Assembly: GCA_963809465.1 (NCBI GenBank)
Contig: CAWEJU010000015.1
Span: 398,295 to 462,294, forward strand
DNA from: an uncultured Actinomycetes bacterium
Lineage (GTDB): Bacteria > Actinomycetota > Thermoleophilia > Gaiellales > Gaiellaceae
Reading direction: 5' to 3'
DNA length: 64,000 nucleotides
Each line of letters opens with the position of its first letter. Within the stretch, counting starts at the first letter, position 1. Below the pieces are notes generated by a model. It made no database searches, had not been told where the DNA came from, and saw nothing but the letters and a program-made list of their open reading frames with translations. A program made the translations under genes and the position numbers. Shown here in pieces: positions 1 to 64,000 of the stretch.

Positions 1-1
1 G

Positions 2-586
2 CTCTACTTGATCCTCGACGGCGACGACGCGCACGTGTTGGAGCCGGCGCTCCGCGGCGGCGTCGACGTCGTCCAGCTGCGCGACAAAGCGCGGACGGAC
101 GAGGAGATCGTCAGCGCGGCGACGCCGTTCCGGGAGGCGTGCGAGCGGCACGACGCGCTCTTCGTCCTCAACGACCGCCCCGACCTGGTGGAGGCCTGCG
201 GCGCGCACGGCGTCCACATCGGCCAGGAAGACGAGCCACTTGCGAAGGCGCGCGAGCTCGCCGGGCCGGAGCGGGTCGTCGGGCTCTCGGCGACCACCGT
301 CGAGGAGCTGGAGGCCGGCGATCCCGACTACTGGGGCGTCGGCGCGATCTTCGGCACGCCGACGAAGCTGGAGTCTCCGCCCGGCGGCCTGGAGCTCGTC
401 CGCGCCGCGGCCGCGCGGCTGACCGTGCCGTGGTTCGCGATCGGCGGCGTGGAGCTGCACAACGCGGCCGAGGTCGTCGCCGCGGGCGCGCCCGGGCTCG
501 CGGTCGTGCGCGCGATCCGCGACGCGGACGATCCGGAGCAGGCTGCGCGCGCGCTGCGCCATGCGCTAGGCGATCGGCAGGAGTAG
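2..586 (+). CDS. thiE: thiamine-phosphate synthase, 5' end cut by window edge
   Basis: The ORF is open to position 1. The translation has VDVVQLRDK, GVHIGQED, GTPTK and WFAIGG motifs typical of ThiE. Confidence 0.85.
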   Translation, partial: LYLILDGDDAHVLEPALRGGVDVVQLRDKARTDEEIVSAATPFREACERHDALFVLNDRPDLVEACGAHGVHIGQEDEPLAKARELAGPERVVGLSATTVEELEAGDPDYWGVGAIFGTPTKLESPPGGLELVRAAAARLTVPWFAIGGVELHNAAEVVAAGAPGLAVVRAIRDADDPEQAARALRHALGDRQE

Positions 587-967
587 GTCGATCTCGTCGA
601 GCCGCCGGTACCACTCGAGACTCGGCCGGCTCGTGTCGGGCGCGTGCTCTGCGACGAGCTCGCCGAACGTCGGGCCGATCCGCTCGTAGACGGCGGGCGG
701 CTCGCCACGCAGGCGGGCGCGGAGGTAGCGGCCGCCGGGCAGCGTGCCGGACTCGAGCCCCGGAACGAGCTCGTCTCCCTCTCGCACTTCGACGCAGGCG
801 CGGTAGTCGTCGGCGACCGGGTCGAAGGCGCCGTAGAAGTGGCGGCCTCGCAGCGCAACGACGGCTTCGAGCTCGTCCCAGGCCCGGCGGATGTGCTCGA
901 TTCCATCCGGGACGCGGACGAACTGCACTGCGATCTCCTCGCGCTCGACCTCAGTGAACTCGCTCAT
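566..967 (-). CDS. GyrI-like (SbmC-type) effector-binding domain protein
   Basis: 133-aa ORF with a GyrI-like pattern (HFYGAF..YRACVEV..LPGGRYLRARLRG..LEWY). Its ATG overlaps the TGA of the upstream ORF (ATGA at 964-967). Confidence 0.6.
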   Translation of the reverse strand: MSEFTEVEREEIAVQFVRVPDGIEHIRRAWDELEAVVALRGRHFYGAFDPVADDYRACVEVREGDELVPGLESGTLPGGRYLRARLRGEPPAVYERIGPTFGELVAEHAPDTSRPSLEWYRRLDEIDLLLPIA

Positions 968-1296
968 GCGCCACGCTGGAGATACCAGCCGCCGCTTGCG
1001 CCGTCGTGGAAGACAACCGTGTTCTCACCGCTCTCGAGCACGAGCTCGAAGTAGCGACGGGCGACCGGCTCCTCGGTCCACCACCGGTCGACGACGCGCC
1101 ACTCCTCCCGTACGAGTGCCACGGCGCGGTGGTTCACCTCGAGCGGCGTGCCGGTAGGGCTCGCCTCGACCCGCGCGGCCCGCGGCGCGTTGAAGCGCGC
1201 GACTACTCGTCCTTCGGCACCAGCAAAGCCCGCGATTGGAGCATGGGGGAACCCATGGTTCCCCCATGGGCCCCCTCCTTCTGGCTGTAGAGTCAC
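964..1296 (-). CDS. small DUF6504-like protein coupled to the imuB-like gene
   Basis: The C-terminus EEWRVVDRWWTEEPVARRYFELVLESG..VVFHD..GGWYLQR resembles the domain I recall as DUF6504, found next to or fused with ImuB-like proteins. GTG 1296 overlaps the imuB-like TGA (GTGA). The start is uncertain. Confidence 0.5.
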   Translation of the reverse strand: MTLQPEGGGPWGNHGFPHAPIAGFAGAEGRVVARFNAPRAARVEASPTGTPLEVNHRAVALVREEWRVVDRWWTEEPVARRYFELVLESGENTVVFHDGASGGWYLQRGA

Positions 1297-2474
1297 TCGT
1301 CTTTCGGCACGAGCAACGCGCGACTCTCTGGAACGCGCGACCAAGGAGCCACCTCCACGACGGTGCAGACGGAGCCGGAGCCGGTGCTCGCCCGCACCTG
1401 GCGCAGCCCGTCCCGCAGACGGGCGCGGTCCTCGGCGCCGGCTGCGAGGAGCTCGAGCTGGTGGCCGGTCGGCTCGGTCAGCTCGACGAGCTCGAGCCGG
1501 AGCGCGACGACCGGCGCCGGCAGCTCGGCGAGTCGCGGCGAGAGCGCGATGCGGATCCGGTCGGGATCGCCGCTCGGCTCGCGCAGGGTCAGCGTCCGTC
1601 GCCACGAGCTGCCGCTTTCGAGCTGGGCGGCGAGCGCGACTTTGCGGACGAAGCGGTCGCGCCGCTCGGGCCGCGCGAGCGCGGTGTCGATAAGGCCCGC
1701 CAGGGCACGCCTCAGCGTCAGCTCGTTGCCGACCGCCTCCGGGAACTCGAGCGAGGCCGCGACGACGGCGGGTGGGCGCCGGCCGCGCACACGCGCGGCC
1801 GTTCCACCTCTCGCCAGGCCCCAGGCGCGCCGGCCGTCCGGCCCCAAACGTTCGGCGACGGCGCCACCCGGGAGCCCGGCAAGCTGTCCCAGCTTTCGCA
1901 CTCCCAGTGCCTCGAGCTCCTCGTAGCGCCCGCGCTCGAGCGGGAGGAGCGTGAGCGGCAGAGGGGCGAGAAACTGCGGCAGCTCCTCGTCGGCGACCAC
2001 GACCACCTGCCCGGGTCGCGCGACCGAAGCTGCCGCGAGTGCTGCGAAGCGCCGGCCGGCCGCGCCGATGCGCGCGTCCCACTCCGTCCCGACTGCCGCG
2101 AGCGCCCGCCGCAGTGCCGGCTCGAGGCCGCCGTAGAGCCGCTCGACTCCCCGCGTCTCGAAGTACGCAACGCCGAGCGAGGCAGGCTCGACGGAGAAGC
2201 CCGCGTCCTCGAGCGCGTGCAGGATCTCCTCCCAGCCGCGCTCGGCACCGGCCGCGTCGGGCTCGACGAGTGCGAGCGACGGGCACGTGGCGAGCGCCTC
2301 CCCCAGCCGCATCCCCGGCCGCACGCCCGCGGTCTCGGCGGCCGCGGTCACCGGCCCGATCAGCGGCTCGCCCTGCGGCTCGGGCGCGAGCGCCGCCGGG
2401 CGCAGCGCGAGCGTCGGCGTCCGCCGGAGCGCCGCCTTCAACTCGAGTCCTGGAATGGCGAGACAAGCGATCAT
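1293..2474 (-). CDS. imuB: ImuB-like Y-family DNA polymerase homologue
   Basis: 393-aa ORF with Y-family/ImuB-like architecture. The N-terminus MIACLAIPGLELKAAL lacks the acidic DinB-type start. Two LexA boxes lie directly upstream. Confidence 0.7.
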   Translation of the reverse strand: MIACLAIPGLELKAALRRTPTLALRPAALAPEPQGEPLIGPVTAAAETAGVRPGMRLGEALATCPSLALVEPDAAGAERGWEEILHALEDAGFSVEPASLGVAYFETRGVERLYGGLEPALRRALAAVGTEWDARIGAAGRRFAALAAASVARPGQVVVVADEELPQFLAPLPLTLLPLERGRYEELEALGVRKLGQLAGLPGGAVAERLGPDGRRAWGLARGGTAARVRGRRPPAVVAASLEFPEAVGNELTLRRALAGLIDTALARPERRDRFVRKVALAAQLESGSSWRRTLTLREPSGDPDRIRIALSPRLAELPAPVVALRLELVELTEPTGHQLELLAAGAEDRARLRDGLRQVRASTGSGSVCTVVEVAPWSRVPESRALLVPKDE

Positions 2475-2476
2475 GG

Positions 2477-2505
2477 GAACGTATGTTCTACACGAACGCC
2501 TGTTC
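2477..2505. promoter_or_regulatory. tandem LexA (SOS) boxes GAACGTATGTTC and GAACGCCTGTTC
   Basis: Two GAAC-N4-GTTC palindromes at 2477-2488 and 2494-2505. They lie 2 and 19 nt upstream of the imuB-like ATG, in a 72-bp divergent intergenic region. Confidence 0.75.
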
Positions 2506-2514
2506 CCCTGTCAA
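2485..2514 (-). promoter_or_regulatory. putative imuB-like promoter (-35 TTGACA, 18-nt spacer, -10 TAGAAC)
   Basis: On the minus strand, TTGACA lies at 2514-2509 and TAGAAC at 2490-2485, 10 nt before the ATG at 2474. Both LexA boxes overlap this promoter. Confidence 0.5.
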
Positions 2515-2546
2515 GATCTCCGAAACTCCCTGCGAAAGGAGCTGGA

Positions 2547-3125
2547 ATGGCCGAGGAAGCACGCCTGGACGAAGTCGGCTCGGGGCTCGCGCCCGTCTCT
2601 CCGGGCTGGTTCGTCGTCAACGTCGGCGAGGCGGCCTGGCTGCGGAACGACGCGTTCGGCGGCCGCTGCGTCTTCGAGAGCAGCCGGCGCGTGCTCGCCG
2701 AGCGGCCGGAGGCCGAGCCGCAGATGTTCACCGACACGGGCTTCACGCTCGCCGTGCTCGAGCCCGGCAAGCCCTCGGGCATGTTCCACGCTGAATCCGC
2801 GCAGGAGGACTTCCTTGTTCTCACCGGCTCCTGCCTGCTGATCGTTGAGGACGAGGAGCGGGAGCTCCGCGCGTGGGACTTCGTCCATTGCCCCGCCGGA
2901 ACTCGCCACACGTTCGTGGGCACCGGCGCCGGGCCGTGCGTGCTGTTCATGACCGGCGCCCGCCGTGAGGGCAAGACGATCGTCTACCCGGTCGCCGAGC
3001 ACGCGCTCGCCCGGGAAGCCGGTGTCGAAGCGGAGACGACCGAGCCGAGGGAGGCGTATGCGCCGTTCGGGCACTGGCGCCTCGGACGGCCGGACGCCTG
3101 GTCCGAGCTGCCGTGGGCAGGATGA
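2547..3125 (+). CDS. cupin domain protein (paralogue of 27454-28020)
   Basis: ATG preceded by GGAG. The motifs WFVVN..EDFLVLTG..LIVEDEERELRAWDFVHCPAGTRHTFVG are shared with the second cupin. Confidence 0.7.
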   Translation: MAEEARLDEVGSGLAPVSPGWFVVNVGEAAWLRNDAFGGRCVFESSRRVLAERPEAEPQMFTDTGFTLAVLEPGKPSGMFHAESAQEDFLVLTGSCLLIVEDEERELRAWDFVHCPAGTRHTFVGTGAGPCVLFMTGARREGKTIVYPVAEHALAREAGVEAETTEPREAYAPFGHWRLGRPDAWSELPWAG

Positions 3126-3129
3126 GCCC

Positions 3130-3519
3130 GTGGACGGGGTGCGCGTCGACAAGTGGCTGTGGGCGGCGCGCTTCGCGAAGACGCGGAGCGCGGCGACGGA
3201 TCTCGTCCTCGCCGGGCACGTCAGGGTGAGCGGCGAGCGGGTCAAGCCGGCACGTGAGGTCGCGCCAGGCGACACGATCGAGATCCGCCTCGGCGCCGTG
3301 CGCCGCGTCGTCGTCGTGACCGGCCTGGCCGACCGCCGTGGGCCTGCGAAGGTCGCCGCGACGCTGTACGAGGAGACGCCGGAGTCACGCGAGGAGCGTG
3401 AGCGCCTCGCTGCGGAGCGGCGGCTGGCGCGGCCGCTCGGCGCGGACCTGGGAGCACGTCCGACGAAGCAGGAGCGGCGTCGGCTCGATGCTTTACGGAG
3501 GGGACAGCGGCGACGGTGA
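3130..3519 (+). CDS. S4-domain RNA-binding protein (Hsp15-like)
   Basis: VRVDKWLWAARFAKTRSAATDLVLAGHVRVSGERVKPAREV is the classic S4/Hsp15 N-terminus, followed by a basic C-terminal tail. The GTG start at 3130 was chosen because it lies just after the cupin stop. Confidence 0.7.
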   Translation: MDGVRVDKWLWAARFAKTRSAATDLVLAGHVRVSGERVKPAREVAPGDTIEIRLGAVRRVVVVTGLADRRGPAKVAATLYEETPESREERERLAAERRLARPLGADLGARPTKQERRRLDALRRGQRRR

Positions 3520-4040
3520 GATGGGTCGCGCTTCTTCGGGCCGTGAACCTCGGCGCCCGCAACAAGGTGCCGATGGCCGAGCTGCGGACGGTGCTGGCGG
3601 CTGCCGGTTACGAGAATGTCCAGACGTACCTCGCGAGCGGCAACGTCCTCCTCGAAGGCCCTGCCGGCCGGCCGGCGCTCGCAGCCGCGCTCGGGCGCCT
3701 CGTCGCGGATTCTTTCGGCGTGGAGACGGTCGCGATCCTGCGCAAGCCACGAGAGCTCGCCGCCGCGGTCGCGGCGCATCCGTTCGACGACGCCTCGGAG
3801 ACACACGTCGCCTTCCTGGCCGCACGGCCCGCCAAAGCCGCGGCTGCTCGGCTGCAGGAAGTCGATCCCGGTTCCGACCGAGCAGTGCTCAGCGGCGCCG
3901 AGGTCTACCTGCGGCTGCCGCGCGGAATCCACGGCTCTCGCCTTTCGATCGCGCGCATCGAGTCGCTGCTGGGTGTTTCCGCCACGCTTCGGAACTGGCG
4001 GACGGTCGCGGCGCTGGCCGAGCTCGCCGCAGGGGCGTAG
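3516..4040 (+). CDS. DUF1697 family protein
   Basis: MRWVALLRAVNLGARNKVPMAELR..YLASGNV is the typical DUF1697 N-terminus. GTGA overlap with the preceding stop. Confidence 0.7.
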   Translation: MRWVALLRAVNLGARNKVPMAELRTVLAAAGYENVQTYLASGNVLLEGPAGRPALAAALGRLVADSFGVETVAILRKPRELAAAVAAHPFDDASETHVAFLAARPAKAAAARLQEVDPGSDRAVLSGAEVYLRLPRGIHGSRLSIARIESLLGVSATLRNWRTVAALAELAAGA

Positions 4041-4043
4041 GCT
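4038..4043 (+). promoter_or_regulatory. -10-like TAGGCT within GCGTAGGCTCG
   Basis: This is the same extended motif as the core of the three-copy element. It is followed by GGAGG at 4061 and ATG at 4072. Confidence 0.4.
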
Positions 4044-4071
4044 CGCGCCGACACCCACAAGGAGGGCTTTG

Positions 4072-4356
4072 ATGGCACTTGCACGCGTCGTTTCGTTCGA
4101 TGGAGTCGACTCCGACCGGATCGCGCAGCTGGCGAGCGAGATCGAAGGAGGCGAGCAGCCGGAGGGAATGAATGCGACCGAGATGCTGCTTCTCCACGAT
4201 CCGGACAGTGACGGGGCGCTCGCGATCCTCTTCTTCGAGAACGAGGACGACTATCGCAAGGGCGACGAGATCCTCGGCGCCATGCCGGTCGGAGACACGC
4301 CGGGGCGGCGCACCGGGGTCACGAAGTACCAGATCGCCACCCGGATGAAGGCGTAG
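4072..4356 (+). CDS. hypothetical small protein (94 aa)
   Basis: GGAGGG lies 5 nt upstream of the ATG. G/C-rich third codon positions. No family recognised. Confidence 0.55.
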   Translation: MALARVVSFDGVDSDRIAQLASEIEGGEQPEGMNATEMLLLHDPDSDGALAILFFENEDDYRKGDEILGAMPVGDTPGRRTGVTKYQIATRMKA

Positions 4357-5052
4357 TCAGGTCGTCACTTCGGCCGCGGGGCCGACGCGGCGGATGTAGC
4401 GCGGGACGACGTCGAGGACGTTCTCCCGCGCGCAGCGCTCGACGTCGGCCTCGAGGCCGTGTCCCCGCAGGCCCGCTGCGCTGCGGCTGGCGTTCAGTCC
4501 CTCGAGCGCGCTCGGGAAGCTCTGTGCGAGCAGGATCGCCGCACGGGCCGAGTCCTCTGGCTCGCCGTCGAGTGCCGCGGCGATGCGCCCGGCGCAATAT
4601 GCGTCGTCGAGGCACAGCTCGCCGAGCACCCCGGCGCAGAGCACCGCGACGTCCTCCCCGCTCTCGCGCGCCGCGGCGGCGACCGCGTCGACGTTGAGGA
4701 GCGAACCGACGTAGACACGCTCGAAACGCTCCGCCGCCGCGACGAGCAGCCGTGTCCCGTTCGTCGTCGTGAGGATCAGCGTCTCCGCTGCCGCCTCGCC
4801 CTCGAGCTCGCGGGGCGAGTTGCCGAAGTCGAACCCCTCGATGGGCTCGAGCCGCCGCTCGCCGGCGAGCTTCGCCGGCCCCTCGCTCGCCGCAAGCGCC
4901 CGCGCCTCGTCGACCTCCGCGCAGCAGAGGACGCGCCCGTAGCCGGAAGCGAGCGCCTGGCAGATCGTCGAGGTCGCGCGCAGGACGTCGACGACGATCC
5001 CGACGGGCGCGGGCGTCTGCTCCCCCGGCGTGAAGGCAACGTGGACACGCAC
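4357..5052 (-). CDS. comB: 2-phosphosulfolactate phosphatase family protein
   Basis: VVDVLRATSTI..FGNSP..TTTNGT motifs typical of ComB. Confidence 0.75.
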   Translation of the reverse strand: MRVHVAFTPGEQTPAPVGIVVDVLRATSTICQALASGYGRVLCCAEVDEARALAASEGPAKLAGERRLEPIEGFDFGNSPRELEGEAAAETLILTTTNGTRLLVAAAERFERVYVGSLLNVDAVAAAARESGEDVAVLCAGVLGELCLDDAYCAGRIAAALDGEPEDSARAAILLAQSFPSALEGLNASRSAAGLRGHGLEADVERCARENVLDVVPRYIRRVGPAAEVTT

Positions 5053-5061
5053 GACGGGGAC

Positions 5062-5068
5062 TAGGCTA
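5062..5068. promoter_or_regulatory. overlapping divergent -10 boxes (plus TAGGCT, minus TAGCCT)
   Basis: TAGGCT at 5062-5067 lies 7 nt before the rhomboid ATG at 5075. On the minus strand, TAGCCT at 5068-5063 lies 10 nt before the comB GTG at 5052. Confidence 0.45.
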
Positions 5069-5074
5069 ATCCGG

Positions 5075-5944
5075 ATGTCGACGGCCGAGCCCCGCTACTG
5101 CTACCGGCATCCGGACCGCGAGACGGGGCTCTCCTGCTCGGAGTGCGGACGGCCGATCTGCGCGGATTGCGCGACGTTCGCGCCCGTCGGCATCCGTTGC
5201 CCGGATCACTCCGGGGTTCGGCGGGGGCCGGCGACCCGGATCCGGCCGCGCCCGGTGCGCCGTGCGCCGGGCGTCGCGCTGGCCACGGGGAACGCGCCGG
5301 TCACCAAGATCCTGATCGCGATCAACGTCGCGCTCTACCTGCTCGGCGCCGCGCAGGGCGGGGGGTTCAACAACCCGGGCGGCTCTCTCTACGCCAAGCT
5401 CTGGCTCGACGCGCCGGATCTTCACAACGGCGGCTGGTGGCGGCTCGTGACGACGATGTTCCTGCACGCCTCGATCCTCCATATCGCCTTCAACATGTTC
5501 GCGCTCTGGGTGATCGGGAGGTCCGTGGAGCAATACCTCGGGACGGCGCGCTACATCGGGCTCTACTTCGTCTCTGGGCTCGCCGGCTCGGCTGGCGCGC
5601 TCCTGCAGACGCCGGGCGTGACCGTCGGCGCGTCGGGCGCGATCTTCGGGATCCTCGGCGCGATGCTCATCATCGAGTGGCAGGTCACCGGCCGGCTCGC
5701 GGGCAACGCGATGACGTTGATCGTGATCAATCTCGCCTTCTCCTTCGCGGTCCCGGGCATCTCCTGGGGCGGCCACGTCGGCGGCCTGATCGGCGGGATC
5801 CTGATCACGCTGGCCTACGCCCACTGGAGCGACCGCGGGCGGGCGCAGTACGGCCAGCTCGGGCTCGGCGGAATCGTCGGACTGATCGTCGTCGCCGCGG
5901 GCAGCATCGCGCTCGCGTACTGGAAGGTCCGCGGCTACGCCTAG
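5075..5944 (+). CDS. rhomboid family intramembrane serine protease with N-terminal zinc ribbon
   Basis: CYRHP..CSECGRPIC zinc ribbon. WRLVTTMFLHASILHIAFNM, GASGAIFG and GHVGG rhomboid motifs. Confidence 0.85.
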   Translation: MSTAEPRYCYRHPDRETGLSCSECGRPICADCATFAPVGIRCPDHSGVRRGPATRIRPRPVRRAPGVALATGNAPVTKILIAINVALYLLGAAQGGGFNNPGGSLYAKLWLDAPDLHNGGWWRLVTTMFLHASILHIAFNMFALWVIGRSVEQYLGTARYIGLYFVSGLAGSAGALLQTPGVTVGASGAIFGILGAMLIIEWQVTGRLAGNAMTLIVINLAFSFAVPGISWGGHVGGLIGGILITLAYAHWSDRGRAQYGQLGLGGIVGLIVVAAGSIALAYWKVRGYA

Positions 5945-5949
5945 CGGCG

Positions 5950-8487
5950 CTAGCCGCCGGCCTGAACGTACTCGGCGCGGTGCGCTTCCTTCAGCGTGGC
6001 CTGCGCCGCGGCGAGGCGCGCGAGCGGGACGCGGTACGGCGAGCAGCTCACGTAGTCGAGCCCGATGCGGTGGCAGAACTCCACCGAGCTCGGCTCGCCG
6101 CCGTGCTCGCCGCAGATGCCGAGGTGGATCTCCGGCTTCCTCTCCCTCCCGCGCTCGACCGCGATCCGCATCAGCTCGCCGACGCCGTCCTGGTCGAGCA
6201 CCTCGAACGGGTTCCGCTCGAGCACGCCGTCCTCGAGGTAGAAGGTGAGGAACTTGCCTTCCGCGTCGTCGCGGGACATCCCGAGGGTCGTCTGCGTGAG
6301 GTCGTTCGTGCCGAAGGAGAAGAAGTCGGCGACCTCGGCGATCTCGTCGGCGCGCAGGGCCGCGCGCGGCAGCTCGATCATCGTCCCGCAGAGGTACTCG
6401 AGCTCCGGCGCCTCCTCCTCCATCACGTGCTCGGTCAGCTCGCGCAGCCGGCGGAGCTCCTCACGGAAGCCGACGAGCGGGTGCATGATCTCGACGAGCG
6501 GCGCGTCGCCGCCTCGTTCCTGCACCGCCTTCGCCGCCCGCGCGATCGCGCGCACCTGCATCTCGTAGATCTCCGGCCACTGGATGCCGAGCCGGCAGCC
6601 GCGCGTGCCGAGCATCGGGTTCGACTCGGAGAGGGCACGGATCCGCTGCCGCATCCGCTCGTCGCGCGCCTCCTCGAGCGGCGGCAGGAACTCGTGCAGC
6701 GGCGGGTCGAGCAGCCGGATCGTCACCGGCAGGCCGGCCATGACCTCGAAGATCGCCTCGAAGTCGGACTGCTGGAAGGGGAGCAGCCGATCGAGCGCGT
6801 CGCGGCGGCCGCTCTCGTCGCGCGCGAGGATCATCTCCTGCACGACGGGGAGCCGCTCCTCGCCGAAGAACATGTGCTCGGTGCGGCAGAGCCCGATCCC
6901 CTGGGCGCCGAACTCGCGCGCTTTCGCCGCATCGTCCGCGTTGTCGGCGTTCGCGCGCACCTTGAGGCGGCGCAGCTCGTCGGCCCAGTCGAGGATCGTC
7001 TCGAAGTCCTCGTTGATCGCGGGTGGGACGAGCGGGACCTCGCCGACGATGACGCGTCCGGTGCCGCCGTCGATCGTGATCACGTCGCCCTCGCGCAGCT
7101 GGTTCCCGCCGATGCGGACGGTCTTCGCGCCCGTGTCGATGTCGAGGTCCTCGCAGCCGGCCACGCACGGTTTCCCCATGCCGCGGGCGACGACGGCCGC
7201 GTGCGACGTCATCCCGCCGTGCGCCGTAAGAACGCCCTTGGCCTGGATGAGGCCGTGGATGTCGTCGGGTGTCGTCTCCCAGCGGACGAGAATCACCGCC
7301 TCGCCGGCCTTGCCGCGCTCCGCGGCGCTGTCGGCGTCGAGGACGATCTTCCCGCACGCCGCGCCCGGCGAGGCGTTGAGGCCCTGCGCAGCGACCTCGA
7401 ACTGCGCGTCCTCGTCGAGCCGCGGGTGGAGAAGCTGATCGAGCTGTGCCGGATCGATCCGCATCACAGCTTCCTCCCGCTCGATCAGCCCGTCCGCACT
7501 CATGTCGACCGCGCACTTGATCGCGGCAGCCGCCGTCCGCTTTGCGGTGCGCGTCTGCAGGAGGTAGAGCCGCCCCTCCTCGACGGTGAACTCGATGTCC
7601 TGCATGTCGCGGTAGTGGCGCTCGAGCGCGTTCATCGTCTCGAGGAGCTGGTCGTACGCCTCCGGCAGCTGCTCGCGCAGCTCCACGAGCGGCTGCGGCG
7701 TGCGGACCCCGGCGACGACGTCCTCTCCCTGCGCGTTGACGAGGTACTCGCCGTAGACGCCCTGCTCACCGGTCGAGGGGTCGCGGGTGAAGCAGACGCC
7801 GGTCGCCGAGCCCTCGCCCTTGTTGCCGAACACCATCTGGACGACGTTGACGGCGGTGCCGAGGTCGTCGGAGATCCCGTACGTGCGCCGGTACATCTGC
7901 GCACGCGGCGTGTTCCACGAGTCGAACACGGCCGCGATCGCGCGCTGCAGCTGCTCTCGCGCGTCCTGCGGAAAGCCATGCCCGGTTTCCCGTTCGTAGA
8001 TCTCCCGGGCCCTCTCGACGGTGTCGTCGACGCTGAATATCTCGTGCGGAATCCCGTCGACGGTCTCGCCGAACATCTGGATCAGCCGGCGGTAGCAGTC
8101 CCGCGCGAACTCCTCGTTGCCCGTCGAACGCGCGAGCCCGGCGACCGACTCGTCGTTGAGCCCGACGTTGAGGATCGAGTCCATCATCCCCGGCATCGAG
8201 ATCGCTGCGCCCGAGCGGACGGAGACGAGCAGCGGGTCGCCCTCGTCGCCGAAGCGCTTTCCCGTGCTCTCTTCGAGCCGCTCGACGTGCTCGGCGACCT
8301 CCTCGTCGAGGCCCGCGACCTCGCCGCCGGAGGCCATGTAGGCGCGGCACGCGTCGGTCGTGATGGTGAAGCCGGCGGGTACGGGGATCCCGAGCTGGGT
8401 CATCTCCGCGAGCCCGATTCCTTTGCCCCCGAGGAGCTCCCGGCCGCCGTCGGCGGGCTCGTCGAAGTCGTAGACGTAGCGGGTCAT
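5950..8487 (-). CDS. ppdK: pyruvate, phosphate dikinase
   Basis: MTRYVYDF..GGKG..LAEM N-terminus, the phosphohistidine region GGMTSHAAVVARGMGKPCV, and a C-terminal PEP-utilising TIM barrel (CGEHGGEP). Confidence 0.95.
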   Translation of the reverse strand: MTRYVYDFDEPADGGRELLGGKGIGLAEMTQLGIPVPAGFTITTDACRAYMASGGEVAGLDEEVAEHVERLEESTGKRFGDEGDPLLVSVRSGAAISMPGMMDSILNVGLNDESVAGLARSTGNEEFARDCYRRLIQMFGETVDGIPHEIFSVDDTVERAREIYERETGHGFPQDAREQLQRAIAAVFDSWNTPRAQMYRRTYGISDDLGTAVNVVQMVFGNKGEGSATGVCFTRDPSTGEQGVYGEYLVNAQGEDVVAGVRTPQPLVELREQLPEAYDQLLETMNALERHYRDMQDIEFTVEEGRLYLLQTRTAKRTAAAAIKCAVDMSADGLIEREEAVMRIDPAQLDQLLHPRLDEDAQFEVAAQGLNASPGAACGKIVLDADSAAERGKAGEAVILVRWETTPDDIHGLIQAKGVLTAHGGMTSHAAVVARGMGKPCVAGCEDLDIDTGAKTVRIGGNQLREGDVITIDGGTGRVIVGEVPLVPPAINEDFETILDWADELRRLKVRANADNADDAAKAREFGAQGIGLCRTEHMFFGEERLPVVQEMILARDESGRRDALDRLLPFQQSDFEAIFEVMAGLPVTIRLLDPPLHEFLPPLEEARDERMRQRIRALSESNPMLGTRGCRLGIQWPEIYEMQVRAIARAAKAVQERGGDAPLVEIMHPLVGFREELRRLRELTEHVMEEEAPELEYLCGTMIELPRAALRADEIAEVADFFSFGTNDLTQTTLGMSRDDAEGKFLTFYLEDGVLERNPFEVLDQDGVGELMRIAVERGRERKPEIHLGICGEHGGEPSSVEFCHRIGLDYVSCSPYRVPLARLAAAQATLKEAHRAEYVQAGG

Positions 8488-8711
8488 GGGGCCGCAGATG
8501 TTGTCATAAGCAGGGCATCTTTCTGCGCTAGCCGCGGCGGGTCCCGGAACTCGGCCAGCCAGGCGAGCGTCCGCAGCCCGATCCAGACCGGGGTCAGCAG
8601 GACGTAGAAGATGATGTCGCCGACGAGCAGCGCCACTCCCCAAAGAGCCCAGTAGCGCAGTGGGATGGGCGGCTTGGCCTTCCGGACGGCGGGGCCGGGC
8701 TCCGCGGTCAC
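8484..8711 (-). CDS. small membrane protein (75 aa) translationally coupled between PDRP and ppdK
   Basis: GTG 8711 overlaps the PDRP TGA (GTGA). Its own TGA overlaps the ppdK ATG (ATGA). Hydrophobic stretch YWALWGVALLVGDIIFYVLLTPVWIGL. Confidence 0.45.
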   Translation of the reverse strand: MTAEPGPAVRKAKPPIPLRYWALWGVALLVGDIIFYVLLTPVWIGLRTLAWLAEFRDPPRLAQKDALLMTTSAAP

Positions 8712-9547
8712 CGTGCGGCCTGCGCCTTCGCCTCGCCTGCGCGTTCCTCGACGACGCGGAGGATGCGATGCGCCGTCTCCTCGATCGACAGCTCCGAGAT
8801 GTTGATCACCGGGCAACCGAGGCGGCGGTGGAGCTTCTTCGCCTGCTCGAGCTCCTCGTAGATCTCGGCGAGCTCGGCGTACTGGCGATTGCGAGACGGC
8901 GCCCCCATTGCGCGCACGCGTGCCCTGCGGATCTCGGCGAGCCGGTCCGGGTCGATCGTCAGGCCGACCACCTTGGCCTGGTCGATCTCGAACAGCTCCG
9001 GCGGCGGCTGGATGCCCTTCACGACCGGGACGTTCGCCGCCTTGTGGCCGAGGTAGCCGAGGTAGATCGAGAGCGGTGTCTTCGAAGTGCGCGAGACGCC
9101 GACGAGAACGACGTCCGCGTCGTGGAGACCGTGCGCGACCCCGTCGTCGTAGCGCACGGCGAACTCGATCGCCTCCATCCGCTTGAAGTAGGCGGAGTTG
9201 AGAGGCGGCCGCGACCCCGGCGTCATCTTCGCCGCCTGGCCCGAGACGCGAGCGACGGCGTCGATCGGCTGGCCGAGCAGGTCGCAGTAGTGGAGGCGCG
9301 CCCGCCGGCAGAGCGTGCGCATCGCCTCGCGGAGCTGCGGCTGGACGAGTGTGTAGACCACGACGGCGGGCCGGCCACGCATCCGGTTGACGGCGAGATG
9401 GAGGTCGTCCTCCGACTCGACGCGAGGATGGCGGATCTCGACGAACTCCTGATCCGGGAACTGCGCCTCGAGCGCCTGGACCAGCCGCGCTGCGGTCTCA
9501 CCGGTGGCGTCGGAGACGACATGGAGCTCGACCGGCGGGTTCGGCAT
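8708..9547 (-). CDS. pyruvate phosphate dikinase regulatory protein (DUF299 kinase/pyrophosphorylase)
   Basis: HVVSDATGETA..VLVGVSRTSKTPLS..IDPDRL motifs. Confidence 0.9.
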   Translation of the reverse strand: MPNPPVELHVVSDATGETAARLVQALEAQFPDQEFVEIRHPRVESEDDLHLAVNRMRGRPAVVVYTLVQPQLREAMRTLCRRARLHYCDLLGQPIDAVARVSGQAAKMTPGSRPPLNSAYFKRMEAIEFAVRYDDGVAHGLHDADVVLVGVSRTSKTPLSIYLGYLGHKAANVPVVKGIQPPPELFEIDQAKVVGLTIDPDRLAEIRRARVRAMGAPSRNRQYAELAEIYEELEQAKKLHRRLGCPVINISELSIEETAHRILRVVEERAGEAKAQAAR

Positions 9548-9555
9548 CGGCGGTC

Positions 9556-9561
9556 AGCGTA
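9556..9561 (-). promoter_or_regulatory. -10-like TACGCT, 8 nt before the PDRP ATG (leaderless)
   Basis: Minus strand reads TACGCT-gaccgccg-ATG. Confidence 0.45.
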
Positions 9562-9725
9562 ACCGGCAGCTGTGTCCAGTAACCGTCCCAAACCCCCACC
9601 CACCACGGGGAGGCCAGCCTAGGCCGGAGGGTGAGACGCCGGTGTCGCGACTTCGCGCCGAGGCGCTGAAGACGTCGTCCCGCGCTCGCCGTGCGCGAGC
9701 CGGCCGTCCCTGGGAGGCGCCCGGG

Positions 9726-9731
9726 TAACCT
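9726..9731 (+). promoter_or_regulatory. -10-like TAACCT, 6 nt before the glyQS ATG (leaderless)
   Basis: TAACCT-ccgccc-ATG. No SD lies at functional distance. Confidence 0.45.
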
Positions 9732-9737
9732 CCGCCC

Positions 9738-11102
9738 ATGGCCGAGACGGCGCCACCGCTGACGATGGACACGATCGTCTCCCTCTGCCGCCGCCGCGGC
9801 TTCGTCTTCCCGTCCTCCGAGATCTACGGCGGGCTCGGCTCGACGTACGACTACGGCCACTACGGCGTCCTCACGAAGAACAACATCCGCTCGCTCTGGT
9901 TCCGCGCGATGGTGCAGGAGCGTGACGACATCGTCGCCCTCGACTCGGCGATCATCCTCAACCCCCGCGTCTGGGAAGCGTCCGGCCACGTCGACGTCTT
10001 CACCGACCCGCTCGTCGACTGCCGCACGTGCAAGCTCCGCTTCCGTGCCGACCAGCTCGAGCTCGCCAGCTGCGGCCGCAAGCCGAGCAAGCACCCCGGG
10101 GAGACGTCGGACTGCGACCTCACCGAGGCACGCAAGTTCAACCTCATGTTCGAGACACACGTCGGCGCCCTCCAGGACGCCAGCTCGGCCGCCTACCTCC
10201 GCCCGGAGACCGCGCAGGGCATCTTCGTCAACTTCAAGAACGTCGCCCAGCTCGCGCGGCGCAAGCCGCCCTTCGGCATCGCCCAGTTCGGCAAGGCGTT
10301 CCGGAACGAGATCACGCCGGGCAACTTCCTCTTTCGCCAGCGCGAGTTCGAGCTGATGGAGATGGAGTTCTTCGTCCCACCCGACGAGAGCGAGGAGTGG
10401 CATCGCTACTGGATCGACGCGCGCCGGCGCTGGTACCTCGACCTCGGCGTCCGCGACGAGAACCTCCGTGTGCGGGAGCACGGCGCCGAGGAGCGTTCGC
10501 ACTACTCGAGCGCGACGAGCGACCTCGAATACCTCTACCCGATCGGCTGGCAGGAGCTCGAGGGGATCGCGAATCGCGGCGACTACGACCTGACGCAGCA
10601 CACGCAGCACTCGGGGACGAAGCTCGAATGGATCGACCCGGACGGGACCCGTTACACGCCGCACGTAATCGAGCCGGCCGTCTCGATCGACCGCATCATG
10701 CTCGCCTTCCTCTGCGACGCCTACGACGAGGAGGTCGTCGGCGACCGCGAGCGTGTCGTCCTCCGGCTCCATCCGCGCGTCGCACCCGTGAAGGCGGCCA
10801 TCCTGCCGCTCATCCCCCGCGACGAGGGGATGGCGGCGCGCGCACGAGCGCTCTACGAGGAGCTTCGCCGCTACCACCTCGTCGAGCACGACGACAGCGG
10901 TCAGATCGGGAGGCGTTACCGGCGTCAGGACGAAATAGGTACGCCGTGGGCCTTCACCGTCGACGAGCAGACGCTCGAGGACGAGACCGTAACGGTGCGG
11001 GATCGGGACTCGCTCGAGCAGGAACGCCTTCCGATCGGCGGAGTGCGGGAGTGGCTGGACGACGCGCTGCAGCAGGACTGGTCCTCGCCGCACTCGGGCT
11101 GA
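9738..11102 (+). CDS. glyQS: glycine--tRNA ligase (class II, homodimeric type)
   Basis: RRGFVFPSSEIYGG..YDYG N-terminus and class II synthetase motifs over 454 aa. Confidence 0.95.
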   Translation: MAETAPPLTMDTIVSLCRRRGFVFPSSEIYGGLGSTYDYGHYGVLTKNNIRSLWFRAMVQERDDIVALDSAIILNPRVWEASGHVDVFTDPLVDCRTCKLRFRADQLELASCGRKPSKHPGETSDCDLTEARKFNLMFETHVGALQDASSAAYLRPETAQGIFVNFKNVAQLARRKPPFGIAQFGKAFRNEITPGNFLFRQREFELMEMEFFVPPDESEEWHRYWIDARRRWYLDLGVRDENLRVREHGAEERSHYSSATSDLEYLYPIGWQELEGIANRGDYDLTQHTQHSGTKLEWIDPDGTRYTPHVIEPAVSIDRIMLAFLCDAYDEEVVGDRERVVLRLHPRVAPVKAAILPLIPRDEGMAARARALYEELRRYHLVEHDDSGQIGRRYRRQDEIGTPWAFTVDEQTLEDETVTVRDRDSLEQERLPIGGVREWLDDALQQDWSSPHSG

Positions 11103-11638
11103 CGGTCGCCGGCTGCGGCCTCGGCGGCACGAAGACCGTGAGCGTCACGCGCACGCAGACGGTGACGACCACGCGGACCGTCACCACGACCAGTTCCGCG
11201 ACGTCCGCCGACCCCTGTACCGGAGCGCAGCTCACGGGCGTGTTCACCCTCGTGCCAGGCAGCGCGGGCGCCGGCCAGATCGAGTACGCGCTCACGCTCA
11301 AGAACGTCTCCCACAGCCCGTGCTCCCTTCATGGGATCCCGAAGGCGACACTGCTCGGCGCGACCGGCTCCGAATTGCCGACGCACATCACCGCGGCCGG
11401 ACGCGGCAAGTCGCGCGGAGTCGTGCTCCAGGGCGGCGCTTCCGCAGTCGCCGACGCCCGTTTCTCACCCGACGTGACGGGCCAGGGAGACTCGCAGACG
11501 GGGACCTGTCAGCCGCAGGCTCACACGCTCCAGGTGAGTCCGGACGGAGGCGGCGTGGCGGACGCCGGGATCAAGCCGCCGACGAGCGTCTGCGAGCAGG
11601 GCACACTGCACTTCGAGCCGTTCGGCTACGCCGGCTAG
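11051..11638 (+). CDS. DUF4232-like lipoprotein
   Basis: Signal peptide with lipobox LTVAGC, a Thr-rich linker, then C..LTL.N.S...C.L.G.P cysteine pairs typical of DUF4232. The GTG start overlaps the glyQS 3' end, so the start is uncertain. Confidence 0.6.
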   Translation: MAGRRAAAGLVLAALGLTVAGCGLGGTKTVSVTRTQTVTTTRTVTTTSSATSADPCTGAQLTGVFTLVPGSAGAGQIEYALTLKNVSHSPCSLHGIPKATLLGATGSELPTHITAAGRGKSRGVVLQGGASAVADARFSPDVTGQGDSQTGTCQPQAHTLQVSPDGGGVADAGIKPPTSVCEQGTLHFEPFGYAG

Positions 11639-11648
11639 AGGGGCCCGG

Positions 11649-12407
11649 CTAAGCGCTGCGGCTCGTCAGCGTCCGCAGCCGGAAACCGCCGTGGTACTCG
11701 TATGAGGCGGTGACCACGCTGACGGCATCCCGGCGGGCACGCTCGGAGAGACCAAGCTCCGCTGCCTCTGCGAGCGGCCGGGCGAGAAGCGCCTCGATTC
11801 CGGCGATCCCCTCGCCGGACAGCGCGAGCGCCTCGGTCGCCGGCGCGCAGCGTGCGCAGACCGCGCCACCGGAGCGGGGCGAGTAGCCGACGAGCGGCTC
11901 CTGATCGGCACCGCACTCGGCGCAGCCCGTGAGATGCGGTAGGTAGCCCGCCAGCCAGAGGAGCTTGAGCTGGAACGCGAGCCCGAGCGGATCGAGCGTC
12001 GGCCGCTCGGCGGCGTGCGGCAGGCCGTCGAGGAGGTCGAGGAAGCGTGTCAGCGCACCGAACGCCCGCTCGTTCGCCTCCTCCTCGCTGAACAGGCGCA
12101 GCATCGCCTCGGCGCCGATCATCCCGACGGAGAAGCGGTAGTAGTCCTCCCGCGCTTCCCGGTGCGAGCGCACGAGCTGCGCGGCAGTGACCGTCTCGAG
12201 CTCGCCGCGGCCGCGGTGGAGGACGAGCTCCACGTGCGAGAGCGGCTCGAGCCGCGCGCCGAAGCGCGACATCGTCTTCCGAACACCTTTCGCCACGGCG
12301 CCGACCCTGCCGTGCGCCTCGGTGTAGAGGTGGAGGACGCGATCGGCCTCTCCGAGCCGGAACGACCGGAGCACGACTGCTTCTGTGCTGTACGCCCGTC
12401 CGGCCAT
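11649..12407 (-). CDS. recO: DNA repair protein RecO
   Basis: EAVVLRSFRLGEADRVLHLYT N-terminus and a C-terminal Cys cluster CAECG..CARC. Confidence 0.9.
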   Translation of the reverse strand: MAGRAYSTEAVVLRSFRLGEADRVLHLYTEAHGRVGAVAKGVRKTMSRFGARLEPLSHVELVLHRGRGELETVTAAQLVRSHREAREDYYRFSVGMIGAEAMLRLFSEEEANERAFGALTRFLDLLDGLPHAAERPTLDPLGLAFQLKLLWLAGYLPHLTGCAECGADQEPLVGYSPRSGGAVCARCAPATEALALSGEGIAGIEALLARPLAEAAELGLSERARRDAVSVVTASYEYHGGFRLRTLTSRSA

Positions 12408-12414
12408 GTCTCGC

Positions 12415-12420
12415 AGTCTA
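12415..12420 (-). promoter_or_regulatory. -10-like TAGACT, 7 nt before the recO ATG (leaderless)
   Basis: Minus strand reads TAGACT-gcgagac-ATG. Confidence 0.45.
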
Positions 12421-12472
12421 GGGAGGGCGCCGGGCAGGAACGATCACGCCGCTTTCTGCGTTGTAACCGGTA

Positions 12473-12727
12473 ATGCAGCGGATCCGGATCTATACGACGC
12501 GCTGGTGCGGCTTCTGCGTTCGTGCGAAGACGCTGCTCGATTCCCGTGGTCTGCCCTACGAGGAGGTCTCGCTCGACGACGATCCGGCCTTCCGGCAGAC
12601 GGTGTACGACGCGACGGGGGGCTGGACTGTGCCGCAGGTCCTCATCGACGACCGGCCGATCGGCGGCTACGCCGAGCTCTGGCGGCTCGATCGCGAGGGC
12701 CGCCTCGACGACCTCCTCGCGGCCTGA
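12473..12727 (+). CDS. glutaredoxin
   Basis: 84 aa. IRIYTTRWCGFC active site and TVPQVLIDDRPIGGY motif. Confidence 0.85.
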   Translation: MQRIRIYTTRWCGFCVRAKTLLDSRGLPYEEVSLDDDPAFRQTVYDATGGWTVPQVLIDDRPIGGYAELWRLDREGRLDDLLAA

Positions 12728-13560
12728 GACGGCTGCTCCGGCTGGCACGTCGGGCAGAACCACGTCGTGCGGCCCGCGACACTTGTGCGGGCGATCAGGG
12801 TTCCGCAGCGGTCGCACGGCTCGTCCCGCCGCCCGTAGACCCGGAACTCGTTCTGCATCGAGCCCCCGCTCCCATCGGGTAGCCGGTAGTCGCGCAGCGT
12901 CGACCCTTGCCGGGCGAGGCCGTGCTCGAGCGCAGCGCGGATTCCGCGGTGCAGCCGCCGTAGCTCGACGCGGTCGAGGCCGGCCGCGGGCCGTAGCGGG
13001 TTGAGCCGCGCCCGCCACAGTGCCTCGTCGGCGTAGATGTTCCCCATCCCCGCCAGGGTGCGCTGGTCGAGGAGAGCAGCCTTGAGCGAGGTACGTCGAC
13101 CGGCGAGGCGCTCGCCGAGCCGCGCCGCGGTGAAGAGCGTGTCGAGCGGTTCATCGCCGACGCGTGCCCCGAGGTAGGGCTCGGCCTCCCCAGGTTCGAG
13201 GAGGAGCCAGGTGCCGAAGCGGCGGACGTCCCGGTATGCGACGTCCGATCCGTCGTCTAGGTTGACAACAGCGCGCCGGTGCGGGTCGTCTCCGAGCGAT
13301 CCCCCGAGTCCGTGCCGCAGGCTCCCCGTCATCCGGAGGTGGATCAGGAGAACCCGACCGCTCTCGAACCGAACAACCAGATACTTGCCGCGCCGCTCGA
13401 CCGCCGCGACGCTCTCCCCTTCGAGCTCGGCCGCCACCTCGGCCGGGTCGTACGGGCGCACGAGTCGCGAGTCGTCGATGACTACGTGTTCGAAGCGACG
13501 CCCGACGAGCGCGGGCGCGAGCTGCCTGCGGACGCTCTCGACCTCCGGCAGCTCCGGCAT
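12667..13560 (-). CDS. mutM: formamidopyrimidine-DNA glycosylase
   Basis: MPELPEVE N-terminus, H2TH region, and C-terminal zinc finger CDRCG..CPTCQ. A 24-aa tail overlaps the convergent glutaredoxin gene. Confidence 0.9.
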   Translation of the reverse strand: MPELPEVESVRRQLAPALVGRRFEHVVIDDSRLVRPYDPAEVAAELEGESVAAVERRGKYLVVRFESGRVLLIHLRMTGSLRHGLGGSLGDDPHRRAVVNLDDGSDVAYRDVRRFGTWLLLEPGEAEPYLGARVGDEPLDTLFTAARLGERLAGRRTSLKAALLDQRTLAGMGNIYADEALWRARLNPLRPAAGLDRVELRRLHRGIRAALEHGLARQGSTLRDYRLPDGSGGSMQNEFRVYGRRDEPCDRCGTLIARTSVAGRTTWFCPTCQPEQPSQAARRSSRRPSRSSRQSSA

Positions 13561-13566
13561 GCAGCC

Positions 13567-13572
13567 AGCGTA
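13567..13572 (-). promoter_or_regulatory. -10-like TACGCT, 6 nt before the mutM ATG (leaderless)
   Basis: Minus strand reads TACGCT-ggctgc-ATG. Confidence 0.45.
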
Positions 13573-13600
13573 GTCGTGTGGCCGAGCCGCGCCGAGCGCG

Positions 13601-14767
13601 CTACGGCGCCATGATCGGCTGCCCGGGGATGCCGCGCGACGGCGCCTTGCCACCGAGCCAGGCATTCACGGTCGAGCCCACGTCCGCGAACTCGCCCTCG
13701 TGGATCCGGCCGGCTGCGTTCCGCCCCTCGACGTACGCGAGCAGCATCGCGTACTCGCGGGAATGGTCCGTCGACGGCGTCGTCGGGTCGCAACCGTGGT
13801 CCGAGGTGATGACGAGGAGGTCGCCCGGCCGGAGAGCATCGAGCAGATCGGGGAGGCGGCGATCGAAGTCCTGCAGGCAGCGGTGGAAGTTGACGGGGTC
13901 GTTCCGGTGCCCCCACAGCATGTCCGTCTCGACGAGGTTGACGAAGACGAACCCCTCGTCCAGCTCGCGGAGCAAGCGCTCTGTCACCTGGATGCCCTCG
14001 ATGTTCGATTTCGTCGGTTGCGACTCGTCGATGTCCTGCCCGGCGAAGATGTCGCCGATCTTGCCGACGCCGTAGACCTTCGGACCCGCTTCCCGAAGGA
14101 GTGACAGGTAGTTCGGCCGGCGGGGCACGAGCGAGAAGTCGTGCCGGTTCGGCGTCCGAACGTAGTTGCCCGGCTCTCCGGTGAACGGCCGAGCTATGAC
14201 GCGTCCGACCGCGTGCTTACCCGTGAGGATCTCGCGGGCGGCCCGGCAGGCGTCGTAGAGCTCCTCGAGCGGAACCGTCTCCTCGTGGGCGGCGATCTGG
14301 AAGACGGAGTCGGCCGAGGTGTAAACGATCCACTTCCCCGTCCGCTGGTGCTCCTCGCCCAGCTCCTGGATGATCTCGGTGCCCGACGCCGTCTTGTTCC
14401 CGAGCACGCCCCGGCCCGTGCGGTGCATGAATGGGTCGATCACGTCGTGGGGGAACCCGTGCGGGTACGTGGGGAATGCCTGGGCCGTGACGATTCCCAT
14501 GTGCTCCCAGTGGCCCGTCGTCGTGTCCTTGCCCTTGGAGCGCTCGGTCAGCCGGCCTGCCACCGCCGGGGCACCGGGCTGCGGCGGGCAGCCTTCGAGC
14601 GGCTCCACGTTGCCGAGGCCGAGCGCCTCGAGGCTCGGCAAATCGAGACCGCCCACGGCTCGCGCTACGTTGCCGAGCGTGTCCGAGCCCTCGTCTCCGT
14701 ACTGCCCGGCGTCCGGCAGCTCGCCGGCGCCGACGGCATCGAGCACGATGACACACGCCCTGGGCAC
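13601..14767 (-). CDS. deoB: phosphopentomutase
   Basis: VIVLDAVGAGELPDA..YGDEGSDTLGN N-terminus and metal-site motifs (TSDHGCDPT). Confidence 0.9.
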   Translation of the reverse strand: MPRACVIVLDAVGAGELPDAGQYGDEGSDTLGNVARAVGGLDLPSLEALGLGNVEPLEGCPPQPGAPAVAGRLTERSKGKDTTTGHWEHMGIVTAQAFPTYPHGFPHDVIDPFMHRTGRGVLGNKTASGTEIIQELGEEHQRTGKWIVYTSADSVFQIAAHEETVPLEELYDACRAAREILTGKHAVGRVIARPFTGEPGNYVRTPNRHDFSLVPRRPNYLSLLREAGPKVYGVGKIGDIFAGQDIDESQPTKSNIEGIQVTERLLRELDEGFVFVNLVETDMLWGHRNDPVNFHRCLQDFDRRLPDLLDALRPGDLLVITSDHGCDPTTPSTDHSREYAMLLAYVEGRNAAGRIHEGEFADVGSTVNAWLGGKAPSRGIPGQPIMAP

Positions 14768-14772
14768 CGGGC

Positions 14773-14779
14773 TATTCTA
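14773..14779. promoter_or_regulatory. overlapping divergent -10 boxes (minus TAGAAT, plus TATTCT)
   Basis: On the minus strand, TAGAAT at 14779-14774 lies 6 nt before the deoB GTG at 14767. On the plus strand, TATTCT at 14773-14778 lies 10 nt before GTG 14789. Confidence 0.45.
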
Positions 14780-14788
14780 GGGACGCCC

Positions 14789-14920
14789 GTGTCGAACGCC
14801 CTTGGCCTCCTCGCTTTCGCCGCCTACGTCGCCTTGATCGTGGGGATGGCGGCCGCCGTGACGTGGCTGGTCGTCCGGTTCACACCCAGCCGCAAGCCCA
14901 ACGGCCCGCCGCGGAGCTAG
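14789..14920 (+). CDS. possible 43-aa single-pass membrane peptide
   Basis: GTG start with a -10-like box 10 nt upstream. Hydrophobic core LGLLAFAAYVALIVGMAAAVTWLVV. Its stop overlaps the ald stop by 4 nt. Confidence 0.3.
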   Translation: MSNALGLLAFAAYVALIVGMAAAVTWLVVRFTPSRKPNGPPRS

Positions 14921-16041
14921 ACCGGCGCGAGCGGCAGGACGTCCGCGAGCGGCGTGTAGTCGAGGCCGTGGGCTTCGGCGACCGCCTCGTGCGTGATCTT
15001 GCCGTCGAGGACGTTGACGCCGCGCCCGAGCGACGGGTCGCGCGCGACAGCCTCGGCAAGCCCGTGATCGGCGATCGCCTCGACGTAGGGCAGCGTCGCG
15101 TTCGTGAGCGCCTTCGTGGACGTGACGGGCACGCCGCCCGGCATGTTCGCGACGCAGTAGTGGATGATCCCGTCCACCTCGTAGACCGGGTCCGAGTGCG
15201 TGGTCGGCCGCGCGGTCGCGATGCAGCCTCCCTGGTCGATGGCGACGTCGACGATCACGGCTCCCGGCTGCATGTCGGAAAGCATCCCCCGACTGATCAG
15301 CTTCGGCGCACGCGCGCCGGGGATGAGGACGGCGCCGATGACGACGTCCGCGTGCGCGATCGTCTGCTCGACCTCCAGGCTCGACGACATCAGCAGGCTG
15401 ACGCGACCGGAGAGGATCTCGTCGAGATGCCGCATCCGGTCGATCGATCGCTCGAGCAGCGTGACGCGAGCACCGAGCCCGAGCGCGATGATCGCCGCGT
15501 TGTAGCCGACGATCCCACCGCCGAGGACGACGACATGGCCGGGCTGGACGCCCGGGGTTCCTGCCAGGAGAACGCCGCGGCCACCGAGCGGCTTTTCGAG
15601 GAAGTGCGCGGCGGCCTGTGGTGCAAGCCTTCCGGCGATCTCGCTCATCGGCGCGAGCAGGGGCAGCCGATGGTCGTCCGTCTCGACCGTCTCGTAGGCG
15701 ACTCCCGTGATGCCGCTGTCCGCGAGCGCCCGTGTGAGCGGCTCGTCGGCCGCGATGTGGAGGTACGTGAAGAGGATGAGGCCCTCGCGCAGGCGCGAAT
15801 ACTCGGGCGCGATCGGCTCTTTGACCTTGAGCAGGAGGTCGGCCTGCCGCCACACGTCGTCGACGGCGGCGATGCGAGCGCCTGCCCGCTCGTACTGCTC
15901 GTCGGCGAACGAGCTCCCCTCCCCTGCCGTCGTCTCGACGACGACCTCGTGACCGCGCTGGATCAGCTCACGGGCTCCCGCGGGCGTGAGCGCCACGCGG
16001 TACTCGTCGGTCTTGATCTCCTTCGGAACACCGATCCGCAA
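14917..16041 (-). CDS. ald: alanine dehydrogenase
   Basis: MRIGVPKEIK..EYRVALTP N-terminus and Rossmann motif VLGGGIVG. The start codon is TTG. Confidence 0.95.
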   Translation of the reverse strand: MRIGVPKEIKTDEYRVALTPAGARELIQRGHEVVVETTAGEGSSFADEQYERAGARIAAVDDVWRQADLLLKVKEPIAPEYSRLREGLILFTYLHIAADEPLTRALADSGITGVAYETVETDDHRLPLLAPMSEIAGRLAPQAAAHFLEKPLGGRGVLLAGTPGVQPGHVVVLGGGIVGYNAAIIALGLGARVTLLERSIDRMRHLDEILSGRVSLLMSSSLEVEQTIAHADVVIGAVLIPGARAPKLISRGMLSDMQPGAVIVDVAIDQGGCIATARPTTHSDPVYEVDGIIHYCVANMPGGVPVTSTKALTNATLPYVEAIADHGLAEAVARDPSLGRGVNVLDGKITHEAVAEAHGLDYTPLADVLPLAPV

Positions 16042-16050
16042 AGCCCGGAG

Positions 16051-16056
16051 ACACTA
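16051..16056 (-). promoter_or_regulatory. -10-like TAGTGT, 9 nt before the ald TTG
   Basis: Minus strand reads TAGTGT-ctccgggct-TTG. Confidence 0.3.
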
Positions 16057-16173
16057 TCTCGCCGGAGCCGCAGTACGAAGTCGCGATGGATTTGCCGGCG
16101 GCTCGCGACCCGACGGCACGGTCCTGACACGACTCCGCCGGTAGCCTCGCCAGCGAGGGCGGAGGGATCGACT

Positions 16174-16191
16174 CCCCACCCTTGGGTGGGG
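16174..16191 (-). terminator. GC hairpin CCCCACCC-nn-GGGTGGGG downstream of the NUDIX gene
   Basis: Perfect 8-nt inverted repeat starting 35 nt after the NUDIX stop. No U-tract. Confidence 0.3.
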
Positions 16192-16225
16192 GTGTGGAGC
16201 GGCCGGCCATTCCGGACCGGTCGCT

Positions 16226-16732
16226 TCAGGGGCTTGTCCTGAGGTAGAGCAGCAATCCGGCGAGCGTCTTTGCGTCCTCGATCTCGTCCAGCCGCTTCCC
16301 GACCTCGGCTACCGGCCAGCGGACGAGCTCGAGCTCCTCGTCCGCCTCCGGAGCGGCCTCGCCGCGCACCACGCCTTCGGCCGCGAACACGTGCATCCGC
16401 TCGCGGCAGAAGCCCGGAGTCGTCCAGAACGCCGCCAGCTCGCGCCATTGGCCGCCGCTCAGCCCGCATTCCTCCCGGAGCTCCCGTCGCGCGGTCGTAA
16501 GCGGTTCCTCGCCGGGCTCGGCCGTCCCAGCCGGCAGCTCGAGCAGCCGTTTCCGTGCGGGCTCGCGCAGCTGCCGGACGAGCGTGACGTACCCCTCGGC
16601 GTCCACCGCCACGATGGCCACGGCACCCGGGTGCTCGACGATCTCTCTCTCGTGGTCGCCCCACTGTTCGACGGTGAGTCCGAGCAAGCGTCCCTCGTAG
16701 ACGCGCCGCGCCGAGTCGGGCTCGAACGTCAC
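16226..16732 (-). CDS. NUDIX hydrolase (ADP-ribose pyrophosphatase-like)
   Basis: Nudix box GTAEPGEEPLTTARRELREECGL. GTGA overlap with the upstream gene. Confidence 0.85.
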   Translation of the reverse strand: MTFEPDSARRVYEGRLLGLTVEQWGDHEREIVEHPGAVAIVAVDAEGYVTLVRQLREPARKRLLELPAGTAEPGEEPLTTARRELREECGLSGGQWRELAAFWTTPGFCRERMHVFAAEGVVRGEAAPEADEELELVRWPVAEVGKRLDEIEDAKTLAGLLLYLRTSP

Positions 16733-17835
16733 CCGCGCGCCAGCTCCACCAGCGCGACCGTCACGTCGACCATCGCCTCGAGATCAGCGACCGCGACCCG
16801 CTCCTCCGGCGTGTGGAAGCCGAACACCCCGTGCGAGAGGTTCACACAACGGCGGCCGCGCTCGTTGAAGACGTTCGCATCCGCGCCGCCGCCGGACAAC
16901 CCGTAGCGCGGTTCGAACCCGCAGCGGGCGAACGCCGCCGCCGCGAGCACGACGGCGGGCTCATCTCGCTTCAGCCGGTAGCCGTCGTAGCTCTTGCGCA
17001 TCGTCGTCTCGACCTCGCAGTCCGTTTCGGTCGCGGCGAAGGAGAACGCGTCCAGCATCTCCTGCACGAAGTCCCCGAGCTTCGCCTCGTCCTGGCAGCG
17101 CGCCTCCGCCAGGAACGTGCACCACTCCGGGACGACGTTGCCGGCCGTGCCGCCCGAGATCGTGCCGACGTTCGCCGTCGTCAGCTCGTCGACGCGGCCG
17201 AGCCGCAGGTCGGCGATCGCCTTCGCCGCCGCCTGGATCGCGGAACGCCCCTCCTCCGGCGCCATTCCCGCGTGCGCCGCACGGCCATGGAAGCGCACCT
17301 CGAGCGCACGTGACCACGGCGCGCCGAGGACGACCTCGCCGATGGCCCCTTCCTGGTCGTACACATAGCCCACCTGGGCGCGCAGCCGGTCGTGGTCGAA
17401 TGCGTTCGCACCGACGAGGCCGACCTCCTCCTTCGGCGTGAACAAGAGCTCGATTCCCGCGTGCGGCACGTTCTCGACGAGCACGTGCCGGACCCCCTCG
17501 AGCATCGCCGTGACGGCAGCCTTGTTGTCGGCGCCGAGGATCGTGCCGCCCGCGTTCCGGACCACGCCCTCCTCCACCACCGGCTCGAGCTTCCCGTCCG
17601 GCGGCACGGTGTCCAGGTGTGCGCAGAGAAACAGAGGTGTCCCCTCCCCCGTCGGCTCGACCTGCGCATAGACGTTGCCCGCGGTCGAGCCGATGGCCGA
17701 GCCGCAGCCGTCCTCGTCCGCCTCGAGCCCCAGGTCGCGCAGGTAGCCCAGCACGACGTCTGCCACCGCACGCTCCTCGCCCGGCGGGCTCGGGATCGCG
17801 GCAAGCTCGAGGAAGAGGTCGACCGCCTCGGACAC
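16729..17835 (-). CDS. M20 family metallopeptidase (PepT-like)
   Basis: AHLDTVP, GADNKAAV and EEVGL motifs. 368 aa. Confidence 0.8.
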   Translation of the reverse strand: MSEAVDLFLELAAIPSPPGEERAVADVVLGYLRDLGLEADEDGCGSAIGSTAGNVYAQVEPTGEGTPLFLCAHLDTVPPDGKLEPVVEEGVVRNAGGTILGADNKAAVTAMLEGVRHVLVENVPHAGIELLFTPKEEVGLVGANAFDHDRLRAQVGYVYDQEGAIGEVVLGAPWSRALEVRFHGRAAHAGMAPEEGRSAIQAAAKAIADLRLGRVDELTTANVGTISGGTAGNVVPEWCTFLAEARCQDEAKLGDFVQEMLDAFSFAATETDCEVETTMRKSYDGYRLKRDEPAVVLAAAAFARCGFEPRYGLSGGGADANVFNERGRRCVNLSHGVFGFHTPEERVAVADLEAMVDVTVALVELARG

Positions 17836-17841
17836 GCGCCG

Positions 17842-17847
17842 ATCCTA
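17842..17847 (-). promoter_or_regulatory. -10-like TAGGAT, 6 nt before the M20 peptidase GTG (leaderless)
   Basis: Minus strand reads TAGGAT-cggcgc-GTG. Confidence 0.45.
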
Positions 17848-17858
17848 CGGAGGAACGG

Positions 17859-19499
17859 CTAGGCCGCGACGCGCTCGCCGGCCCGGGCCCGCGCACGGTC
17901 GAGCGCAGCGCCGACGAAGCCGCGGAAGAGCGGCGCCGCCCGCGTCGGCCTGGACTTGAACTCCGGGTGGAACTGGCTCGCGACGAACCACGGATGGTCC
18001 GGCAGCTCGACGATCTCGACCAGCCGGCCTTCCTGGAACGTCCCGCTCACGACGAGGCCGGCCTCGACGAGCCGCTCGCGAAACGCGTTGTTGACCTCGT
18101 AGCGGTGCCGATGTCGCTCGTGGATCGTCGGCTCGCCGTACAGGTCGCGCGTTCGCGACTCCGCCGCGACCTCGACCGCCTGCGCGCCGAGCCGCATCGT
18201 GCCGCCGAGATCCTCGACCCCCTTCTGCTCGGGCAACAGGTCGATCACCGGATAGGGCGTCTCGGGGTCCATCTCCGTCGAGTTCGCGCCGTCGAGCCCC
18301 ACGACGTGCCGCGCGAACTCCGACACGGCCACGTGCATGCCGAGACAGATGCCGAGATAGGGAATGCGCCGCTCGCGCGCGACCTGGCAGGCGAGGATCT
18401 TGCCCTCCCAGCCGCGCGAGCCGAAGCCGCCCGGCACGAGCACGCCGTCAACGCCCTCGAGCAGCTCCGCCGCTTCTTCGTACGACATGTCCTCCGCGTC
18501 CACCCAGCGCACCCGGACGGCGCAACCGTGCTCGAGCCCGGCGTGCTTGAGCGCCTCGTGGACGGAGAGGTACGCGTCCTGGAGCTTCACGTACTTGCCG
18601 ACGAGCGCGATCTCGACGACCTCCCGGCGGCTGTGCATCCGCTCGAGCAGCTCGTCCCAGTCGGACAGGTCCGGCGGGCCGAGCTCGAGGCCGAGCCGCT
18701 CGCCGACGAGCCGGTCGAGGCCCTCGGCCTCGAGGACGCGCGGCACCTCGTACACGTCCGGCACGTCCGGACTCGCGACGACCGCTCCCGGGTCGACGTC
18801 GGCAAAGAGCGCGATCTTGTCCCGGATGTCGCGCGAGAGCTCCTCGTGCGAGCGGCAGACGACGACGTCGGGATGGATGCCGATCCGACGCAGCTCGTTC
18901 ACCGAGTGCTGCGTCGGCTTCGTCTTCAGCTCGCCCGCTGCCTCGATGAACGGAACGAGCGTCACGTGGACGTACACGACGTTCTCGGTGCCGACCTCCC
19001 GCCGGAACTGGCGGATCGCCTCGAGGAACGGCAGCGATTCGATGTCGCCGACGGTGCCGCCGATCTCGGAGATGACGACGTCGGCAGGGCTCGCCTCGGC
19101 GGCCCGGCGGATGCGCGCCTTGATCTCGTTCGTGATGTGCGGGATCACCTGAACGGTCGCACCGAGGAAGTCGCCCTTGCGCTCCTTGCGCAGGACGGTG
19201 TCCCAGATGGCGCCGGCGCTGTGACTCGCGCTGCGCAGGAAGTTCTCGTCGACGAAGCGCTCGTAGTGGCCGATGTCGAGATCCGTTTCGGCGCCGTCCT
19301 CGGTCACGAAGACCTCGCCGTGCTGGAACGGGCTCATCGTCCCCGGGTCGACATTCAGGTACGGATCGAACTTCTGCAGCTGGACGCGCAGGCCGCGCGC
19401 CTTGAGCAGCCGCCCAAGCGACGCAGCGACGATTCCCTTCCCGAGCGCGGAGACGACTCCACCCGTGACAAAGACGTACTTCGGGGCCCGTGCGCTCAC
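17859..19499 (-). CDS. pyrG: CTP synthase
   Basis: [17 protein letters not shown]-terminus and the glutamine amidotransferase motif GICLGMH. Confidence 0.95.
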
Positions 19500-19507
19500 G
19501 GGATTTC

Positions 19508-19513
19508 AGGGTA
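19508..19513 (-). promoter_or_regulatory. -10-like TACCCT, 8 nt before the pyrG GTG (leaderless)
   Basis: Minus strand reads TACCCT-gaaatccc-GTG. Confidence 0.45.
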
Positions 19514-19533
19514 GCACCGGCGGCGGCCGGAAC

Positions 19534-19959
19534 CTAGATCGCGGGCATGCGGACGAGCGCGGCGAGCTTCGCGAGCGCCTCCGAAGGGAAGGCGCGGCCG
19601 ATCCCGATGAACCGCGGCGCCTCGACGATCAGGGTGGCGGCCGCCTCGTCGTCCTCCGTCGCTTCGAGCTCGAGCTCGACGTCGATCCGGTCGGCCATCA
19701 GCTGGAAAGTCACCCGCGAGCGCTGCTCGACCTCGATCACGAGCAGTTGGCCCACCATCTGCGGCCGGCGCCGGAGGCTCGGCTTGGTACCGCTCGCCCC
19801 TTCGATCCGCCAGAGCCCACCCGGCACGAGCCCGCGCCGTCCCGGATCGACCGCGTCGATTCCCGGCCACCACTCCGCGAGCCGCGCCGGCTCGGCGAGC
19901 ACCGCCCATACGTCCTCGACGGTCCCCGGGAGGACGCGGCTAGCCGCGTACCGCGGCAA
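19534..19959 (-). CDS. SRPBCC (polyketide cyclase/dehydrase-like) family protein
   Basis: 141 aa with the typical VEDVWAVLAEPARLAEWWPG N-terminus. Confidence 0.65.
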   Translation of the reverse strand: MPRYAASRVLPGTVEDVWAVLAEPARLAEWWPGIDAVDPGRRGLVPGGLWRIEGASGTKPSLRRRPQMVGQLLVIEVEQRSRVTFQLMADRIDVELELEATEDDEAAATLIVEAPRFIGIGRAFPSEALAKLAALVRMPAI

Positions 19960-21554
19960 GGAACTCCTGTCCGCCGAGCATGCGTTCCAGCTCCGCCTTC
20001 CGCTCGTCCTCTCCGAGCTGCTCGATCCGCGTGTGGGTCGGCTCGCCCGGCGTCTTCTCGACCCGGAAGTGACGGTCGGCGAGAGCGGCGATCTGGGGCA
20101 GGTGCGTGATCGTCACGACCTGGGCATGCTCGGCGAGGCGCCGGAGGAGCCCGCCGACCGCATGCGCCGTCTCGCCGCCGATCCCCGCGTCGATCTCGTC
20201 GAACACGAGTGTGTCGCCGCCGCCCACGGCCGCGATCGCAAGGGCGATCCGTGAGAGCTCGCCGCCGGATGCTGTCTCCGCGACCGGAGCGAACGGAAGC
20301 CCCGCGTTCGGCCGGACGAGGAAGACCGCCTCGTCGCCGCCCGTCGACCCCGGACTCGTCCCGCTCACGCAGCTCGCAGACGAACTCGCCGTTCCCCATC
20401 CCGACGCCGCGAAGCTCGGCGGCGACCGCATCGGCGAACGCAGGCGCGGCCGCGTTTCGCTCCGCGCGCAGCTCGAGGGCCAGCGCGTCGACGCGCGCCT
20501 CGGCCTCTGCGAGCACGCGCGCGGCGACTTCAGCCGGATCGGATCCGTCCTCGAGGGCCGCAAGCTCGGCCCGCGCCTCCTCCCGCCGCGCGAGCAGCTC
20601 CTCGTACGTCGCGCAGCGGAAACGCCGCTTCGCCTCCGCGATCCGGTCGAGCTCGGCCTCGAGCTGCTCGAGGCGGCCCGGCTCGGCTTCGAGCGACGCG
20701 AGAAAGGAGTGCAGATCGGAGGCGGTCTCGCGCAGGCGGAGCTCGACGTCCCGCAGCTCGTCCCCCGCCTGCTGGAGCTCGGCCGCGAGCCGCTCGAGCG
20801 GCGCGACCGACCGCTCCGCGAGCCCGACGAGGCCGGCGGCTCCTTCGCCCTCCTCCGGTGCGAGCGCCGCGGCGGCCGCGGCAGCGCCGGCGGCCAGGTC
20901 GGCGACGTGCCGGTGCCGCTCGCGCTCGGTGCGGAGACGCTCCTCCTCCCCGGCATCCATGCCTTCGGTGTCCTCGACCAGCGCGCGCAGCTCGACGAGC
21001 CGGGTCTCGGCGAGCGCGGCGTTCGCCGTCAGCTCGTCGTGCCGCCGCCGCGCGCCCTGCAGGTCGCGCCACGCGTTCCGAGCGGCCACGCGACGGGCGA
21101 GCTGCTCCTCGCCGCAGAAGCGGTCGAGCACCTCGAGCTGATAGGACGGCCGCGCGAGCCGCCGCTGCTCGAACTGGCCCGACATCGCGAGCACGCGCTC
21201 GACCGAGGCGGCGACGTCCTCCCGGGCAGCCGCTCTTCCCCACGCGTAGGCGCGGGTGCGTCCGTCGGCGAAGACGCGCCGGGAGACGACGAGTGCGTCG
21301 TCGTCCTCAGGACGCAGCTCGTCCAGCTCCTCGAGGTCTTGTGGAAGGTCGAGCTCCGCCTCGACGTATGCCTCCTCGCCGGCGGCGCCGACGAACGAGT
21401 CGTCGCCCTTGGCGCCGAGGAGGAGGCCCAGCGCCTGGGCGAGGATCGTCTTGCCGGCGCCCGTCTCCCCCGTGATCGCGTTCAGGCCGGGCGCGAGCTC
21501 GAGCTCGGCCTCGCGGATGAGGACGAGGTTCTCGATGCGCAGCCGGCGGAGCAC
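19940..21554 (-). pseudogene. recN: DNA repair protein RecN, reading frame broken near 20336-20354
   Basis: The N-terminal part (LRIENLVLI..ITGETGAGKT..coiled coil..GEFVCELRERDESGVDG) and the C-terminal part (GDEAVFLVRPNAG..ASGGELSRIALA..LVFDEIDAGIGG) lie in frames offset by one nt. Total length is 1615 nt, which is not a multiple of 3. Confidence 0.8.
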
Positions 21555-21603
21555 GCCGTCGATCGTAGACGCGCGGCCCGACGCTGCCCATTGGCCGTTC
21601 CGG

Positions 21604-22371
21604 TCAGTGTTGCGAGGTGAATGTCTCGCGGTAGCGGCCGAAGAACGTCGTCTCCGGCAGTGTCGCGAGCAGGCTCCGCTGCTCGCCGAGCCGGATCGAC
21701 AGCGCCCCGTCGGGCTGGAGGTCGCCGCTCCGATGCCCGTCGGCAAGGACGGCGGCGCCGACGTCCGGGGTCGCGTTCCGCACCATCAGCTCCGCGCCGC
21801 GCGGCACGACGAGCGGCCGCGCATCGAGCGAGTGCGGCGCGATGAACGTGATCGCCATCGCGTCGAGCCCACGCACGAGGACGGGGCCGCCGTTCGAGAG
21901 GTTGTAGGCCGTCGAGCCCGACGGCGTCGAGCAGATCATCCCGTCGCACGAGACGACGCCGAGGTCCTCGCCGGCGATCGCCCAGCCGAGCTCGATCATC
22001 CTCCCCAGCGTCGAGCTCGTGACCACGACGTCGTTGACGGCCACGAAGCCGTCGCCGTCGAGCTGGGCCTCGAGCGTGGGCTGCTCGATCGTCCGGTACT
22101 CGCCGGCGAAGACCCGCGCGAGGTCGACCTCGAGCCGTTCCGGCGCGATCGAGGCGAGGAAGCCGACTCGGCCGAAGTTGATCCCGATCACGGGAACGCC
22201 CGTTCCGAGCAGCCGCGAGAGCGTCCGGAGGATCGTCCCGTCGCCGCCCACCGCGACCGCGAGCTGCGCGCGCTCCGGCTCGTCGACGAGCTGCACGCCG
22301 GCGCCTTCCGCGACCGCCCGCACCCGTGCCACGGCATCGCGCACGTCGACGCGGCCGTGGGCGACGAGCAT
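21604..22371 (-). CDS. nadK: NAD+ kinase
   Basis: GGDGT.LR..GINFGRVGFL..TPSGSTAYNLS motifs. The start is set at the ATG just after the tlyA stop. Confidence 0.9.
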   Translation of the reverse strand: MLVAHGRVDVRDAVARVRAVAEGAGVQLVDEPERAQLAVAVGGDGTILRTLSRLLGTGVPVIGINFGRVGFLASIAPERLEVDLARVFAGEYRTIEQPTLEAQLDGDGFVAVNDVVVTSSTLGRMIELGWAIAGEDLGVVSCDGMICSTPSGSTAYNLSNGGPVLVRGLDAMAITFIAPHSLDARPLVVPRGAELMVRNATPDVGAAVLADGHRSGDLQPDGALSIRLGEQRSLLATLPETTFFGRYRETFTSQH

Positions 22372-22378
22372 GGCCGCC

Positions 22379-23146
22379 TCAACCGGCGAGTGCTTGCTCG
22401 ATCCGCTCGTCGAGGTCATCGGGAAGCTTCGGCTGCTCGGAGTCCACGAGGTGGAGGAAGGTCTCCCGGTTCCCCTTCGGCCCCGGGAGCCCCGAGTCTA
22501 CGACGCCGCGGACGCCTGCCCCCCAGGACAGCGCCGCTTCGGCCACCTCGCGGATGACGCGGCGGCGCACCTCTGGATCGCGCACGACGCCTCCCTTCCC
22601 CACCTCCGCCCGCCCAGCCTCGAACTGCGGCTTCACGAGCACCACCGCCTCCCAGCCGGGCGCGCACAGGCGCAGCACCGGCGGGAGCGCAAGCCGCACG
22701 GAGATGAACGACACGTCGCAGACGACGAGCTGCGGCTGGTACTGGAGCTCGACGAGCGTGCGTGCGTTCGTGCGCTCGAGCACGGTCACGCGCGAGTCCG
22801 CGCGCAGGCGCGGGTGCAGCTGGCCGTAGCCGACGTCGATCGCGATCACGCGGGCGGCACCGCGTTGCAGGAGGACGTCGGTGAAGCCGCCGGTCGAGGC
22901 GCCCACGTCGACGCAGTCCTGCCCGGCGGGATCGACGCCCAGCTCGTCGAGCCCGTGCGCGAGCTTCTCGCCGCCCCGCGAGACGTACGGCGGCGGCCGT
23001 TCGACGGCGAGCTCGGCGTCCTCGTCCACCTGCTGGCCCGGCTTCTGGAAGCCGGGTACGAGCCCCGCGAGCACGAGCGCCTGCGCCTGCGCCCGCGACT
23101 CCGCGAGCCCACGGTCGACCAGGAGTACGTCGAGACGTTTCTTCAT
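22379..23146 (-). CDS. tlyA: TlyA family rRNA 2'-O-methyltransferase
   Basis: S4-like N-terminus KKRLDVLLVDRGLAESR. YVSRGGEKL and DVGASTGGFTDVLL motifs. Confidence 0.9.
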   Translation of the reverse strand: MKKRLDVLLVDRGLAESRAQAQALVLAGLVPGFQKPGQQVDEDAELAVERPPPYVSRGGEKLAHGLDELGVDPAGQDCVDVGASTGGFTDVLLQRGAARVIAIDVGYGQLHPRLRADSRVTVLERTNARTLVELQYQPQLVVCDVSFISVRLALPPVLRLCAPGWEAVVLVKPQFEAGRAEVGKGGVVRDPEVRRRVIREVAEAALSWGAGVRGVVDSGLPGPKGNRETFLHLVDSEQPKLPDDLDERIEQALAG

Positions 23147-23826
23147 AACCGTCTGCAGACGTACGTCGCGTAGAACCGTTGACGCACGTCCCGTTCGACG
23201 ATCGTGAAGCCCGTCCGGTCGAGCAGCGACTCGAGAAGCCAGGAGAAGGTCGAGCTCTCCCGCTGGACATGTGCTTCGAGCTCGCCACGCGTCCATCCCT
23301 CTCTCGGAGTCGGCGCCGCGGCGGCGAGCCACTCCTCGACCCGGCTATCGCTCTCGGCAGGAGCGAAGTCGAAGACGAGATCGCAGAGGACGAGGACGCC
23401 GCCGGACCCGAGCAGGTCGTGGACGCGCGCGAGCGCTACGCCCTTCCAGAAGTCGGGCAGGTGATGAAGCGCGTTCCGTGAGTGCACGAGCTGAGGCGGA
23501 TCGCCGACGTGCTCATACGTGAGGAATCCCGCCTCCACCCACTCGATCGCGTCGCCCCGGCTGCGGGCAATCTCGAGCATGGCCGGCGAGAGGTCGACGC
23601 CGACGACGCGCCCGGCCTCAGGGGCCGCGGCGACGGCAAGCAAGCCTGTGCCACAGCCGAGGTCGACGAGCGTCGTATCCGGGCCGAGCCCGTGACGACG
23701 CAGGAGCTCCAGCGCAGCTTCGAGATCGAGACGGGTCTTTGCATCGTAGGCCCCGACATACGCGGAATCGAAGTGCTCGAGGCCCGCGTGCGCCCGCTCG
23801 TGCAGGTACCAGCTCGGTGTGCTCAA
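23143..23826 (-). CDS. class I SAM-dependent methyltransferase
   Basis: SAM motif I VDLGCGTGLLAV. TTG start overlaps the upstream TGA (TTGA), and its own stop overlaps the tlyA ATG (ATGA). Confidence 0.7.
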   Translation of the reverse strand: MSTPSWYLHERAHAGLEHFDSAYVGAYDAKTRLDLEAALELLRRHGLGPDTTLVDLGCGTGLLAVAAAPEAGRVVGVDLSPAMLEIARSRGDAIEWVEAGFLTYEHVGDPPQLVHSRNALHHLPDFWKGVALARVHDLLGSGGVLVLCDLVFDFAPAESDSRVEEWLAAAAPTPREGWTRGELEAHVQRESSTFSWLLESLLDRTGFTIVERDVRQRFYATYVCRRL

Positions 23827-24608
23827 GCCGTGCGCACGGCGAGCGAGTCGACGATCTCGCGAAGGACGGACGTGTCGGCGCCGATCTCCTCCAGTCGGGC
23901 CCGCGCGCGCTCCGCGGCGTCGTCGGCGTAGCGGCGGGCACCCTCGGCGCCGTGCTCCCGCACGTATCCGTCCTCGTCGAGGATGTCGTCGACGATCTGG
24001 AAGAGGAGGCCGAGCTCCTCCGCGAACGCCCGCCACGGAGCCTGCTCCTCCTCGGGCAGCTCGACCGCCCAGAGCGCCATCGTCACGGACGCGTAGAAGA
24101 GCCTGCCTGTCTTCAGCCGGTGCACCGCCGCGAGGTCGTAGCCGTCCACCATGGTGTCGAGGTACTGGCCGCCGATCATCCCGAGCGTCGCCTCGGCGAG
24201 CTCGCGCGCCACGGCCGACGACTCGTAGCGCGCGGCGAGCCGGAAGGCCTCGGCGAGCAGCGCGTCGCCCGCCAGGACGCCGACGCCCTCCCCGAACTTC
24301 TTCCACGTCGACGGCTGGCCGCGCCGTTCCTCGTCGTCGTCCATCGCCGGCAGGTCGTCGTGAACCAGCGAGAACGTGTGGACGAGCTCGATCGCGAGCG
24401 CCGCCGGCGCCACCTGCCCGACCGGCGCGCCGAGCGCCTCGCCGACGGCGAGCGTGATCACGGGACGCACCCGCTTGCCGCCGACCTCGAGCGAGTAGCG
24501 GACCGATGTCGCCTGGCCGTGCAGCTCCGGCCAGAGCTCGAGCCGCTCCAGCGCCTCCTCGACGAGCGCCCTCAGCTCGTCAGGCCCTTGCAAATCAGGC
24601 ACCGGCAT
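23823..24608 (-). CDS. polyprenyl diphosphate synthase (FPP/GGPP synthase type)
   Basis: First and second Asp-rich motifs LVHDDLPAMDDD and FQIVDDILD. Confidence 0.85.
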   Translation of the reverse strand: MPVPDLQGPDELRALVEEALERLELWPELHGQATSVRYSLEVGGKRVRPVITLAVGEALGAPVGQVAPAALAIELVHTFSLVHDDLPAMDDDEERRGQPSTWKKFGEGVGVLAGDALLAEAFRLAARYESSAVARELAEATLGMIGGQYLDTMVDGYDLAAVHRLKTGRLFYASVTMALWAVELPEEEQAPWRAFAEELGLLFQIVDDILDEDGYVREHGAEGARRYADDAAERARARLEEIGADTSVLREIVDSLAVRTA

Positions 24609-24804
24609 CGGCCTCGGCCGCCCTCTGCGCGCGGTTCAGCTCCTCCTCGACCGCCTTCGCGAGATCCGACAGCTCTCCGAGCAGCTCGATCGCCCGCTCC
24701 GGCGACTCGGCCTCCCCCTCCGCGAGCTGCTCGAGCTCCGCACGCACGCCCTCGACCCGCGCCAACAGCTCCTCTGCCCGCGTCAGCGACTCGTCACTGC
24801 TCAC
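24595..24804 (-). CDS. small coiled-coil protein at the xseB position (possible exonuclease VII small subunit)
   Basis: 69 aa from GTG 24804, helical and acidic. It occupies the slot directly upstream of the polyprenyl synthase, as xseB does in Bacillus and E. coli. Sequence similarity to XseB is not convincing by eye. Confidence 0.35.
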   Translation of the reverse strand: MSSDESLTRAEELLARVEGVRAELEQLAEGEAESPERAIELLGELSDLAKAVEEELNRAQRAAEADAGA

Positions 24805-24875
24805 TGTTCCCGTTCCCGGTGCCGGCAAAGCCGGCACCTTCGCTCCCTGATGAGCTCCGTCGAGCCTACGCTCAC
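24805..24875 (-). repeat. copy 1 of the ~70-nt two-hairpin intergenic element
   Basis: Aligns with copies at 48297-48366 and 40319-40389. It starts at the nusB stop and ends 13 nt before GTG 24804. Confidence 0.85.
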
Positions 24876-25255
24876 GCGCCCTCCTCCCGCACGAGCTTGC
24901 CGAGGATCCCGTTCACCAGCCTCGCAGCATCCTCGGATGCGTAGCGCTTCGCAAGCGTCACCGCCTCGTCGAGGACGACCTCGATCGGCACCTCCCCCTC
25001 GTCGAGCTCCTCGAGCGCGACGCGAAGGACGTTGCGCTCGACGGCGCCCAGCCGGTCCGCGGTCCATTCGTCGGAGGCGGAGGTGATCCGCGAGTCGAGC
25101 TCGGCCGCGTGCCCGGTCACCGCGCCGGTGAGGTGCCGCGTATAGGCGTCGACCTCCCCTTCGTAGAGCGAGCCGAGCGGCTTGCCGGTCACATCCCACT
25201 GGAAGAGCATGAAGACGGCGGCCCGGCGCGCCTCGCGGCGGCTGATGGCGCTCAC
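24872..25255 (-). CDS. nusB: transcription antitermination factor NusB
   Basis: REARRAAVFMLFQWD..ERNVLRVALEEL..AKRY..VNGILG motifs. GTGA overlap with asp23. Confidence 0.9.
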   Translation of the reverse strand: MSAISRREARRAAVFMLFQWDVTGKPLGSLYEGEVDAYTRHLTGAVTGHAAELDSRITSASDEWTADRLGAVERNVLRVALEELDEGEVPIEVVLDEAVTLAKRYASEDAARLVNGILGKLVREEGA

Positions 25256-25560
25256 GGACGGTCGAGCTCCTCGACGGTGACGTGCACCGCCTCGACCTCG
25301 ACGTCGCACATCCGCGCGAGCGCGTCGGCGACCCGCTCCTGCACGGCAGCCGACACCTCGGGGAGAACGCGGCCGTACACGACCGCGAGCTGCAGCTCGG
25401 CTCGGGCGCGGCCGTCCTCGAGCTCGACCCCGAGCCGCCGCCGGCCCTTGCAGAGCCGGGCACCGTCGACCGACGCGACCGCCCGCCGCACGATCTCCGT
25501 CAGAGCCGCCTCGCTCACGCGCACCGAGCCGCCACTCTCCTGGACGAGGACCCGGGTCAC
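25252..25560 (-). CDS. Asp23/Gls24 family envelope stress protein
   Basis: VSEAALTEIVRRAV..V..V.V.V pattern. GTGA overlap with accC. Position is conserved (yqhY-like) between accC and nusB. Confidence 0.75.
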   Translation of the reverse strand: MTRVLVQESGGSVRVSEAALTEIVRRAVASVDGARLCKGRRRLGVELEDGRARAELQLAVVYGRVLPEVSAAVQERVADALARMCDVEVEAVHVTVEELDRP

Positions 25561-26918
25561 GGCCCGGCGAGCGCCGGCAACCGCGATCCCGCCTCCTCGA
25601 GAAAGGAGGTCGAGTACTCGCCGCTCCGGAACTCGTCGCTGTCGAGAATGTCGAGGAGAACGTCGCGCGTCGTCGGCACGCCCTCGATCTCGAACTCGCT
25701 CAGCGCCCGCAACGCGCGCGCGATCGCGAGCTTGCGGCTGGCGTCGTGGACGATCAGCTTTGCGATCAGCGAGTCGTAGTACGGCGTGATGGTCCTTCCC
25801 TCCTCGACGAAGGTGTCCACCCGCACGCCGGGCCCGAGCGGAGGTCGGAAACGGGTCACCGGCCCGGGGCTCGGGCGGAAGTCCTCCAGCGGGTCCTCCG
25901 CGTTGATGCGCACCTCGATCGCGTGCCCCAGGCGCGGGCCGGAGCGGCCGCCGTGCGCAAGCCTCTCGCCGGCCGCGATCCGCACCTGCTCGCGCACGAG
26001 GTCGATCGAGTTGACGAGCTCGGTCACCGGATGCTCGACCTGCAGCCGCGCATTCAGCTCGATGAACGCGAACGAGCCGTCGGGCCCGACCAGGAACTCG
26101 AACGTGCCGGCGTTGCGGTAGCCGATCCGCTGGCACGCGCGCTCGGCCGCCGCCTCCATCTCCTCGCGCAGCTCGTCGTCGAGCGCGGGCGACGGCGACT
26201 CCTCGACCAGCTTCTGGTGGCGGCGCTGGATCGAGCACTCGCGCTCTCCGCAGGTCAGGACGTTGCCGTGCCCGTCGCAGAGCACCTGGATCTCGATGTG
26301 CCGCGCGGGCGCGATGACCTTCTCCACATACAGCGTCCCGTCGCCGAAGGCGGCCTGCGCCTCGTGCGAGGCGCGCTCGTAGAGGCTCGCGAGATCGGCG
26401 GGATCCCGGACGATGCGCATCCCCTTCCCGCCGCCTCCCGCGGCCGCCTTGAGCAGGATCGGAAAGCCAAGCTCCTCCGCTGCCGCGCTCGCAGCGTCGA
26501 CGCTCGCCGTGCCCTCGGTGCCCGGCACGAGCGGCACGCCGGCAGCCCGCATCTCCGCCTTCGCCTGCGCCTTGTCGCCCATGCGCTCCATCACGTCCGC
26601 GGTGGGGCCGATGAAGACGAGGCCGTTCTCCTCGCACGCGCGCACGAAGGCGGCGTTCTCGGAGAGGAAGCCGTAGCCCGGGTGGACGGCCTCGCAGCCG
26701 GTCGTCTCGGCAGCGGTGACGAGCGCCGGGATGTTGAGGTAGCTCTCAGCGGCCGGCGGCGGGCCGATCCGGACGGAGCGGTCGGCAAGACGCACGTGGA
26801 GCGAGCCCTCGTCCGCCGTCGAGTACACCGCGACCGCCTCGACGCCGAGCTCGTGCAGCGCTCGAATCACGCGGACAGCGATCTCGCCACGGTTCGCTAC
26901 GAGGACACGGGAGAACAC
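25557..26918 (-). CDS. accC: acetyl-CoA carboxylase biotin carboxylase subunit
   Basis: LVANRGEIAVRVIRA N-terminus, ATP-grasp motifs, 453 aa. Confidence 0.95.
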   Translation of the reverse strand: MFSRVLVANRGEIAVRVIRALHELGVEAVAVYSTADEGSLHVRLADRSVRIGPPPAAESYLNIPALVTAAETTGCEAVHPGYGFLSENAAFVRACEENGLVFIGPTADVMERMGDKAQAKAEMRAAGVPLVPGTEGTASVDAASAAAEELGFPILLKAAAGGGGKGMRIVRDPADLASLYERASHEAQAAFGDGTLYVEKVIAPARHIEIQVLCDGHGNVLTCGERECSIQRRHQKLVEESPSPALDDELREEMEAAAERACQRIGYRNAGTFEFLVGPDGSFAFIELNARLQVEHPVTELVNSIDLVREQVRIAAGERLAHGGRSGPRLGHAIEVRINAEDPLEDFRPSPGPVTRFRPPLGPGVRVDTFVEEGRTITPYYDSLIAKLIVHDASRKLAIARALRALSEFEIEGVPTTRDVLLDILDSDEFRSGEYSTSFLEEAGSRLPALAGP

Positions 26919-26924
26919 AGCGAG

Positions 26925-26930
26925 AGTCTA
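26925..26930 (-). promoter_or_regulatory. -10-like TAGACT, 6 nt before the accC GTG (leaderless)
   Basis: Minus strand reads TAGACT-ctcgct-GTG. Confidence 0.45.
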
Positions 26931-26935
26931 CGGAG

Positions 26936-27451
26936 GTGCAGAATCCGCCCATGACGACCAACATGGAACGCGCCTTCGAGGCGCGCCCCGAGGTGTTCGC
27001 GGCCTGGCAGCAGTTGAACGGCGCGATCAAGGCCGGGATGGACTTGCGCCGCTACGAGCTCGCGACACTCGCGGCAGCCCGCAGGTTGCACTCCAGCTAC
27101 TGCAGCCTGATGCACGGGAAGGTGCTGCGCGAGCAGTTCGACGAGCCGGTGGCCGACATCGCACGCGATCGGCGCTCGGCCCCGCTCGACGCGGTCGACG
27201 TCGCGGTCATGGACCTCGCCGAGCGCGTCGTGGACGACGCCACGTCCATCGGCGAGGCCGACCTCCAGCCCCTCCGCGATCTCGGGCTCTCCGACGAGGA
27301 GATCATGGATGTCGTCCTCGCCGCCGCAGCCCGCTGCTTCTTCTCGAAGACGCTCGACGCGCTCGGAGTCTTGCCGGATGCGAGCCTGGCAGAGCTCGAA
27401 CCGGAGCTGCTCGAGGTGCTCGTCGTCGGCCGGCCGATCGCGGAGGAATAG
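26936..27451 (+). CDS. carboxymuconolactone decarboxylase (AhpD-like) family protein
   Basis: CMD-family pattern (RRYELATLAAARRLHSSYCSLMHG..LSDEEIMDVV). The start is ambiguous (GTG 26936, ATG 26951 or ATG 26963). Confidence 0.65.
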   Translation: MQNPPMTTNMERAFEARPEVFAAWQQLNGAIKAGMDLRRYELATLAAARRLHSSYCSLMHGKVLREQFDEPVADIARDRRSAPLDAVDVAVMDLAERVVDDATSIGEADLQPLRDLGLSDEEIMDVVLAAAARCFFSKTLDALGVLPDASLAELEPELLEVLVVGRPIAEE

Positions 27452-27453
27452 CC

Positions 27454-28020
27454 ATGGATGTCCCGGAAGCACAGCTCGAGGAGACGGAACACGGACTGGT
27501 GTACAAGGGCGACGGCTGGTTCGTCGTCAACGCGCAGGAGGTCCGCTGGCGCGAGTGGGAGGGCATCGGCCGCTCGACGAACTTCGGCGGCGACACGATC
27601 TTCGACCAGCTCGGGGTCGGCATCGACGTGCTCGGGCCGGGGCAGCCGATGTCGATGTACCACTGGGAGAGCGACCAGGAGGACTTCCTCGTCCTCTCGG
27701 GCACGGCGACGCTGATCGTTGAGGGCGAAGAGCGGCCGCTCCGGCAGTGGGACTTCGTCCACTGCCCGCCCTACACCGAGCACACGATCGTCGGCGGCCG
27801 CGAGGGCTGCGTCGTCTTCGGCGTCGGCGCCCGCGAGCGCCACACCGAGATCGGCCCCGACGGGGAGCGTCGGGGCAAGGACGGCGAGAGCGAGTACACG
27901 GTGAACGAGACCGCGCTCAAGCACGGCGCCGGGATCGAAGCCGGGACGCCGCAGAACGAGGCCTACTCACGGTTCCCGCCGCGCAGGTACGCCCGCTACG
28001 GCGGTTGGCTGGAGGACTAG
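27454..28020 (+). CDS. cupin domain protein (paralogue of 2547-3125)
   Basis: GGAGGAA SD. WFVVN..EDFLVLSG..LIVEGEERPLRQWDFVHCPPYTEHTIVG. Confidence 0.7.
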   Translation: MDVPEAQLEETEHGLVYKGDGWFVVNAQEVRWREWEGIGRSTNFGGDTIFDQLGVGIDVLGPGQPMSMYHWESDQEDFLVLSGTATLIVEGEERPLRQWDFVHCPPYTEHTIVGGREGCVVFGVGARERHTEIGPDGERRGKDGESEYTVNETALKHGAGIEAGTPQNEAYSRFPPRRYARYGGWLED

Positions 28021-29820
28021 CTAGAGCGCCGGGGGCCCACCCGCGAGCGGCTCGAGCTCGAACAGGAGCTGTCCGAACTCGACCGCCGCGGCGTTCTCGG
28101 CGTGGACGCCGCGCACGACCCCCTCGACGTCCGCCTTCACCTCGTTCATCAGTTTCATGGCCTCGAGGATGCACAACGTCTGGCCCGGCGCGACCACGTC
28201 GCCGACCTCGACGAAGGGCGGTGCGCCCGGCTGCGGGGCCCGGTAGAACGTTCCGACCATCGGCGATTCGACGCGGACGAGCGCACCGGTGAGAGGAGTC
28301 GCGCCCGGCAGCTCCGGCTCCGTGAGGGCGAGCGGCGCCTCGCCCGGCCCGGCCGCGGGAAAGTCGGGCGTCGAGCGGACCGAGATCCGCATGCCGTCCT
28401 CCTCGATCGTCACCTCGCCGATGCCGGACTCCTGCACGATCCGCACGATCTCCTGGACGCGCTGGGAACGGCCTTCGCTCATCCCCACGAGGTCGTCGTC
28501 GCGGCGGCCGCGGCCGCGGATCCCGCGGAGGAGCCGCTCGGCATCCTCGGGGAAGAGACCGAGCAGGAGGAGCTCCTCCTCGCTCGTCGCGACGTCACCG
28601 GCGCGTTCGCGCACCTCGTCGAGCGGCGGCGTCACGTCCTCCTCGCTCTCCGGGTCGGCGGTGAGCTGGACGACCCGCACGAGGGCGGGGTCGATGGGTG
28701 CAGGCGGAGTGCCGAAGGCACCGGACACGAGGCTGCGCACCTCGTCGACGACGGCGAGGTAGCGGCTCGCGGACAGGACGTTGATGATCGCCTGCGAGGC
28801 GAGGACCTGGCCGATCGGCGACGCAAGGGGCGGCCAGCCGGTCTCGGCCCGGATCCGGTCGAGCTCCTCCAGCACCTCGTCGAGCCTGTCGCCGGCGCCC
28901 TCCGCGTGCAGTGAGTGGTCGATCCCGGCGACGACACTCGCCGGCAGGTCGTGACGCGCCGCCAGCACCGCGATGCGCGGGACGAGCGGCGTCACGAGCT
29001 CGTCGCCGATGTGCTCGTCGAGGAGGTCTGTCGCCTCCCAGAGGGCCTCGACGTCCACGCCCGGGTCGAGGCCGGTGCCGCTGAGCGCCTCGGCGAGCGC
29101 CTCACCCGAGACGCGGTGGAGGGTCAGCGCGAGCGGATAGATCGTGCAGGCGATGAGCTGCGCTCCCGCCCGGGCGGCCGCGAGCGCGGCGGCGAGCGCG
29201 CTGCCGCCGGCTCCCTGGAGGTAGATCCCGACCGGAAGCCCGCTCGCCTCGCCGAGCGCCTGCACGAGCTGCTCGGCGGTATGCGGTTGCAGCGAGCCGG
29301 TCGGATCGTGGAGGAGGACGCGCACCGCGCCGAGCTCGGGGAGCATCCGCGCGCGCTCGATCAGCGTCTCGATCTCGCCGGTCCTTCCGGGGCTGTAGAC
29401 GAGGCCGGCCTCGAAGTCGCGGTCGGCGGCGACGATCGCCTCCGCGGCCTCGCGCAGGTTGGAGACGTCGTTGAGCGGGTCGTGCAGCCGGAAGACGTCG
29501 ATCCCGTTCTCCGCGGCCGACGCCACGAAGCGGCGGGAAAAGTCGGCATCGACCGGCCGCGAGCCGACGAGGAAGCGTCCGCGCAGCGCGAGCCCCAGCG
29601 GCGTCTTGACACGCGCTTTCAGCGCTCGGATTCGCTCCCACGGGCTCTCGACCCCGCGCTTGACGGCCGCGTCGAAGCAGCCGCCGCCCGAGACCTCCAG
29701 ATACGCGAAGCCGGCCCGGTCGAGGATCTCCGCGAGCCGAAGCTGCTCCGCCGCCGGAACGCGCCCCGCCAGCGGCTCCTGGCCGAGCAGGCGGATCGTC
29801 GTGTCGGCTAGGGAAGGCAC
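28021..29820 (-). CDS. OadA/PycB-like carboxyltransferase domain (metal ligands substituted) fused to an AccB-type biotin carboxyl carrier
   Basis: The N-terminal ~430 aa align with the oxaloacetate decarboxylase alpha / pyruvate carboxylase B carboxyltransferase domain. The C-terminus SPMVGTFYRAPQPGAPPFVEVGDVV..LCILEAMKLMNEV is AccB-like. Confidence 0.75.
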   Translation of the reverse strand: MPSLADTTIRLLGQEPLAGRVPAAEQLRLAEILDRAGFAYLEVSGGGCFDAAVKRGVESPWERIRALKARVKTPLGLALRGRFLVGSRPVDADFSRRFVASAAENGIDVFRLHDPLNDVSNLREAAEAIVAADRDFEAGLVYSPGRTGEIETLIERARMLPELGAVRVLLHDPTGSLQPHTAEQLVQALGEASGLPVGIYLQGAGGSALAAALAAARAGAQLIACTIYPLALTLHRVSGEALAEALSGTGLDPGVDVEALWEATDLLDEHIGDELVTPLVPRIAVLAARHDLPASVVAGIDHSLHAEGAGDRLDEVLEELDRIRAETGWPPLASPIGQVLASQAIINVLSASRYLAVVDEVRSLVSGAFGTPPAPIDPALVRVVQLTADPESEEDVTPPLDEVRERAGDVATSEEELLLLGLFPEDAERLLRGIRGRGRRDDDLVGMSEGRSQRVQEIVRIVQESGIGEVTIEEDGMRISVRSTPDFPAAGPGEAPLALTEPELPGATPLTGALVRVESPMVGTFYRAPQPGAPPFVEVGDVVAPGQTLCILEAMKLMNEVKADVEGVVRGVHAENAAAVEFGQLLFELEPLAGGPPAL

Positions 29821-29826
29821 GCGCGG

Positions 29827-29832
29827 AGCCTA
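29827..29832 (-). promoter_or_regulatory. -10-like TAGGCT, 6 nt before GTG 29820 (leaderless)
   Basis: Minus strand reads TAGGCT-ccgcgc-GTG. Confidence 0.45.
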
Positions 29833-29873
29833 CCGCGCCTCTGTCCACCCGCCTGGTGAGACGACGAGGGGCG

Positions 29874-29879
29874 TAGACT
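29874..29879 (+). promoter_or_regulatory. -10-like TAGACT (GCGTAGACTCG), 10 nt before ATG 29890
   Basis: TAGACT-cgtcgccgcg-ATG. Confidence 0.4.
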
Positions 29880-29889
29880 CGTCGCCGCG

Positions 29890-30297
29890 ATGCACTCGGC
29901 GGAGGGATGGTGGGCCTTCGGCCTCGCGAGCGTCGGTGTTCTCTGGACGGCCGCGCTCGTTCCCGGCGCGTTCTTCTTTCCCGCCTACAGCGGTGAGGCG
30001 TCGTCGGCAAGCGGCGGGACGATGCACACGACCGACACCCTCGTCGGGGTGAACGGGCTCTGGGTCGTCGTGCCTTTCGTGCTGTTTCTGGCGCTCAGCG
30101 TCGCCGCATGGGTCGGTCTTCACGCAAGTTGCGCAACAGGAAGCCGTCGGGGGAGAACAGTCGGCAACGTCGCAGCCGGGCTCCTCGCCGCAGCCGCAGT
30201 GTTCACCTTTTCAGCCGGATTCTTCGCCCTTCCCGCGGCGGTACTGGTCATCGTCGCCGCGGTGCTGACGCCTGCTCGTCCAACCCGCGAGGCGTAG
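29890..30297 (+). CDS. hypothetical membrane protein (about 4 TM segments)
   Basis: 135-aa ORF with four hydrophobic segments. No family recognised. Confidence 0.55.
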   Translation: MHSAEGWWAFGLASVGVLWTAALVPGAFFFPAYSGEASSASGGTMHTTDTLVGVNGLWVVVPFVLFLALSVAAWVGLHASCATGSRRGRTVGNVAAGLLAAAAVFTFSAGFFALPAAVLVIVAAVLTPARPTREA

Positions 30298-30338
30298 CGG
30301 CACAAGAATCGATCGGTTCCGAACTTCACCGAGGAGTA

Positions 30339-30372
30339 GCGAGCGGACGCCCCGCGGGCCCCGTCCGCTCGC
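30339..30372. terminator. bidirectional GC-rich hairpin between convergent genes
   Basis: GCGAGCGGACG (30339-30349) pairs with CGTCCGCTCGC (30362-30372) around a 12-nt loop. It lies 2 nt after the efp stop. Confidence 0.5.
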
Positions 30373-30374
30373 CG

Positions 30375-30941
30375 CTACGCGCGCGAGATGTAGCGCTTCT
30401 CACGGGGATCGACCTTGAGCCGATCCCCCACGTTCACGAAGAGCGGCACCTGGACCACGCCGCCCGTCTCGAGCGTCGCGGGCTTCGTCACGTTGGAGAC
30501 CGTGTCGCCCTTGACGCCGGGCTCGGTCTCGACGACGGTCAGCTCCACCGACGCCGGCATCTGCACGCCCGACGGCTTTCCGTTGACGGCGAGCACCTGT
30601 ACCGTCGCGTTCGGCTGCATGAACGGAAGCTCGTCCGCCAGGTCGGCATGCGGGACGGCGAATTGCTCGTACGTCTCCGAGTCCATGAAATGCACCTCGG
30701 AGCCGTCGTCGTAGAGGTACTGGACGTTCTTCGTCTCGGTGTGCACGCGCGGGAACTTCTCCCCGGCGCGGAACGTGCGGTCGACGACGGCGCCCGCGTC
30801 GAGGCTCTTGAGCTTCGTCCGGACGAACGCGCCACCCTTGCCGGGCTTCACGTGCTGGAACTCGACGATTCGCCAGACCTTGCCGTCGAGCTCGATGTGC
30901 ATCCCGTTCTTGAAGCTGTTCGTGTCTACCGTCTCGGCCAC
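30375..30941 (-). CDS. efp: elongation factor P
   Basis: FKNGMHIELDGKVWRIVEFQHVKPGKGGAFVRTKLK is the canonical EF-P N-terminus. Confidence 0.95.
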   Translation of the reverse strand: MAETVDTNSFKNGMHIELDGKVWRIVEFQHVKPGKGGAFVRTKLKSLDAGAVVDRTFRAGEKFPRVHTETKNVQYLYDDGSEVHFMDSETYEQFAVPHADLADELPFMQPNATVQVLAVNGKPSGVQMPASVELTVVETEPGVKGDTVSNVTKPATLETGGVVQVPLFVNVGDRLKVDPREKRYISRA

Positions 30942-30949
30942 GGCGCACG

Positions 30950-30955
30950 ATGGTA
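30950..30955 (-). promoter_or_regulatory. -10-like TACCAT, 8 nt before the efp GTG
   Basis: Minus strand reads TACCAT-cgtgcgcc-GTG. Confidence 0.35.
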
Positions 30956-30956
30956 G

Positions 30957-31997
30957 CTAGCCGACGGTCACGAGCTCCTTCGTGAACCGGACGGGGTTCT
31001 CGATCCCGTCGGGCGTCACGATCACGTCGTCCTCGATCCGGATGCCGAAGCGGCCGCTGAGATAGACGCCGGGCTCGACCGTCGCGACGTTGCCGGCGGC
31101 GAGCGTGTCGGGGCTCTCCGTGGACAGACGCGGCGCCTCGTGGACGTCGAGCCCCAGTCCGTGCCCGAGCCCGTGCCCGAAGGTGCCCGCGAACGGGCTC
31201 TCCTCGATGACGCGGCGGGCGGCGGCGTCCGCCTCCTTGCCTGTCACGCCGGCGCGGATCGCGTCGAGCCCCGCCTGCTGCGCGGCACGTACGACCTCGT
31301 ACGCCTCCCGCTGCTCGGAGTCGAGATCGCCCGTGGCGAGGGTCCGAGTGTAGTCGGAGACGTACCCGTCGACACGGCAGCCGGTGTCGATCACGACGAG
31401 CTCGCCCGGCTGGATGACCCGGTCGCCGGCGCGCGCGTGCGGCCGCGCGCCCGTCGGGCCAGAGCCGACGATTGCCTCGAAGGCCGGCTCCACCGCGCCC
31501 TCTTCGTGGTAGAGCCGCGTGATATCCCAGGCGACGTCGCGCTCGGGCCGGCCGACGAACCGCACCTCGGCCACGAGCCGCTCGAACATCCGGTCGGTGA
31601 TCGCACAGGCGCGGCGGAACGCCTCGAGCTCGTCCTCGTCCTTGACGGCGCGCAGCTGCTCGACGAGCCCCTTGCGCGGCACGAGCTCGACGCCGCCGCT
31701 CCGCAGCTCCTCGGCGAATGAGAACGGCAGAACGTTCGCCTCGAAGCCGACCCGGCCCTCCAGCTCCTCCGAGAGCCAGCCGATCAGCGAACGCTTCGTC
31801 TGCACCGTCTCGACGCCCTCGATCCCCTGAGCCGTCTCGATGTAGCGGAAGTCGGTGAAGAGGCGCACGCGGTCGGGCTCGACGAACAGCGCCGCGTTCG
31901 AGCTGTCCAGGCCGGTCAGGTAGAGGACGTTGACGAGGTTCGTGACGAGCAGCGGCTCCTCGAGCAAGGTGCGCAGCCGGCCGATCCTCGAGCTCAC
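30957..31997 (-). CDS. pepP: Xaa-Pro aminopeptidase (M24B)
   Basis: M24 metal-ligand motifs (DTGC..DGY.SD, HGLGHGLGLDVHE, EPG.Y). GTGA overlap with aroQ. Confidence 0.85.
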   Translation of the reverse strand: MSSRIGRLRTLLEEPLLVTNLVNVLYLTGLDSSNAALFVEPDRVRLFTDFRYIETAQGIEGVETVQTKRSLIGWLSEELEGRVGFEANVLPFSFAEELRSGGVELVPRKGLVEQLRAVKDEDELEAFRRACAITDRMFERLVAEVRFVGRPERDVAWDITRLYHEEGAVEPAFEAIVGSGPTGARPHARAGDRVIQPGELVVIDTGCRVDGYVSDYTRTLATGDLDSEQREAYEVVRAAQQAGLDAIRAGVTGKEADAAARRVIEESPFAGTFGHGLGHGLGLDVHEAPRLSTESPDTLAAGNVATVEPGVYLSGRFGIRIEDDVIVTPDGIENPVRFTKELVTVG

Positions 31998-32425
31998 GTC
32001 CCGTGCTCCTTGAGAAAGTCGAGCGCCATCTTGTAGCCGTCGGGGCCGTGGCCGACGAAGCGGGCGGCCACGAGGTCGGCGACGACCGAGTGCTGCCTCC
32101 ACTCCTCGCGCTCGTCGACGTTCGAGAGGTGAACCTCGACGATGGGGATCGTGAGCGGCTCGAGCGCGTCGTGGATCGCCCACGCGTAGTGGGTCCAGGC
32201 CGCAGGGTTGACGACGACCCCGTCGACGGTGTCGTACGCGTCATGGCACCACTTGACGTACTCGCCCTCGTCGTTCGACTGGCGACACTGGACGGTGAGC
32301 TCGAGCTGCCTCGCCCATTCGTAGATGCGGCTCTCGAGCTCGGCGATCGTGAGCCCGCCGTAGACGCTGGGGTCGCGGCGCCCGAGGACGTCCAGGTTCA
32401 CGCCGTTGAGAACCGAGACCCTCAC
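31994..32425 (-). CDS. aroQ: type II 3-dehydroquinate dehydratase
   Basis: VLNGVNLDVLGRRDP..YGG and VEVHLSNV motifs. Confidence 0.95.
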   Translation of the reverse strand: MRVSVLNGVNLDVLGRRDPSVYGGLTIAELESRIYEWARQLELTVQCRQSNDEGEYVKWCHDAYDTVDGVVVNPAAWTHYAWAIHDALEPLTIPIVEVHLSNVDEREEWRQHSVVADLVAARFVGHGPDGYKMALDFLKEHGT

Positions 32426-33825
32426 GCGATCAACCTATCGAGTTCGCGGCGCACGTCGGCCTCGGGGAGAACGACGCCGCGCTCGGGCCCGTTGGCACCG
32501 AGGAGGACGAAGCGCGGCTCCCCGCCACGCGCCTTCTTGTCGCGTCGCATCGCCTGCCACGCGAGCTCGCGGTCGACGCGCGCCGGCTCGGGCCGCAGCA
32601 CCTCCTCGACGACCCGCGTGTCGCGACCGGACAGACGCAGCGCGGCGAGCAGGCCGAGCGCGACGGCACGCCCGTGCGTCAGCCCCTCGTAGCCGGCGGC
32701 GGCTTCGAGCGCATGCGCAAACGTGTGGCCGAGGTTCAACAGCGTCCGCTCGCCGCGCTCGAAGGGGTCCCGCAGGCAGATCGCCGCCTTGAAGGCGGTC
32801 GAGCGACGGACGAGCTCGTCGTCGGGGAGCTCCCAGAACGGCTCGTCCGCGAGGAGCCCGACCTTCACGACCTCCGCCATTCCCTCCAGCCGCTGGGGCT
32901 CGGGGAGCGTCTCGAGCAGCGCCGGGTCGACCACCGTCCGGTCGGGCCAGTGGAAGGAGCCGACGAGGTTCTTCCCCTGGGGCAGGTCGATCGCCGTCTT
33001 GCCGCCGATGGCCGCGTCGACCTGGGCGACGAGGCTCGTCGGCACGGGGGTCCAGGCGACGCCGCGGAGATACGTCGCCGCGGCGAAGCCCGCGGCATCC
33101 GTCGTGCAGCCGCCCCCGAGAGCGACGATCGTCCCGCTCCGGTCGAGGCGCAGCTCCTGCCAGAGGCGGTCGACGGCGGCCAGCGTCTTTGCCTCCTCGC
33201 CGGGCGGCAGCTCGTGCGTCTCGGCGAGGCGCACACCAAGCGCGAGCTGCGCGTCCATGCCATGGATGCCCGCCACCTGCGGATCGGAGACGAGCGCGAC
33301 CGGCCCGTCGCCGGGGACGAGCTCGCCGAGCCGCTGCAGGGCGCCGCGCTCGAGATGGACGCCGGCGGCGGCGAGGACGACATCGTCCACGTCGCCGGCT
33401 CTCGCGTCCGCAACCTCGGCGTAGAGGGGCGCGCGCAACTCGAAGCGGCGCCGGAACTCGGCCTCGTCCTGCGCCAGCGGCCGCGAGCTGCGCCGAACCC
33501 GTTCCCACGCCGTCTCCACTTCCACGGGGAGATGGACGACGGTCGCGCGGTCGTCGCGCAGGAGGCCGGTCGTCTCCACGGCCCCGCCGCCCACGGCTAT
33601 CACCGCGGGACCCGTCCGAGCGAGCGCCTCGTGCACGAACCGCGCCTCGACTTCGCGGAAGGCGGCCTCGCCCTGCTTCGCGAAGAGCTCCGGGATCGGG
33701 CCGTGCTCGCGCGCGATGGCCTCGTCGACGTCGACGAACGGCCGATCGAGCCGGCGCGCGGCTTCGCGCCCGACCGTGGTCTTCCCCGCGCCCATGAAGC
33801 CGACGAGGAGGACGTGCCTCGTCAG
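32422..33825 (-). CDS. aroK-aroB: bifunctional shikimate kinase / 3-dehydroquinate synthase
   Basis: P-loop LVGFMGAGKTTVG, then AroB motifs (GGG...D.AGF.A, VDAAIGGKT). The start is uncertain: CTG 33825 overlaps the aroC TGA, while the only upstream ATG (33936) would overlap aroC by 115 nt. Confidence 0.85.
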   Translation of the reverse strand: MTRHVLLVGFMGAGKTTVGREAARRLDRPFVDVDEAIAREHGPIPELFAKQGEAAFREVEARFVHEALARTGPAVIAVGGGAVETTGLLRDDRATVVHLPVEVETAWERVRRSSRPLAQDEAEFRRRFELRAPLYAEVADARAGDVDDVVLAAAGVHLERGALQRLGELVPGDGPVALVSDPQVAGIHGMDAQLALGVRLAETHELPPGEEAKTLAAVDRLWQELRLDRSGTIVALGGGCTTDAAGFAAATYLRGVAWTPVPTSLVAQVDAAIGGKTAIDLPQGKNLVGSFHWPDRTVVDPALLETLPEPQRLEGMAEVVKVGLLADEPFWELPDDELVRRSTAFKAAICLRDPFERGERTLLNLGHTFAHALEAAAGYEGLTHGRAVALGLLAALRLSGRDTRVVEEVLRPEPARVDRELAWQAMRRDKKARGGEPRFVLLGANGPERGVVLPEADVRRELDRLIA

Positions 33826-34913
33826 CTGCCGCGCGCCGTCCAGTCGATCCGCTCCAGATACGCCCGCCAGGCGCCGACGAAGTCGCCGAGTGCGTCGCCG
33901 CCGAACTTCTCGCAGGCCGCGCGCGCGAGCTCCCATGCGACCGAGGCCTCGGCCACGACCGCGAGCGCCTCGACGGCCGAGACGTCGCTCCGCTCCACGA
34001 GCGCGTCCGCGGGCTCCCCTGTCTCGAGGTCGACGGAGCGGAGCGGCCGCATGAGCGTCGGCAGCGGCTTCATCGCGGCACGCGCGACGATCTCCTCGCC
34101 GTTCGAGACGCCGCCCTCGATACCGCCTGCCCGGTTCGACTCGCGGTGAAGGCCGCGGTCGTCGCGGACGATCTCGTCGTGTGCCTCCGAGCCGCGCAGG
34201 CCGGAGAGCGCGAACCCCTCGCCGATCTCGACGCCCTTGACGGCCTGGATCCCGAGGAGTGCCGCCGCGAGCCGGGCGTCGAGCCGGTCCTCCCGCCGCG
34301 CGTAGGAGCCGAGGCCGGGTGGGACTCCGCGCGCTCGCACCTCTACCCGCCCGCCGAGCGTGTCGCGACCCTGCCTCGCCTCGTCGACGGCAGCGGGATC
34401 CGCGCCGGCCTCCGGCAGCGCCTCGCCCGCCACCTCGATCCCGATCTCGTGGAGCAGCGCCTTTGCGACCGCGCCGGCCGCGACGTAGACCGCCGTGTGC
34501 CGCGCGGAGGCGCGCTCGAGCGCGTCACGGACGTCCGCGAGGCCGTGCTTCTGCACGCCGGCGAGATCCGCATGCCCGGGCCGCGGCAGCGTGACCGGCT
34601 TCGTCCCCTTCCCCTCGGGCTCGCCCGCGGGCGGCCACGGGCTCATCCCCCACGTCCAGTTCTTGTGGTCGCGGTTGTGGACTACGAGCGCAAGCGGCGT
34701 GCCGAGCGTCCGGCCGTGGCGAAGGCCCGCGAGGACTTCGACCTCGTCGGTCTCGATCTGCTGGCGGGGCGAGCGGCCGTAGCCCTGCTGGCGGCGGCGG
34801 AGGTCGGTGTCGATCGCGTCCCTGTCGAGGACGAGGCCCGCGGGCAGACCGGAGAGGATCGCGACGAGCGCCGGGCCGTGCGACTCTCCCGCGGTCGCGA
34901 GCTCGAGCGTCAT
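33822..34913 (-). CDS. aroC: chorismate synthase
   Basis: TAGESHGPALV..RRRQQGYGRS..ERSD motifs. Confidence 0.95.
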   Translation of the reverse strand: MTLELATAGESHGPALVAILSGLPAGLVLDRDAIDTDLRRRQQGYGRSPRQQIETDEVEVLAGLRHGRTLGTPLALVVHNRDHKNWTWGMSPWPPAGEPEGKGTKPVTLPRPGHADLAGVQKHGLADVRDALERASARHTAVYVAAGAVAKALLHEIGIEVAGEALPEAGADPAAVDEARQGRDTLGGRVEVRARGVPPGLGSYARREDRLDARLAAALLGIQAVKGVEIGEGFALSGLRGSEAHDEIVRDDRGLHRESNRAGGIEGGVSNGEEIVARAAMKPLPTLMRPLRSVDLETGEPADALVERSDVSAVEALAVVAEASVAWELARAACEKFGGDALGDFVGAWRAYLERIDWTARGS

Positions 34914-34931
34914 GGAGGAGAGCGTAGTGGG

Positions 34932-35243
34932 CTACAGCCGCGAGAGCACCCGGGAGACGAGCCTCCGGTGCCGGTGAGGCCCCGCCGCGAGGAGGAAGCG
35001 GCCCAGCCGGCTCGACTCCCGCGGGTCGAGCGAGATCGCAGCCTGCGCTTCCTCGCCACGCCAGACGCTGAGGCGCGCGTGCCTCGGCTCCGTCAGGTAG
35101 ACGGAGACGCGGAGCCCGCCGTCGCCGACGTCCGGATGCCCCTGGAAGTACTCGACGATCTTCGTCCGCTGTGGCTTGCCGCAGTGCGGGCAGAAGCGGA
35201 ACTCGTCCTGCACTACTCCCCCGCATTCTCTGCAGCGGCGCAT
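34932..35243 (-). CDS. zinc-ribbon domain protein, hypothetical
   Basis: CRECGG..FCPHCG zinc ribbon at the N-terminus. Strong SD AAGGAG 5 nt before the ATG. Confidence 0.6.
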   Translation of the reverse strand: MRRCRECGGVVQDEFRFCPHCGKPQRTKIVEYFQGHPDVGDGGLRVSVYLTEPRHARLSVWRGEEAQAAISLDPRESSRLGRFLLAAGPHRHRRLVSRVLSRL

Positions 35244-35275
35244 CGTTCTCCTTCTATGCCCCCGGCCGCCTCACG

Positions 35276-35917
35276 TCAAGCCGAAGGCGCGGGCCACAAC
35301 GGCACGACCCGCTTGGCTGCGGCAACGAGCACGCCTCCATCGATCTCGACGGTCGAGAGTGGAATCTCGACGACCGGCCACTCGCAGAAGACCCGGATCG
35401 TGCCGGGCTCGGGGAGCGGCCAGAGCCAGAATCCCGGCCGCATGATCACGCGCCCTCCGCCCGCCGAGCCTCCCGCGCCTCCATGCTCGATGAAGACCGG
35501 GTCCGCCGGCTCCTCGTCGGGCTTCATGAACCGCCGCCGGCCCATCCTGCCGCCCAGGTTCGAGACGCGCTCCCCGCCGGGCAGCTCGAGCCCGATCCGC
35601 AGGAATCCCGTGGGCGGCTCGTCGCCCTCCTCGAACAGGTGCTGCTCGTGGAAGAGGCGGTTCGACTGCGCGTTACTCAGCCCGCGCGCCGCCGCGAGGA
35701 CGTCGAACGTGACGCCTGTCGAGTAGGCGGTCACGTGCGGGAGCGCAACGACGCCCTCCTCGGAGCGGCCGACGACGAGTCCGAGCGGAACGGCGACGCC
35801 GAGCTCGTCCTCCGGAGGACCGAACCAGGGCGACATCCGCGGCGGCTCGCGGTCGGCGTCGTCCTCGTCGCCGTCGTCTCCGGAGAACTGGAACATCTGC
35901 ACGAAGTTCGAGCTCAC
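35276..35917 (-). CDS. hypothetical protein (213 aa) with acidic N-terminus
   Basis: GTG 35917 overlaps the aroE TGA (GTGA). G/C-rich third codon positions. No family recognised. Confidence 0.55.
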   Translation of the reverse strand: MSSNFVQMFQFSGDDGDEDDADREPPRMSPWFGPPEDELGVAVPLGLVVGRSEEGVVALPHVTAYSTGVTFDVLAAARGLSNAQSNRLFHEQHLFEEGDEPPTGFLRIGLELPGGERVSNLGGRMGRRRFMKPDEEPADPVFIEHGGAGGSAGGGRVIMRPGFWLWPLPEPGTIRVFCEWPVVEIPLSTVEIDGGVLVAAAKRVVPLWPAPSA

Positions 35918-36549
35918 GCGGTCAAGCCTAGGGCCTCGCGCATCGCCGCGACCGGCGCCCGCTGCCCCGTCCACAGCTCGAAGCTCGCCGCGCCCTGCGC
36001 GACGAGCACCTCCAGCCCGTCGAGGACCCGCGCGCCCGCGGCGGCCGCCGCCTCCGCCGTCGCCGTCCGGGGATAGGGAAGGTCGACCAGCGTCTGCCCC
36101 GGCCCGAGCTCGAACAGCACTTCGTCGCGCACCGGAGTCGCGTGGATCACGAGATCGGCGTCGCGGACCTCGGGCGGCCACTCGCCACGCCGGGAGAAGA
36201 CGCGCGCCGCCGGCAAGGCGTGGCGAAACGCAGCCGCCGCCCCGCCGTCCCCCACGATCGCCGGCTCGTCACAGTCCGTTACCTGCTCGAGGATCGCGGC
36301 GTCCGTCGACCAGCCTCGCCCTCGCACGATCGTGTTCACCGACGGCAGGTCGCTGCCGAGGATCCGCGCGGCGTCGAGCTTGTACGGCGCGGTGACGTTC
36401 GCGTACTCGGCCTCCCCCACCGCGGCCTCGAGCTCCTCGGGCTGGACGTCGTGGAGAACGTACTCCCAGTCGAGCCCGGCCGCCGCGAACGCTGCGTTCT
36501 GCATCAGGGGCGAGAGCGAGTGCGCCACCGGATGGCCGAGCAGGACCAC
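35914..36549 (-). CDS. aroE: shikimate dehydrogenase (short form)
   Basis: LLGHPVAHSLSPLMQNAAF..NVTAPYK..NT motifs. Only 211 aa. Confidence 0.8.
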   Translation of the reverse strand: MVLLGHPVAHSLSPLMQNAAFAAAGLDWEYVLHDVQPEELEAAVGEAEYANVTAPYKLDAARILGSDLPSVNTIVRGRGWSTDAAILEQVTDCDEPAIVGDGGAAAAFRHALPAARVFSRRGEWPPEVRDADLVIHATPVRDEVLFELGPGQTLVDLPYPRTATAEAAAAAGARVLDGLEVLVAQGAASFELWTGQRAPVAAMREALGLTA

Positions 36550-36550
36550 C

Positions 36551-37375
36551 TCAGTAGCCGTACTGGGCCTCGTGCCGGAGGAAGTCCTGGTAGTTCGACG
36601 TGAAGTAGTGGTGCCTGTGATCGGGCTTGCGCACGAAGTAGAGGTAGTCGACGTGCGCGGGATGGGCGGCCGCCTGGAGCGACGCGAGCCCCGGATTGTC
36701 GATCGGCGTCGGAGGCAGGCCGGCGTGCAGACGAGTGTTGTACGGCGTCGGGTTCTGCAGCTCCGATTGCGTCAGCGACTGGGTCGGCGGGATGTGCAGC
36801 CCGTAGCGGAGGGTCGCGTCGATCCCGAGCGACATGTGGTCGTGCAGCCGGTTGTAGATGACCGCGGCAACGAGCGGACGCTCGCTGGGGACCTGCGCCT
36901 CGCCCTCGACCATCGACGCGATCGTCAGCACGTCGTACGGCGTCAGGTTCTTGCTCCGCGCGTAGGAGAGGTCGAGCGACTTCCACATCGAGCCGAATTC
37001 CCCGAGCTGCTCCTGCAGGAGCTGGGCCGACGTCGACTTCCGGTCGAAGTCGTAGGTGTCCGGGAACAGGAATCCCTCGAGCGGCAGCTTCTCGCTGCCG
37101 AAGCCGGGGATCGTGCGTGGCGTCGCGGTCACGGCGGCGTATGCCTTGCTCGAGAGCTCGACCTTCCGGTGCGACTCGCGCTCGGCGATCTTCGCCACCG
37201 ACTGCACCCGCGCCGTCATCTGCCTGCGCGTGAATCCCTCGGGGAAGACGATCCTGAACTGCCGTAGCTGGCGGATGGTCGTGGTCGGCGGATCCGCGGC
37301 GCCGGATCCACCGCACCCTGCAAGCGCGGCAGCGACCAGCGCGACGCCGACTCCTACGAGCGCGCCGCGCACCAC
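36551..37375 (-). CDS. mltG: endolytic murein transglycosylase MltG (YceG-like)
   Basis: Signal/lipobox LAGCGG. LEGFLFPDTY, ASMVEGEA, VIYNRL and YNT motifs. Confidence 0.85.
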   Translation of the reverse strand: MVRGALVGVGVALVAAALAGCGGSGAADPPTTTIRQLRQFRIVFPEGFTRRQMTARVQSVAKIAERESHRKVELSSKAYAAVTATPRTIPGFGSEKLPLEGFLFPDTYDFDRKSTSAQLLQEQLGEFGSMWKSLDLSYARSKNLTPYDVLTIASMVEGEAQVPSERPLVAAVIYNRLHDHMSLGIDATLRYGLHIPPTQSLTQSELQNPTPYNTRLHAGLPPTPIDNPGLASLQAAAHPAHVDYLYFVRKPDHRHHYFTSNYQDFLRHEAQYGY

Positions 37376-37746
37376 TCGAGATAGGTCGACAGGAGATGCG
37401 CGGCCGCGAGCGCATCCTCGGGAGCCGTGCCGGCGGTGCGCTGTGCGAGGTCGGTCGTGAAGCGCTCGTCGTAGAGCTCGACGGGAACCTCGAGGACGCC
37501 GCGCAGCGCGTCGACGAAGTCTTCGGTCTCCGCCACCTGCTCGCCGCGCGCGCCCCGCATCGTCAGCGGCAGGCCGACGACGACGCGCTCGACGCCCTCC
37601 TCGCGCACGAGCCGCGCGAGCTCGGCGAGCCCGTCCTCGCTTCCGGCCCGCTCGACGACGCCGAGGGGTCGCGCGACGGTGCCGGTCGGATCGGAGACGG
37701 CGACTCCGGTACGCACGGAGCCGTAGTCGAGCGCCATCACCTTCAC
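37354..37746 (-). CDS. ruvX: Holliday junction resolvase-like RuvX (YqgF)
   Basis: MALDYGSVRTGVAVSD..VVGLPL.M.G..DERFTT motifs. Confidence 0.85.
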   Translation of the reverse strand: MKVMALDYGSVRTGVAVSDPTGTVARPLGVVERAGSEDGLAELARLVREEGVERVVVGLPLTMRGARGEQVAETEDFVDALRGVLEVPVELYDERFTTDLAQRTAGTAPEDALAAAHLLSTYLEWCAARS

Positions 37747-37756
37747 GCGGTCATCT

Positions 37757-40270
37757 TCACCGCGCGACGATCTCCTTTGCGGCGGTGAGCGCGTCGGCGA
37801 TGCCGTCGGGATTCTTTCCACCGGCCTCCGCGAGCGTCGGCTTCCCTCCCCCGCCCCCGCCGATGTGCTTGCCGAGCTCACGCACGACCTGTACGGCGTC
37901 GAGCCCGCGCGCAACCAGCGACTCGTCGAAGTTGACGACGAGGAACACCCGCCCGTCGTCGCGGGATGCCACGATCGCGCCGTCCGCCTTCTCCTGCTGG
38001 CGGATCCGGTCCGAGAAGTCGCGCAAAGGACCGCCCTTGAGGCTCTTCACCTCGACCAGCAAGACGTTCCCTTGCTTGTCCTGGGAGACGATGTCGGCCT
38101 GCTCGGCCTGTTGCGGCCGCCTGGCCTCCTTCCTCGCCCGCTCGAGCTCGCCCCGCAGTGCATCCGCCTCACGTGCCCGTTCGTGCAGGAGAGCGAACGC
38201 CTCGCCGGCAGTCACCGCTTCGATCCGGCGGGAGCCCGCTCCGACCGAGCTCTCGGAGAGGATCGTGAACGGGCCGATCTCGGCCGTCGAGCGCACGTGG
38301 GTGCCGCCGCAGAGCTCGACCGACCAGCCGTCGATGTCGACGACGCGCACCACCTCGCCGTACTTCTCCCCGAAGAGCATCATGGCGCCGAGTTTGCGCG
38401 CCTCCGACAGCGGAGTCTCGAAGATCCGAACGGGCAGGTTCGCGAAGACGTGCTCGTTGACCCGACGCTCGACCTCGGTGCGCTCCTCCGGCGTGAGCGG
38501 CGACGGATGCGTGAAGTCGAAGCGGAGCTTGTCGGGACGCACCGCGGAGCCGGCCTGGCGGACGTGGTCGCCGAGCACCTCCTGCAGCACCCTGTGGAGG
38601 AGGTGCGTCGCCGTGTGGTTCGCCATCGTCGGATAGCGCACGCCCCACGGCACGACCGCACGGACGCGATCGCCCTCCGCGAACCCTGCACCCTGAAATA
38701 CGAGCTCCTGGTCGTCGACGAGCCGGAGCGCCTCGACGAGATCCGCGCGTGTGCCGTCCTCCTTCTCGATCCAGCCGGCGTCGGTGACCTGGCCGCCGCC
38801 CGCCGGATAGAACGGCGACTCGGCGAGCTTGGCCTGGAAGACGCCGTCGCCGAGGTCGGCGTACGCCGTGATCGCGGTCCGCACGTCGACCTGCTCGTAG
38901 CCGACGAACTCCGTCCGCGGCGCGCCGGTCAAGCGCGGCTCGTACCGCCCCGTGCCCTGGCGCGACACTTCCCGGTGCCGCTCCATCAGCCGCTCGTACT
39001 CCTCCTCGTTCACGGCGAGGCCACGTTCGCGCGCCAGCTCCTCCGTCAGCTCGCGCGGGAAGCCGTACGTCGTCGCGAGATCGAAGGCGTCCTCGCCGCT
39101 GATCTCGCCCTTGGCGGCTGCCTCCTCGAAGATCGCCATCCCGCGCTCGAGCGTCTCGCCGAACCGCTCCTCCTCCGCGGCGAGCACGCGGTGGATCTCC
39201 TCCCGGTGCTCGACGAGCTCGGGATAGGCCGGCCCCATCTGCTCGATCACGACGTCCGCGAGCCCGGGCAGGAATGGCGGCTCCATCCCGATCCGCAGAC
39301 CGTGCTGCGCGGCCCGGCGGACGATGCGGCGCAGGACGTAGCCGCGTCCCTCGTTCGACGGCGTCACGCCCTCGGCGGCGATGAACGTCATGCCGCGGCC
39401 GTGGTCGGCGAGGACGCGGTGCGCCTTCGTGGCGTCCTGGGACGAGCCGTACCCGACCCCGGACTGCTCGGCGACCCAGTCCATGATCAGCTGGTAGCCG
39501 TCGGTGTCGTAGACGGACGCGACGTCCTGCACGACGCGTGCCACGCGCTCAAGGCCCCAGCCGGTGTCGATGTTCTTGCTCGGGAGCTCCGTGAGCGTGC
39601 CGTCGGGATGGAGCTCGTAGGACATGAAGACGAGGTTCCCGAACTCGAGGAACCGTTCGCAGCGCACGCACCCGGGCTTGCAGTCCTCGGTGCCGCAGCC
39701 GACCTCCTCGCCCCAGTCCCAGTACATCTCCGAGTCCGGGCCGCACGGCCCCGGGCCGCCGACCGACCAGAAGTTCTCGGAGGACGGCAACGGCACGATC
39801 CGCTCCGACGGCATGCCGATCCGCTCCCACAGGCCGATCGCCTCCTCGTCGGGGCCGAGCTTCAGACCGGGATCGCCGGCGTGCACGCTGATCCAGACGC
39901 GGTCCCAGTCGAGCTGCAGGCGCTGCTGGATGAACTCGGTCGCGTACTCGATCGCGCCCTCCTTGAAGTACTGGCCGAACGAGAAGTTGCCGAGCATCTC
40001 GAAAAAGGTGAGATGGAACGTGTCGAGGCCGACCTCGTCGATGTCCTGGGTGCGGAACACCTTCTGGCACGTCGTCGTCAGGGGTGCCGGCGGCGGCTCG
40101 AGACCGAGGAAGTACGGCATCTGCGGCTGCATGCCGGCGCTCGTGTAGAGCGTCGAGCGGTCGTCGGCACGCGGGATCAGCGAGGCCGACGGCCGCCGCA
40201 GGTGGCCCTTCTCCTCGAAGAACGCGAGGAATCCCTCGCGCAGCTCGGCCGTCGTGCGCACGGCGGCCAT
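37757..40270 (-). CDS. alaS: alanine--tRNA ligase
   Basis: TAELREGFLAFFEEKGH..FTSAGM..editing-domain HTATHLL..C-terminal DHHA1-like region. The start is ATG 40270, or GTG 40261 if the transcript is leaderless. Confidence 0.95.
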   Translation of the reverse strand: MAAVRTTAELREGFLAFFEEKGHLRRPSASLIPRADDRSTLYTSAGMQPQMPYFLGLEPPPAPLTTTCQKVFRTQDIDEVGLDTFHLTFFEMLGNFSFGQYFKEGAIEYATEFIQQRLQLDWDRVWISVHAGDPGLKLGPDEEAIGLWERIGMPSERIVPLPSSENFWSVGGPGPCGPDSEMYWDWGEEVGCGTEDCKPGCVRCERFLEFGNLVFMSYELHPDGTLTELPSKNIDTGWGLERVARVVQDVASVYDTDGYQLIMDWVAEQSGVGYGSSQDATKAHRVLADHGRGMTFIAAEGVTPSNEGRGYVLRRIVRRAAQHGLRIGMEPPFLPGLADVVIEQMGPAYPELVEHREEIHRVLAAEEERFGETLERGMAIFEEAAAKGEISGEDAFDLATTYGFPRELTEELARERGLAVNEEEYERLMERHREVSRQGTGRYEPRLTGAPRTEFVGYEQVDVRTAITAYADLGDGVFQAKLAESPFYPAGGGQVTDAGWIEKEDGTRADLVEALRLVDDQELVFQGAGFAEGDRVRAVVPWGVRYPTMANHTATHLLHRVLQEVLGDHVRQAGSAVRPDKLRFDFTHPSPLTPEERTEVERRVNEHVFANLPVRIFETPLSEARKLGAMMLFGEKYGEVVRVVDIDGWSVELCGGTHVRSTAEIGPFTILSESSVGAGSRRIEAVTAGEAFALLHERAREADALRGELERARKEARRPQQAEQADIVSQDKQGNVLLVEVKSLKGGPLRDFSDRIRQQEKADGAIVASRDDGRVFLVVNFDESLVARGLDAVQVVRELGKHIGGGGGGKPTLAEAGGKNPDGIADALTAAKEIVAR

Positions 40271-40274
40271 TCTA
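40269..40274 (-). promoter_or_regulatory. -10-like TAGAAT overlapping the alaS ATG, 7 nt before in-frame GTG 40261
   Basis: Minus strand reads TAGAATGGCCGCCGTG. Confidence 0.35.
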
Positions 40275-40318
40275 GGAGGGGCGTCTGGAGGACGGCCGGG
40301 GACGCCGTTAGCATCGCA

Positions 40319-40389
40319 CCGTGCGTAGGCTCGACGGAGCACGGCAAGGAGCGAAGGCGCCGGCTTAGCCGGCACCGGGAGCGGATCTA
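40319..40389 (+). repeat. copy 3 of the ~70-nt two-hairpin intergenic element (opposite genomic orientation)
   Basis: Aligns with copies 1 and 2. It ends 13 nt before GTG 40390, and stem 1 carries a compensatory change. Confidence 0.85.
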
Positions 40390-41382
40390 GTGTCGCTCGA
40401 CGTCCTGACGCCGGTCGCACCGAGGCGGAGGAGGAGGCGCCGGTACCGCGCAAGGAGGCTCGCGCTGCTGGCCCTTGTCGTGCTACTCGCGGCCGGCGCG
40501 GGTGTCTGGTTCGGGCGGCGGACGGCGACCTCGCCGCATCGTCACCGGGTCGCGGCGTCACCTCCTCGCACCCGGCCGGTGACGAGCGCGGTCGCGGTGC
40601 CTCCGCGTCCCCTTCGTCTCCTGAGCGGGGCGCCGCTCCTCGACGGCCGGGTGTCCGTTCGCCTCCGTGCGCCCGCCGCGATCCTCGTCGATGCGCAGAC
40701 GGGCCGGGTCCTCTGGGCGAAACGAGCGCACGAGCAGCGCAAGATCGCGTCCCTGACGAAGATCATGACCGCGACCCTCGCGCTGCGTGAGGTGCCGTGG
40801 GACAGCACGATCGACGTCGACAAGAGGGTGACGGCAGTGCCCCTCGTCAAGGAGGGCTTGCGCGCCGGCGAGCGCGTCAAGGCGTGGAAGCTCTTCTACT
40901 CGCTGCTGCTCTTCTCCGGCAACGACGACGCTGCTCAGCTCGCCATCTCCTCCGCAGGATCCATTCACGCCTTCCTGCGCCAGATGAACGCCGAGGCCCG
41001 GCGCCTCGGGCTCCACGACACGCACTACGCGACCCCGAGCGGCGTGATCGACCAGGGGAACTACTCGACCGCATGGGACCTCGCGGCACTCACCCGCTAT
41101 GCGCTGCGCGACCCGCGCTTCCGCCGGCTCATCCGGACGAAGCGGATCGAGGTGCGGTGGACCGCGCCGACGAACTCCAAGATCTATCTCAACAACAACT
41201 ACCTCCTGCACGCGTACCACGGCGCGAACGGCGTCAAGACGGGTTACACGCACGCATCCGGATGGTGCCTCGTCGCATCGGCCACGCGGCACGGCAGGAA
41301 GATGATCGCGGTCGTCCTCGACTCGCCGAACATGTACGCCGACGCGAGGATGCTTCTCAACCTCGGCTTCAGCCACACCTGA
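40390..41382 (+). CDS. D-alanyl-D-alanine carboxypeptidase (S11 family)
   Basis: Arg-rich N-terminus plus a TM anchor. SLTK, SGND and KTGYT active-site motifs. Confidence 0.85.
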   Translation: MSLDVLTPVAPRRRRRRRYRARRLALLALVVLLAAGAGVWFGRRTATSPHRHRVAASPPRTRPVTSAVAVPPRPLRLLSGAPLLDGRVSVRLRAPAAILVDAQTGRVLWAKRAHEQRKIASLTKIMTATLALREVPWDSTIDVDKRVTAVPLVKEGLRAGERVKAWKLFYSLLLFSGNDDAAQLAISSAGSIHAFLRQMNAEARRLGLHDTHYATPSGVIDQGNYSTAWDLAALTRYALRDPRFRRLIRTKRIEVRWTAPTNSKIYLNNNYLLHAYHGANGVKTGYTHASGWCLVASATRHGRKMIAVVLDSPNMYADARMLLNLGFSHT

Positions 41383-41452
41383 GAGACGGCTACGGTTTCC
41401 CTCCGCGGCGTTCATGTCGGCGCCGCGGGGTCGACGTGGCGAAGGAACCTGC

Positions 41453-42496
41453 ATGAGATTGCCGACACTCGTGTCCGGCACCGATCTGGCCGTCGATCTC
41501 GGGACGGCCAACACGGTCGTCTTCCGTCGCGGCGAGGGCATCGTCCTGTTCGAGCCCTCGGTCGTGGCGATGGACCAGCAGACCGGACAGGTCTATGCGG
41601 TCGGGGAGAAGGCGCGGCAGATGCTCGGCCGCACGCCGGCGACGATCGTCGCCACCCGCCCCTTGCGACACGGCGTGATCGCAGACTTCGAGACGACCGA
41701 GCAGATGCTCGGGCATTTCGTCCGCCTCGTGGGGGGCAGCGGACTGCGGCGTGCGGTGATCGTCTGTGTCCCGAGCGGCCTGACACAGGTCGAGCGGGAC
41801 GCCGTCGTGGAGGCCACGCTCTCGTCGGGCGCGCACGAGGCGCACCTGATCGAGGAGGCCATGGCGGGCGCGATCGGCGCCCAGCTGCCCGTGGAGGACG
41901 CGGTCGCCTCGCTCGTGGTCGACGTCGGCGGCGGGACGAGTGAGATGGCCGTGATCGCGCTCGGCGGAATCGTCGTCGCGACGTCGCTGCCGGTCGGCGG
42001 CTACGACCTCGACGACGCGATCGTCCGTTACGTCCAGGAACAGCACCGGCTGCTCGTCGGCCACGAGCAGGCCGAGAAGGTGAAGCTCGAGATCGGGAAC
42101 GCGCTCGAGGGGCACGCGGCGGCCGCCGAGGCCGAGGTGGCCGGCCGCTACATGTCCACCGGCATGCTCGCCCGCATCACCCTCGGGCAGGACGAGGTTC
42201 GCCAGGCGCTCGAGCGGCCGCTGATGCGAATCGTCGCCGCGCTGAAGGATTTGCTCGAGCAGACGCCTGCACAGCTCGCCTCGGACATCGCCGACCGCGG
42301 CATCACGCTCGTCGGGGGCGGCACCCTGCTGGCCGGTTTCCCCGAGCTCCTGCGAGGCGAGACGGGGCTCCCCGTGAACCGCGACCCGGAGCCGCTGACG
42401 ACGGTGGCGCGCGGCGCGGGCGCGGCACTCGCGGAGCTCGACACGCTCAGACGCTCGAGCGCGCCGCGTCGCTCCTCCCGCCGCCGCCGCGGCTGA
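41453..42496 (+). CDS. mreB: rod shape-determining protein MreB
   Basis: DLAVDLGTANT..EPSVVA..RPLRHGVIADF..VDVGGGT motifs. Basic C-terminal tail. No mreC or mreD follows. Confidence 0.9.
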   Translation: MRLPTLVSGTDLAVDLGTANTVVFRRGEGIVLFEPSVVAMDQQTGQVYAVGEKARQMLGRTPATIVATRPLRHGVIADFETTEQMLGHFVRLVGGSGLRRAVIVCVPSGLTQVERDAVVEATLSSGAHEAHLIEEAMAGAIGAQLPVEDAVASLVVDVGGGTSEMAVIALGGIVVATSLPVGGYDLDDAIVRYVQEQHRLLVGHEQAEKVKLEIGNALEGHAAAAEAEVAGRYMSTGMLARITLGQDEVRQALERPLMRIVAALKDLLEQTPAQLASDIADRGITLVGGGTLLAGFPELLRGETGLPVNRDPEPLTTVARGAGAALAELDTLRRSSAPRRSSRRRRG

Positions 42497-42518
42497 GCCG
42501 CACCAACACCTGACGGGT

Positions 42519-43283
42519 TTGGCAACCGCCGGCGAGGGTCACGACTCTCGGACGCCAGTGGTGTCGACTCGCGGTCAATTGACGGGGAACCGGATCGCCC
42601 TCGTGGGGACGGTCATGTACTTCCTCGAGTGGGTCGCAATCGTGCTGATTCCCTCGGTCCCGACGGACAAGCTCGGACGCCATCCGGGCGCGATCGCCGC
42701 CGTGTACGAGCATCCGAGGGCGGTGGCCCTTGCGGCAGGTTGGTTCAGCGTCGTTCTGTTCGGGCGAGTCATCTTCACGATCGGCCTGCGCGATGCGTTC
42801 AGCGGTCTCCGGCGTGAGCGATTGTTCGCAGACATCGCGGTCGCCGCAATGGCGCTCAGTGTCGCAGTCGAGGTGATCTCGTTCGGGCTCACTACCAGCG
42901 CGGCCTGGCTCAAGTCTGCCCATGCCGATCCGAGCACCGTCGTTGCACTCGACGCGGCCGGCTCGACCGTGTACTCGCTCATCTTCGGGCCGATCGGTGT
43001 CTCCGTGCTTGCCGGCTCGATCGCCATGATCCTTTCGGGGCTGTTCCCCCGCTGGCTCGCCTGGACCGGCGTCCTCGGCGGCTCACTAGGCATCGTCGGC
43101 GGCATCGTGGGCGCGGGCGGCCTCGGAGCGACCGGAGCGCTCCATGACGTGGGCGGAGCCTTGACAGCCATCCCGATCCCCTTCGTCTGGATCTGGATGA
43201 TCGTCACCTCGATCGTGCTCTTTCGCGCCAGAAACGTGGTGCCGACGCGGCGAGCCGAGGGAGTAGAAGCATCTCCTAGCTAG
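42519..43283 (+). CDS. DUF4386-like integral membrane protein
   Basis: About 6 hydrophobic segments. TTG start is uncertain. Noticeably more A/T in third codon positions than neighbouring genes. Confidence 0.5.
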   Translation: MATAGEGHDSRTPVVSTRGQLTGNRIALVGTVMYFLEWVAIVLIPSVPTDKLGRHPGAIAAVYEHPRAVALAAGWFSVVLFGRVIFTIGLRDAFSGLRRERLFADIAVAAMALSVAVEVISFGLTTSAAWLKSAHADPSTVVALDAAGSTVYSLIFGPIGVSVLAGSIAMILSGLFPRWLAWTGVLGGSLGIVGGIVGAGGLGATGALHDVGGALTAIPIPFVWIWMIVTSIVLFRARNVVPTRRAEGVEASPS

Positions 43284-43285
43284 CG

Positions 43286-43783
43286 TTGGCGGTTGTGCGA
43301 GGAGGCTCTGGACAGCTTGTCCTTCGCGAGATCGAAGATCGTGATCTCGGTGTGCTGTTCGAGCACTCGAGGGATCCCGACGCTATTCGAATGGCCGCGT
43401 TCACCTCGGCGGAGCCCGATGATCGAGCCGCCTTCGAGCGCCGGTGGGCGCGGCTGAAGAGCGACACCTCCACGACGAACAGGGTCATCGAGGTCGACGA
43501 TCGCGTCGTGGGCCACATCGCGAGCTTCGATCTGGAGGGTCGGCGCGAGGTCACCTACTGGATCGGCCGCGCAGATTGGGGGCGCGGCATCGCCACACGT
43601 GCCCTCCAAGAGCTCTTGCAGCTGGACGCAACCCGTCCTCTCTACGCTCGGGCCGCGAGGGACAACGCCGCTTCGATTCGAGTGTTGACGAAGTGCGGCT
43701 TCCTTGTCGTCGGCGAGGGGCGTGGCTTCGCTCATGGCCGCAACGAGGAAGCCGATGAGGTCGTGCTCCGACTCGATGCATGA
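43286..43783 (+). CDS. GNAT family N-acetyltransferase (RimJ/RimL-like)
   Basis: YWIGRADWGRGIATRAL..AAR.DN.AS.RVL.K.GF motif A/B pattern. Confidence 0.75.
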   Translation: MAVVRGGSGQLVLREIEDRDLGVLFEHSRDPDAIRMAAFTSAEPDDRAAFERRWARLKSDTSTTNRVIEVDDRVVGHIASFDLEGRREVTYWIGRADWGRGIATRALQELLQLDATRPLYARAARDNAASIRVLTKCGFLVVGEGRGFAHGRNEEADEVVLRLDA

Positions 43784-43811
43784 CTCCGAGCACCCTGGGC
43801 TCGCCTGACGT

Positions 43812-44570
43812 CTAGCGGGTCAGCGACTCTTCGTCCTCGGCGATCGTCTCGCGAATCTTCTCGAGCGAACGCCGGATCAGCCGGGAGACGTGCATCTGCG
43901 AGATTCCGACCTGCTGGGCGATCTGCGACTGGGTCAGCCCATCGAAGAAGCGAAGCTGGAGGATCTTCCGTTCCCGCTCGTCGAGCGCCTTGAAGCCGGG
44001 CGCGAGCACGGCCCGGTCCTCGGAGACCTCGTACTGATGCTCCTCGGTGCCGAGCGACTCGAGCGGGTCGAGTTCGTCGTCGTCACCTCCCCCGCCACCG
44101 ACCGAGAGCGACAGCGACGTATAGGCGCGGCCCGACTCGAGCGCCTCGAGCACGAGCTCCTCCTCGACGCCCGCGCCCTTCGCGAGCTCGGGGATCGTCG
44201 GGGAGCGGCCGAGCTGCACGGTGAGCTGCTCGACGAGGCGGGAGAGCTGGACGTTGAGCTCCTGCAGGCCGCGCGGCACGCGCACCGACCAGCCCTTGTC
44301 GCGGAAGTGACGCTTGATCTCGCCGATGATGTTCGGCGTCGCGTAGGTCGTCAGCTCGACGCCGCGCTCGAGGTCGAAGCGGTCGATCGCCTTGATCAGC
44401 CCGATCGCGCCGATCTGGACGAGATCCTCGAGCTGCTCGCCGCGGTACGAGTAGCGCCGGGCGAGCGAGCGCACGAGCGACATGTACTGCTCGATCAGCT
44501 GCTCCCGCGCCTGAAGATCGCCGTCCTCGTGGTAGCGGCGGAGGAGAATCTTGTCGTCGATCCTCGTCAT
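43812..44570 (-). CDS. RNA polymerase sigma factor, SigB/SigF-type (group 3)
   Basis: Region 2 (DLVQIGAIGLIKAIDRFD..TYATPNIIGEIKRHFRD), region 3 and region 4 (LTQSQIAQQVGISQMHVSRL). Confidence 0.9.
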   Translation of the reverse strand: MTRIDDKILLRRYHEDGDLQAREQLIEQYMSLVRSLARRYSYRGEQLEDLVQIGAIGLIKAIDRFDLERGVELTTYATPNIIGEIKRHFRDKGWSVRVPRGLQELNVQLSRLVEQLTVQLGRSPTIPELAKGAGVEEELVLEALESGRAYTSLSLSVGGGGGDDDELDPLESLGTEEHQYEVSEDRAVLAPGFKALDERERKILQLRFFDGLTQSQIAQQVGISQMHVSRLIRRSLEKIRETIAEDEESLTR

Positions 44571-44950
44571 GCGGCCGCTCCGGCGCTGGCGACCCTCTTG
44601 CTCAGCTCGACCCAGGAACCGTCCTCGCGCTCCTCGATCTCGTGCGTGTCGCAGACGGTGTCGAGGACGCGACGAAGATCGAGGCCGCTCTCGGCGTCTT
44701 CGTCGTGCAATGTCTCCGGCCCGAAGGGGCCGAGCGAGGCGTGCAGCACACCGTCGTCGACGGCGAGGGAAAGAACGAGATCGCCCGCGTCGTCGCGCAG
44801 CCCGAGCACCGCCTCGAGCCCAACCTGCAGATCCTCGAGGTCGTCGTAGGTCACGTCGAGGCGCATGGCGAGGCCGCCGGTGACGAGGTGCGCGATCGGC
44901 CTGAAGTCCTCTTCTGCCGGGATCACGAGCCGAATCTCTTCCGTCGTCAC
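44567..44950 (-). CDS. RsbW/SpoIIAB-like anti-sigma factor homologue with degenerate ATPase motifs
   Basis: 127 aa. ATGA overlap with the sigma gene. The overall pattern IRLVIPAEEDF..DLQVGLEAV..V.D.G resembles HATPase anti-sigma kinases, but the N-box Asn/His and the G-box are absent. Confidence 0.5.
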   Translation of the reverse strand: MTTEEIRLVIPAEEDFRPIAHLVTGGLAMRLDVTYDDLEDLQVGLEAVLGLRDDAGDLVLSLAVDDGVLHASLGPFGPETLHDEDAESGLDLRRVLDTVCDTHEIEEREDGSWVELSKRVASAGAAA

Positions 44951-45081
44951 GTCCCGCTCCAGCGCTTGTCCAGCTGCCCATTCACGCGGTCCACACTGCC
45001 TCCGACCTTTCCGATCACCGGGAGGAGAGAGCCCTCCGTCCCTCGGATGAACGTCGAAAGCCTGCCGACGGTTCCGGCCAT
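44947..45081 (-). CDS. 44-aa ORF coupled to the anti-sigma homologue
   Basis: Starts at ATG 45081, and its TGA overlaps the downstream GTG (GTGA). Protein-like composition MAGTVGRLSTFIRGTEGSLLPVIGKVGGSVDRVNGQLDKRWSGT. Confidence 0.35.
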   Translation of the reverse strand: MAGTVGRLSTFIRGTEGSLLPVIGKVGGSVDRVNGQLDKRWSGT

Positions 45082-45104
45082 GCAGACAGCATCTCGCTGC
45101 GATC

Positions 45105-46358
45105 TTAGTCCGCTGCCGTGATCAGGCCGTATCCGACGACGGAATCTCCGTCGTAGAGCACCGCCGCCTGGCCGGGAGCGACGCCGTAAGCGGGCTCGTC
45201 GAGCTCGAGACGGAAGCCGCCCGGAGTCCCTTCCACGCGCGCCTTCGTCGCCGGAGACCTGTAGCGGAGCTTCGCATCGACGTGCTCTGCGTCGGCGTAG
45301 AGGCGACCGCGCGCCTCGACCTTCGTTCGCGCGAGCGAGGCCCGCGGGCCGACGACGACCGTGTTCGCGGACGGACGGGCGCCGACGACGTACAGCGGCT
45401 CCGGCGCGACGAGCCCGAGCCCGCGGCGCTGCCCTGGAGTGAAGCGCCAGTAGCCGTCGTGGCGGCCGAGCTCCGTCCCCTGCTCGTCGACGATTGCACC
45501 CTCCTTCGGCTCGAGGCCGTGACGCCCGAGGAACTGCCGGTAGTCGTCGCCCGCGAGGAAGCAGGCCTCCTGGCTCTCGGGCCGGCGTGCCGCGGCGAGG
45601 CCCGCGCGCTCGGCCTCGGCGCGTGTCTCGTCCTTGTCCTGCTCGCCGAGCGGGAATGAGACCTGCTCGAGGTGACGCGGGTCGAGCGAAGCGAGCATGT
45701 AGCTCTGGTCCTTTCGCGCGTCCACCCCGCGCGCGAGGAGCGGGACGCTGCGGTACGGGAGGACACGGGCGTAGTGGCCGGTGACGAGACGCTCGCACCC
45801 GGCCCGGCGGGCGAAGGCGAGCAGCTCGGCGAAACGGAAGCTCCCGTTGCAGCGCGTGCAGGGATTCGGGGTCTCGCCGCGCGCGTAGCCGCGCACGAAC
45901 GGCGCGACGACCGCGCGCCGGAACTCCTCGCGCAGGTCGAGCGTCACGTGCGGTACGCCGAGCCGGTGGCAGGTCTCGCGCGCGGCGATCACGCTCTCGG
46001 GAGAGCAGCACGCACGGTCGGAATCCGGCCCGTCCGGGTCGAGCCAGAGGCGCAGCGTCACCCCCACGGCGTTCGGGAGGGAGCGGAGCAGTGCGACCGC
46101 GCTGTCCACCCCGCCGCTCATGGCCACGGCCGCGCGGCCCGGCGACGGCGCCGCCCGGAAGACCGGACCGAGCGCGTTCGCGAGCGCGTCCACCGCGAGC
46201 GTCTCGCCGCCGACAGCTGCCGCCTCGAGCAACGTCGAGCCCGCGAGGTCGCGCTCCAGCCCCGGCGCGTCCGCCTCGACGATCCGATCGCCGTCGACCT
46301 GGAGGCGGACCGAAGCCCACTCCCCTCCGCGCGTCGAGTCTCCGAAGACCTCCGGCAT
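45105..46358 (-). CDS. mnmA: tRNA 2-thiouridine(34) synthase MnmA with ~75-aa N-terminal extension
   Basis: PP-loop AMSGGVDSAV, CCS, and NPC..CN motifs. The extra N-terminal segment precedes the PP-loop. Confidence 0.9.
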   Translation of the reverse strand: MPEVFGDSTRGGEWASVRLQVDGDRIVEADAPGLERDLAGSTLLEAAAVGGETLAVDALANALGPVFRAAPSPGRAAVAMSGGVDSAVALLRSLPNAVGVTLRLWLDPDGPDSDRACCSPESVIAARETCHRLGVPHVTLDLREEFRRAVVAPFVRGYARGETPNPCTRCNGSFRFAELLAFARRAGCERLVTGHYARVLPYRSVPLLARGVDARKDQSYMLASLDPRHLEQVSFPLGEQDKDETRAEAERAGLAAARRPESQEACFLAGDDYRQFLGRHGLEPKEGAIVDEQGTELGRHDGYWRFTPGQRRGLGLVAPEPLYVVGARPSANTVVVGPRASLARTKVEARGRLYADAEHVDAKLRYRSPATKARVEGTPGGFRLELDEPAYGVAPGQAAVLYDGDSVVGYGLITAAD

Positions 46359-46364
46359 GTCGTC

Positions 46365-46370
46365 ACCGTA
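46365..46370 (-). promoter_or_regulatory. -10-like TACGGT, 6 nt before the mnmA ATG (leaderless)
   Basis: Minus strand reads TACGGT-gacgac-ATG. Confidence 0.4.
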
Positions 46371-46553
46371 GACGAGAGAGAAGCTCGACCCCAGCCTCCG
46401 AACCGAACCATGTGATCCTGGTTTCCCAGGTGGGTGCCGTGCCCTTCGTCGGCAAAGCCTCGGTCGGGACGCCGGCTCCCTTTCACGTAGCGTTGGATCT
46501 ACATGAGTGCCCGGCTCGGCGCACGGGGTCGAGCACGGGGACTGTAGCGGCGC

Positions 46554-48296
46554 CTACTCGGGCTCGGGGTCGAGCAACCGAATGCCGAGCTCGCGCAGGT
46601 GGCCGGCCTCGGCGTCGCTCGGCGCGCCCGTCATGGGGTCGACGCCTGCCTGGTTCTTGGGGAACGCGATCGTGTCTCGCAGGTTCGGCTCGCTCGCGAG
46701 CACCATCAGCGTCCGGTCGACGCCCCACGCGATCCCGCCGTGCGGCGGAGCGCCCATCGCGAGCGCGTCGAGTAGGAAGCCGAACTTCGCGCGCTGCTCC
46801 TCGGCGCTGATCCCGAGCAGGTCGAAGACGCGCGCCTGAATCTCGGGCTCGTGGATCCGGAAGGAGCCACCGGCGAGCTCGTTCCCGTTCCCGATGAGGT
46901 CGTAGGCGAACGCGCGCGCGTTGGCCGGATCCTCGTCGAAGCGCTCCTCCCACTCCGGGTTCGGCCGCGTGAAGGGATGGTGGACGGCCGTCCAGCGCTC
47001 CTCGGTCTCCGACCACTCGAACATCGGGAAGTCAGTGATCCAGAGCCATTCGAATGCTTCCTCGTCGATCAGCCCGAGCAGCTCGGCCAGATGGATGCGC
47101 AACGCCCCCAGCACGCGGGACGTCATCGGCCACGCGTCGGCGGCGAAGAGCAGCGTCTCGCCCGGCTTGCCGCCGAGCGCGGCGAGCGTCTCCTCCGACA
47201 GGAACTTGACGATCGGCGAGCGCACCTCTCCCGACTCGTCGTAGACGATGTAGGCGAGCCCCTTCGCCCCCCACTCCTTCGCGAACTCCTCGAGCTGCGC
47301 GAGCTCCGCCCGCGAGAAGACGCGCGGCGCCCGGAGGAAGCGAACGGCCTCGGCCGACGCGAAGACGCCGAACTCCGAGCCGCGCGTCGCCTCTGTCGCG
47401 TCCTCGATCTCGAGCTCGTAGCGGAGGTCGGGCTTGTCACTCCCGAAGCGGCGGTCGGCCTCGTCCCATGTCAGGCGCGGGAACGGCGTCACGAGGTCGA
47501 CGCCGAGGCATTCGCGCCAGATCGCCTGCACCAGCAGCTCGGTCAGCCCGATCAGGAGCTCGTAGTCGGGGAACGCCATCTCCACGTCGAGCTGCGTGAT
47601 CTCCTGCACGCGGTCGGCGCGGAGGTCCTCGTCGCGGAAGCAGATGGCGACCTGGTAGTAGCGCTCGAAGCCCGCGATCACGAGCAGCTGCTTCGCGATC
47701 TGCGGCGACTGCGGCAGCGCGTAGAAGTGGCCGGGCTGCAGGCGCGCCGGCACGAGGAAGTCGCGTGCGCCTTCGGGCGTGGGCTTCCAGAGGACAGGCG
47801 TCTGGATGTCGACGAAGCCCGCGTCCTCCATCGTGCGCCGCATGATCCCGACCATCTGGCCGCGCAGCCTGATGTTTCGCTGCAGCCGCTCCCGGCGCAG
47901 GTCGAGCCAGCGGTACCGGAGGCGAAGCGTCTCGTCGACGTTCTCCTCGTCGAGCTGGAATGGGAGCGGCGTCGAGCGCGAGAGGATCCGCAGCTCGTCG
48001 ACCTGCACCTCGACCTGGCCGGTCGGCAGGTTCGGGTTGACGAGCTCGGGCGCGCGGGCCACGACCTCGCCCGTCGCCTGAAGGACGAACTCGTTGCGGA
48101 TCTCATGCGCGATCTCGGCCGACTCGGGCGAGCGCTCGGGATTGACGACGAGCTGCACCTTGCCGGCGTAGTCGCGGAGGTCGACGAAGACGAGCCCACC
48201 GTGGTCGCGGCGCGTGTCGACCCAGCCGGCGACCGTGACTTTGCGGCCGGCGTCGTCCGCCCGCAGCTCGCCGCACATCGCGTCGCGCCAGGCCAC
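46554..48296 (-). CDS. aspS: aspartate--tRNA ligase
   Basis: CGELR..V.V.GWV..RRDHGGLVFVDLRD N-terminus and class II motifs (FRDEDLRADR, GGSFRIH). GTG 48296 is preferred as the start, with ATG 48278 as the alternative. Confidence 0.95.
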   Translation of the reverse strand: MAWRDAMCGELRADDAGRKVTVAGWVDTRRDHGGLVFVDLRDYAGKVQLVVNPERSPESAEIAHEIRNEFVLQATGEVVARAPELVNPNLPTGQVEVQVDELRILSRSTPLPFQLDEENVDETLRLRYRWLDLRRERLQRNIRLRGQMVGIMRRTMEDAGFVDIQTPVLWKPTPEGARDFLVPARLQPGHFYALPQSPQIAKQLLVIAGFERYYQVAICFRDEDLRADRVQEITQLDVEMAFPDYELLIGLTELLVQAIWRECLGVDLVTPFPRLTWDEADRRFGSDKPDLRYELEIEDATEATRGSEFGVFASAEAVRFLRAPRVFSRAELAQLEEFAKEWGAKGLAYIVYDESGEVRSPIVKFLSEETLAALGGKPGETLLFAADAWPMTSRVLGALRIHLAELLGLIDEEAFEWLWITDFPMFEWSETEERWTAVHHPFTRPNPEWEERFDEDPANARAFAYDLIGNGNELAGGSFRIHEPEIQARVFDLLGISAEEQRAKFGFLLDALAMGAPPHGGIAWGVDRTLMVLASEPNLRDTIAFPKNQAGVDPMTGAPSDAEAGHLRELGIRLLDPEPE

Positions 48297-48366
48297 TATT
48301 CCCCGCTCCGGCGCCGGCAAAGCCGGCACCTGCGCTCCTGGTTGAGCTCCGTCGAGCCTACGCTCA
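48297..48366 (-). repeat. copy 2 of the ~70-nt two-hairpin intergenic element
   Basis: Fills the whole hisS-aspS spacer. The hisS TGA lies in the 5' arm of stem 1. The element ends 13 nt before GTG 48296. Confidence 0.85.
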
Positions 48367-49584
48367 TAGCTCCGAGAGGCTGTGCACGACACGGTCTTCC
48401 TGACCGCGGCGGCGCACCTCGTACGTCCCGTCACTGCGGGCCACGACCACCGTCTCCGCACCGAGCCGTTGCGCCTGCGTGAGCTGCCCCTTCATCGAGC
48501 GGCCAGCGTAGTCGGTGTCGACCGAGCGCCCTTCCGCCCGCCATTTTGCGATCGTGGGCAGGAGCTGCGAGCGCAGCTCCGGCTCCTCGAAGGCGACGAA
48601 GAGGTCGAGCCGAGGCGGCTCCGCGGTCGCGTTCTCCCGCTCCATCGCGAGCACGAGCCGCTCGAGCCCGGCGCCGAAGCCGACGCCCGGGGTCGCCGGT
48701 CCGCCGACCGCCTCGACGAGACCGTCGTAGCGGCCTCCGCCGACGATCGAGGAGTTGACGTTCTCCATCGGCCCGATGAACTCGAACGTCGTCCGCGTGT
48801 AGTAGTCGAGGCCACGCACGAGCGTCGGATCGAGCACGTACGGGACGCCGTAGGCGTCGAGGTAGGCCTTGACGGCGTCGAAGTGCTCCCGGCACTCGTC
48901 GCAGAGCGACTCCCCGATCTTCGGCGCCTCGGCGAGCGCCGCCAGGAGCCGCTCGTTCTTGACGTCGAAGACCTGGAGGACGCTCGTGGCGCGCTTGTGC
49001 GCGACCTCCTCGTCGACCAGCTCGGGGTGCGCGTCCAGCCATTCGTTCAGCCGCGCGACGTACCGCGGACGGCAGTTCGCGTCGCCGATCGAGTTAAGCC
49101 GGAGCTCCCACTCGGTCACGCCGAGCCGGCGCAGAAGCTCCGCGTAGAACTGGATCACCTCGGCGTCGACGGCGGGATCCGCCGACCCGATCGCCTCGAG
49201 CGACAGCTGCCAGTGCTCGCGATACCGCCCGCGGCCGGGGCGCGAGTACCGGTACATCGGTGCGATCGCGTACGCCTTGACCGGCTGGGGCTCCTGTGCG
49301 AGGCCATGCTCGACGTACGCGCGGGCGATCGGTGCCGTCCCCTCGGGCCGCAGCGTGAGCGAGCGGCCGTTCCGGTCCTCGAACGTGTACATCTCCTTGT
49401 GCACGACGTCGGACGCCTCGCCCGACGTGCGCTCGAAGAGCGCTGTCTCCTCGAAGCCGGGCGTGGAGACACGCGACCAGCCGTACTGACCGCACTGCTG
49501 CTCGATCGTGCGGATCACGCGCCACCACAGGTGGTCGCGCGGCAGGACGTCATGCGTCCCGCGCGGCGCCTGGAACTTGCTCAT
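48364..49584 (-). CDS. hisS: histidine--tRNA ligase
   Basis: APRGTHDVLP..MYTFEDRNGRSLTLRPEGTAP..YRYSRPGRGRYREHWQ motifs. ATGA overlap with the upstream gene. Confidence 0.95.
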   Translation of the reverse strand: MSKFQAPRGTHDVLPRDHLWWRVIRTIEQQCGQYGWSRVSTPGFEETALFERTSGEASDVVHKEMYTFEDRNGRSLTLRPEGTAPIARAYVEHGLAQEPQPVKAYAIAPMYRYSRPGRGRYREHWQLSLEAIGSADPAVDAEVIQFYAELLRRLGVTEWELRLNSIGDANCRPRYVARLNEWLDAHPELVDEEVAHKRATSVLQVFDVKNERLLAALAEAPKIGESLCDECREHFDAVKAYLDAYGVPYVLDPTLVRGLDYYTRTTFEFIGPMENVNSSIVGGGRYDGLVEAVGGPATPGVGFGAGLERLVLAMERENATAEPPRLDLFVAFEEPELRSQLLPTIAKWRAEGRSVDTDYAGRSMKGQLTQAQRLGAETVVVARSDGTYEVRRRGQEDRVVHSLSEL

Positions 49585-50222
49585 GCTTGCGAGCGCAGCT
49601 CTGCGAGGAACGGATTGCGCGCGAGCTCGACGCCGAGCGTCGTCTCGTGGCCGTGGCCCGGGTGGATGACCGTCTCCGGCGGCAGCCGCTCGGCGAGCAT
49701 CCGCACCGAGGCGAGGAGCGTGTCCCAGTCGGAGCCGGGCAGGTCGACGCGACCGACCGAGCCGGCGAAGAGCAGGTCGCCGCTGAAGAGCTCGCCTTGG
49801 GCGTGGAAGGCGACGTGAGCCGGCGAGTGGCCGGGGACCGCGAGGCACTCGAAGGAGATTCCCGCGACGTCGATCGTCTCGCCGCCGCTCAACAGGTGCT
49901 CCGGAGCGTGCGGGCGTCCCGGGACGCCGGCCGGTGCGAACTCCGGATAGCGCTCGAGCCGCTCCCGCTCCCCTTCCGGCATCCAGACCTCGGCGCCGGT
50001 TCCCTCGGCCAGATCGGCGACGCCACCGAGGTGGTCGAAGTGCCCGTGTGTGATGAGGATCCCTGCGCAGGCGGTGCCGAGCCGAGCGAGCTCGAGGCGG
50101 AGGTCCGCGGCATCCCCACCCGGGTCGATGACGGCACACTCGGACGCGCTGCGGTCGGTCCGGACGACGTAGCAGTTCGTCTGGAGTGGCCCGAGCTCGT
50201 ATCTGTTGACCGCGAGCGGCAT
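49581..50222 (-). CDS. MBL-fold metallo-hydrolase (glyoxalase II-like)
   Basis: ITHGHFDHLGG and PGHSPAH motifs. Confidence 0.85.
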   Translation of the reverse strand: MPLAVNRYELGPLQTNCYVVRTDRSASECAVIDPGGDAADLRLELARLGTACAGILITHGHFDHLGGVADLAEGTGAEVWMPEGERERLERYPEFAPAGVPGRPHAPEHLLSGGETIDVAGISFECLAVPGHSPAHVAFHAQGELFSGDLLFAGSVGRVDLPGSDWDTLLASVRMLAERLPPETVIHPGHGHETTLGVELARNPFLAELRSQA

Positions 50223-50229
50223 GGCGGCG

Positions 50230-50235
50230 AGTCTA
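50230..50235 (-). promoter_or_regulatory. -10-like TAGACT, 7 nt before the MBL-hydrolase ATG (leaderless)
   Basis: Minus strand reads TAGACT-cgccgcc-ATG. Confidence 0.45.
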
Positions 50236-50281
50236 GTGCAGGGCTGGTTAGCCGCCCGTCGGGTGCGGGAAGGGCTGGTTC

Positions 50282-50644
50282 GTGCGCCATTGGAGGCTTC
50301 CCGAGGTCGAGATGCCGCACGGCACGCGGTCGCCTGTCGTCCTGCACTCGAGAGAGGGAGCCGAGCGAGCCGTCCTCATCTCGCTGCAGGCCGGGGAGTC
50401 GCTCGGCGACCACGGTGTGAAGGAGTCCGCGCTCCTTCTCGTGCTCGACGGGGCGGTGCGCGTCGAGGCCGCCGGCGAGTCGGTCGAGGCGGACGCCGGG
50501 ACTCTCTTTCACTTCGACCCGGATGAGCGGCGCTCCGTCACGAGCGGCGGGGGCGCTCGTCTTCTGTTGCTACTCGCGCCGTGGCCCGGCGAGGGCCACT
50601 ACCGGGGCGAGCGGCCGGCGCAGTCCGGCGTCAGCGTTTCCTAG
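50282..50644 (+). CDS. small cupin domain protein
   Basis: Cupin beta-barrel pattern (G.SLGDH..ALLLVLDGAVRV). ATG 50312 with a GAGG SD is an alternative start. Confidence 0.55.
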   Translation: MRHWRLPEVEMPHGTRSPVVLHSREGAERAVLISLQAGESLGDHGVKESALLLVLDGAVRVEAAGESVEADAGTLFHFDPDERRSVTSGGGARLLLLLAPWPGEGHYRGERPAQSGVSVS

Positions 50645-51077
50645 GCGCCTTCTGCTGCTCGGCGCGCCGCTGCCAGCGGTTGTGCGAGAACCGGTCGAGC
50701 ATGTACGTGAAGGGGATGAAGAGAAGGGTGTAGACCCCGGCGAGCGCGAGCGCGGTGACGAGGCTGTGGTTGCCGTTCTTCGAGCCGAGGATGTAGAAGA
50801 GGGCAAAGATCACGGCCCCGAGGATCACCGAGCGCTTTGCAGCCCGCTGCCAGGACGGCGGCGGCGGGACTTTCACCGGACGTCCGCCGCGCTGCTGCGG
50901 CGCCCTCGCTTTCGGCTTGGCTCCGTCGCGCTTCGCTCCGTCGGTCTTCGCGGGGGCCGGCGCGGCGAGCTCCTCCGGCGCCTCGTCGAGCTCGTTCCCT
51001 TCGGCGTCGACCCAGACGGTCTCGTACTCGTGACGGCGTCCCTTCTCCGCACGACGCCGCTGCTTCCTCGTGGGCAT
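50631..51077 (-). CDS. hypothetical membrane protein with basic, proline-rich N-terminal half
   Basis: 148 aa with two C-terminal TM segments (VILGAVIFALFYILG, LVTALALAGVYTLLFIPF). Confidence 0.6.
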   Translation of the reverse strand: MPTRKQRRRAEKGRRHEYETVWVDAEGNELDEAPEELAAPAPAKTDGAKRDGAKPKARAPQQRGGRPVKVPPPPSWQRAAKRSVILGAVIFALFYILGSKNGNHSLVTALALAGVYTLLFIPFTYMLDRFSHNRWQRRAEQQKAPRKR

Positions 51078-51083
51078 GGAGGG

Positions 51084-52300
51084 CTAGCGTAGCTCTCCCC
51101 CGACGACCACTTTGGCGACGACGCGGCCGCCGAGGTGGTACGCGAGGTAGCGCCAGTCGGGCGCGTCGAGGAGCGCGACGTCGGCGCGGTAGCCGGGCGC
51201 GAGACGGCCGATCCGGTCGCCGCGCCGAAGCACGTGGGCGGCGTTGACCGTGCAGGCGGCGAGTGCCTCCGCGGGTGACAGGTGGAGCTGCGTCGCCGCG
51301 AGCGAGCAGACGAGCGGGAGGCTTTCGCAGAACGCGCTGCCCGGGTTGAAGTCGGTCGCGAGCGCGACGGCGACACCGGCGTCCACGAGCCTCCGGGCGG
51401 GCGGCATCGGCCGGTCGAGAAAGAGCGCGCTCGCAGGCAGGAGCACCCCCGTGACGTCGCTCGAGGCGAGCGTCCGGATCCCCTCCTCGCCCGTCGTCTC
51501 CAGATGGTCGACCGAGCGGGCCGCGAGCTCGACGGCGAGCGGGATCGCACCCGACTCGGTGAACTGGTCTCCGTGGATCCGCAACGCGAGGCCGGCAGCC
51601 CGGGACGCTTCGAGGTAGCGCCGCGCCTGGGCGGCGTCGAAGGCGCCGCGCTCGAGGAACACGTCGGCCGCCTCCGCAAGCCGGGCCGCCTCGGGCAGCA
51701 CTTCGGCGAGCGCGAAGTCGAGGTAGGCGTCGGCGTCGGGGAACTCCGGAGGCACCGCGTGGGCGCCGAGCCACGTCGGGACACCGCCCGCGGCCGCGAT
51801 CGCGCGAAGTGACGCGAGCTCCGTCTCGCGGTCGAGCCCGTAGCCGGACTTCGCCTCGAACGTCGTCGTGCCCTCGCGGAGCATCCACGAGCTATGCAGC
51901 TCGACCGCCGCCCGCAGGCCCTCCTCGCCGGCAGCCCGCGTCGCGCGGACGGTGGAGAGGATGCCGCCACCCGCGGCGTGCAGCTCCTCGTAGCTCGCAC
52001 TTCCTGCACGAAGCGAGAACTCGTCGACGCGATCGCCGCCGAAGGCGGAGTGCGTGTGACAGTCGACGAGGCCGGGGATGGCGCACAGCCCGCGCCCGTC
52101 CGCCTCGACGACCTCGCCGTCGAGAGCCGGGAGGTCGCGCATCCGCCCGACGGAGTCGATCGTCTCGCCGTCGCAGAGGACGAACGCGTCTTCGAGCACC
52201 CCGACGTCGCCGAGCGCCGAGCCGCGGAGCGGAGCGCCGGTTCCCGCAGGCGTCGCAAGCTGCGCGAGGTCCCGAAGGAGCAGGCGCGTGCGAGCCTGCG

Positions 52301-52304
<4 letters not shown>
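51084..52304 (-). CDS. hutI: imidazolonepropionase
   Basis: PGLVDCHTH..amidohydrolase motifs..[16 protein letters not shown] overlap with hutU. Confidence 0.9.
51086..51091 (-). promoter_or_regulatory. -10-like TACGCT, 8 nt before ATG 51077, overlapping the hutI stop
   Basis: Minus strand reads TACGCT-agccctcc-ATG. Confidence 0.35.
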
Positions 52305-54012
<1,708 letters not shown>

Positions 54013-54016
<4 letters not shown>

Positions 54017-55557
54017 TCGATCTCCCCCGCGTCCGCCTCGACCGCGGCGAGGAAGGAGCCGTCGCGGATGGACGTCGCAACAGCCTCGATGTCGGCCGCG
54101 AGGGGCCGGTCGTCGCGCAGCCTCGGCGAGATCTCCCGCACCGCAGCCCGAGCCGCCCGGCCGCCGGCTCCCGGCTCGAGCGGCGCGTGGAACTCCACCG
54201 CCTGGGCACCTGCGAGCAGCTCGATCGCCACCGCCTGCTCGGAGTTCGCGAGCACCTGCCACGCCTTGAGCCCGGCCGCGTTCCCCATCGAGACGTGATC
54301 CTCCTGGCCGGCGCTCGTCGGGATCGAGTCGACGGACGCCGGATGGCAGAGCACCTTGTTCTCGGAGACCAGCGACGCGGCCACGTACTGGGGAATCATG
54401 AAGCCGCTGTTGAGGCCGCCGTCGGTGGTGAGGAAGGCGGGCAGGCCCTCCGACAGATTCGGGTTGACGAGGCGCTCGATGCGACGCTCGGAGATGTTCG
54501 CCAGCTCCGCGACGGCCATCGCGAGCGTGTCGAGGGCGAAGGCGAGCGGCTGCCCGTGGAAGTTGCCGTTCGACACGAGCAGCTCGTCGTCCACGAGCAC
54601 GAGCGGGTTGTCGGTGGCGGCGTTCAGCTCGACGCTCACCGTGTACTCCGCGTACTCCAGAAGGTCGCGGCACGCGCCGTGCACCTGCGGGGCGCAGCGC
54701 AGGGAGTACGCATCCTGCACCTTGTCGCACCAGCGGTGCGCCTCGATGATCGCCGAGCCTTCGAGGAGCCGCAGGACGTTGGCCGCTGCGGTCTCCTGGC
54801 CGCGGAGCGGACGAAGCGCGTGGATCTGCGGCAGGAACGACGTGCGTGATCCCTGGAGAGCCTCCACCGACAACGCGCATGCGACATCCGCGACCCGCGC
54901 CAGCCGGCGCGCCCGCACGAGCCCGAGAGCGAGCATCGCCGCCATGAACTGCGTGCCGTTGACGAGCGAGAGCCCCTCCTTCGCCTCCAGCCGCACCGGT
55001 TCGAGACCCACCCGGGCAAGCGCTTCCGCACCCGGGAGCCGCTCACCCTCGACCCACGCCTCTCCCTCGCCGACGAGCGGCAACGCGAGGTGCGCGAGCG
55101 GCGCAAGGTCGCCGGAGGCCCCGACGGAGCCGCGGCTCGGCACGACCGGCAGCACGCCGCGCTCGAGGAGCGCGAGGAGCAGCTCGACCGTCCCGACACG
55201 GGCGCCGGAGTTGCCCTTGGCGAGTGCGTTCGCGCGCAGAAGCAGCGCGGCCCGGACGACCTCGTCGGGATAGGGCTCACCGACGCCGCAGGCGTGCGAG
55301 CGGAGCAGCCGGAGCTGCAGCTCGCCCGTCTGCTCCTCGGGAATGGCGACCGCTACGAAGCGGCCGAAGCCGGTGTTGACGCCGTACGTGTGCTCGCGGC
55401 TCCCGTGGGCCGCCCGTTCCACGAGCTCCCGAGCCGCGTGCATTCGCTCGCGCGCGCTGTCGGAGAGCACCACGCCCGTCCCCTCGACGGCCACGGCCCA
55501 GACGTCGTCCACGGTGAGGTCGTTGCCCGTGAGGCCGATCGCCGTTCGCTGCGCCAC
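54013..55557 (-). CDS. hutH: histidine ammonia-lyase
   Basis: YGVNTGFG and the MIO-forming [14 protein letters not shown] motif. Confidence 0.95.
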
Positions 55558-55563
55558 TGCGCG

Positions 55564-55569
55564 AGTCTA
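55564..55569 (-). promoter_or_regulatory. -10-like TAGACT (TAGACTCG), 6 nt before the hutH GTG (leaderless)
   Basis: Minus strand reads TAGACT-cgcgca-GTG. Confidence 0.45.
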
Positions 55570-55592
55570 GTAGCCCGCACGCGGGGAAAAAT

Positions 55593-55602
55593 CGAGTACT
55601 CG
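55593..55602. promoter_or_regulatory. perfect 10-bp palindrome CGAGTACTCG in the A/T-rich hutH upstream region
   Basis: Lies 36 nt upstream of the hutH start. This is the only markedly A/T-rich intergenic stretch in the window. Candidate operator. Confidence 0.3.
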
Positions 55603-55713
55603 CATTTCCTGATTGATTGTTCAGTCAATGGGATTCGACGTTTTCGCGAGGTTTTCGTTCGAGCTTTCGTGGGAATTACCCGCGCCGTTCGTCATCCTCA
55701 ACAAGGAGAAACG

Positions 55714-56602
55714 ATGACGCGGAAAAGCGTGCCGCTCGGGTTGGCGGTACTGGCCGCGGCGGCGATCGCCGCAAGCGGCGCACTCTCGGCGACGACGTCC
55801 GTGACGATCTCGACGCCGAAGACGAACCAGAAGGTCTCGCAGAAGCAGAGCCCCTACCTCGCCGTGGCGGGAGCCGCGAAGTTCGCCGCCACCACGGCGG
55901 GAACGACACGCTTCTTTCTGCGCCGTGACGGGTGCGGGACGAGCAACGACAATCCGCATCTCAGCGCCACGTCCGGCACCGACGCCGGCGACGGCTGCGG
56001 GCTGATCGTCGACCAGGTCGGGCGTGGTGGGAGACGCTGCCCCCCAGGCGGTGTTCACCGACTACCCCGCGAGCGACGGAATGCCGCTCTCGTACGACGG
56101 GACTCAGCCGATCACCGGGCAGATCTCCCTCTCCGGCGCTCAGGTCGGGGTGGCGGACGTCGACGTCGACCTCCAGGCGCTCGTCGGCGGCAGCGCAGTC
56201 GATCTCGGCAGCGCAACGGGGAGCGCCGTGCTCGATCCGACGGCCGCGGCGACGCCCGTGCCGTTCACGATCGCTCCGAACGTCTCGCTCGACGGCTCGG
56301 ACATCCAGGCGCTCGACCTACGCGTGACGATCCATGGCCCGAACGTCTACAGCGGCTTCGTCGCCCTGAGCGGCGCGTCGTGGGCCGATCTGCCGAGCCA
56401 CGCCGCGAGCACGAACCAGGGCGTCCAGGTCTCGTTGGACGACCCGAGCTTCGCGAACGCGGTGCCGGCGCGGCTCAGCGGCGGCAGCTGGAGCGTGGCG
56501 ATCCCGACGCCGAGCGTCGGCAAGCACACGATCTACGCCGAGTCGACGCAGGGCTTCAGCACGTCCGCGCCGACGAGCGTGACCGTCAACGTGACGAAGT
56601 GA
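55714..56602 (+). pseudogene. secreted protein with C-terminal Ig-like domain, frame broken near 56015-56026
   Basis: AAGGAG SD plus ATG. The signal peptide MTRKSVPLGLAVLAAAAIAASGALS and ~75 aa lie in one frame. The rest (VVGDAAPQAVFTDYP..GKHTIYAESTQGFSTSAPTSVTVNVTK) lies in the frame shifted by one nt. Confidence 0.65.
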
Positions 56603-56616
56603 GGGGGGCAACGAAG

Positions 56617-57699
56617 GTGAGAAAGCTTGGAATCCTCTTGGTGCTCGGCGCGTTCGCGTTGCTCGGCGGGGCCGCCTCCGCCGGAGCATCCGGGTCGGCG
56701 CACCATCCGCTCTACATGCCGAATGCGAACAACATGGCCAACCCGACGCTGCAGCCGCCGCCGGTGTGCTGCTCGCCTGTCGGCCCGCCGGTCGCCGGCG
56801 AGCCGGCGCCGGTGAACATGGCCTACTTCGGCGGCCACGTCCAGGTGACGCCAAAGGTCTACCTCGTCCTCTGGGGCTGGGGTCAGGCTGGGGCGTTCAA
56901 CCACACGACGCCTGGCATGCCGGCCAACGACCCCGACGGGGCAGGCCAGCGGATGACCGACTTCCTCAATGCGGTCGGCGGCACGGGATGGACCGGATCG
57001 CAGACGCAGTACTACGAGACGGTCAACGGCCAGAACGTCAACATCACGAATCCCACCGGCCTCCTCAAGGGCGTCTGGTGGGACGACACGAACCCGATCC
57101 ACAACAACGTGAGCGGGCTCGAGCTGGCGCAGGAGGCCCAGCGCGCCGTCGCGCACTTCGGCGTGACCGACCTCGACAACAGCCAGTTCATCATCGCCCA
57201 GCCGCAGATGTACGACGAGGCCGGCTTCAACAGCGGCGCCGGCTACTGCGCGTGGCACGACTACACGCAACCGCAGTACTACCCCGGCGTGCAGCCCGGC
57301 ATCTCGTTCACGAACATGCCGTACGTCCTCAACTCCGGTTCCAGCTGCGGCGAGAACTCCGTCAACACCGGCTACTTCGCCGGCCGGCTCGACGGGTTCA
57401 CGATCGTGATGGGCCACGAGATGGAGGAGACGATCACCGATCCCGGCGCCGAGGACGTGATCAACGGCGTCAATCTCGGCGGCTGGTACGACTACGCCGC
57501 CTACGAGAACGGCGACAAGTGCGCGTGGGTCGGCTACACCGAGGGGATCGCGGCGCCGAACACGATCCCCGGCGGCCTCAACAACATCACGGGCACCGAC
57601 GGGAAGCAGTACCCCGTGCAAAGCCTGTGGAGCAACGGCTCGGCCGGCGGCGCAGGTTGGTGCGCCGGCGCGGGAGACGATCTCCCGGTCACCGGCTGA
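56617..57699 (+). CDS. secreted protein, possibly EXORDIUM/PHI-1-like
   Basis: GAGGGGGG SD 8 nt before the GTG, followed by a signal peptide. The motif order YFGGHV..VYLVLWGW..FL..GG.GW..QYY..CAWHDY..DGFTIVMGHEMEETITDP..ENGDKC..LWSNG..GWC resembles my recollection of the plant PHI-1 family. Confidence 0.6.
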   Translation: MRKLGILLVLGAFALLGGAASAGASGSAHHPLYMPNANNMANPTLQPPPVCCSPVGPPVAGEPAPVNMAYFGGHVQVTPKVYLVLWGWGQAGAFNHTTPGMPANDPDGAGQRMTDFLNAVGGTGWTGSQTQYYETVNGQNVNITNPTGLLKGVWWDDTNPIHNNVSGLELAQEAQRAVAHFGVTDLDNSQFIIAQPQMYDEAGFNSGAGYCAWHDYTQPQYYPGVQPGISFTNMPYVLNSGSSCGENSVNTGYFAGRLDGFTIVMGHEMEETITDPGAEDVINGVNLGGWYDYAAYENGDKCAWVGYTEGIAAPNTIPGGLNNITGTDGKQYPVQSLWSNGSAGGAGWCAGAGDDLPVTG

Positions 57700-57746
57700 C
57701 GGCGAGGGAGCGCGGGCCCGTCCTTCGCGACGGGCCCGCGGCCCAT

Positions 57747-58628
57747 CTACCCGTCGAGCAGGCGAAGCTCGAGGACGTGCGACGGGTCGAGGCCCGCGAC
57801 GCGCAGGAGCGAGCCTGCTGCTGCAACCGCGGCGCCGGCAGGCAGCAGGCCGACGAGCTCCGCGCCCGTCACGTCGAGACCCCTCGCGAGAGCCTCCAGC
57901 TCCACGGCTGCGACCACCTCGTGCAACGGTGCGGCCCGCCAGTCCTCCACGTTGAGGCTCACTTGGACGTGTCCCGCGCGCGGCAGGCGCAGCCCGAGCG
58001 CACGCACGCCCGGGAAACCGCCGTCGCGCTCCCGTACGGCGCGAGCGATCTCCTTCGCACCGTCGAGATCGTCGCCCGCCAGGTTGACGTTGAACGCGAT
58101 CAGCGGCGAACGCGCCCCGACGATCACGCCGCCCGCCCGCAGGTCGAGGCGCGCCGGGCCGAAGTCGGGCGCGAGCTCGCCCGCGTCGATCCGCCGCTGC
58201 AACTCTGCCGGGCCGCCCCGTCGGAAGAAGGACGGGCCGACGCCCGGCGCGAGATCGGCGTAGAAGAAGACCGGCAACGCGAGCTCCTCCCCCACCCTCC
58301 GTGCGAGCTCCAGAGCCGCGGCGCGTGCGCGCCCGGCATCGACCTCCCGGATCGGGACGAGCGGGACGACGTCGGCGGCGCCGATGCGCGGATGTGCGCC
58401 CTCGTGGCGGCGCAGGTCGATCCGGTCGCGGGCGCAGGCGATGCCCGCGACGAGCGCGCCGACGAGCTCTTCCTCACTCCCGACGAGCGTATAGACGGAC
58501 CGGTTGTGGTCCTCGTCCGAGTGGACGTCGAGCAGGCGTGCGTGCTCCGCGAGCGCGCCCGCGATCGCGTCGATCGTCGCGCGGTCGCGTCCCTCGGAGA
58601 AGTTCGGCACGGACTCGAGCGGCAGCAT
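57747..58628 (-). CDS. glutamate formimidoyltransferase
   Basis: LESVPNFSEGRD N-terminus and HPRIGAADVVP motif. 293 aa. Confidence 0.85.
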   Translation of the reverse strand: MLPLESVPNFSEGRDRATIDAIAGALAEHARLLDVHSDEDHNRSVYTLVGSEEELVGALVAGIACARDRIDLRRHEGAHPRIGAADVVPLVPIREVDAGRARAAALELARRVGEELALPVFFYADLAPGVGPSFFRRGGPAELQRRIDAGELAPDFGPARLDLRAGGVIVGARSPLIAFNVNLAGDDLDGAKEIARAVRERDGGFPGVRALGLRLPRAGHVQVSLNVEDWRAAPLHEVVAAVELEALARGLDVTGAELVGLLPAGAAVAAAGSLLRVAGLDPSHVLELRLLDG

Positions 58629-58636
58629 CGGCGCGG

Positions 58637-58646
58637 AGCCTACGCT
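58637..58646. promoter_or_regulatory. overlapping divergent -10 boxes (minus TAGGCT, plus TACGCT)
   Basis: On the minus strand, TAGGCT at 58642-58637 lies 8 nt before ATG 58628. On the plus strand, TACGCT at 58641-58646 lies 8 nt before GTG 58655. Confidence 0.45.
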
Positions 58647-58654
58647 CCGAGGCG

Positions 58655-59272
58655 GTGACGGTTCGCAAGTCGTCCTACCGCTCGCTCGCCTCACTGGAGC
58701 GCGACCTGTCGCGTTGCCGCGCGTGCGCCGAGGCCGGCTACCCCCTCGAGTCCCTCCCCGTGCGCGCACCCGGCGCGGAGCAGCGCGCGTACCTGTTCGG
58801 GCAGGCGCCGGGCGTGATCGAGGGAGAGCAGCGGCTGCCGTGGAGAGGACGCGCGGGCCGCACGCTCCGTAGTTGGCTCGGCCTCGAGGAGGAGGACTTC
58901 TACAGGACGTTCTACTGCGCCTCGGTCACACGCTGCTATCCGGGCCGCGCGCCATCCGGCCGCGGCGACCGCACACCCACGCCGCGCGAGCAGGATCTCT
59001 GCTCGTTCTGGCGCGACTGGGAGCTCGCGCTGCTGCGCCCGCGGCTGATCGTCACGGTCGGCGGGCTCGCCCTGCGCCGCTTGCTCGGGCTCGCCTCGTT
59101 GACGCCGTGCGTCGGCGAGCGGTACGAGCTCGACGGGACGCCGGTCGTCCCGCTTCCGCACCCGTCCGGCGCGAGCGGCTGGCTCAACGATCCGGCGAAC
59201 CGCGAGCGGCTCGCGGTGGCCATTACCCGCGTCCGCGAGGACCTGTCTGCCGTCTACCCTCAGAAGCGATGA
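58655..59272 (+). CDS. uracil-DNA glycosylase superfamily protein (family 4/5-like)
   Basis: C.AC...G..FGQAPG and HPSG..W motifs. Confidence 0.7.
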   Translation: MTVRKSSYRSLASLERDLSRCRACAEAGYPLESLPVRAPGAEQRAYLFGQAPGVIEGEQRLPWRGRAGRTLRSWLGLEEEDFYRTFYCASVTRCYPGRAPSGRGDRTPTPREQDLCSFWRDWELALLRPRLIVTVGGLALRRLLGLASLTPCVGERYELDGTPVVPLPHPSGASGWLNDPANRERLAVAITRVREDLSAVYPQKR

Positions 59273-61062
59273 GCGCGGTTCCCTACCGGGCGACGTTTGC
59301 GCGCCTGCTCGGCTTTCTCCGGCCCTACCGGCGCGGCGTCGCGATCTCGATCGTGCTCGCGCTCGGCTCGCAGGCCGCGCAGATTGCGCTGATCTGGGTG
59401 ACCGGGAAGAACGTGATCGACGAGGCGCTGCTCCACCACGACACCCAGCAGCTCTGGCTCTACGTCGGAGCCATCGCGGTCCTCGGGTTCATCTCGGCGG
59501 TGCTCATGCTCGGCCGGCGGCTCATCTCCGGCAAGCAGGCGCTCGACGTGGAGATGGACATGCGCCAGGGCCTCTACTCGCACCTCGTCCGTCTCTCGTT
59601 CGGCTTCTACGACCGGCACCAGACCGGCCAGCTGATGTCGCGCGCGACGGTCGATCTGCAGGGTGTCCGCTTCTTCCTCGGCTACGGCCTGATCTTCTTC
59701 TTCCAGAACGCCCTCACGGTCGTGTCGGTGACCATCGTGCTGTTCTTCTTCGAGTGGCATCTCGCGCTCATCGTGCTCGCCGTGACGCCGTTCCTCGTCG
59801 CGCTCGCGTACCGCTACAGCCACGTCGCACATCCCACGCTCCGCGACGTCCAGCAGAAGCTGGCCGACGTCGCGACCGTCTCGGAGGAGAACATCGTGGG
59901 CGTCCACGTCGTGAAGGCGTTCGCGCAGGAGCCGGCGGAGGAGGCGAAGTTCGCCGTTCGCAACGACGCGCTCTTCGCACAGACGATCCGCGCGAACCGG
60001 CAGCGCGCGACCTACGTGCCGCTGCTCTCGTTCGTGCCGCTGCTCGCGCAGGCGGCGGTGCTGCTCTTCGGCGCTCGGATGGTTGCCGACGGGTCACTCG
60101 CGGTCGGCTCCTTCGTCTCCTTCAACCTCTACCTCGCGCTGCTCGTGACGCCGCTCCGGTCGCTCGGAATGTGGGTCGGCCAGGCGCAGCGCGCGACCGC
60201 GTCGGGCGAGCGCATCTTCCAGGTGCTCGACGAGCCGGAGGAGATCGCGAGCCGGCCCGGCGCTCCCGACTTGCCGCCGGGCGAAGGCGCGATCCGCTTC
60301 GAGAACGTCTCCTTCTCCTACCTGCCTGGGCGGCCGGTGCTCGAGCAGGTCGACCTCGGCCTCGAGGCGGGTAGGACGGTGGCGCTGATCGGCCACACGG
60401 GCGCGGGCAAGACGACGCTCGCCTCACTCGTCCCCCGCTTCTACGAGGCGGATTCCGGCCGCGTCCTCGTGGACGGGGTCGACGTGCGCGACGTCACGCT
60501 CGCCTCGCTGCGCCGCCAGATCGGCGTCATCCCGCAGGATCCGTTCCTCTTTTCCACGACTGTGCGGGAGAACATCGCCTTCGGCCGTCCCGAGATGAGC
60601 GACGAGGAGGTCGAGCGGGTTTCGCGGCTCGCGCAGGCACACGAGTTCGTGGAGCGGCTGCCGCAGCGCTACGAGACGGTGATCGGCGAGCGCGGCATCA
60701 CGCTCTCGGGCGGGCAGCGGCAGCGGATCGCGATCGCGCGCGCCCTCGCGATCGACCCTCGGATCCTGATCCTCGACGACGCGACCGCCTCGGTCGACGC
60801 GACGACGGAGGCCCGCGTCCGCGCCGGCCTCCGCGAGGTGATGGAGGGGCGGACGACGCTGATCATCGCGCACCGGCTCTCGACGATCGCCCTCGCGGAC
60901 GAGATCGTAGTCCTCGATCGCGGACGGATCGCGGCACGCGGCACGCACGAGGAGCTGGTCGAGACGAGCCCCGTCTACCGCGAGATCTACCAGCACGGCC
61001 TGCTCGAGCGTCAGTTCGCCGACGCCGTGGAGGCGCGCGCCGACGTGGAGGAGGTCGCGTGA
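59269..61062 (+). CDS. ABC transporter permease/ATP-binding protein (type I exporter half-transporter)
   Basis: Six-TM domain, Walker A GHTGAGKTT, signature LSGGQRQR, Walker B ILILDDA. ATGA overlap with the upstream stop. Confidence 0.9.
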   Translation: MSAVPYRATFARLLGFLRPYRRGVAISIVLALGSQAAQIALIWVTGKNVIDEALLHHDTQQLWLYVGAIAVLGFISAVLMLGRRLISGKQALDVEMDMRQGLYSHLVRLSFGFYDRHQTGQLMSRATVDLQGVRFFLGYGLIFFFQNALTVVSVTIVLFFFEWHLALIVLAVTPFLVALAYRYSHVAHPTLRDVQQKLADVATVSEENIVGVHVVKAFAQEPAEEAKFAVRNDALFAQTIRANRQRATYVPLLSFVPLLAQAAVLLFGARMVADGSLAVGSFVSFNLYLALLVTPLRSLGMWVGQAQRATASGERIFQVLDEPEEIASRPGAPDLPPGEGAIRFENVSFSYLPGRPVLEQVDLGLEAGRTVALIGHTGAGKTTLASLVPRFYEADSGRVLVDGVDVRDVTLASLRRQIGVIPQDPFLFSTTVRENIAFGRPEMSDEEVERVSRLAQAHEFVERLPQRYETVIGERGITLSGGQRQRIAIARALAIDPRILILDDATASVDATTEARVRAGLREVMEGRTTLIIAHRLSTIALADEIVVLDRGRIAARGTHEELVETSPVYREIYQHGLLERQFADAVEARADVEEVA

Positions 61063-62946
61063 GGGTCCACCAGCCCGGCGGTCACCTCATGCGCGAGCGG
61101 GGCGCCGAGGTCGAGGACTGGACGTGGAACACGACGCGCCGGCGGCTCGGCGTGCTCTGGCGGCTGACCAAGCCCTACGGCGCTCGCACCGGCTTCTCCG
61201 CGTTCTCGCTTCTCGCCGCCACGGTGACGGCGCTCGCGCCTCCTCTCCTCGTCAAGTACGCCCTCGACGACGCGATCCACGGCACGACGGGCGGCCGGCT
61301 CGTGCTCATCGTCGCCGTCTTCGTTCTCGCCGGACTCGCCAACTGGGGGATGACGTACGTCGAGACGTACATGACGGGCTGGGTCGGGGAGCGGATCCTC
61401 GCCGACCTGCGCAAGCAGCTCTTCCGGCACCTGCAGCGGCTGTCGCTGGGCTTTTACGAGCGGAACCGCGCCGGCGTGCTGATCAGCCGGATGACGAACG
61501 ACGTCGAGGCGATCGACCAGCTCGTCACGGACGGCGTCACCACGCTCGCCCAGAGCACGCTATTGCTCGGCGGCACGGCAGTCCTCCTGCTCATCCTCGA
61601 CTGGCGAGCTCGCGCTCGCGACCCTCGCGGTGATCCCGTTCATGGCCGTCGCGAGCGTGCTGTTCCGGGTGCGCTCGGCGCGCGCCTATGCCGCGGTGCG
61701 GGAGCGGCTCGGGCTCGTCACGGCGACGCTGGCGGAGGACATCGCGGGCATGCGGATGGTGCAGGCGTTCGTGCGGGAGCAACGCGCAATCGAGAACTTC
61801 CGGACGGTCGCGCGGCGCTACCGCGATGCGAACATGGAGACGGTCGTCCTGAACGCGGTCTACTTCCCGTTCGTCAGCTTCCTGGCGACGCTCGCTCTGG
61901 CCGTCGTCCTCGGCTTCGGCGGCCACCTCTACTTCGACCAGGCGATCTCGATCGGGACGCTGGTGGCATTCATGCTCTTCGTCAACAACTTCTTCGACCC
62001 GGTCCAGCAGCTCTCGCAGCTCTACAACACGTTCCTCTCCGCCGCGGCCGCGCTCGACAAGATCATCGGCGTCCTCGACGAGGCGGCCGAGATCGTCGAC
62101 CGGCCGGGCGCGCAGCCGCTACCGCACATCCGGGGAGACGTCCGCTTCGAGGACGTGCACTTCGCCTACGGGCTACGCCGGCGGCCGGCGGCGCCGAAAG
62201 GCGCCGGGTCTTATGGCCGGGCGTCGGCGGCTTCGCCGCCGACACTTCCAGCCATAGAGCTCGGCGAGGAGGTACTGCACGGGATCGACCTCGACGTGCC
62301 GGCGGGGACGACGGTCGCGCTCGTCGGCCACACCGGCGCCGGCAAGTCGACGATCGCGAAGCTCCTCGCGCGCTTCTACGAGCCGACGAGCGGTCGGATC
62401 ACGATCGACGGCCACGACCTCAACCAGGTGACGCAGGAGTCGCTGCGGCACCAACTCGGGATCGTGCCGCAGGAAGGCTTCCTCTTCGCCGGCACCGTCG
62501 CCGAGAACATCGCCTTCGCCAAGCCCGACGCCAAGGCCGAGGAGATCGTGCGCGCGGCGCAGACCGTCGGCGCCCACGACTTCATCCTGCGGCTCGAAGA
62601 CGGCTATGAGACGCAGCTCGGCGAGCGCGGCTCACGGCTCTCACTGGGTCAGCGCCAGCTCGTCGCGTTCGCGCGCGCGCTCCTCGCCGATCCGCGGATC
62701 CTGATCCTCGACGAGGCAACCTCGTCGGTCGACATCGGCACCGAGCGGACGATCGAGCGCGCGCTGCGGACGCTGCTCGCGGACCGCACCTCGTTCGTCA
62801 TCGCCCACCGGCTGTCGACGATCCGCGACGCGGACCTCATAGTCGTGCTCGAGCATGGGCGCGTGGTCGAGCAGGGGTCGCACGAGGAGCTCCTTGCCCG
62901 CCGCGGTCTCTACACGAGCCTCTACGGAGACTGGGCAGCCGCGTAG
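61059..62946 (+). pseudogene. second ABC exporter half-transporter, frame broken near 61598-61613
   Basis: The TM domain up to LLLILDW is in one frame. It continues (ELALATLAVIPFMAV..GHTGAGKST..LSLGQRQ..ILILDEA) in the frame shifted by one nt. GTGA overlap with the first ABC gene. Confidence 0.8.
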
Positions 62947-64000
62947 GTGTCTTCGCCCTCGAGCGGGCTGGCGTGCGGATACGCATCCGTGAGCAGTAGG
63001 AAATAGGCCTCCGTCTGCGCGTCGTAGCGCAGCGCGTAGGCCGAGAGGTTCCGCAGCCCCCACGGCGCCGAGCCCTTGACGAGCGCGTAGAACCAGGTCA
63101 GCACCGCGGAGGCAAACAGGGCCCCGCCGAGCGCAGCACTGACGAAGAACGCCGGGATCGCGAGCAGGATCCGGAAGCCGGTCTTCCAGCGGTTCTGCGG
63201 CCCCGCCCCTGCCACTTCGAGGTCGAGCGGGTAGGTGCCGGCGGCTCCGCTGAAGGCCGGGAACGGATTCCCGACGAGGAGGAGGTACGCGGACACGTGG
63301 AGCCGGTAGCGGAGGTATGCGGTGAGGAAGCGATGCAGGCCGCCCGCAGGGATGCCGCGGAAGAGCGTGACGAGCCACTGCGCGATCGCCGCGAAGAGGG
63401 CGGCGATCGTCCACAGCAGGAGCCAGAGGATGTGCGGCAGCGCGAGCAGGATCCGGAAGAAGACGGTGAGCCGCGTGCGACGCAGGTCGTAGGGATTCCC
63501 GACGACGCGAACCGGATGGCGCGGCGGCCGGTCGGTGACCGCGACGAGCATCTCCGTCGGGTCCGCGTTCGGGTATCGGTCGGTCACGAGCAGGAGATAG
63601 GCGGCCGTCTGCGCCGTGTAGCCGATCGAGTACGCCCCGGCGTCGCGCAGGCCCTTCGGCATCCGTCCGAGCGCGAGCGAGGCGAACCAGCCGAGCACGG
63701 CACAGACGAGCAGCAGGGCGCCGCCGCCCGTCCCGTTTCTCCTCTTGCTGCCGTACGAGCCGAGGTTCCCGCCGCTCAGCCCGCCGAGGGCGCCCGAGAC
63801 GAGCAGGGCCGGCACGCCGAGCAGTAAGCGGAGGAAGATCGTCCAGCGGCGCTGCTCGATGGGCTCCTCCGGCAGCCGCACGTCGATCGGGTACTCCCCC
63901 GCCCCGCCCGCGAAGCCGGGATAGGGGTCGCCGACGAGCGAGAGATACGCGCTGAGCTGCGCCTGGTAGCGGACGTAGCCGCACATCAGCCGGTGCAGGC
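62922..64000 (-). CDS. DUF4389-like membrane protein with internally repeated modules, 5' end beyond window
   Basis: Repeated units Y.R..L.VSAYL.LV.(D/N)P(Y/F)P.F..G..YP(I/L)D and RW..F.R.LL.(I/L)P. The ORF remains open to position 64000. Confidence 0.7.
   Translation of the reverse strand, partial: LHRLMCGYVRYQAQLSAYLSLVGDPYPGFAGGAGEYPIDVRLPEEPIEQRRWTIFLRLLLGVPALLVSGALGGLSGGNLGSYGSKRRNGTGGGALLLVCAVLGWFASLALGRMPKGLRDAGAYSIGYTAQTAAYLLLVTDRYPNADPTEMLVAVTDRPPRHPVRVVGNPYDLRRTRLTVFFRILLALPHILWLLLWTIAALFAAIAQWLVTLFRGIPAGGLHRFLTAYLRYRLHVSAYLLLVGNPFPAFSGAAGTYPLDLEVAGAGPQNRWKTGFRILLAIPAFFVSAALGGALFASAVLTWFYALVKGSAPWGLRNLSAYALRYDAQTEAYFLLLTDAYPHASPLEGEDTYAAAQSP

Follow-up and report, generated by a model that had tools for sequence, protein, structure and literature searches.

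A probable split-ImuB translesion-synthesis cassette with a predicted tandem LexA operator and a GyrI-like third gene in an uncultured Gaiellaceae bacterium

The canonical ImuA(')-ImuB-DnaE2 cassette, as found in M. tuberculosis and P. aeruginosa, is under SOS/LexA control and unites DnaE2, the catalytic polymerase, with ImuB, an inactive Y-family scaffold that carries clamp and RecA-NT motifs as well as the ImuB-C domain. A different arrangement, in which iPolY and a stand-alone ImuB-C occur with DnaE2 and without ImuA, has been described by Timinskas and Venclovas (NAR 2019, PMC6511836; NAR 2026, PMC12926913). This split ImuB (DnaE2X-iPolY-ImuB-C-RecA), of the Kyrpidia tusciae/Sphaerobacter thermophilus type, is predicted to work with DnaE2, and RecA has been proposed to act in ImuA's place (PMC6511836; PMC12926913). 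ImuB-C has been described as a "novel beta-barrel" and, in the published AlphaFold models, holds the PHP domain of DnaE2 (PMC12926913). Homologous cassettes elsewhere are LexA-regulated (PMC6511836). A stand-alone ImuB-C is also co-transcribed with a Y-family polymerase, and damage-induced, in the operon lexA-imuB-C-polY of Geobacter sulfurreducens; unlike the locus considered here, that operon has an active polymerase, involves no DnaE2 and contains lexA itself (PMC6511836).

The locus lies in a stretch of 64,000 nt, here called the window, from an uncultured Actinomycetes bacterium (GCA_963809465.1 CAWEJU010000015.1:398295-462294), whose host is read as a soil Gaiellaceae bacterium (Thermoleophilia, Actinomycetota). 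For another Thermoleophilia species, Conexibacter woesei, a supplement table of PMC12926913, with its columns as we interpret them, marks DnaE2X. The comparison set consisted of 82 related Gaiellales loci (L001-L082) of about 20 kb each. Positions 566-2514 of the window very probably belong to a "split ImuB" translesion-synthesis cassette of the Gaiellaceae that is repressed by LexA, and make up its promoter-proximal part. The combination of iPolY, ImuB-C and DnaE2 without ImuA is already known as the published split-ImuB kind, of which the window operon is an ordinary member; the GyrI-like gene, a lineage-specific extra, is the sole modestly new element. The features are the following:

8-586, plus strand: thiE, thiamine-phosphate synthase (Pfam TMP-TENI, NCBIfam thiE), convergent with the operon, whose end it overlaps; the 5' end lies off the window
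566-967, minus strand: gene for a GyrI-like/Cass2 protein of 133 aa (Pfam and Foldseek), with an ATGA overlap with imuB-C
964-1344, minus strand: stand-alone ImuB-C gene (hhalign to the canonical ImuB C-terminus; BLASTP to ACZ39476)
1203-1292, minus strand: in-frame insertion of 90 nt, lying after the iPolY stop and before the ImuB-C core (sequence and locus comparison)
1293-2474, minus strand: iPolY, a Y-family polymerase (393 aa; Pfam IMS and IMS_C) that is catalytically inactive and equal to ImuB minus its C-terminal domain
2477-2488, no strand assigned: predicted LexA box 2, GAACATACGTTC on the minus strand, overlapping the putative -10 and ending 2 nt ahead of the ATG at 2474
2485-2490, minus strand: putative weak -10, TAGAAC, 18 nt past the -35
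2494-2505, no strand assigned: predicted LexA box 1, GAACAGGCGTTC on the minus strand, GAAC-N4-GTTC within the promoter spacer
2509-2514, minus strand: -35 hexamer TTGACA, read from the sequence
2547-3125, plus strand: divergent cupin gene (Pfam Cupin_2), with a 72-nt control region in common with the operon

The first gene had been called ImuB-like in a preliminary description of the locus, and Pfam IMS and IMS_C confirm a Y-family polymerase. The loss of the DinB catalytic acidic motif, remarked on in the same place, is evident as well: the active site is destroyed, with SLDEAY changed to SLGVAY (DinB D103/E104 to G/V) and the N-terminal HVDMD, including its Asp pair, replaced by LAIPG. Over its full length, the protein shares 40% identity with the published S. 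thermophilus iPolY (ACZ39475, E 6e-66), and is co-linear with S. thermophilus iPolY-wE2X, the VVEV-PWSR-PE-R tail included. Its own tail holds QLELL at the position of the clamp motif together with the RecA-NT-like LRDGLRQVRASTGSGSVCTVVEV, and is co-linear with both the tail of the published iPolY and the RecA-NT region of ImuB. Read by eye, QLELL lines up with QHRGLF in Pseudomonas ImuB and HQETLF in the iPolY of S. thermophilus, and the best alignment of the tail profile to E. coli RecA falls on residues 10-29 at an E-value (0.14) that carries no statistical support; a PDB sequence search with the tail gave no meaningful match. Compared with the canonical cassette, ImuB is here split into two polypeptides in separate reading frames, with the iPolY stop at 1293-1295 and no fusion to ImuB-C in the window, and the leading imuA is missing from the gene order, since the neighbour upstream of iPolY is the divergent cupin gene rather than imuA or imuA'. 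In most relatives, iPolY has 393-394 aa and ImuB-C 96 aa.

The second gene is recognized by its likeness to ImuB. The family profile matches residues 411-468 of a 471-aa canonical ImuB whose gene lies beside annotated imuA and that of an error-prone polymerase (hhalign probability 94.5%, E 8e-8), and the protein shares 39% identity with ACZ39476, the published ImuB-C of S. thermophilus (BLASTP, E 2e-16), the conserved beta-barrel core being encoded by approximately 964-1194. iPolY and imuB-C are adjacent in 80 of 80 related species-level loci, and at 50% identity the ImuB-C protein falls into 826 clusters. In the AF2 model the fold is all-beta (pLDDT 87.7) and has no match among PDB structures, which agrees with the "novel beta-barrel" description (PMC12926913). 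A PDB sequence search with the protein gave nothing meaningful, tblastn of this sequence and of a fused homologue against plasmids found no match, and its homologues bear the NCBI name 'hypothetical protein'. Of the profile searches that had been proposed for the three proteins, those on the first (IMS/IMS_C) and the third (GyrI-like/Cass2) were successful, but the second matched nothing in Pfam or NCBIfam, DUF6504 (PF20114) failing even at E<=10. The earlier label "DUF6504-like" is nevertheless close, because PF20114 matches one published stand-alone ImuB-C, ACV58046 (25.4 bits, cut-off 24.2), with which the window family aligns in register and weakly (E 0.004); the label thus holds at the superfamily level, although the Pfam model misses the window protein itself.

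Both boxes upstream of iPolY are perfect copies of GAAC-N4-GTTC, the LexA motif of Gram-positive bacteria, Actinobacteria included (PMC3323433), and this motif predicts a LexA-type operator overlapping the promoter. The boxes, the -35 and the -10 are present just as the preliminary description had them, and its reading of a LexA-type, SOS-like promoter is supported by the motif and by the tandem layout, which is kept, with both boxes perfect, in 68 of 71 species-level loci. The number of such sites in the window (3 observed against 0.82 expected) is weakly enriched, three being reached in 4 of 100 shuffles; it is the conservation in 68 of 71 loci, despite no evident between-locus similarity upstream of the -35, that places the tandem boxes beyond chance. 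In the related loci, the positions of the boxes and both half-sites of each are conserved, while the N4 spacers vary. TTGACA occurs in 61 of the 68 related promoters, with TTGACG or TTGACT in six more and a fixed distance to box 1; the box starts are spaced 17 nt in 59, box 2 ends 2 nt before the ATG or GTG in 61, and TAGAAC is invariant (68/68). A consensus promoter scanner made no call for the operon promoter, since the -10 lacks the final T, and for this reason the -10 is given as putative. There is no Shine-Dalgarno sequence ahead of the iPolY ATG, and the position of the -10 would imply a leaderless or near-leaderless mRNA. Across 1.2 Mb of loci, 199 perfect boxes were counted where about 15 are expected in total, 143 of them at the operon promoter and about 50 ahead of dnaE2. 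Neither lexA nor recA nor imuA has a homologue in the 64-kb window, so that LexA is named as the regulator from the motif alone, and both LexA binding and damage induction of the operon are predicted on this basis. The cupin gene was rejected as a conserved partner of the cassette, as no more than about 16 close loci have it upstream of iPolY. A third GAAC-N4-GTTC site, at 22194, looks intragenic.

It had also been stated that neither imuA nor dnaE2 is adjacent. For imuA this stands, since tblastn found no ImuA or RecA homologue in the window or in the 82 loci of about 20 kb, but for dnaE2 it is true of the window alone. A search for imuA', dnaE2 and lexA, suggested for the genome and run on the 64 kb, found none of them there; the left edge of the window falls inside thiE, the next gene past the operon, and it is thiE that separates the operon from dnaE2 in relatives (synteny across L001-L064). 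Among the 82 related Gaiellales loci, 73 carry dnaE2 downstream of imuB-C on the same strand, at a distance of 5 nt to 5.8 kb, and in the other nine the sequence stops no more than 2.6 kb beyond imuB-C. The linked DnaE2 homologue has about 1070 aa, and its best annotated matches are named "error-prone DNA polymerase". In the most distant relatives (L070, L066, L078), dnaE2 directly follows imuB-C after 5-22 nt. A LexA-type box of its own, CGAAC-N4-GTTCG, precedes dnaE2 in 52 of 54 loci with intervening genes and in none of the 19 in which dnaE2 follows imuB-C within 1.1 kb. The "missing" dnaE2 is thus almost certainly a window-edge artefact, with the gene just past the left edge, and its presence in this particular genome is what the synteny predicts. 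Exact look-ups with the proteins of the window, and an exact 45-nt scan of metagenome contigs for sequence beyond that edge, gave no match. The region that holds the GyrI-like gene has also taken in, besides this gene, thiE, secreted-protein genes and a small cupin gene.

When set beside the split-ImuB systems, the locus shares with them a dead Y-family polymerase with ImuB-C encoded separately after it (identity to the S. thermophilus pair 40% and 39%), the lack of an imuA gene nearby and, in the relatives of the window, a linked DnaE2, whether or not of the DnaE2X clade. It differs in that the operon of this Gaiellaceae subclade is broken up: a GyrI-like gene has been added after imuB-C, dnaE2 is parted by the opposite-strand thiE along with other genes spanning up to about 5 kb and has its own LexA box, and the window carries the 90-nt in-frame insertion at the iPolY/imuB-C junction.

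The preliminary description had envisaged something else, namely a distinct SOS module without DnaE2, in which the dead Y-family polymerase, the DUF6504-like protein and the GyrI-like protein would act together, for instance by modulating gyrase or replication. Such a module would suit the absence of dnaE2 from the 64 kb, the translational chaining of the three genes, the retention of the GyrI-like gene in 33 loci and the SOS induction of E. coli GyrI/SbmC (PMC10886550), but it is very improbable, given that the window stops in the very gene that precedes dnaE2 in relatives, that every one of the 73 related loci of sufficient extent has a linked dnaE2, which sits right behind imuB-C in the most distant ones, and that the GyrI-like gene is the part that comes and goes. 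The first two genes, in short, are the published split-ImuB pair. Even less credit can be given to the view that a regulator different from LexA uses the palindromic boxes as its operators, or that they are mere promoter elements, and that the operon escapes SOS control. The window has no lexA gene, and the -10 overlaps box 2, so that part of the box conservation could reflect promoter function; against this stand the conservation of the half-sites of both boxes next to variable spacers, the recurrence of CGAAC-N4-GTTCG ahead of dnaE2 exactly where dnaE2 has become detached from the operon, the motif's standing as the established Gram-positive LexA site (PMC3323433) and the LexA regulation of homologous cassettes (PMC6511836).

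For the LexA-repressed split-ImuB cassette, the following course of events can be proposed. LexA bound to the two tandem Gram-positive-type operators would block RNA polymerase, because these lie in the stretch from the -35 to the start codon, and upon DNA damage, RecA-stimulated cleavage of LexA would release a near-leaderless tricistronic mRNA. The dead Y-family polymerase, which keeps the thumb and little-finger regions, the clamp-binding-type QLELL and the RecA-NT-like motif, would serve as a scaffold; the second product, the separate ImuB-C beta-barrel, would contact the PHP domain of DnaE2 as in the published models, and in this sublineage only, a GyrI-like, presumably small-molecule-binding protein would be the third. 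The catalytic partner, DnaE2, would be encoded a few kb downstream, beyond the opposite-strand thiE and hence outside the window. RecA is presumed to substitute for ImuA, none being encoded nearby, and the contacts among the products are likewise presumed. In this way, a large uncultured soil clade, the Gaiellaceae/Gaiellales (>560 GTDB species matched), would join the computationally defined split-ImuB mutasomes, and with it comes an unusually clean comparative view of cassette regulation, with a predicted tandem LexA operator on a presumably near-leaderless promoter. A further operator, ahead of dnaE2, arises exactly in genomes with dnaE2 separated from the operon, a pattern that supports iPolY, ImuB-C and DnaE2 as one SOS-controlled unit. 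It is also important to stress that claims of a "missing partner" at the edge of a window should be checked against synteny in relatives.

The third gene was rightly described as GyrI-like: Pfam GyrI-like (PF06445; 28.8 bits, cut-off 26) and Cass2 (27.6 bits, cut-off 27) both match, its homologues bear the NCBI name 'GyrI-like domain-containing protein', and the model, of moderate confidence (pLDDT 75), has a GyrI-like fold, with Foldseek matches to STM3175, BmrR, BrlR, Cass2, SbmC (1jyh) and others (E 1e-5 to 1e-4, best 1.5e-5; probability 1.0, TM 0.6-0.75). Identity to every characterised member is 13-21%. The fold is thus shared with E. coli SbmC/GyrI, STM3175/AlbA-type proteins, CtaZ, the BmrR C-domain, Cass2 and Lin2189, and sbmC, which is SOS-induced in E. 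coli (PMC10886550), likewise has a LexA-type promoter; in contrast to these proteins, the window protein is shorter, and its gene is the third of a translesion-synthesis operon rather than a single SOS gene. Conservation of the three-gene operon, proposed earlier as a check, holds within the closest Gaiellaceae subclade, to which all of the 33 loci (of 73) with the GyrI-like gene belong, but not outside it: the gene is missing from the 35 most distant dnaE2-reaching loci and throughout L039-L082. Among close loci, it is absent or decayed in L007, L018, L026, L035 and L036, with decayed remnants in L007 and L018. Where present, the protein shows 82-94% conservation among many relatives at the species level, 59 columns being invariant, and the ATGA coupling to imuB-C is kept within the close clade.

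What this protein does is a minor yet testable lead. Among GyrI-like drug binders, STM3175 (albicidin), CtaZ (closthioamide) and SbmC protect against gyrase poisons, and Lin2189 is a cyclopropanoid hydrolase (PMC5684135; PMC10414762). The protein could, with a likelihood not far short of even, be an SOS effector in its own right, recruited for LexA control and not a mutasome subunit, which sequesters or hydrolyses a gyrase poison or DNA alkylator or binds gyrase as SbmC does. Its fold matches to the gyrase-poison protectors and to Lin2189, and the maintained ATGA coupling, speak for such a role; the low identity to characterised members, the moderate confidence of the model and the repeated gene loss among close relatives speak against it. 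Rather less likely, the gene is a neutral passenger that came to lie between imuB-C and thiE and is simply carried along in the transcript, as its patchy distribution in one lineage, the decayed remnants and the other genes accepted by the same region might suggest; the conservation of the protein and the kept start/stop overlap argue instead for purifying selection. Recruitment, in one Gaiellaceae sublineage, to the SOS split-ImuB operon as its translationally coupled third gene and a genuine partner in the damage response seems doubtful. If true, the protein might, during lesion bypass by the mutasome, restrain gyrase or else remove a soil genotoxin or gyrase poison by sequestration or hydrolysis, and this would amount to an independent reinvention of SOS-controlled SbmC/GyrI in Actinomycetota.

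Finally, the chaining of the three reading frames, by a GTGA overlap at 1293-1296 and an ATGA overlap at 964-967, is seen in the sequence as earlier described, and the first of these junctions has a structure of its own. In relatives, the iPolY and imuB-C genes overlap by about 52 nt, and this ancestral overlap sets imuB-C in the -1 frame. A programmed -1 frameshift giving a full-length ImuB was considered and dropped, as no slippery heptamer was seen; fused ORFs of 469-473 aa occur in only four long-read MAGs, three of them frame-shifted already upstream of the tail, and are most likely indel errors. In the window, imuB-C may start at the ancestral TTG at 1344 (after GGAGGTGG, giving 126 aa) instead of the GTG at 1296 (110 aa). 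The insertion contains a Shine-Dalgarno-like GAAGGAGG, the palindrome CATGGGGGAACC-ATG-GGTTCCCCCATG (1242-1268) and, in degenerate form, a second copy of the ancestral overlap segment. The palindrome was dropped as a known RNA element, its sole Rfam match, HIV_FS2, being a sub-threshold chance hit (E 0.5; fold z-score -1.28), and as a high-copy repeat, since it occurs once in the window and, in the loci, almost only at this junction. The same insertion is present in L007, L018, L030 and L033 as 111 or 114 nt, every length being a multiple of 3.

The operon belongs to a known family of SOS mutasomes with a split ImuB, and what is new is a member from an uncultured Gaiellaceae bacterium. The ImuB-C domain and its stand-alone forms were first defined by Aravind et al. 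(PMC3765255), and Timinskas and Venclovas described operons that lack ImuA and combine an inactive Y-family polymerase with a stand-alone ImuB-C and DnaE2, and proposed that in these RecA binds a RecA-NT-like motif in place of ImuA (PMC6511836). A 2026 survey gave this arrangement the name DnaE2X-iPolY-ImuB-C-RecA system, or “split ImuB”, and its supplement, as we read the table columns, apparently marks Conexibacter woesei (Thermoleophilia) with DnaE2X (PMC12926913). When compared with the published split-ImuB proteins of Sphaerobacter thermophilus, taken from the same supplement, the iPolY of the window shows 40% identity along its entire length (E 6e-66) and its ImuB-C 39% identity (E 2e-16). 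Two local peculiarities distinguish the operon from the known system: a GyrI-like gene has been added, and thiE has probably broken the operon up.

ORF1 (1293-2474, minus strand) encodes a Y-family polymerase that is matched by Pfam IMS and IMS_C and scores far under all NCBIfam Pol IV cut-offs. It is predicted to be catalytically dead, a hallmark of ImuB, because in the alignment with E. coli DinB the catalytic SLDEAY is replaced by SLGVAY and the N-terminal HVDMD by LAIPG. The similarity to the S. thermophilus iPolY extends through the tail (VVEVEPWSRIPERRRAL in the window versus VVEVAPWSRVPESRALL), where QLELL sits at the clamp-motif position and the motif LRDGLRQVRASTGSGSVCT aligns best with RecA residues 10-29, the right place for it, in a match that is itself not significant.

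Neither Pfam nor NCBIfam yields a match to ORF2, even at E≤10, and the homologues of this ORF (2775 close ones, forming 826 clusters at 50% identity) carry the NCBI name “hypothetical protein [Gaiellaceae bacterium]”. Judged by sequence comparison, it is an ImuB-C. A family profile of 40 sequences, compared by hhalign with the 471-aa ImuB of a Pseudomonas plasmid, whose gene is flanked by annotated imuA and “error-prone DNA polymerase”, aligned with residues 411-468 at a probability of 94.5% (E 8e-8), and the signature WW...RR-Y...G...W-Q is common to both. Likewise, the homologous protein P0239 (525 aa) carries IMS, IMS_C and then an ORF2-type domain at its extreme C-terminus. AlphaFold models ORF2 with confidence (pLDDT 87.7) as an all-beta domain of six strands, and this fold has no neighbour in the PDB (best E 1.2), in line with the published view that ImuB-C forms a beta-barrel of a new fold (PMC12926913). 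The label “DUF6504-like”, given in the preliminary description, holds at the superfamily level, in that Pfam DUF6504 (PF20114) matches the published stand-alone ImuB-C ACV58046 above threshold, the ORF2 family aligning with this protein in register if weakly; ORF2 itself goes undetected by the Pfam model. At the related loci L005, L011, L059 and L080, and in the protein P0287, iPolY and ImuB-C are joined in one ORF of 469-473 aa; all of these come from long-read 'MFD' MAGs. The frame shift already lies upstream of the tail in three of them, and a single indel in the iPolY/imuB-C overlap would recreate a full-length ImuB; these fusions are probably assembly indels.

The sequence observations of the preliminary description were largely correct, including the GTGA (1293-1296) and ATGA (964-967) overlaps that chain the three ORFs. 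In most relatives, imuB-C is read in the -1 frame from a start that follows GGAGGTGG and lies approximately 52 nt before the stop of iPolY. The junction of the window carries an insertion of 90 nt (1203-1292), with counterparts of 111 or 114 nt in L007, L018, L030 and L033, made up of a duplicated 51-nt overlap segment plus about 60 nt that contain the Shine-Dalgarno-like GAAGGAGG and the palindrome CATGGGGGAACC-ATG-GGTTCCCCCATG (1242-1268, with a perfect 12-bp stem); it matched no known RNA family. Since the insertion lengths are all multiples of three, the ancestral start TTG at 1344 can still read through, giving a 126-aa protein, and GTG at 1296 is an alternative start. The insertion-encoded 'EGGG..GNHGFP' is also N-terminal in the more distant ImuB-C proteins P0122, P0124 and P0125.

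The operon had been regarded as an unusual module devoid of imuA and dnaE2. As far as dnaE2 is concerned, this view is not borne out, its absence being almost certainly an artefact of the window edge. The window begins inside thiE (8-586, plus strand), a gene that runs towards the operon and overlaps the operon's end; the 3' ends of thiE and the GyrI-like gene share 21 nt (566-586), and no terminator-like hairpin was detected between the two. A related contig of 1.86 Mb carries, in this order, genes for iPolY (393 aa), ImuB-C (97 aa) and a Cass2/GyrI-like protein (132 aa), followed by oppositely oriented thiE and by the gene of a 1068-aa PHP/Pol III-alpha protein; the best annotated matches to this last protein are “error-prone DNA polymerase”. 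Scanning one genome for each GTDB species yielded at least 562 relatives, the best 80 of which are all Gaiellaceae, Gaiellales or Thermoleophilia MAGs. In a tblastn matrix covering 82 loci, iPolY and imuB-C are adjacent in every locus, and 73 loci have DnaE2 downstream of them in the same orientation; in the other nine, the sequence stops no more than 2.6 kb beyond imuB-C. No gene separates dnaE2 from imuB-C in the most distant relatives (the gap is 5 nt in L070, 11 nt in L066 and 22 nt in L078), and in L001-L064 the two are separated by thiE together with other genes totalling up to about 5 kb. There is thus a high probability that dnaE2 is present in the window's own genome. Homologues of ImuA, RecA and LexA were found neither in the window nor in any locus examined. 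The best annotated DnaE2 match lies on the Thermomicrobium roseum megaplasmid NC_011961 (L084, 1703-7168), in a cassette of a 'recombinase A', a 416-aa hypothetical protein and an error-prone polymerase; the 416-aa protein is weakly iPolY-like, with a C-terminus faintly resembling ImuB-C (hhalign E 0.003), and the cassette may be another variant.

The operon promoter contains two copies of GAAC-N4-GTTC, the LexA motif of Bacillus subtilis and Mycobacterium tuberculosis and, by extension, of Gram-positive bacteria (PMC3323433).

Elements of the operon promoter in the window
2514-2509, minus strand: -35 hexamer TTGACA, followed by ggg before box 1
2505-2494, minus strand: box 1, GAACaggcGTTC, followed by gtgTA
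2488-2477, minus strand: box 2, GAACatacGTTC, followed by cc and then by the ATG at 2474

Three such sites were observed in the 64-kb window versus 0.82 expected, two of them being this adjacent pair; the third, GAACGCCCGTTC (22194-22205), apparently lies within a minus-strand gene encoding a GGDGT-type kinase motif and is probably a chance occurrence. The promoter was not called by a consensus promoter scanner because the final T is missing from TAGAAC. A leaderless or nearly leaderless mRNA is probable, given that no Shine-Dalgarno sequence precedes the ATG and the putative -10 lies only about 10 nt from the start codon. A divergent cupin gene (2547-3125, Shine-Dalgarno sequence AAAGGAGC) starts just 32 nt past the -35 (intergenic region 2475-2546), so near that its promoter must overlap both LexA boxes, and it may be co-repressed with the operon; only some 16 close relatives have it in this position.

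Among 71 loci with upstream sequence, both boxes are perfect in 68, and in these TAGAAC is invariant (68/68), TTGACA occurs in 61, the two boxes begin 17 nt from each other in 59, and box 2 ends 2 nt from the ATG or GTG in 61; the N4 spacers are variable, and upstream of the -35 there is no evident similarity between loci. Over 1.2 Mb of loci, 199 perfect boxes were observed versus about 15 expected in total, 143 of them at the iPolY promoter and about 50 ahead of dnaE2. The most informative result of the regulation analysis is the relation between box presence and dnaE2 detachment: a separate box for dnaE2 is lacking from the 19 loci in which the gene lies within 1.1 kb after imuB-C and is present in 52 of the 54 loci with intervening genes. 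Such a pattern would be expected had insertions split an ancestral iPolY-imuB-C-dnaE2 operon under LexA control, with both halves remaining under SOS control. In the closest relatives (L003, 13720-14106, and about 30 other loci), the dnaE2 box lies about 386-398 nt upstream of the gene, and the gap is occupied by an opposite-strand cupin gene (113 aa), the two starts being 11 nt apart; SOS-driven transcription of dnaE2 would therefore run antisense through this cupin gene.

ORF3 (566-967, minus strand), whose homologues are named “GyrI-like domain-containing protein” at NCBI, matches Pfam GyrI-like and Cass2 slightly above thresholds. Its model (pLDDT 75) resembles STM3175 (albicidin resistance), the ligand domains of BmrR and BrlR, SAV2435 and Cass2, as well as SbmC, Rob, CtaZ and the Lin2189 hydrolase, at E 1e-5 to 5e-3 and 13-21% identity. 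The parallel previously drawn with the SOS-induced GyrI of E. coli is legitimate, since gyrI/sbmC is among the SOS-induced genes of that species and confers protection from DNA-damaging agents (PMC10886550) and some GyrI-like proteins hydrolyse DNA-alkylating cyclopropanoids (PMC5684135). The gene is found in only 33 loci, all within the 38 closest, and is absent or decayed in L007, L018, L026, L035 and L036; it is a lineage-specific, repeatedly lost addition outside the conserved cassette. It may act as an SOS-induced genotoxin binder or as a gyrase modulator, or it may be a passenger.

The window has no IS1595-like element at the iPolY promoter; several other species carry one whose insertion site coincides exactly with the -35 hexamer of this SOS promoter.

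IS1595-like insertions at the iPolY promoter
L005, 5228-8793
L018, 4772-8614, with an additional nested IS110-type gene
L058, 6112-8794
L070, 6354-8460

The element has terminal inverted repeats GG(G/T)AACTATCCC... and a transposase of about 320 aa, and its 8-bp target duplications are locus-specific (CCCAGTTT, AGCTTGAC, CAGTTGAC and GACCTTGA), with TTGAC regenerated. The copies look like independent hot-spot insertions. The repeat of the L058 element includes TTGACAGGACAGGTGTTCGA, which is similar to the promoter and operator.

Follow-up and report, generated by a model that had tools for sequence, protein, structure and literature searches.

A probable mobile repeat of Gaiellales lodged at the stop/start junctions of co-directional genes

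Three copies of a short two-hairpin element lie in the window, i.e., the whole 64-kb stretch of DNA that was analysed, each ahead of a gene starting with GTG. Copy 1 sits between nusB and an xseB-like ORF, copy 2 between hisS and aspS, and copy 3 between the divergent alaS and a gene for a D-Ala-D-Ala carboxypeptidase. Scores in bits refer to a covariance model (R1) comprising 94 copies; other genomes supplied most of these, and the seed included the three window copies.

24801..24877, minus strand: copy 1, whole unit, spanning GTGA (nusB stop) to GTGA (xseB-like ORF start)
24804-24877, minus strand: R1 match of copy 1, 86.7 bits
24851..24874, minus strand: copy 1 hairpin 1, supported by covariation, arms TGAGC (24874-24870) and GCTCA (24855-24851)
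24869-24856, minus strand: loop of copy 1 hairpin 1, 14 nt, GTAGGCTCGACGGA
24874-24872, minus strand: nusB stop codon TGA, within the 5' arm of copy 1
24818..24838, minus strand: copy 1 hairpin 2, GGTGCCGGC-TTT-GCCGGCACC, a perfect 9 bp
24801..24875, minus strand: copy 1 mini-ORF, GTG, 23 sense codons and TGA, reading VSVGSTELIRERRCRLCRHREREQ and stop
24872..25309, minus strand: nusB, upstream of copy 1 (Pfam NusB, E = 2e-24)
24595..24804, minus strand: xseB-like ORF of 69 aa, downstream of copy 1, a polyprenyl synthase gene being next
48294..48367, minus strand: copy 2, whole unit, spanning ATGA (hisS stop) to TAGTG (aspS start)
48296-48369, minus strand: R1 match of copy 2, 92.5 bits
48343..48366, minus strand: copy 2 hairpin 1, supported by covariation, arms TGAGC/GCTCA, loop 48361-48348
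48366-48364, minus strand: hisS stop codon TGA, within the 5' arm of copy 2
48310..48330, minus strand: copy 2 hairpin 2, GGTGCCGGC-TTT-GCCGGCGCC, with one U-G wobble
48296..48367, minus strand: copy 2 mini-ORF, ATG, 22 sense codons and TAG, reading MSVGSTELNQERRCRLCRRRSGE and stop
46554..48296, minus strand: aspS, downstream of copy 2 (Pfam tRNA-synt_2, E = 1.7e-104)
ending at 48364, minus strand: hisS, upstream of copy 2 (tRNA-synt_His, E = 3.9e-40)
40319..40392, plus strand: copy 3, whole unit, to the GTG of the Peptidase_S11 gene, with TAGTG at 40388-40392
40317-40390, plus strand: R1 match of copy 3, 80.6 bits
40319..40344, plus strand: copy 3 hairpin 1, supported by covariation, arms CCGTGC/GCACGG, loop 40325-40338
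40356..40376, plus strand: copy 3 hairpin 2, GGCGCCGGC-TTA-GCCGGCACC, with one C-A mismatch
40309..40314, plus strand: -10-like hexamer TAGCAT, separated by 6 nt from the downstream GTG (40321-40323)
40390..41382, plus strand: Peptidase_S11 (D-Ala-D-Ala carboxypeptidase) gene, downstream of copy 3 (Pfam)
37757-40270, minus strand: alaS, divergent, upstream of copy 3

The first-pass annotation had described three look-alike copies, and these are real: coordinates and sequences agree, and the R1 scores are 80.6-92.5 bits (E about 1e-15 to 1e-17). The 18-mer GCGTAGGCTCGACGGAGC occurs exactly in all three (24854-24871 and 48346-48363 on the minus strand, 40323-40340 on the plus strand), against 0.57 matches in the shuffled window even when up to three mismatches are allowed, and R1 with filters off recovered no further copy in the 64 kb, the rest scoring at most 17.5 bits. 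The gapless alignment of the copies was likewise borne out, as was the lack of relation between the downstream genes, namely a 69-aa ORF without Pfam match, AspS and Peptidase_S11. The reported distance of 13 nt from hairpin 2 to the GTG holds in the three window copies but not as a rule, since across the family this spacing has its maximum at 10 nt (8-13 in most copies) and ATG starts outnumber GTG. Similarly, the 9-bp GC hairpin attributed to all three is perfect in copy 1 only, and the linker given as AGGAGCG has GGAGCG as its common core, copy 1 reading GGGAGCG. In copy 1, hairpin 2 is flanked by GAGCG-type direct repeats, one in the linker and one in the tail. The 69-aa ORF has an alternative in-frame start, GTG at 24837, inside this hairpin.

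Missed in that first description were the codons at both unit ends. With the TGA of their 5' arm, copies 1 and 2 supply the stop codons of nusB and hisS, respectively; this TGA is overlapped by the GTG (copy 1) or ATG (copy 2) of a mini-ORF, and the downstream start in turn overlaps an in-frame stop, as GTGA in copy 1 and TAGTG in copies 2 and 3. In copy 1, the mini-ORF thus ends with a TGA overlapping the GTG of the downstream ORF (24804-24802), and in copy 2 with a TAG having its G in common with the aspS GTG (48296-48294). In copy 3, two stem 1 pairs are changed on both sides relative to copies 1 and 2, the GTG at 40321-40323 is part of the 5' arm, and a frame opening there would cover 40321-40368 and end at a TAG (40366-40368) spanning the hairpin 2 loop. 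As judged from sequence, TAGCAT and this GTG would have the leaderless-promoter geometry of these genomes; an upstream -10-like hexamer is similarly placed at loci L032, L053, L075 and L090.

Beyond the window, the exact 18-mer was found in at least 119 genome stretches. Among the matches listed, all source labels but one read Gaiellaceae, Gaiella, Gaiellales, Thermoleophilia or, more broadly, Actinomycetes, Actinomycetota or Actinobacteria MAGs, and every label below phylum was Gaiellales/Thermoleophilia. A phage or plasmid origin was discarded, the 18-mer being absent from viral contigs and blastn with the unit giving no match among PLSDB plasmids. In agreement with the first-pass annotation, which recognised no named RNA family, Rfam gave nothing at gathering thresholds over the whole window, and around copy 1 permissive E-values returned chance-level hits only (at most 14 bits, E at least 0.7). 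A literature search found no relevant description of a Gaiellales/Thermoleophilia repeat.

The unit is 63-72 nt long and comprises (i) hairpin 1, with a 5-6 bp stem of compensatory sequence variation and a nearly invariant 14-nt loop, (ii) a GGAGCGG-type linker, (iii) hairpin 2, a G+C-rich stem of 9-11 bp, and (iv) a tail, GGAGCGGG, 8-13 nt ahead of a start codon, which can serve as a Shine-Dalgarno (SD) sequence to judge by its letters. Since copies were gathered by an exact 18-mer, the invariance of the loop is partly a matter of ascertainment. Copies are single or in head-to-tail arrays (14 double, 4 triple), with full-unit periods of 60, 66, 69 and 72 nt (3n) or 68 and 71 nt (3n+2), a period of 3n+1 occurring in none of 16. 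No inverted pair, head-to-head or tail-to-tail, was seen within 1 kb among about 150 copies, all arrays being head-to-tail. A CRISPR-like array, suggested by the 68-72 nt spacing, was rejected because conservation extends over the entire period, with no variable spacers in between.

The first-pass annotation had proposed a covariance check, and both hairpins are supported by covariation on the 94 copies. The cells predicted to pair do so in 97.7% of cases, versus 86.1% in shuffles (none of 500 reached the observed value) and 24-51% with slid partners; both-sided changes occur at 9 of the 14 base pairs. Stem 1 has 49 distinct arm pairs, and at least five contiguous pairs form in 117 of 143 copies, versus about 29 when arms are exchanged among copies. 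Its sixth pair covaries with the start codon, with GTGAGC/GCTCAC in 11 copies and ATGAGC/GCTCAT in 9. Between orthologous copies, a compensatory change has taken place in situ (GCGGC/GCCGC in L091, GTGGC/GCCAC in L117). U-G pairs are frequent in hairpin 2, which favours the sense strand; the hairpins would act in sense-strand RNA. The structure rests on covariation and not on folding energy, since single copies give modest z-scores on that strand (-1.4 to -2.1) and the 5' arm of A-type copies, i.e., those resembling copies 1 and 2, preferably pairs in thermodynamic folding with a GCUC inside the loop. The hairpin 1 loop, looked over by eye only, offered nothing convincing as a T-loop or as anti-SD complementarity. 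Decayed copies of the repeat also exist.

Filled and empty orthologous sites argue for mobility. Empty sites with clean boundaries include L033/L105, L035/L029, L042/L010, L117+L091/L051+L015 and L118/L008, among others, and copy number is unequal at the orthologous sites L016/L040, L036/L048 and L019/L080. Of 79 relatives, 78 have an empty hisS/aspS junction, at which the two genes overlap directly; apart from the window, L120 alone has the element there. The insert amounts to 68 nt and lies immediately ahead of the old TAG. In 358 kb around aspS from 80 relatives, R1 found the L120 copy alone. Hairpin 1 is identical between the window copy and its L120 orthologue (25 of 25 positions), the rest differing at about 12 of 43 by eye. 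A gene-specific leader or riboswitch was rejected on the grounds of unrelated neighbour genes and of this mostly empty junction. Across filled/empty pairs there was neither a common target motif nor a consistent target-site duplication (6 nt in L042, 2 nt in L118, 0-1 nt in L117 and copy 2), and for this latter reason "mobile" does not imply transposition in the strict sense; spread by recombination or replication is possible. On sequence comparison, the three elements probably belong to a mobile repeat that is non-autonomous and specific to one lineage, the Gaiellales (Thermoleophilia, Actinomycetota). Of the alternatives listed in the first-pass annotation, the REP/MITE-like repeat is thus the best fit, given the stretches harbouring it, the head-to-tail arrays and the coexistence of empty and filled orthologous sites. 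A MITE proper was rejected: the ends are not mutual inverted repeats and the duplications are inconsistent (0-6 nt), as opposed to terminal inverted repeats of 15-30 bp with a fixed duplication.

Tabulated relative to flanking genes, as had also been proposed, the repeat is co-oriented with the downstream gene in 118 of 135 cases (87%) and with the upstream gene in 103 of 123. Considering arrays between co-oriented coding flanks, with frames called from GC3 phase alone and no gene finder, 58 of 76 form unbroken stop/start chains, every junction being overlapping in 52 of these 58 and 90 of 100 junctions reading RTGA. Three more of the 76 are in-frame intragenic arrays, and 15 show no complete chain under this simple gene model, algorithm failures being among them. 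In A-type copies, the upstream TGA is overlapped by ATG or GTG in 34 of 34, and a mini-ORF of 23-24 codons opens there; at about 70% G+C, an open frame of 23 codons is not itself unlikely (roughly 0.6). The base preceding this TGA is a purine in all 34 copies (A in 24); in ordinary TGA-ending genes a purine precedes TGA in 59%, and third codon positions are A in 3%.

A minority of copies are read in frame within proteins, as inserts of 63, 66 or 69 nt relative to empty orthologues. They occur in the PHP domain of DNA polymerase III alpha, a UvrD-helicase domain, a Peptidase_S9 protein, GH38, ArgG and citrate synthase, at the N-terminus in the latter two. In these proteins, the insert falls within or beside the Pfam match (DNA_pol3_alpha/PHP in the case of the polymerase).

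Under the mobile-repeat explanation, the element would settle at or beside the start/stop junctions of co-directional genes, occasionally within genes, and the copies that persist would be those that ribosomes can read across. In A-type copies, the 5' stem arm provides the stop TGA of the upstream gene and the preceding purine turns it into ATGA or GTGA, while the stop of the mini-ORF overlaps the downstream start; the mini-ORF would then be translated and relay ribosomes, termination-reinitiation coupling being passed on through the insert. In B/C-type copies, the linker of which is one nucleotide shorter, the unit reads in frame as a Gly/Ala-rich peptide, VGSTEPPRSGGAG.AGAGAG, which forms an N-terminal extension of the downstream protein, a C-terminal extension of the upstream protein or an internal insert. 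In copies behind leaderless promoters, such as copy 3, the former start codon would have become part of the 5' arm of stem 1.

The first-pass annotation had favoured a portable promoter with a structured 5' UTR, a reading that now appears rather doubtful but that could hold alongside the mobile repeat. The loop motif GTAGGCT(CG) would be a -10 element, the transcript would begin some 7 nt further on, in the 3' arm of stem 1, and the downstream gene would gain a leader of roughly 50 nt with hairpin 2, SD and start codon. The part of the claim that stood is that the loop, GTAGGCTCG, matches the local -10 consensus: at 167 candidate gene starts in divergent regions of these genomes, TANNNT hexamers peak 12-13 nt ahead of the start codon, the commonest being TAGACT (24) and TAGGCT (13), usually followed by CG, i.e., a match over 9 nt, and independent promoter-like sites in the window have GCGTAGGCTCG or a one-base variant. 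The orientation of 87% of copies towards the downstream gene points the same way. Nonetheless, four features go unexplained by this reading. A transcript beginning about 7 nt past the hexamer would be devoid of the 5' arm of stem 1, which yet covaries strongly with its partner; the -10 consensus covers only 9 of the 14 invariant loop bases and leaves the invariant ACGGA after the hexamer unaccounted for, as it does the stop/start overlaps at both unit ends and the in-frame copies inside genes. Most copies are found where genes overlap tightly and a promoter is unneeded, copies inside dnaE- and uvrD-like genes would be promoters within a coding region, and copies behind leaderless promoters (copy 3, L032, L053, L075 and L090) already have an upstream -10. 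No loop with TAGACT was seen despite this being the commoner natural hexamer, a point weakened by exact-match ascertainment. If hairpin 1 exposed this -10 consensus as single strand in its loop, the element would possibly be a mobile, structure-dependent promoter.

An RNA element recruited by the host is improbable. Here, an RNA-binding protein or endoribonuclease would recognise the invariant loop of hairpin 1, so that polycistronic mRNA is processed or its segments differ in stability, with hairpin 2 as a stabiliser, as proposed for REPs. The sense-strand specificity of the structure with its G-U pairs, the constancy of the loop while the stem covaries, the identity of hairpin 1 between the window and L120 copies with the remainder diverged, and the compensatory change between L091 and L117 are all in keeping with it. 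Such conservation, though, could reflect recent spread or gene conversion among copies; copies decay, and the junctions of most relatives manage without the element. Moreover, about 10% of copies are antisense to genes with frames still open, which fits tolerance better than RNA function.

Quite improbable, too, is a GTAG-type REP mobilised by a RAYT, i.e., a Y1/HUH transposase acting on single-stranded hairpin DNA, with GTAG as the conserved head and the stem arm as the means of target recognition. The first bases of the loop are indeed GTAG, and a short palindrome, GCTC-GACG-GAGC, comes next; the TAG supplies stop codons and copies lie within replication/repair genes, both as reported for REPs (PMC3733652). 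In three filled/empty pairs (L118/L008; L117 and L091 versus L051/L015), the insert begins exactly at GTAG, and the 5' arm is a piece of the host sequence whose complementarity to the 3' arm of the element was there beforehand; against this, the 5' arm was inserted along with the element in window copy 2, L033 and L056. The palindrome is only 4 bp, whereas published GTAG REP stems are of 5-13 bp, mostly 6-9 (PMC3733652), and being invariant it carries no covariation signal and is partly excluded by stem 1. GTAG stands in a loop and not at a free end, and arrays are all head-to-tail, an arrangement rare for REPs (PMC3733652). A related proposal, in which we place little faith, is that the 3' arm of stem 1 is a targeting device pairing with complementary host sequence, which becomes the 5' arm, the insert starting at GTAG. 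Sub-families defined by their arm (GCTCA, GCCGC, GCCGG, GCAC and others) would then home to different sequences, GCTCA to RTGAGC stop/start overlaps, and this would amount to guide-programmed single-strand insertion by a 70-nt element, comparable in principle to IS200/IS605.

Lastly, an intrinsic terminator or attenuator of the upstream gene, another alternative of the first-pass annotation, is scarcely credible: hairpin 2 is a strong G+C-rich stem-loop shortly past the stop codon in copies 1 and 2, but no T run follows it, a start codon overlaps the upstream stop, the next gene begins 13 nt past the hairpin (8-13 nt in the family), no gene of the same direction precedes copy 3 and some copies are in frame inside genes.

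Returning to the mobile repeat, the known systems that it most resembles are MIRUs (mycobacterial interspersed repetitive units), RPEs (Rickettsia palindromic elements) and GTAG-type REPs. In the account given in PMC12548453, MIRUs are short actinobacterial units of tens of bases, located between operon genes and oriented like their flanks (Supply et al., 1997, Mol Microbiol 26:991, in PMC12548453), single or head-to-tail with copy number varying between relatives and apparently inserted at start codons. They have an ORF that overlaps the neighbouring gene by 4 nt and is thereby coupled to it, hence with little effect on expression. The Gaiellales repeat likewise lies between co-directional genes in the same orientation, forms arrays of variable copy number and has an ORF the start and stop of which overlap the flanking stop and start (-4 spacing), as in the RTGA junctions counted above. 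It differs in belonging to Thermoleophilia and not Mycobacterium, the likeness being one of properties with no sequence kinship assumed, and in its two covariation-supported hairpins, nearly invariant loop and in-frame protein-joining variants. To our knowledge, no two-hairpin, invariant-loop structure has been described for MIRUs.

The RPEs of Rickettsia are small palindromic repeats found in frame in ORFs, the proteins probably remaining functional, according to PMC3733652. A minority of Gaiellales copies resemble them as in-frame units of 63-72 nt in genes keeping their domain structure; the repeat differs by its host, its location mostly at gene junctions and its separate mini-ORF variant. 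RPEs are also longer, at roughly 100-150 bp. With GTAG REPs (Di Nocera et al., 2013, PMC3733652), the repeat shares a GTAG next to a palindrome, G-T pairs suggesting RNA function, TAG as stop of the flanking ORF, some intragenic copies and a location between unidirectional genes. Its GTAG is unpaired but lies in the stem 1 loop and not at the repeat end, even though in the three filled/empty pairs above the insert starts with it. In contrast, the palindrome that follows lacks compensatory variation and, at 4 bp, falls short of the 5-13 bp stem-loop by which GTAG REPs are defined; unlike GTAG REPs, BIMEs and REPINs, there are no inverted dimers within 1 kb, and whereas REPs are mostly downstream of genes, the repeat is at start codons. 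As for the junctions at both unit ends, they are classical ATGA/GTGA (-4) or TAGTG/TGATG (-1) overlaps (PMC6728339, PMC10666635, PMC12548453) but, as opposed to those of ordinary overlapping gene pairs, belong to an inserted repeated cassette placing a putative relay mini-ORF between the genes.

On the practical side, such units can mislead gene callers into false N-terminal extensions and long spurious ORFs, e.g., those of 220 aa and 635 aa running through copies 1 and 2. The variable-number tandem loci may lend themselves to strain typing of Gaiellales in metagenomes, and the unit would be a natural, compact "translational coupler" cassette, a candidate for high-G+C hosts. Should the loop be a working -10, or the stem arm guide insertion, it would represent a mobile promoter or a guided insertion system. 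If the mobile-repeat explanation is true, the MIRU principle would extend beyond mycobacteria to an abundant soil lineage that is represented mainly by MAGs, where a selfish repeat would survive in gene-dense genomes by relaying translational coupling via a mini-ORF, one family having come to three solutions, namely the relay mini-ORF, the terminal protein extension and the internal Gly/Ala-rich insert.

Re-read from the window, the three sequences reported in the first-pass annotation are exact in both position and letters, and its view that they match no named RNA family agrees with an Rfam search, which gave no match. The element, a unit of some 63-72 nt composed of hairpin 1 (variable stem, 14-nt loop), a linker, hairpin 2 and a tail, is well supported as a real feature and constitutes a repeat family of Gaiellales, the dispersed repeat listed among the earlier alternatives being in that sense right. 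The window contains the 18-mer GCGTAGGCTCGACGGAGC common to the copies three times and no more, with 0.57 matches expected at up to 3 mismatches in dinucleotide-preserving shuffles. A covariance model (R1) built from 94 copies, the majority from other genomes and with all three window copies in the seed, scored the latter at 92.5, 86.7 and 80.6 bits and, with filters off, retrieved no further copy in the window above 17.5 bits. Following Pfam, copy 1 (minus strand) lies between NusB and a 69-aa xseB-like ORF without match at E 0.001 or better, itself followed by a polyprenyl synthase, copy 2 (minus strand) between HisS and AspS, and copy 3 (plus strand) between a divergent AlaS and Peptidase_S11. 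The frame of the xseB-like ORF (24595-24837, minus strand) is open upstream as far as a GTG at 24837, within hairpin 2 of copy 1, so that the product could reach 80 aa, extended by 11 residues; this ORF overlaps the polyprenyl synthase gene (start 24608) by 14 nt.

In a species-representative genome collection, the exact 18-mer was present in at least 119 stretches and, among the matches listed, all but one came from MAGs carrying the labels Gaiellaceae, Gaiella, Gaiellales or Thermoleophilia, or the broader ones Actinomycetes, Actinomycetota or Actinobacteria. The sole exception among these matches, L076 (JBLMYA010000042.1), sits in a Verrucomicrobiota-labelled MAG but, since its unit is typical, this contig is probably misbinned Gaiellales DNA. 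The element was absent from viral contigs and plasmids.

With 94 distinct copies aligned in MAFFT, 97.7% of cells pair in the two-hairpin structure against 86.1% in column shuffles (0 of 500 reaching the observed value) and 24-51% with slid partners; both sides changed in 9 of the 14 pairs and, with this many copies aligned, covariation support is present for both hairpins. Around a constant loop, stem 1 displays 49 different arm pairs, e.g., TGAGC/GCTCA, GCGGC/GCCGC, CCGGC/GCCGG, GTGC/GCAC or GGGC/GCCC, and a compensatory change separates the orthologous copies of L091 (GCGGC/GCCGC) and L117 (GTGGC/GCCAC). U-G pairs are frequent in hairpin 2, with 37 of them at a single position; since the opposite strand would have C-A mismatches in their place, the fold is better on the strand sense to the genes. 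Because single-copy folding energies are only modestly better than shuffles, the structural case rests on covariation. As for the loop, its invariance is partly a matter of ascertainment since copies were collected with the exact 18-mer, and decayed copies exist; in an unbiased comparison of window copy 2 with the relative L120, hairpin 1 is identical (25/25) and the rest differs at about 12 of 43 positions, counted by eye.

The 14-nt loop occurs in 150 exact copies at 128 places (loci and window), namely 110 singles, 14 doublets and 4 triplets, with all arrays head-to-tail and no inverted pair within 1 kb. The units are modular: hairpin 1 modules are sometimes duplicated at a spacing of 27-33 nt, and hairpin 2 modules are duplicated or deleted between two GGAGCGG direct repeats, located in the linker and the tail. 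An isolated G+C-rich hairpin resembling hairpin 2 (GGCGTCGGCGGC-TTC-GCCGCCGAC; 62220-62243, plus strand; 16.5 bits with R1), with no hairpin 1 beside it, could be a hairpin 2 module standing alone, or else a terminator-like stem unrelated to the element. In L059 (1500-1760, minus strand), a 113-nt tandem repeat antisense to the local genes holds a variant unit whose hairpin 2 is longer (GCGACGTACCGGCTCGGCCGGTGCGTCGC) and precedes GAAAAAGGGCGGCCCC; it may belong to another sub-family or be a composite repeat.

With coding strand and frame called from GC3 phase, the downstream gene is co-oriented with the copy in 118 of 135 cases and the upstream gene in 103 of 123. Considering the 76 arrays where both flanks are coding on the element's strand, an unbroken stop/start chain links upstream to downstream gene in 58, all junctions overlapping in 52 of these chains, and 90 of 100 junctions are 4-nt overlaps of the type ATGA or GTGA (RTGA); three more arrays are intragenic and in frame. 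Where flanks are on the opposite strand (8 arrays), 6 keep gene-strand frames open or overlaps intact. Three modes can be discriminated: (i) a relay mini-ORF, where the 5' arm of stem 1 (TGAGC) contains the upstream TGA, and an ATG or GTG overlapping this stop opens 23-24 codons predicted to be translated up to a terminal TGA overlapping the next start, (ii) an N-terminal fusion, where the RTG of RTGA reads via the unit into the downstream gene (citrate synthase in L026, ArgG in L042), and (iii) a C-terminal fusion, where the upstream gene continues across the unit and stops at an ATGA (L003/L099, L056, L118). In the window, the mini-ORFs are as follows.

Mini-ORFs of window copies 1 and 2
24875-24801, minus strand: copy 1 mini-ORF, GTGA...GTGA
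48367-48296, minus strand: copy 2 mini-ORF, ATGA...TAGTG

In first copies whose stem 1 supplies the upstream TGA, a purine precedes the stop in 34/34 (24 A, 10 G), against 59% in ordinary TGA-ending genes; among third codon positions, A accounts for 3%. A sixth stem 1 pair covaries with the base preceding the stop (GTGAGC/GCTCAC in 11 copies, ATGAGC/GCTCAT in 9). Periods of full-unit arrays are 60, 66, 69 and 72 nt, i.e., in frame, or 68 and 71 nt, i.e., the 3n+2 length that a chain of overlaps requires, and 3n+1 was found in none of 16. In-frame copies all use one frame, reading VGSTEPPRSGGAG.AGAGAG. Two frames of the element contain no stop, so that gene callers could place starts wrongly at its sites; mechanical ORF listing gave spurious long ORFs across copies 1 (24801-25463, minus strand, 220 aa) and 2 (46554-48461, minus strand, 635 aa). 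A tail variant, GTAGCGGG in place of GGAGCGGG, occurs in L075 (5615-5690), L090 (7176-7251), L044 (5350-5422) and L063 (5257-5330); in L075 and L090, behind putative leaderless promoters, its TAG halts a frame otherwise extending the downstream protein; in window copy 3, L032 and L053, such a TAG comes instead from the hairpin 2 loop, TTA.

When each array's flanks were compared with every other locus, filled and empty orthologous sites emerged, the in-frame inserts being spanned or flanked by Pfam matches.

Filled and empty orthologous sites
L033 filled, L105 empty: 63 nt, in frame, GH38 gene
L117 and L091 filled, L051 and L015 empty: 66 nt, in frame, PHP domain of DNA polymerase III alpha
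L042 filled, L010 empty: 69 nt, after argG start codon
L035 filled, L029 empty: 71 nt, after ATGA, ends in GTGA
L118 filled, L008 empty: 66 nt, 6 nt before an ATGA

Duplications at filled sites span 0 to 6 nt. GTAG is exactly where the insert begins in three pairs, with host sequence already in place serving as the 5' stem arm; in other pairs, this arm belongs to the insert. Copy number differs at the orthologous sites L016/L040, L036/L048 and L019/L080. Scanning metagenome contigs with the AspS N-terminus yielded 80 orthologous loci, and the hisS/aspS junction is covered in 79: 78 are empty, with a direct overlap (RTGA, TAGTG or TGATG), and only L120 (94% AspS identity) carries the element. 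Compared with the nearest empty site, L122 (GTC-TAGTGG against CTA-[TGAGC...GGGGAA]-TAGTGG in the window), copy 2 is an insert of 68 nt directly before the old stop and introduces TGA as the new stop; both filled lineages have CTA, whose A completes the ATG, as the final hisS codon. The overlap of hisS stop and aspS start, seen in nearly all 79 relatives (L120-L199; about 170 nt before the AspS match) as ATGA or GTGA in most and TAGTG or TGATG in few, is a conserved translational coupling between the genes of two aminoacyl-tRNA synthetases.

The first-pass annotation had suspected a -10-like motif in the loop and, from there, a portable promoter. At candidate gene starts in divergent regions of these genomes, a TANNNT hexamer peaks 12-13 nt before the start codon (ATG or GTG), which is the geometry of leaderless transcripts; since the commonest hexamers there are TAGACT (24) and TAGGCT (13), usually followed by CG, the loop GTAGGCTCG equals the local -10 consensus, which bears out the suspicion. 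Leaderless-like start codons occur at 13778, 37082 and 51593 in the window (positions on the scanned strand), as well as in many other loci, among them L125 (639), L155 (594) and L197 (573). The units may act as promoters, but a promoter accounts neither for the covarying stem around the hexamer nor for the other invariant positions of the loop, the copies inside genes or the overlaps of stops and starts. Upstream of copy 3, a -10-like TAGCAT (40309-40314) is followed 6 nt downstream by a GTG forming the 5' arm of stem 1, an arrangement also present in L032, L053, L075 and L090, which would most simply be explained if the element had inserted into a leaderless gene at its start codon.

Among known small repeats, a MITE is rejected, the element having neither terminal inverted repeats nor fixed duplication. 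The GTAG motif, the G-T pairs and TAG as stop codon recall GTAG REPs (PMC3733652), but in the tests run only a 4-bp stem followed the element's GTAG and no inverted dimers appeared. The in-frame copies recall Rickettsia RPEs, cited in the same article (PMC3733652). MIRUs are the closest functional counterpart: in a 2025 review (PMC12548453, citing Supply et al. 1997), they are described as apparently mobile and inserting at start codons, their internal ORF becoming coupled to the gene with -4 spacing so that the effect on expression is minimised. Literature searches on Gaiellales and Thermoleophilia turned up no repeat of this sort. The element is a new family of a known kind, i.e., MIRU/RPE/REP-like small repeats, standing out by its covariation-supported hairpins, its nearly invariant -10-like loop and its three translation-compatible forms.

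What the first reader, a model, noticed from the sequence alone, without database searches (positions are those of the whole stretch)
28021..29820. Carboxyltransferase domain with all four metal ligands substituted, fused to an AccB-type biotin carrier
The N-terminal ~430 aa align by eye with the OadA / PycB / transcarboxylase-5S carboxyltransferase domain, but each metal-site residue I recall from that family is replaced. LRDAHQS becomes IRLLGQE (Asp to Leu). The carbamylated-Lys motif KDM.G becomes HDPTG. H.H becomes IYLQGA (His to Tyr and His to Gln). The C-terminus is not the OadA-type biotin domain. It closely resembles E. coli AccB (SPMVGTFYR.P.P....F.EVG..V..G..LCI.EAMK.MN). The gene sits where accB normally precedes accC, separated from accC by an inverted cupin plus CMD gene pair. 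This looks like a biotin carrier for AccC carrying a pseudo-enzyme domain, perhaps a scaffold or regulatory module.
Basis: partly seen in the sequence, partly recalled or inferred. Interest (0 to 1): 0.65.

Follow-up and report, generated by a model that had tools for sequence, protein, structure and literature searches.

The report
Biotin carrier with dead carboxyltransferase domain
In this soil actinobacterium (family Gaiellaceae), the biotin-carrier protein of the acetyl-CoA carboxylase operon has a 435-residue pyruvate-carboxylase-type domain whose catalytic centre is gone but which is still strongly conserved, so it is a previously undescribed pseudoenzyme module derived from active fusion proteins found in related bacteria.

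Summary
Window 28021-29820 (-) encodes a 599-aa protein in two parts. Residues 1-435 are a PycB/OadA/5S-type carboxyltransferase (CT) fold. Residues 453-599 are a complete AccB, with the N-domain, linker, thumb and biotinyl Lys556. All four metal-centre residues are replaced: Asp to Leu11, carbamyl-Lys to His171, and His-x-His to Tyr200/Gln202. Biotin-pocket residues are also lost.

These substitutions occur in all 15 Gaiellales orthologues examined (58-91% identical). The domain is nevertheless under strong purifying selection. Its dN/dS against the closest orthologue is 0.05-0.08, lower than accC or efp.

The fusion itself is not new. Other Thermoleophilia, Coriobacteriia and Clostridia carry the same CT-AccB protein with an intact active site, at the same efp-[fusion]-accC-nusB position. 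Intact CT domains are 53-62% identical across phyla. The Gaiellaceae CT is only about 34% identical to any of them, while its AccB half and AccC diverged normally.

Other lineages also lost the site, with different substitutions: a second Thermoleophilia clade, a Bacillota MAG and a Hydrogenedentota MAG.

Best reading: this is a working AccC-partnered biotin carrier whose CT domain is kept as a non-catalytic scaffold or ligand-binding module. The cupin+CMD pair is an insertion found only in this genome.

The parts
28021..29820 (-). Whole gene: 599-aa pseudo-CT-AccB fusion protein (GTG start at 29820, stop 28021-28023)
   Evidence: ORF list; Pfam and NCBIfam; the start is supported by the N-termini of 15 orthologues (MP.L.DTTIR)
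29011..29820 (-). Residues 1-270: degenerate DRE-TIM (HMGL-like) barrel of the carboxyltransferase domain
   Evidence: Pfam HMGL-like 4-266; eight beta-strands in the AF2 model, pLDDT above 90; Foldseek hits to 2nx9, 1rqb and 5ks8
28516..29010 (-). Residues 271-435: C-terminal helical part of the CT domain (PYC_OADA)
   Evidence: Pfam PYC_OADA 299-432; alignment to 5ks8_C extends to residue 434
29776..29796 (-). Motif I9-R-L-L-G-Q-E15 in place of (L)RD(A/G)HQS. The metal-ligand Asp becomes Leu11 (codon 29788-29790). Arg10 and Gln14 are kept.
   Evidence: Leu in 14 of 15 orthologues and Val in 1
29302..29310 (-). H171-D172-P173 in place of K-D-M. The carbamylated, metal-bridging Lys becomes His (Asn in 3 of 15 orthologues).
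29215..29223 (-). Y200-L201-Q202 in place of H-x-H. The first His becomes Tyr (His kept in 3 orthologues). The second His becomes Gln in all 15.
28807..28824 (-). A333-S334-P335-I336-G337-Q338 in place of V-T-P-x-S-Q. The position of the essential Thr (RePC T882) is Ser here and Ala or Pro in orthologues. The biotin-contacting Ser becomes Gly337.
   Evidence: The mapping to T882/T908 rests on the motif and on coordinate arithmetic. T882 is described as essential in PMC5895798.
28921..28950 (-). D291-LPASVVAG-I300 in place of the invariant QVPGGM(I/L)(S/T)NL loop. The loop is remodelled and partly relaxed.
28372..28464 (-). Residues 453-483: AccB N-terminal domain (QRVQEIVRIVQESGIGEVTIEEDGMRISVRS)
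   Evidence: TIGR00531 aligned from profile position 5; 4hr7_B alignment from residue 453; mean conservation 0.82 within the clade
28285..28371 (-). Residues 484-512: Pro/Ala-rich flexible linker
   Evidence: pLDDT below 50 for 484-511; low conservation, 0.43
28045..28284 (-). Residues 513-592: AccB-type biotinyl domain. The thumb is at 519-541. The biotinylation motif is E553-A-M-K556-L-M-N-E (Lys556 codon 28153-28155).
   Evidence: Pfam Biotin_lipoyl; matches to 1bdo, 1a6x and 8uxz; pLDDT 91-95; this is the only E-A-M-K motif in the 64-kb window
25557..26918 (-). accC, the biotin carboxylase and presumed partner. It is 453 aa and has no C-terminal Ala-rich BT helix.
   Evidence: Pfam Biotin_carb_N/CPSase_L_D2/Biotin_carb_C; NCBIfam PRK08591 at 628.7 against a cutoff of 597. 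accC follows the fusion gene in all 16 Gaiellales loci, separated by about 0-190 nt.
26936..28020 (+). CMD-family gene (26936-27451) and cupin gene (27454-28020), inserted antisense between the fusion gene and accC. They are not part of the system.
   Evidence: Pfam; no homologue in any of 30 related loci; native codon bias
30375..30941 (-). efp, the upstream anchor of the conserved aroQ-pepP-efp-[accB]-accC-(asp23)-nusB-xseB-ispA cluster
   Evidence: synteny by tblastn in more than 70 loci
24872..25575 (-). asp23-like gene (25252-25575) and nusB (24872-25309), the downstream anchors of the cluster

Best explanation
The gene is the Gaiellaceae form of accB. It encodes the biotin carboxyl carrier that works with the neighbouring biotin carboxylase AccC.

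Shown:
- Residues 453-599 are a complete AccB: the AccB N-domain, a flexible Pro/Ala linker, and a thumb-bearing biotinyl domain with Lys556.
- Residues 1-435 keep the fold of the pyruvate-type carboxyltransferase domain of PycB/OadA/5S. They have lost the Asp/carbamyl-Lys/His/His metal centre and several biotin-pocket residues.
- These substitutions are fixed across the clade.
- The domain evolves as slowly as, or more slowly than, AccC and EF-P.
- Intact versions of the same fusion occupy the same locus in other Thermoleophilia, Coriobacteriia and Clostridia.

Inferred:
- The ancestor was a PycB-like beta subunit that used AccC as its biotin carboxylase. It also served as the cell's AccB.
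- In Gaiellaceae the pyruvate-carboxylating activity was lost. Carboxybiotin on Lys556 is now delivered only to a separate carboxyltransferase encoded elsewhere, either AccA/AccD or an acyl-CoA CT.
- The dead CT domain is kept because the complex is built on it. CT domains form the dimers that organise every known pyruvate carboxylase holoenzyme.
- Its remodelled and then frozen pocket may still bind a ligand or dock the BCCP.
For: Dead site:
- Pairwise HMM alignments to three solved homologues.
- A multiple alignment with 16 active homologues.
- The T882-equivalent position is relaxed, and the S885 and Y628 equivalents are lost.
- T882A alone abolishes activity in RePC (PMC5895798).

Fold kept:
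- Pfam covers the full barrel.
- The AF2 model has pLDDT 86.5 and TM 0.86 to OadA.

Carrier intact:
- TIGR00531 aligns over the whole AccB profile.
- The EAMK motif and thumb are present.
- dN/dS is 0.03.

Selection on the dead domain:
- dN/dS is 0.053 for the barrel and 0.077 for the C-terminal part, against 0.18 for accC and 0.155 for efp, measured against L001. The barrel's dN is at or below accC's in all six pairs.
- The former catalytic face is more conserved (0.87) than the rest of the barrel (0.78, p = 1.6e-4). It is also enriched in residues switched to a new invariant state.

Descent from active fusions:
- The aroQ-pepP-efp-[fusion]-accC-nusB synteny is conserved in about 28 intact Thermoleophilia loci, 10 Clostridia loci and 5 Coriobacteriia loci.
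- Acceleration is specific to the CT domain. Intact-versus-intact identity is 53-62%, against about 34% for Gaiellaceae versus intact. The AccB half (47-54%) and AccC (52-57%) diverged normally.

The BCCP must serve another client:
- Every lineage with a degenerate CT keeps the biotinyl Lys and thumb.

CT dimers as organisers:
- PMC5059739.
Against: - No carboxyltransferase partner (AccA/AccD or PccB-type) lies in the 64-kb window.
- Whether this is the only AccB in the genome could not be checked.
- A scaffold role is inferred, not shown.
- The high conservation of the remodelled pocket goes beyond what a pure scaffold obviously needs. It includes new invariant polar residues Glu15, Arg82, Arg167, Gln202 and His235, and nearly invariant His113. 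It also includes retained Arg10, Gln14 and Arg80, which hold pyruvate in active enzymes.
- In this genome accC is separated from the gene by 1.1 kb of antisense genes, so co-transcription is uncertain here.
Confidence: 0.6

Rival explanations
1. Regulatory sensor. The remodelled pocket no longer catalyses anything. It binds a metabolite, such as pyruvate, oxaloacetate or another keto or carboxylic acid. Alternatively it parks the tethered (carboxy)biotin. Either way it tunes how much carboxybiotin reaches the real carboxyltransferase. It would be a built-in allosteric module of acetyl-CoA carboxylase.
For: - Arg10, Gln14 and Arg80, the equivalents of the pyruvate-binding Arg548/Gln552/Arg621 of R. 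etli PC, are invariant.
- The former catalytic face is the most conserved part of the barrel, and 12 face positions switched to new invariant residues.
- Q82 to R and A115 to P recur in several independently degenerate lineages.
Against: - No ligand is known.
- The biotin-pocket loop (PGGM) and the T882 position are relaxed, which argues against BCCP docking there.
- Strand-end residues are also structurally important, so their conservation alone is not proof of binding.
Confidence: 0.15
2. Neo-functionalised enzyme. The domain catalyses a different, possibly metal-independent or differently liganded, carboxyl transfer to an unknown acceptor. AccC plus this protein would then be a self-contained novel carboxylase.
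For: - Strong purifying selection on the remodelled pocket.
- New conserved His, Glu and Arg residues (Glu15, His113, His171, His235, Arg82, Arg167) could in principle form a new site.
Against: - The candidate new ligands are not invariant. His171 is Asn in 3 of 15 orthologues and Leu or Asp in P0123 and P0125. His113 is Asp in L009. Tyr200 alternates with His.
- The Thr882 position varies between Ser, Ala and Pro.
- Other degenerate lineages carry quite different residue sets. That fits loss better than a shared new chemistry.
Confidence: 0.12
3. Functionless relic. The CT domain is a decaying remnant that simply has not been deleted yet.
For: The catalytic residues are gone, and sequence divergence accelerated in the CT domain only.
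Against: - dN/dS is 0.05-0.08, below accC and efp.
- Within-clade identity of 67% equals that of AccC.
- There are no frameshifts or truncations in 15 orthologues spanning family-level divergence.
- The fold is confidently predicted.
Confidence: 0.05
4. Still an active PycB or OadA. The alignment is misleading, or other residues take over metal binding.
For: JGI annotations call the family 'oxaloacetate decarboxylase alpha subunit'. Whole-protein similarity to PycB is high.
Against: - Three independent alignment methods agree at all four ligand positions with high posterior probability.
- Scores fall below every curated family cutoff.
- No OAD beta or gamma membrane subunits lie nearby.
- Leu, Tyr and Gln cannot replace the Asp and His ligands.
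Confidence: 0.03

Closest known systems
Beta subunit (PycB) of bacterial two-subunit pyruvate carboxylase, e.g. Methylobacillus flagellatus (PDB 5KS8; PMC5059739)
   Same: - Same order of a CT domain followed by a C-terminal biotinyl domain.
- Best sequence match (8.7e-64) and best fold match (5e-42).
- Partnered with a separate biotin carboxylase subunit encoded next to it.
- CT domain of the DRE-TIM plus PYC_OADA type.
   Different: - The metal centre (Asp, carbamyl-Lys, His, His) and biotin-pocket residues are replaced.
- There is no BT-like beta-sheet with the HGE motif. A full AccB N-domain and linker sit in its place.
- The biotinyl domain has the AccB thumb.
- The partner AccC is 453 aa and lacks the Ala-rich C-terminal helix that builds the BT-like domain.
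AccB, the biotin carboxyl carrier protein of multi-subunit acetyl-CoA carboxylase (E. coli; PDB 4HR7, 1BDO; TIGR00531)
   Same: - The C-terminal 147 residues align with the whole of AccB: N-domain, Pro/Ala linker, thumb and the EAMKLMN biotinylation motif.
- The gene occupies the accB slot of the conserved efp...accB-accC...nusB cluster.
   Different: - It carries an extra 435-residue N-terminal domain.
- As a whole protein it scores just under the TIGR00531 cutoff (113.9 against 115.2).
Intact CT-AccB fusion proteins of other Thermoleophilia, Coriobacteriia and Clostridia. These are uncharacterised. Databases call them PycB, OadA or AccB.
   Same: Identical architecture and identical genomic position. 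The AccB half is 47-54% identical and the neighbouring AccC 52-57% identical.
   Different: They keep RD(A/G)HQS, KDM, HxH, PGGMxSN and VTPxSQ. Their CT domains are 53-62% identical to each other across phyla, but only about 34% identical to the Gaiellaceae CT.
OadA carboxyltransferase domain (V. cholerae, PDB 2NX9) and the transcarboxylase 5S subunit (P. shermanii, PDB 1RQB)
   Same: Same fold: TM 0.86 to OadA and 0.82 to 5S, rmsd 3.3-3.6 A, 25-29% identity.
   Different: Those are active metalloenzymes. No OAD membrane subunits or 12S/1.3S partners are present here.
Plant BADC proteins, which are non-biotinylated BCCP-like subunits that regulate heteromeric ACCase. This is an analogy only. 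It rests on my own knowledge plus the abstract of PMC12706156.
   Same: A catalytically disabled relative of a carboxylase component is retained inside the acetyl-CoA carboxylase system.
   Different: In BADC the carrier is the disabled part, because it has no biotinyl Lys. Here the carrier is intact, and the disabled part is a fused carboxyltransferase domain of the pyruvate type.

Membership tests
PycB / OadA / 5S pyruvate-type carboxyltransferase | HMGL-like TIM barrel followed by the PYC_OADA domain | tested here: met
   Pfam hits above the gathering scores; fold match TM 0.82-0.86
PycB / OadA / 5S pyruvate-type carboxyltransferase | Divalent-metal centre: Asp of the RD motif, carbamylated Lys of KDM, and the two His of HxH | tested here: not met
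   Leu11, His171, Tyr200 and Gln202 in the window, and equivalent changes in all 15 orthologues. The ligand identities come from my knowledge of the 5S, OadA and PC structures.
PycB / OadA / 5S pyruvate-type carboxyltransferase | Essential Thr (RePC T882) and the biotin-pocket Ser in the V-T-P-x-S-[KQ] motif | tested here: not met
   A-S334-P-I-G337-Q. Position 334 varies between Ser, Ala and Pro across orthologues. Gly337 is present in 14 of 15. The mapping is by motif and arithmetic, not by a printed alignment to RePC.
PycB / OadA / 5S pyruvate-type carboxyltransferase | Score above the curated family cutoffs | tested here: not met
   PRK09282 at 362 against 402; TIGR01108 at 302 against 756; PRK14041 at 231 against 734
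PycB / OadA / 5S pyruvate-type carboxyltransferase | Carboxyl transfer between biotin and pyruvate or oxaloacetate | not testable with these tools
   This needs an enzyme assay.
Bacterial two-subunit pyruvate carboxylase (MfPC type) | BT-like domain: a beta-sheet with the HGE motif in the beta subunit, plus an Ala-rich C-terminal helix in a roughly 471-aa alpha subunit | tested here: not met
   The HGE region is present only in the gammaproteobacterial sequences of the alignment. The fusion has the AccB N-domain there instead. AccC is 453 aa and ends ...EEAGSRLPALAGP.
AccB (BCCP of acetyl-CoA carboxylase, TIGR00531) | N-terminal domain, Pro/Ala linker and C-terminal biotinyl domain aligned end to end | tested here: met
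   TIGR00531 profile positions 5-155 of 156 align to residues 454-590. The score of 113.9 is 1.3 bits under the whole-protein cutoff. 4hr7_B matches at 8e-23.
AccB (BCCP of acetyl-CoA carboxylase, TIGR00531) | Biotinylation motif E-A-M-K-(L/M) and the thumb insertion | tested here: met
   E553-A-M-K556-L-M-N-E. The thumb TFYRAPQPGAPPF aligns with those of AccB-type sequences and is absent from OadA-type BCCPs.
AccB (BCCP of acetyl-CoA carboxylase, TIGR00531) | Gene immediately upstream of accC in the conserved cluster | tested here: met
   All 16 related Gaiellales loci have accC about 0-190 nt downstream. In the window itself a 1.1-kb insertion intervenes.
AccB (BCCP of acetyl-CoA carboxylase, TIGR00531) | Small stand-alone protein of about 150-170 aa | tested here: not met
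   599 aa, with a 435-aa N-terminal extension
AccB (BCCP of acetyl-CoA carboxylase, TIGR00531) | Biotinylated in vivo, and delivers CO2 to the ACC carboxyltransferase as the cell's only AccB | not testable with these tools
   No CT gene and no second biotinyl motif occur in the 64-kb window.

The most novel reading that the evidence does not exclude
The CT-AccB fusions form a third, undescribed class of two-subunit biotin carboxylase. In this class one AccC/AccB pair feeds two carboxyltransferases: the fused pyruvate CT and a separate acetyl-CoA CT. In Gaiellaceae, and independently in other lineages, the fused CT has been converted into a keto-acid-sensing allosteric module. It would gate acetyl-CoA carboxylase according to central-carbon status.
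Probability: 0.15. Interest if true: 0.75.

Novelty: new variant of a known kind. Interest (0 to 1): 0.55.

Why it matters
Gaiellales are among the most abundant soil actinobacteria. More than 6,000 near relatives of this protein turned up in metagenomes. Their annotations conflict: 'oxaloacetate decarboxylase alpha subunit', 'acetyl-CoA carboxylase BCCP' and 'biotin/lipoyl-containing protein'. The first name implies an activity the protein cannot have. Metabolic reconstructions that read it as an anaplerotic or Na+-pumping enzyme are therefore wrong.

For enzymology it offers a natural, strongly conserved pseudo-carboxyltransferase attached to the carrier of acetyl-CoA carboxylase, and the loss has happened more than once. 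It also points to an uncharacterised family of intact PycB-AccB fusions. These replace the BT-like domain of known two-subunit pyruvate carboxylases with the AccB N-domain. They may share one biotin carboxylase and carrier between pyruvate and acetyl-CoA carboxylation.

Tried and rejected
- The look-up of encoding contigs for the window protein found nothing on record.
- AlphaFold with a shallow alignment of sequences at least 88% identical failed (pLDDT 43.5). A diverse alignment then worked.
- dN/dS for orthologues less than about 80% identical is uninformative. dS plateaus near 0.5 under the extreme GC3 bias. Only the L001 pair, and dN comparisons, were used.
- A Biopython bootstrap timed out and was replaced by my own neighbour-joining code.
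- The CT-domain tree groups the two dead Thermoleophilia clades at 100%. The AccC tree never does (0%), and the substitutions differ. I treat the CT grouping as probable long-branch attraction but cannot exclude a common origin.
- I first placed the catalytic Thr in the PGGMxSN loop. Coordinate arithmetic on the S. aureus and R. etli PC hits, together with the VTPSSK motif, showed it lies at residue 334. This was corrected.
- Seven literature searches found no description of a dead CT-AccB protein or of the AccB-type PycB fusion.
- The 135-aa ORF at 29890-30297 (+) upstream of the gene has no Pfam hit, poor codon bias (GC3 0.76) and no room in orthologous loci. It was rejected as a partner.
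- An OAD Na+ pump reading was rejected because there are no beta or gamma membrane subunits.
- I could not devise a scan that lists every biotinyl protein of one Gaiellaceae genome with the available tools.
Full report
**The object.** Window 28021-29820 (minus strand) is one ORF of 599 codons. It starts at a GTG, with an in-frame TAG four codons upstream. Its codon bias is that of a real gene of this roughly 71% G+C genome (GC1/2/3 = 0.79/0.48/0.92).

Pfam finds an HMGL-like TIM barrel at residues 4-266, covering the whole 260-position profile. It also finds the PYC_OADA domain (299-432) and a biotinyl domain (517-589). NCBIfam ranks pyruvate carboxylase subunit B first, but below its cutoff (362 against 402 bits). 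The oxaloacetate decarboxylase alpha score is far below cutoff (302 against 756). The acetyl-CoA carboxylase BCCP model TIGR00531 aligns end to end (profile positions 5-155 of 156) with residues 454-590, at 113.9 bits against a cutoff of 115.2.

The best solved relatives are these:
- the beta subunit of the two-subunit pyruvate carboxylase of Methylobacillus flagellatus (5ks8_C, 8.7e-64)
- the OadA carboxyltransferase domain (2nx9)
- the transcarboxylase 5S subunit (1rqb)
- E. coli AccB (4hr7_B, 8e-23), for residues 453-587

An AlphaFold model built on a diverse alignment is confident (mean pLDDT 86.5, pTM 0.73):
- The CT domain is above 90.
- The AccB N-domain (449-482) is about 60-69.
- The linker (484-511) is disordered.
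- The biotinyl domain is 91-95.

The model superposes on OadA at TM 0.86 and rmsd 3.3 A, and on 5S at TM 0.82.

**The active site.** The printed HMM alignments to three solved enzymes agree with a MAFFT alignment containing 16 active homologues. The table uses R. etli PC (RePC) numbering for the active enzymes.

| Active enzymes | Window protein | Note |
|---|---|---|
| R-D-(A/G)-H-Q-S | R10-L11-L12-G13-Q14-E15 | metal-ligand Asp becomes Leu |
| K-D-M | H171-D172-P173 | carbamylated Lys becomes His |
| H-x-H | Y200-L201-Q202 | both His lost |
| Q-V-P-G-G-M-x-(S/T)-N-L | D-L-P-A-S-V-V-A-G-I | invariant loop remodelled |
| V-T-P-x-S-Q | A-S334-P-I-G337-Q | carries the essential Thr (RePC T882) and the biotin-contacting Ser |
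| Tyr of L-V-G-Y (RePC Y628) | Ser87 | biotin-pocket residue lost |

T882A alone abolishes activity in RePC (PMC5895798).

The equivalents of RePC Arg548, Gln552 and Arg621 (Arg10, Gln14, Arg80) are kept. RePC residue numbers and roles are from my own knowledge of the family. They are backed by the PDB entry titles T882A, T908A, Y628A and A610T and by PMC5895798 and PMC5059739. The placement of T882 at residue 334 rests on the motif and on coordinate arithmetic, not on a printed alignment.

**Who has it.** The nearest genomes are Gaiellaceae/Gaiellales MAGs (class Thermoleophilia, Actinomycetota). Sixteen loci carry orthologues that are 58-91% identical. All 15 full-length ones show the same substitutions:
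- IR(L/V)L(G/S)QE
- (H/N)DP
- (Y/H)xQ, with the Gln invariant
- SGGG in place of WGGA
- ALRGR in place of LLRGQ
- FRLHDPLND in place of FRVFDALND
- PIGQ in place of PTSQ

The family is heavily sampled in soil metagenomes, with 6,372 proteins at E <= 1e-10 among 8,000 candidates. JGI names it 'oxaloacetate decarboxylase alpha subunit'. NCBI names it 'acetyl-CoA carboxylase biotin carboxyl carrier protein' or 'biotin/lipoyl-containing protein'.

**Genomic position.** The gene sits in the cluster aroQ-pepP-efp-[gene]-accC-(asp23)-nusB-xseB-ispA. In all 16 Gaiellales loci accC starts about 0-190 nt after the gene. Only in the window are a cupin gene and a carboxymuconolactone-decarboxylase-family gene (CMD) wedged, antisense, between the two. 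Even the 91%-identical relative L001 lacks them, and no related locus holds a homologue. They are an incidental insertion.

In one MAG (L035) the reading frame runs straight on into accC, giving 1,056 aa. This is either a real triple fusion or a long-read error.

The AccC here passes the NCBIfam biotin carboxylase model (628.7 against 597). It is 453 aa and lacks the Ala-rich C-terminal helix of the alpha subunit of Gram-negative two-subunit PCs.

The window holds no other biotinylation motif. It holds no carboxyltransferase or pyruvate carboxylase gene.

**The architecture is inherited from active enzymes.** The same protein occupies the same efp...accC-nusB slot in three other groups:
- about 28 other Thermoleophilia/Actinomycetota MAGs
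- Coriobacteriia (Eggerthellaceae, Adlercreutzia)
- spore-forming Clostridia (Desulfosporosinus, Desulfitobacterium, Thermincola, Syntrophomonas, Peptococcaceae)

In each case it consists of a CT domain, the AccB N-domain, a linker and a thumb-bearing biotinyl domain. There the CT domain is intact: RD(A/G)HQS, KDM, HxH, PGGMxSN and VTPxSQ are all present.

The closest intact representative is 40% identical overall (P0134). Its relatives include a Thermoleophilia MAG (L081).

Gammaproteobacterial and archaeal PycB differ. They have a plain biotinyl domain without a thumb. The bacterial ones also have the HGE-containing BT-like sheet described for MfPC (PMC5059739).

The AccB-type fusions are thus a third architectural class of PycB-like proteins. 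In them the AccB N-domain stands where the BT-like domain is. I found no paper describing this class.

**Evolutionary signature of a pseudoenzyme.** Mean pairwise identities are as follows.

| Comparison | CT domain | AccB half | AccC |
|---|---|---|---|
| Intact versus intact, across phyla | 53-62% | about 50% | 53-58% |
| Gaiellaceae versus any intact group | 34-35% | 47-54% | 52-57% |
| Within Gaiellaceae | 67% | 71% | 69.5% |

The CT domain is the best-conserved part of intact fusions. In Gaiellaceae it alone diverged abnormally, and the divergence has since stopped.

Against the closest orthologue, dN/dS values are:
- 0.053 for the barrel
- 0.077 for the C-terminal CT part
- 0.031 for the biotinyl domain
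- 0.18 for accC
- 0.155 for efp

The barrel's dN is at or below that of accC in all six pairs tested.

Within the CT domain (residues 1-440), positions invariant in active enzymes behave as follows in the clade:
- 29 have switched to a different clade-invariant residue.
- 59 are retained.
- 20 are relaxed.

Within the barrel, the switched positions are enriched at the strand-end catalytic face (12 of 37 against 7 of 56, p = 0.03). That face remains more conserved than the rest of the barrel (0.87 against 0.78, p = 1.6e-4).

So the pocket was remodelled and then frozen. The biotin-pocket loop and the T882 position are among the relaxed sites.

**Recurrence.** An exhaustive HMMER search of 1.8 billion cluster representatives showed further CT-AccB proteins with degenerate sites and different substitutions:
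- A second Thermoleophilia clade (L158/L159, P0176, P0183, P0228) has RSL, K-TA and DxD/DxN.
- A Bacillota MAG protein (P0160), together with the related P0188 of unknown taxon, has lost the carbamyl-Lys to Met.
- A Hydrogenedentota MAG protein (P0174), together with the related P0165 of unknown taxon, has LTD/IND and HxR.
- A low-G+C lineage (P0158).

All of them keep the biotinyl Lys and the thumb.

In an AccC tree the second Thermoleophilia clade nests among intact lineages and is never sister to Gaiellaceae (0% of 200 bootstraps). The CT tree joins the two long branches at 100%, and long-branch attraction is likely. I therefore count at least two losses within the class as likely, not proven. 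Some substitutions recur across the degenerate lineages: LRGQ to LRGR, FDALND to xDPLND, and PTSQ to PIGQ.

**How it most likely works.**

Shown:
- an intact AccB-type carrier
- an intact AccC next to it in relatives
- a CT fold without its catalytic apparatus
- purifying selection on that fold

Inferred:
- BirA biotinylates Lys556.
- AccC, bound through the AccB N-domain, carboxylates the biotin. (The role of that domain in binding AccC is known from E. coli work and comes from my own knowledge.)
- The carboxybiotin cannot be discharged on the fused domain. It goes to a separate carboxyltransferase encoded elsewhere.

One argument supports the view that the carrier has such a second client, and already had it in the ancestor. 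Every lineage that lost the CT site kept a highly conserved carrier. That would be pointless if pyruvate carboxylation were its only job.

The dead domain is probably retained because the complex is organised by it. CT-CT dimers are a structural backbone of both single-chain and two-subunit pyruvate carboxylases (PMC5059739; PMC5895798).

The strongly conserved, re-charged pocket carries new Arg82 and Arg167, Glu15, nearly invariant His113 and invariant His235. It retains Arg10, Gln14 and Arg80. This leaves room for a ligand-sensing or regulatory role, which is my main rival and the most novel reading. A new catalytic activity is less likely. The candidate new ligands vary among orthologues, and the other degenerate lineages use different residues.

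**What remains untested.**
- Whether this is the sole AccB of the genome.
- Which carboxyltransferase it serves.
- Whether dead-CT genomes carry another anaplerotic enzyme.
- Whether the protein is biotinylated and binds AccC.

There is one weak pointer. The pattern scan was exhaustive for the T-type motif WQVVPDEM. It recovered about 28 intact Thermoleophilia copies, none from an assembly that carries the dead form.

**Verdict.** The finding is real. The protein is a new, catalytically dead variant of a known kind of protein. It descends from an uncharacterised but widespread PycB-AccB fusion.

Noticed in passing
window 26936-28020 (+): A CMD-family gene (26936-27451) and a cupin gene (27454-28020) are inserted antisense between the fusion gene and accC. 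This occurs only in this genome. The cupin stop and the fusion-gene stop abut with no spacer (TAG|CTA, 28018-28023). The CMD start is 17 nt from the divergent accC start. accC must therefore be transcribed either from inside these genes or by read-through that produces antisense RNA. Both genes have native codon bias (GC3 0.92-0.94).
   Followed up: partly
L035 10001-13168: In this Gaiellaceae MAG the fusion ORF has no stop codon and continues in frame into accC (1,056 aa, CT-AccB-AccC). It is either a genuine triple fusion or a long-read assembly error. Several metagenome proteins (P0171, P0207, P0257) also run from the fusion into accC, but they are visibly frameshifted.
   Followed up: no
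L081 6001-8248; L082 6001-8257: Two high-G+C MAGs, one Thermoleophilia and one Actinomycetota, have an intact CT domain. Their carrier is altered (SKWVATFY thumb region, biotin motif E-M-M-K-M). They have no accC at the locus, and the fusion gene is followed directly by nusB.
   Followed up: no
L161, L162, L163 (match starts at 6001): These otherwise intact Thermoleophilia CT domains read RDAPQS. The His of RDxHQS is replaced by Pro. This may be an early step of degeneration or a tolerated variant.
   Followed up: no
P0225 (463 aa, metagenome): This is a degenerate CT domain (LASGPW.., MDS, SFSAL) with no biotinyl domain at all. A free-standing pseudo-CT therefore also exists.
   Followed up: no
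window 5950-9547 (-): Pyruvate phosphate dikinase (5950-8643) lies next to its bifunctional regulatory kinase/pyrophosphorylase (8708-9547). This is relevant to how the organism handles pyruvate and PEP without a PycB activity.
   Followed up: no
window 20106-21620 (+): A 504-aa ORF with gene-like codon bias (GC3 0.86) has no Pfam match.
   Followed up: no
window 62922-63986 (-): A 354-aa protein has three matched DUF4389 stretches. It sits next to two ABC transporter ATPase/permease fusion genes (58873-62946).
   Followed up: no
public annotations of P0002-P0120, P0284-P0299: JGI/IMG names this dead-site family 'oxaloacetate decarboxylase (Na+ extruding) subunit alpha'. That is very probably a systematic mis-annotation, and it affects thousands of soil metagenome proteins.
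   Followed up: partly
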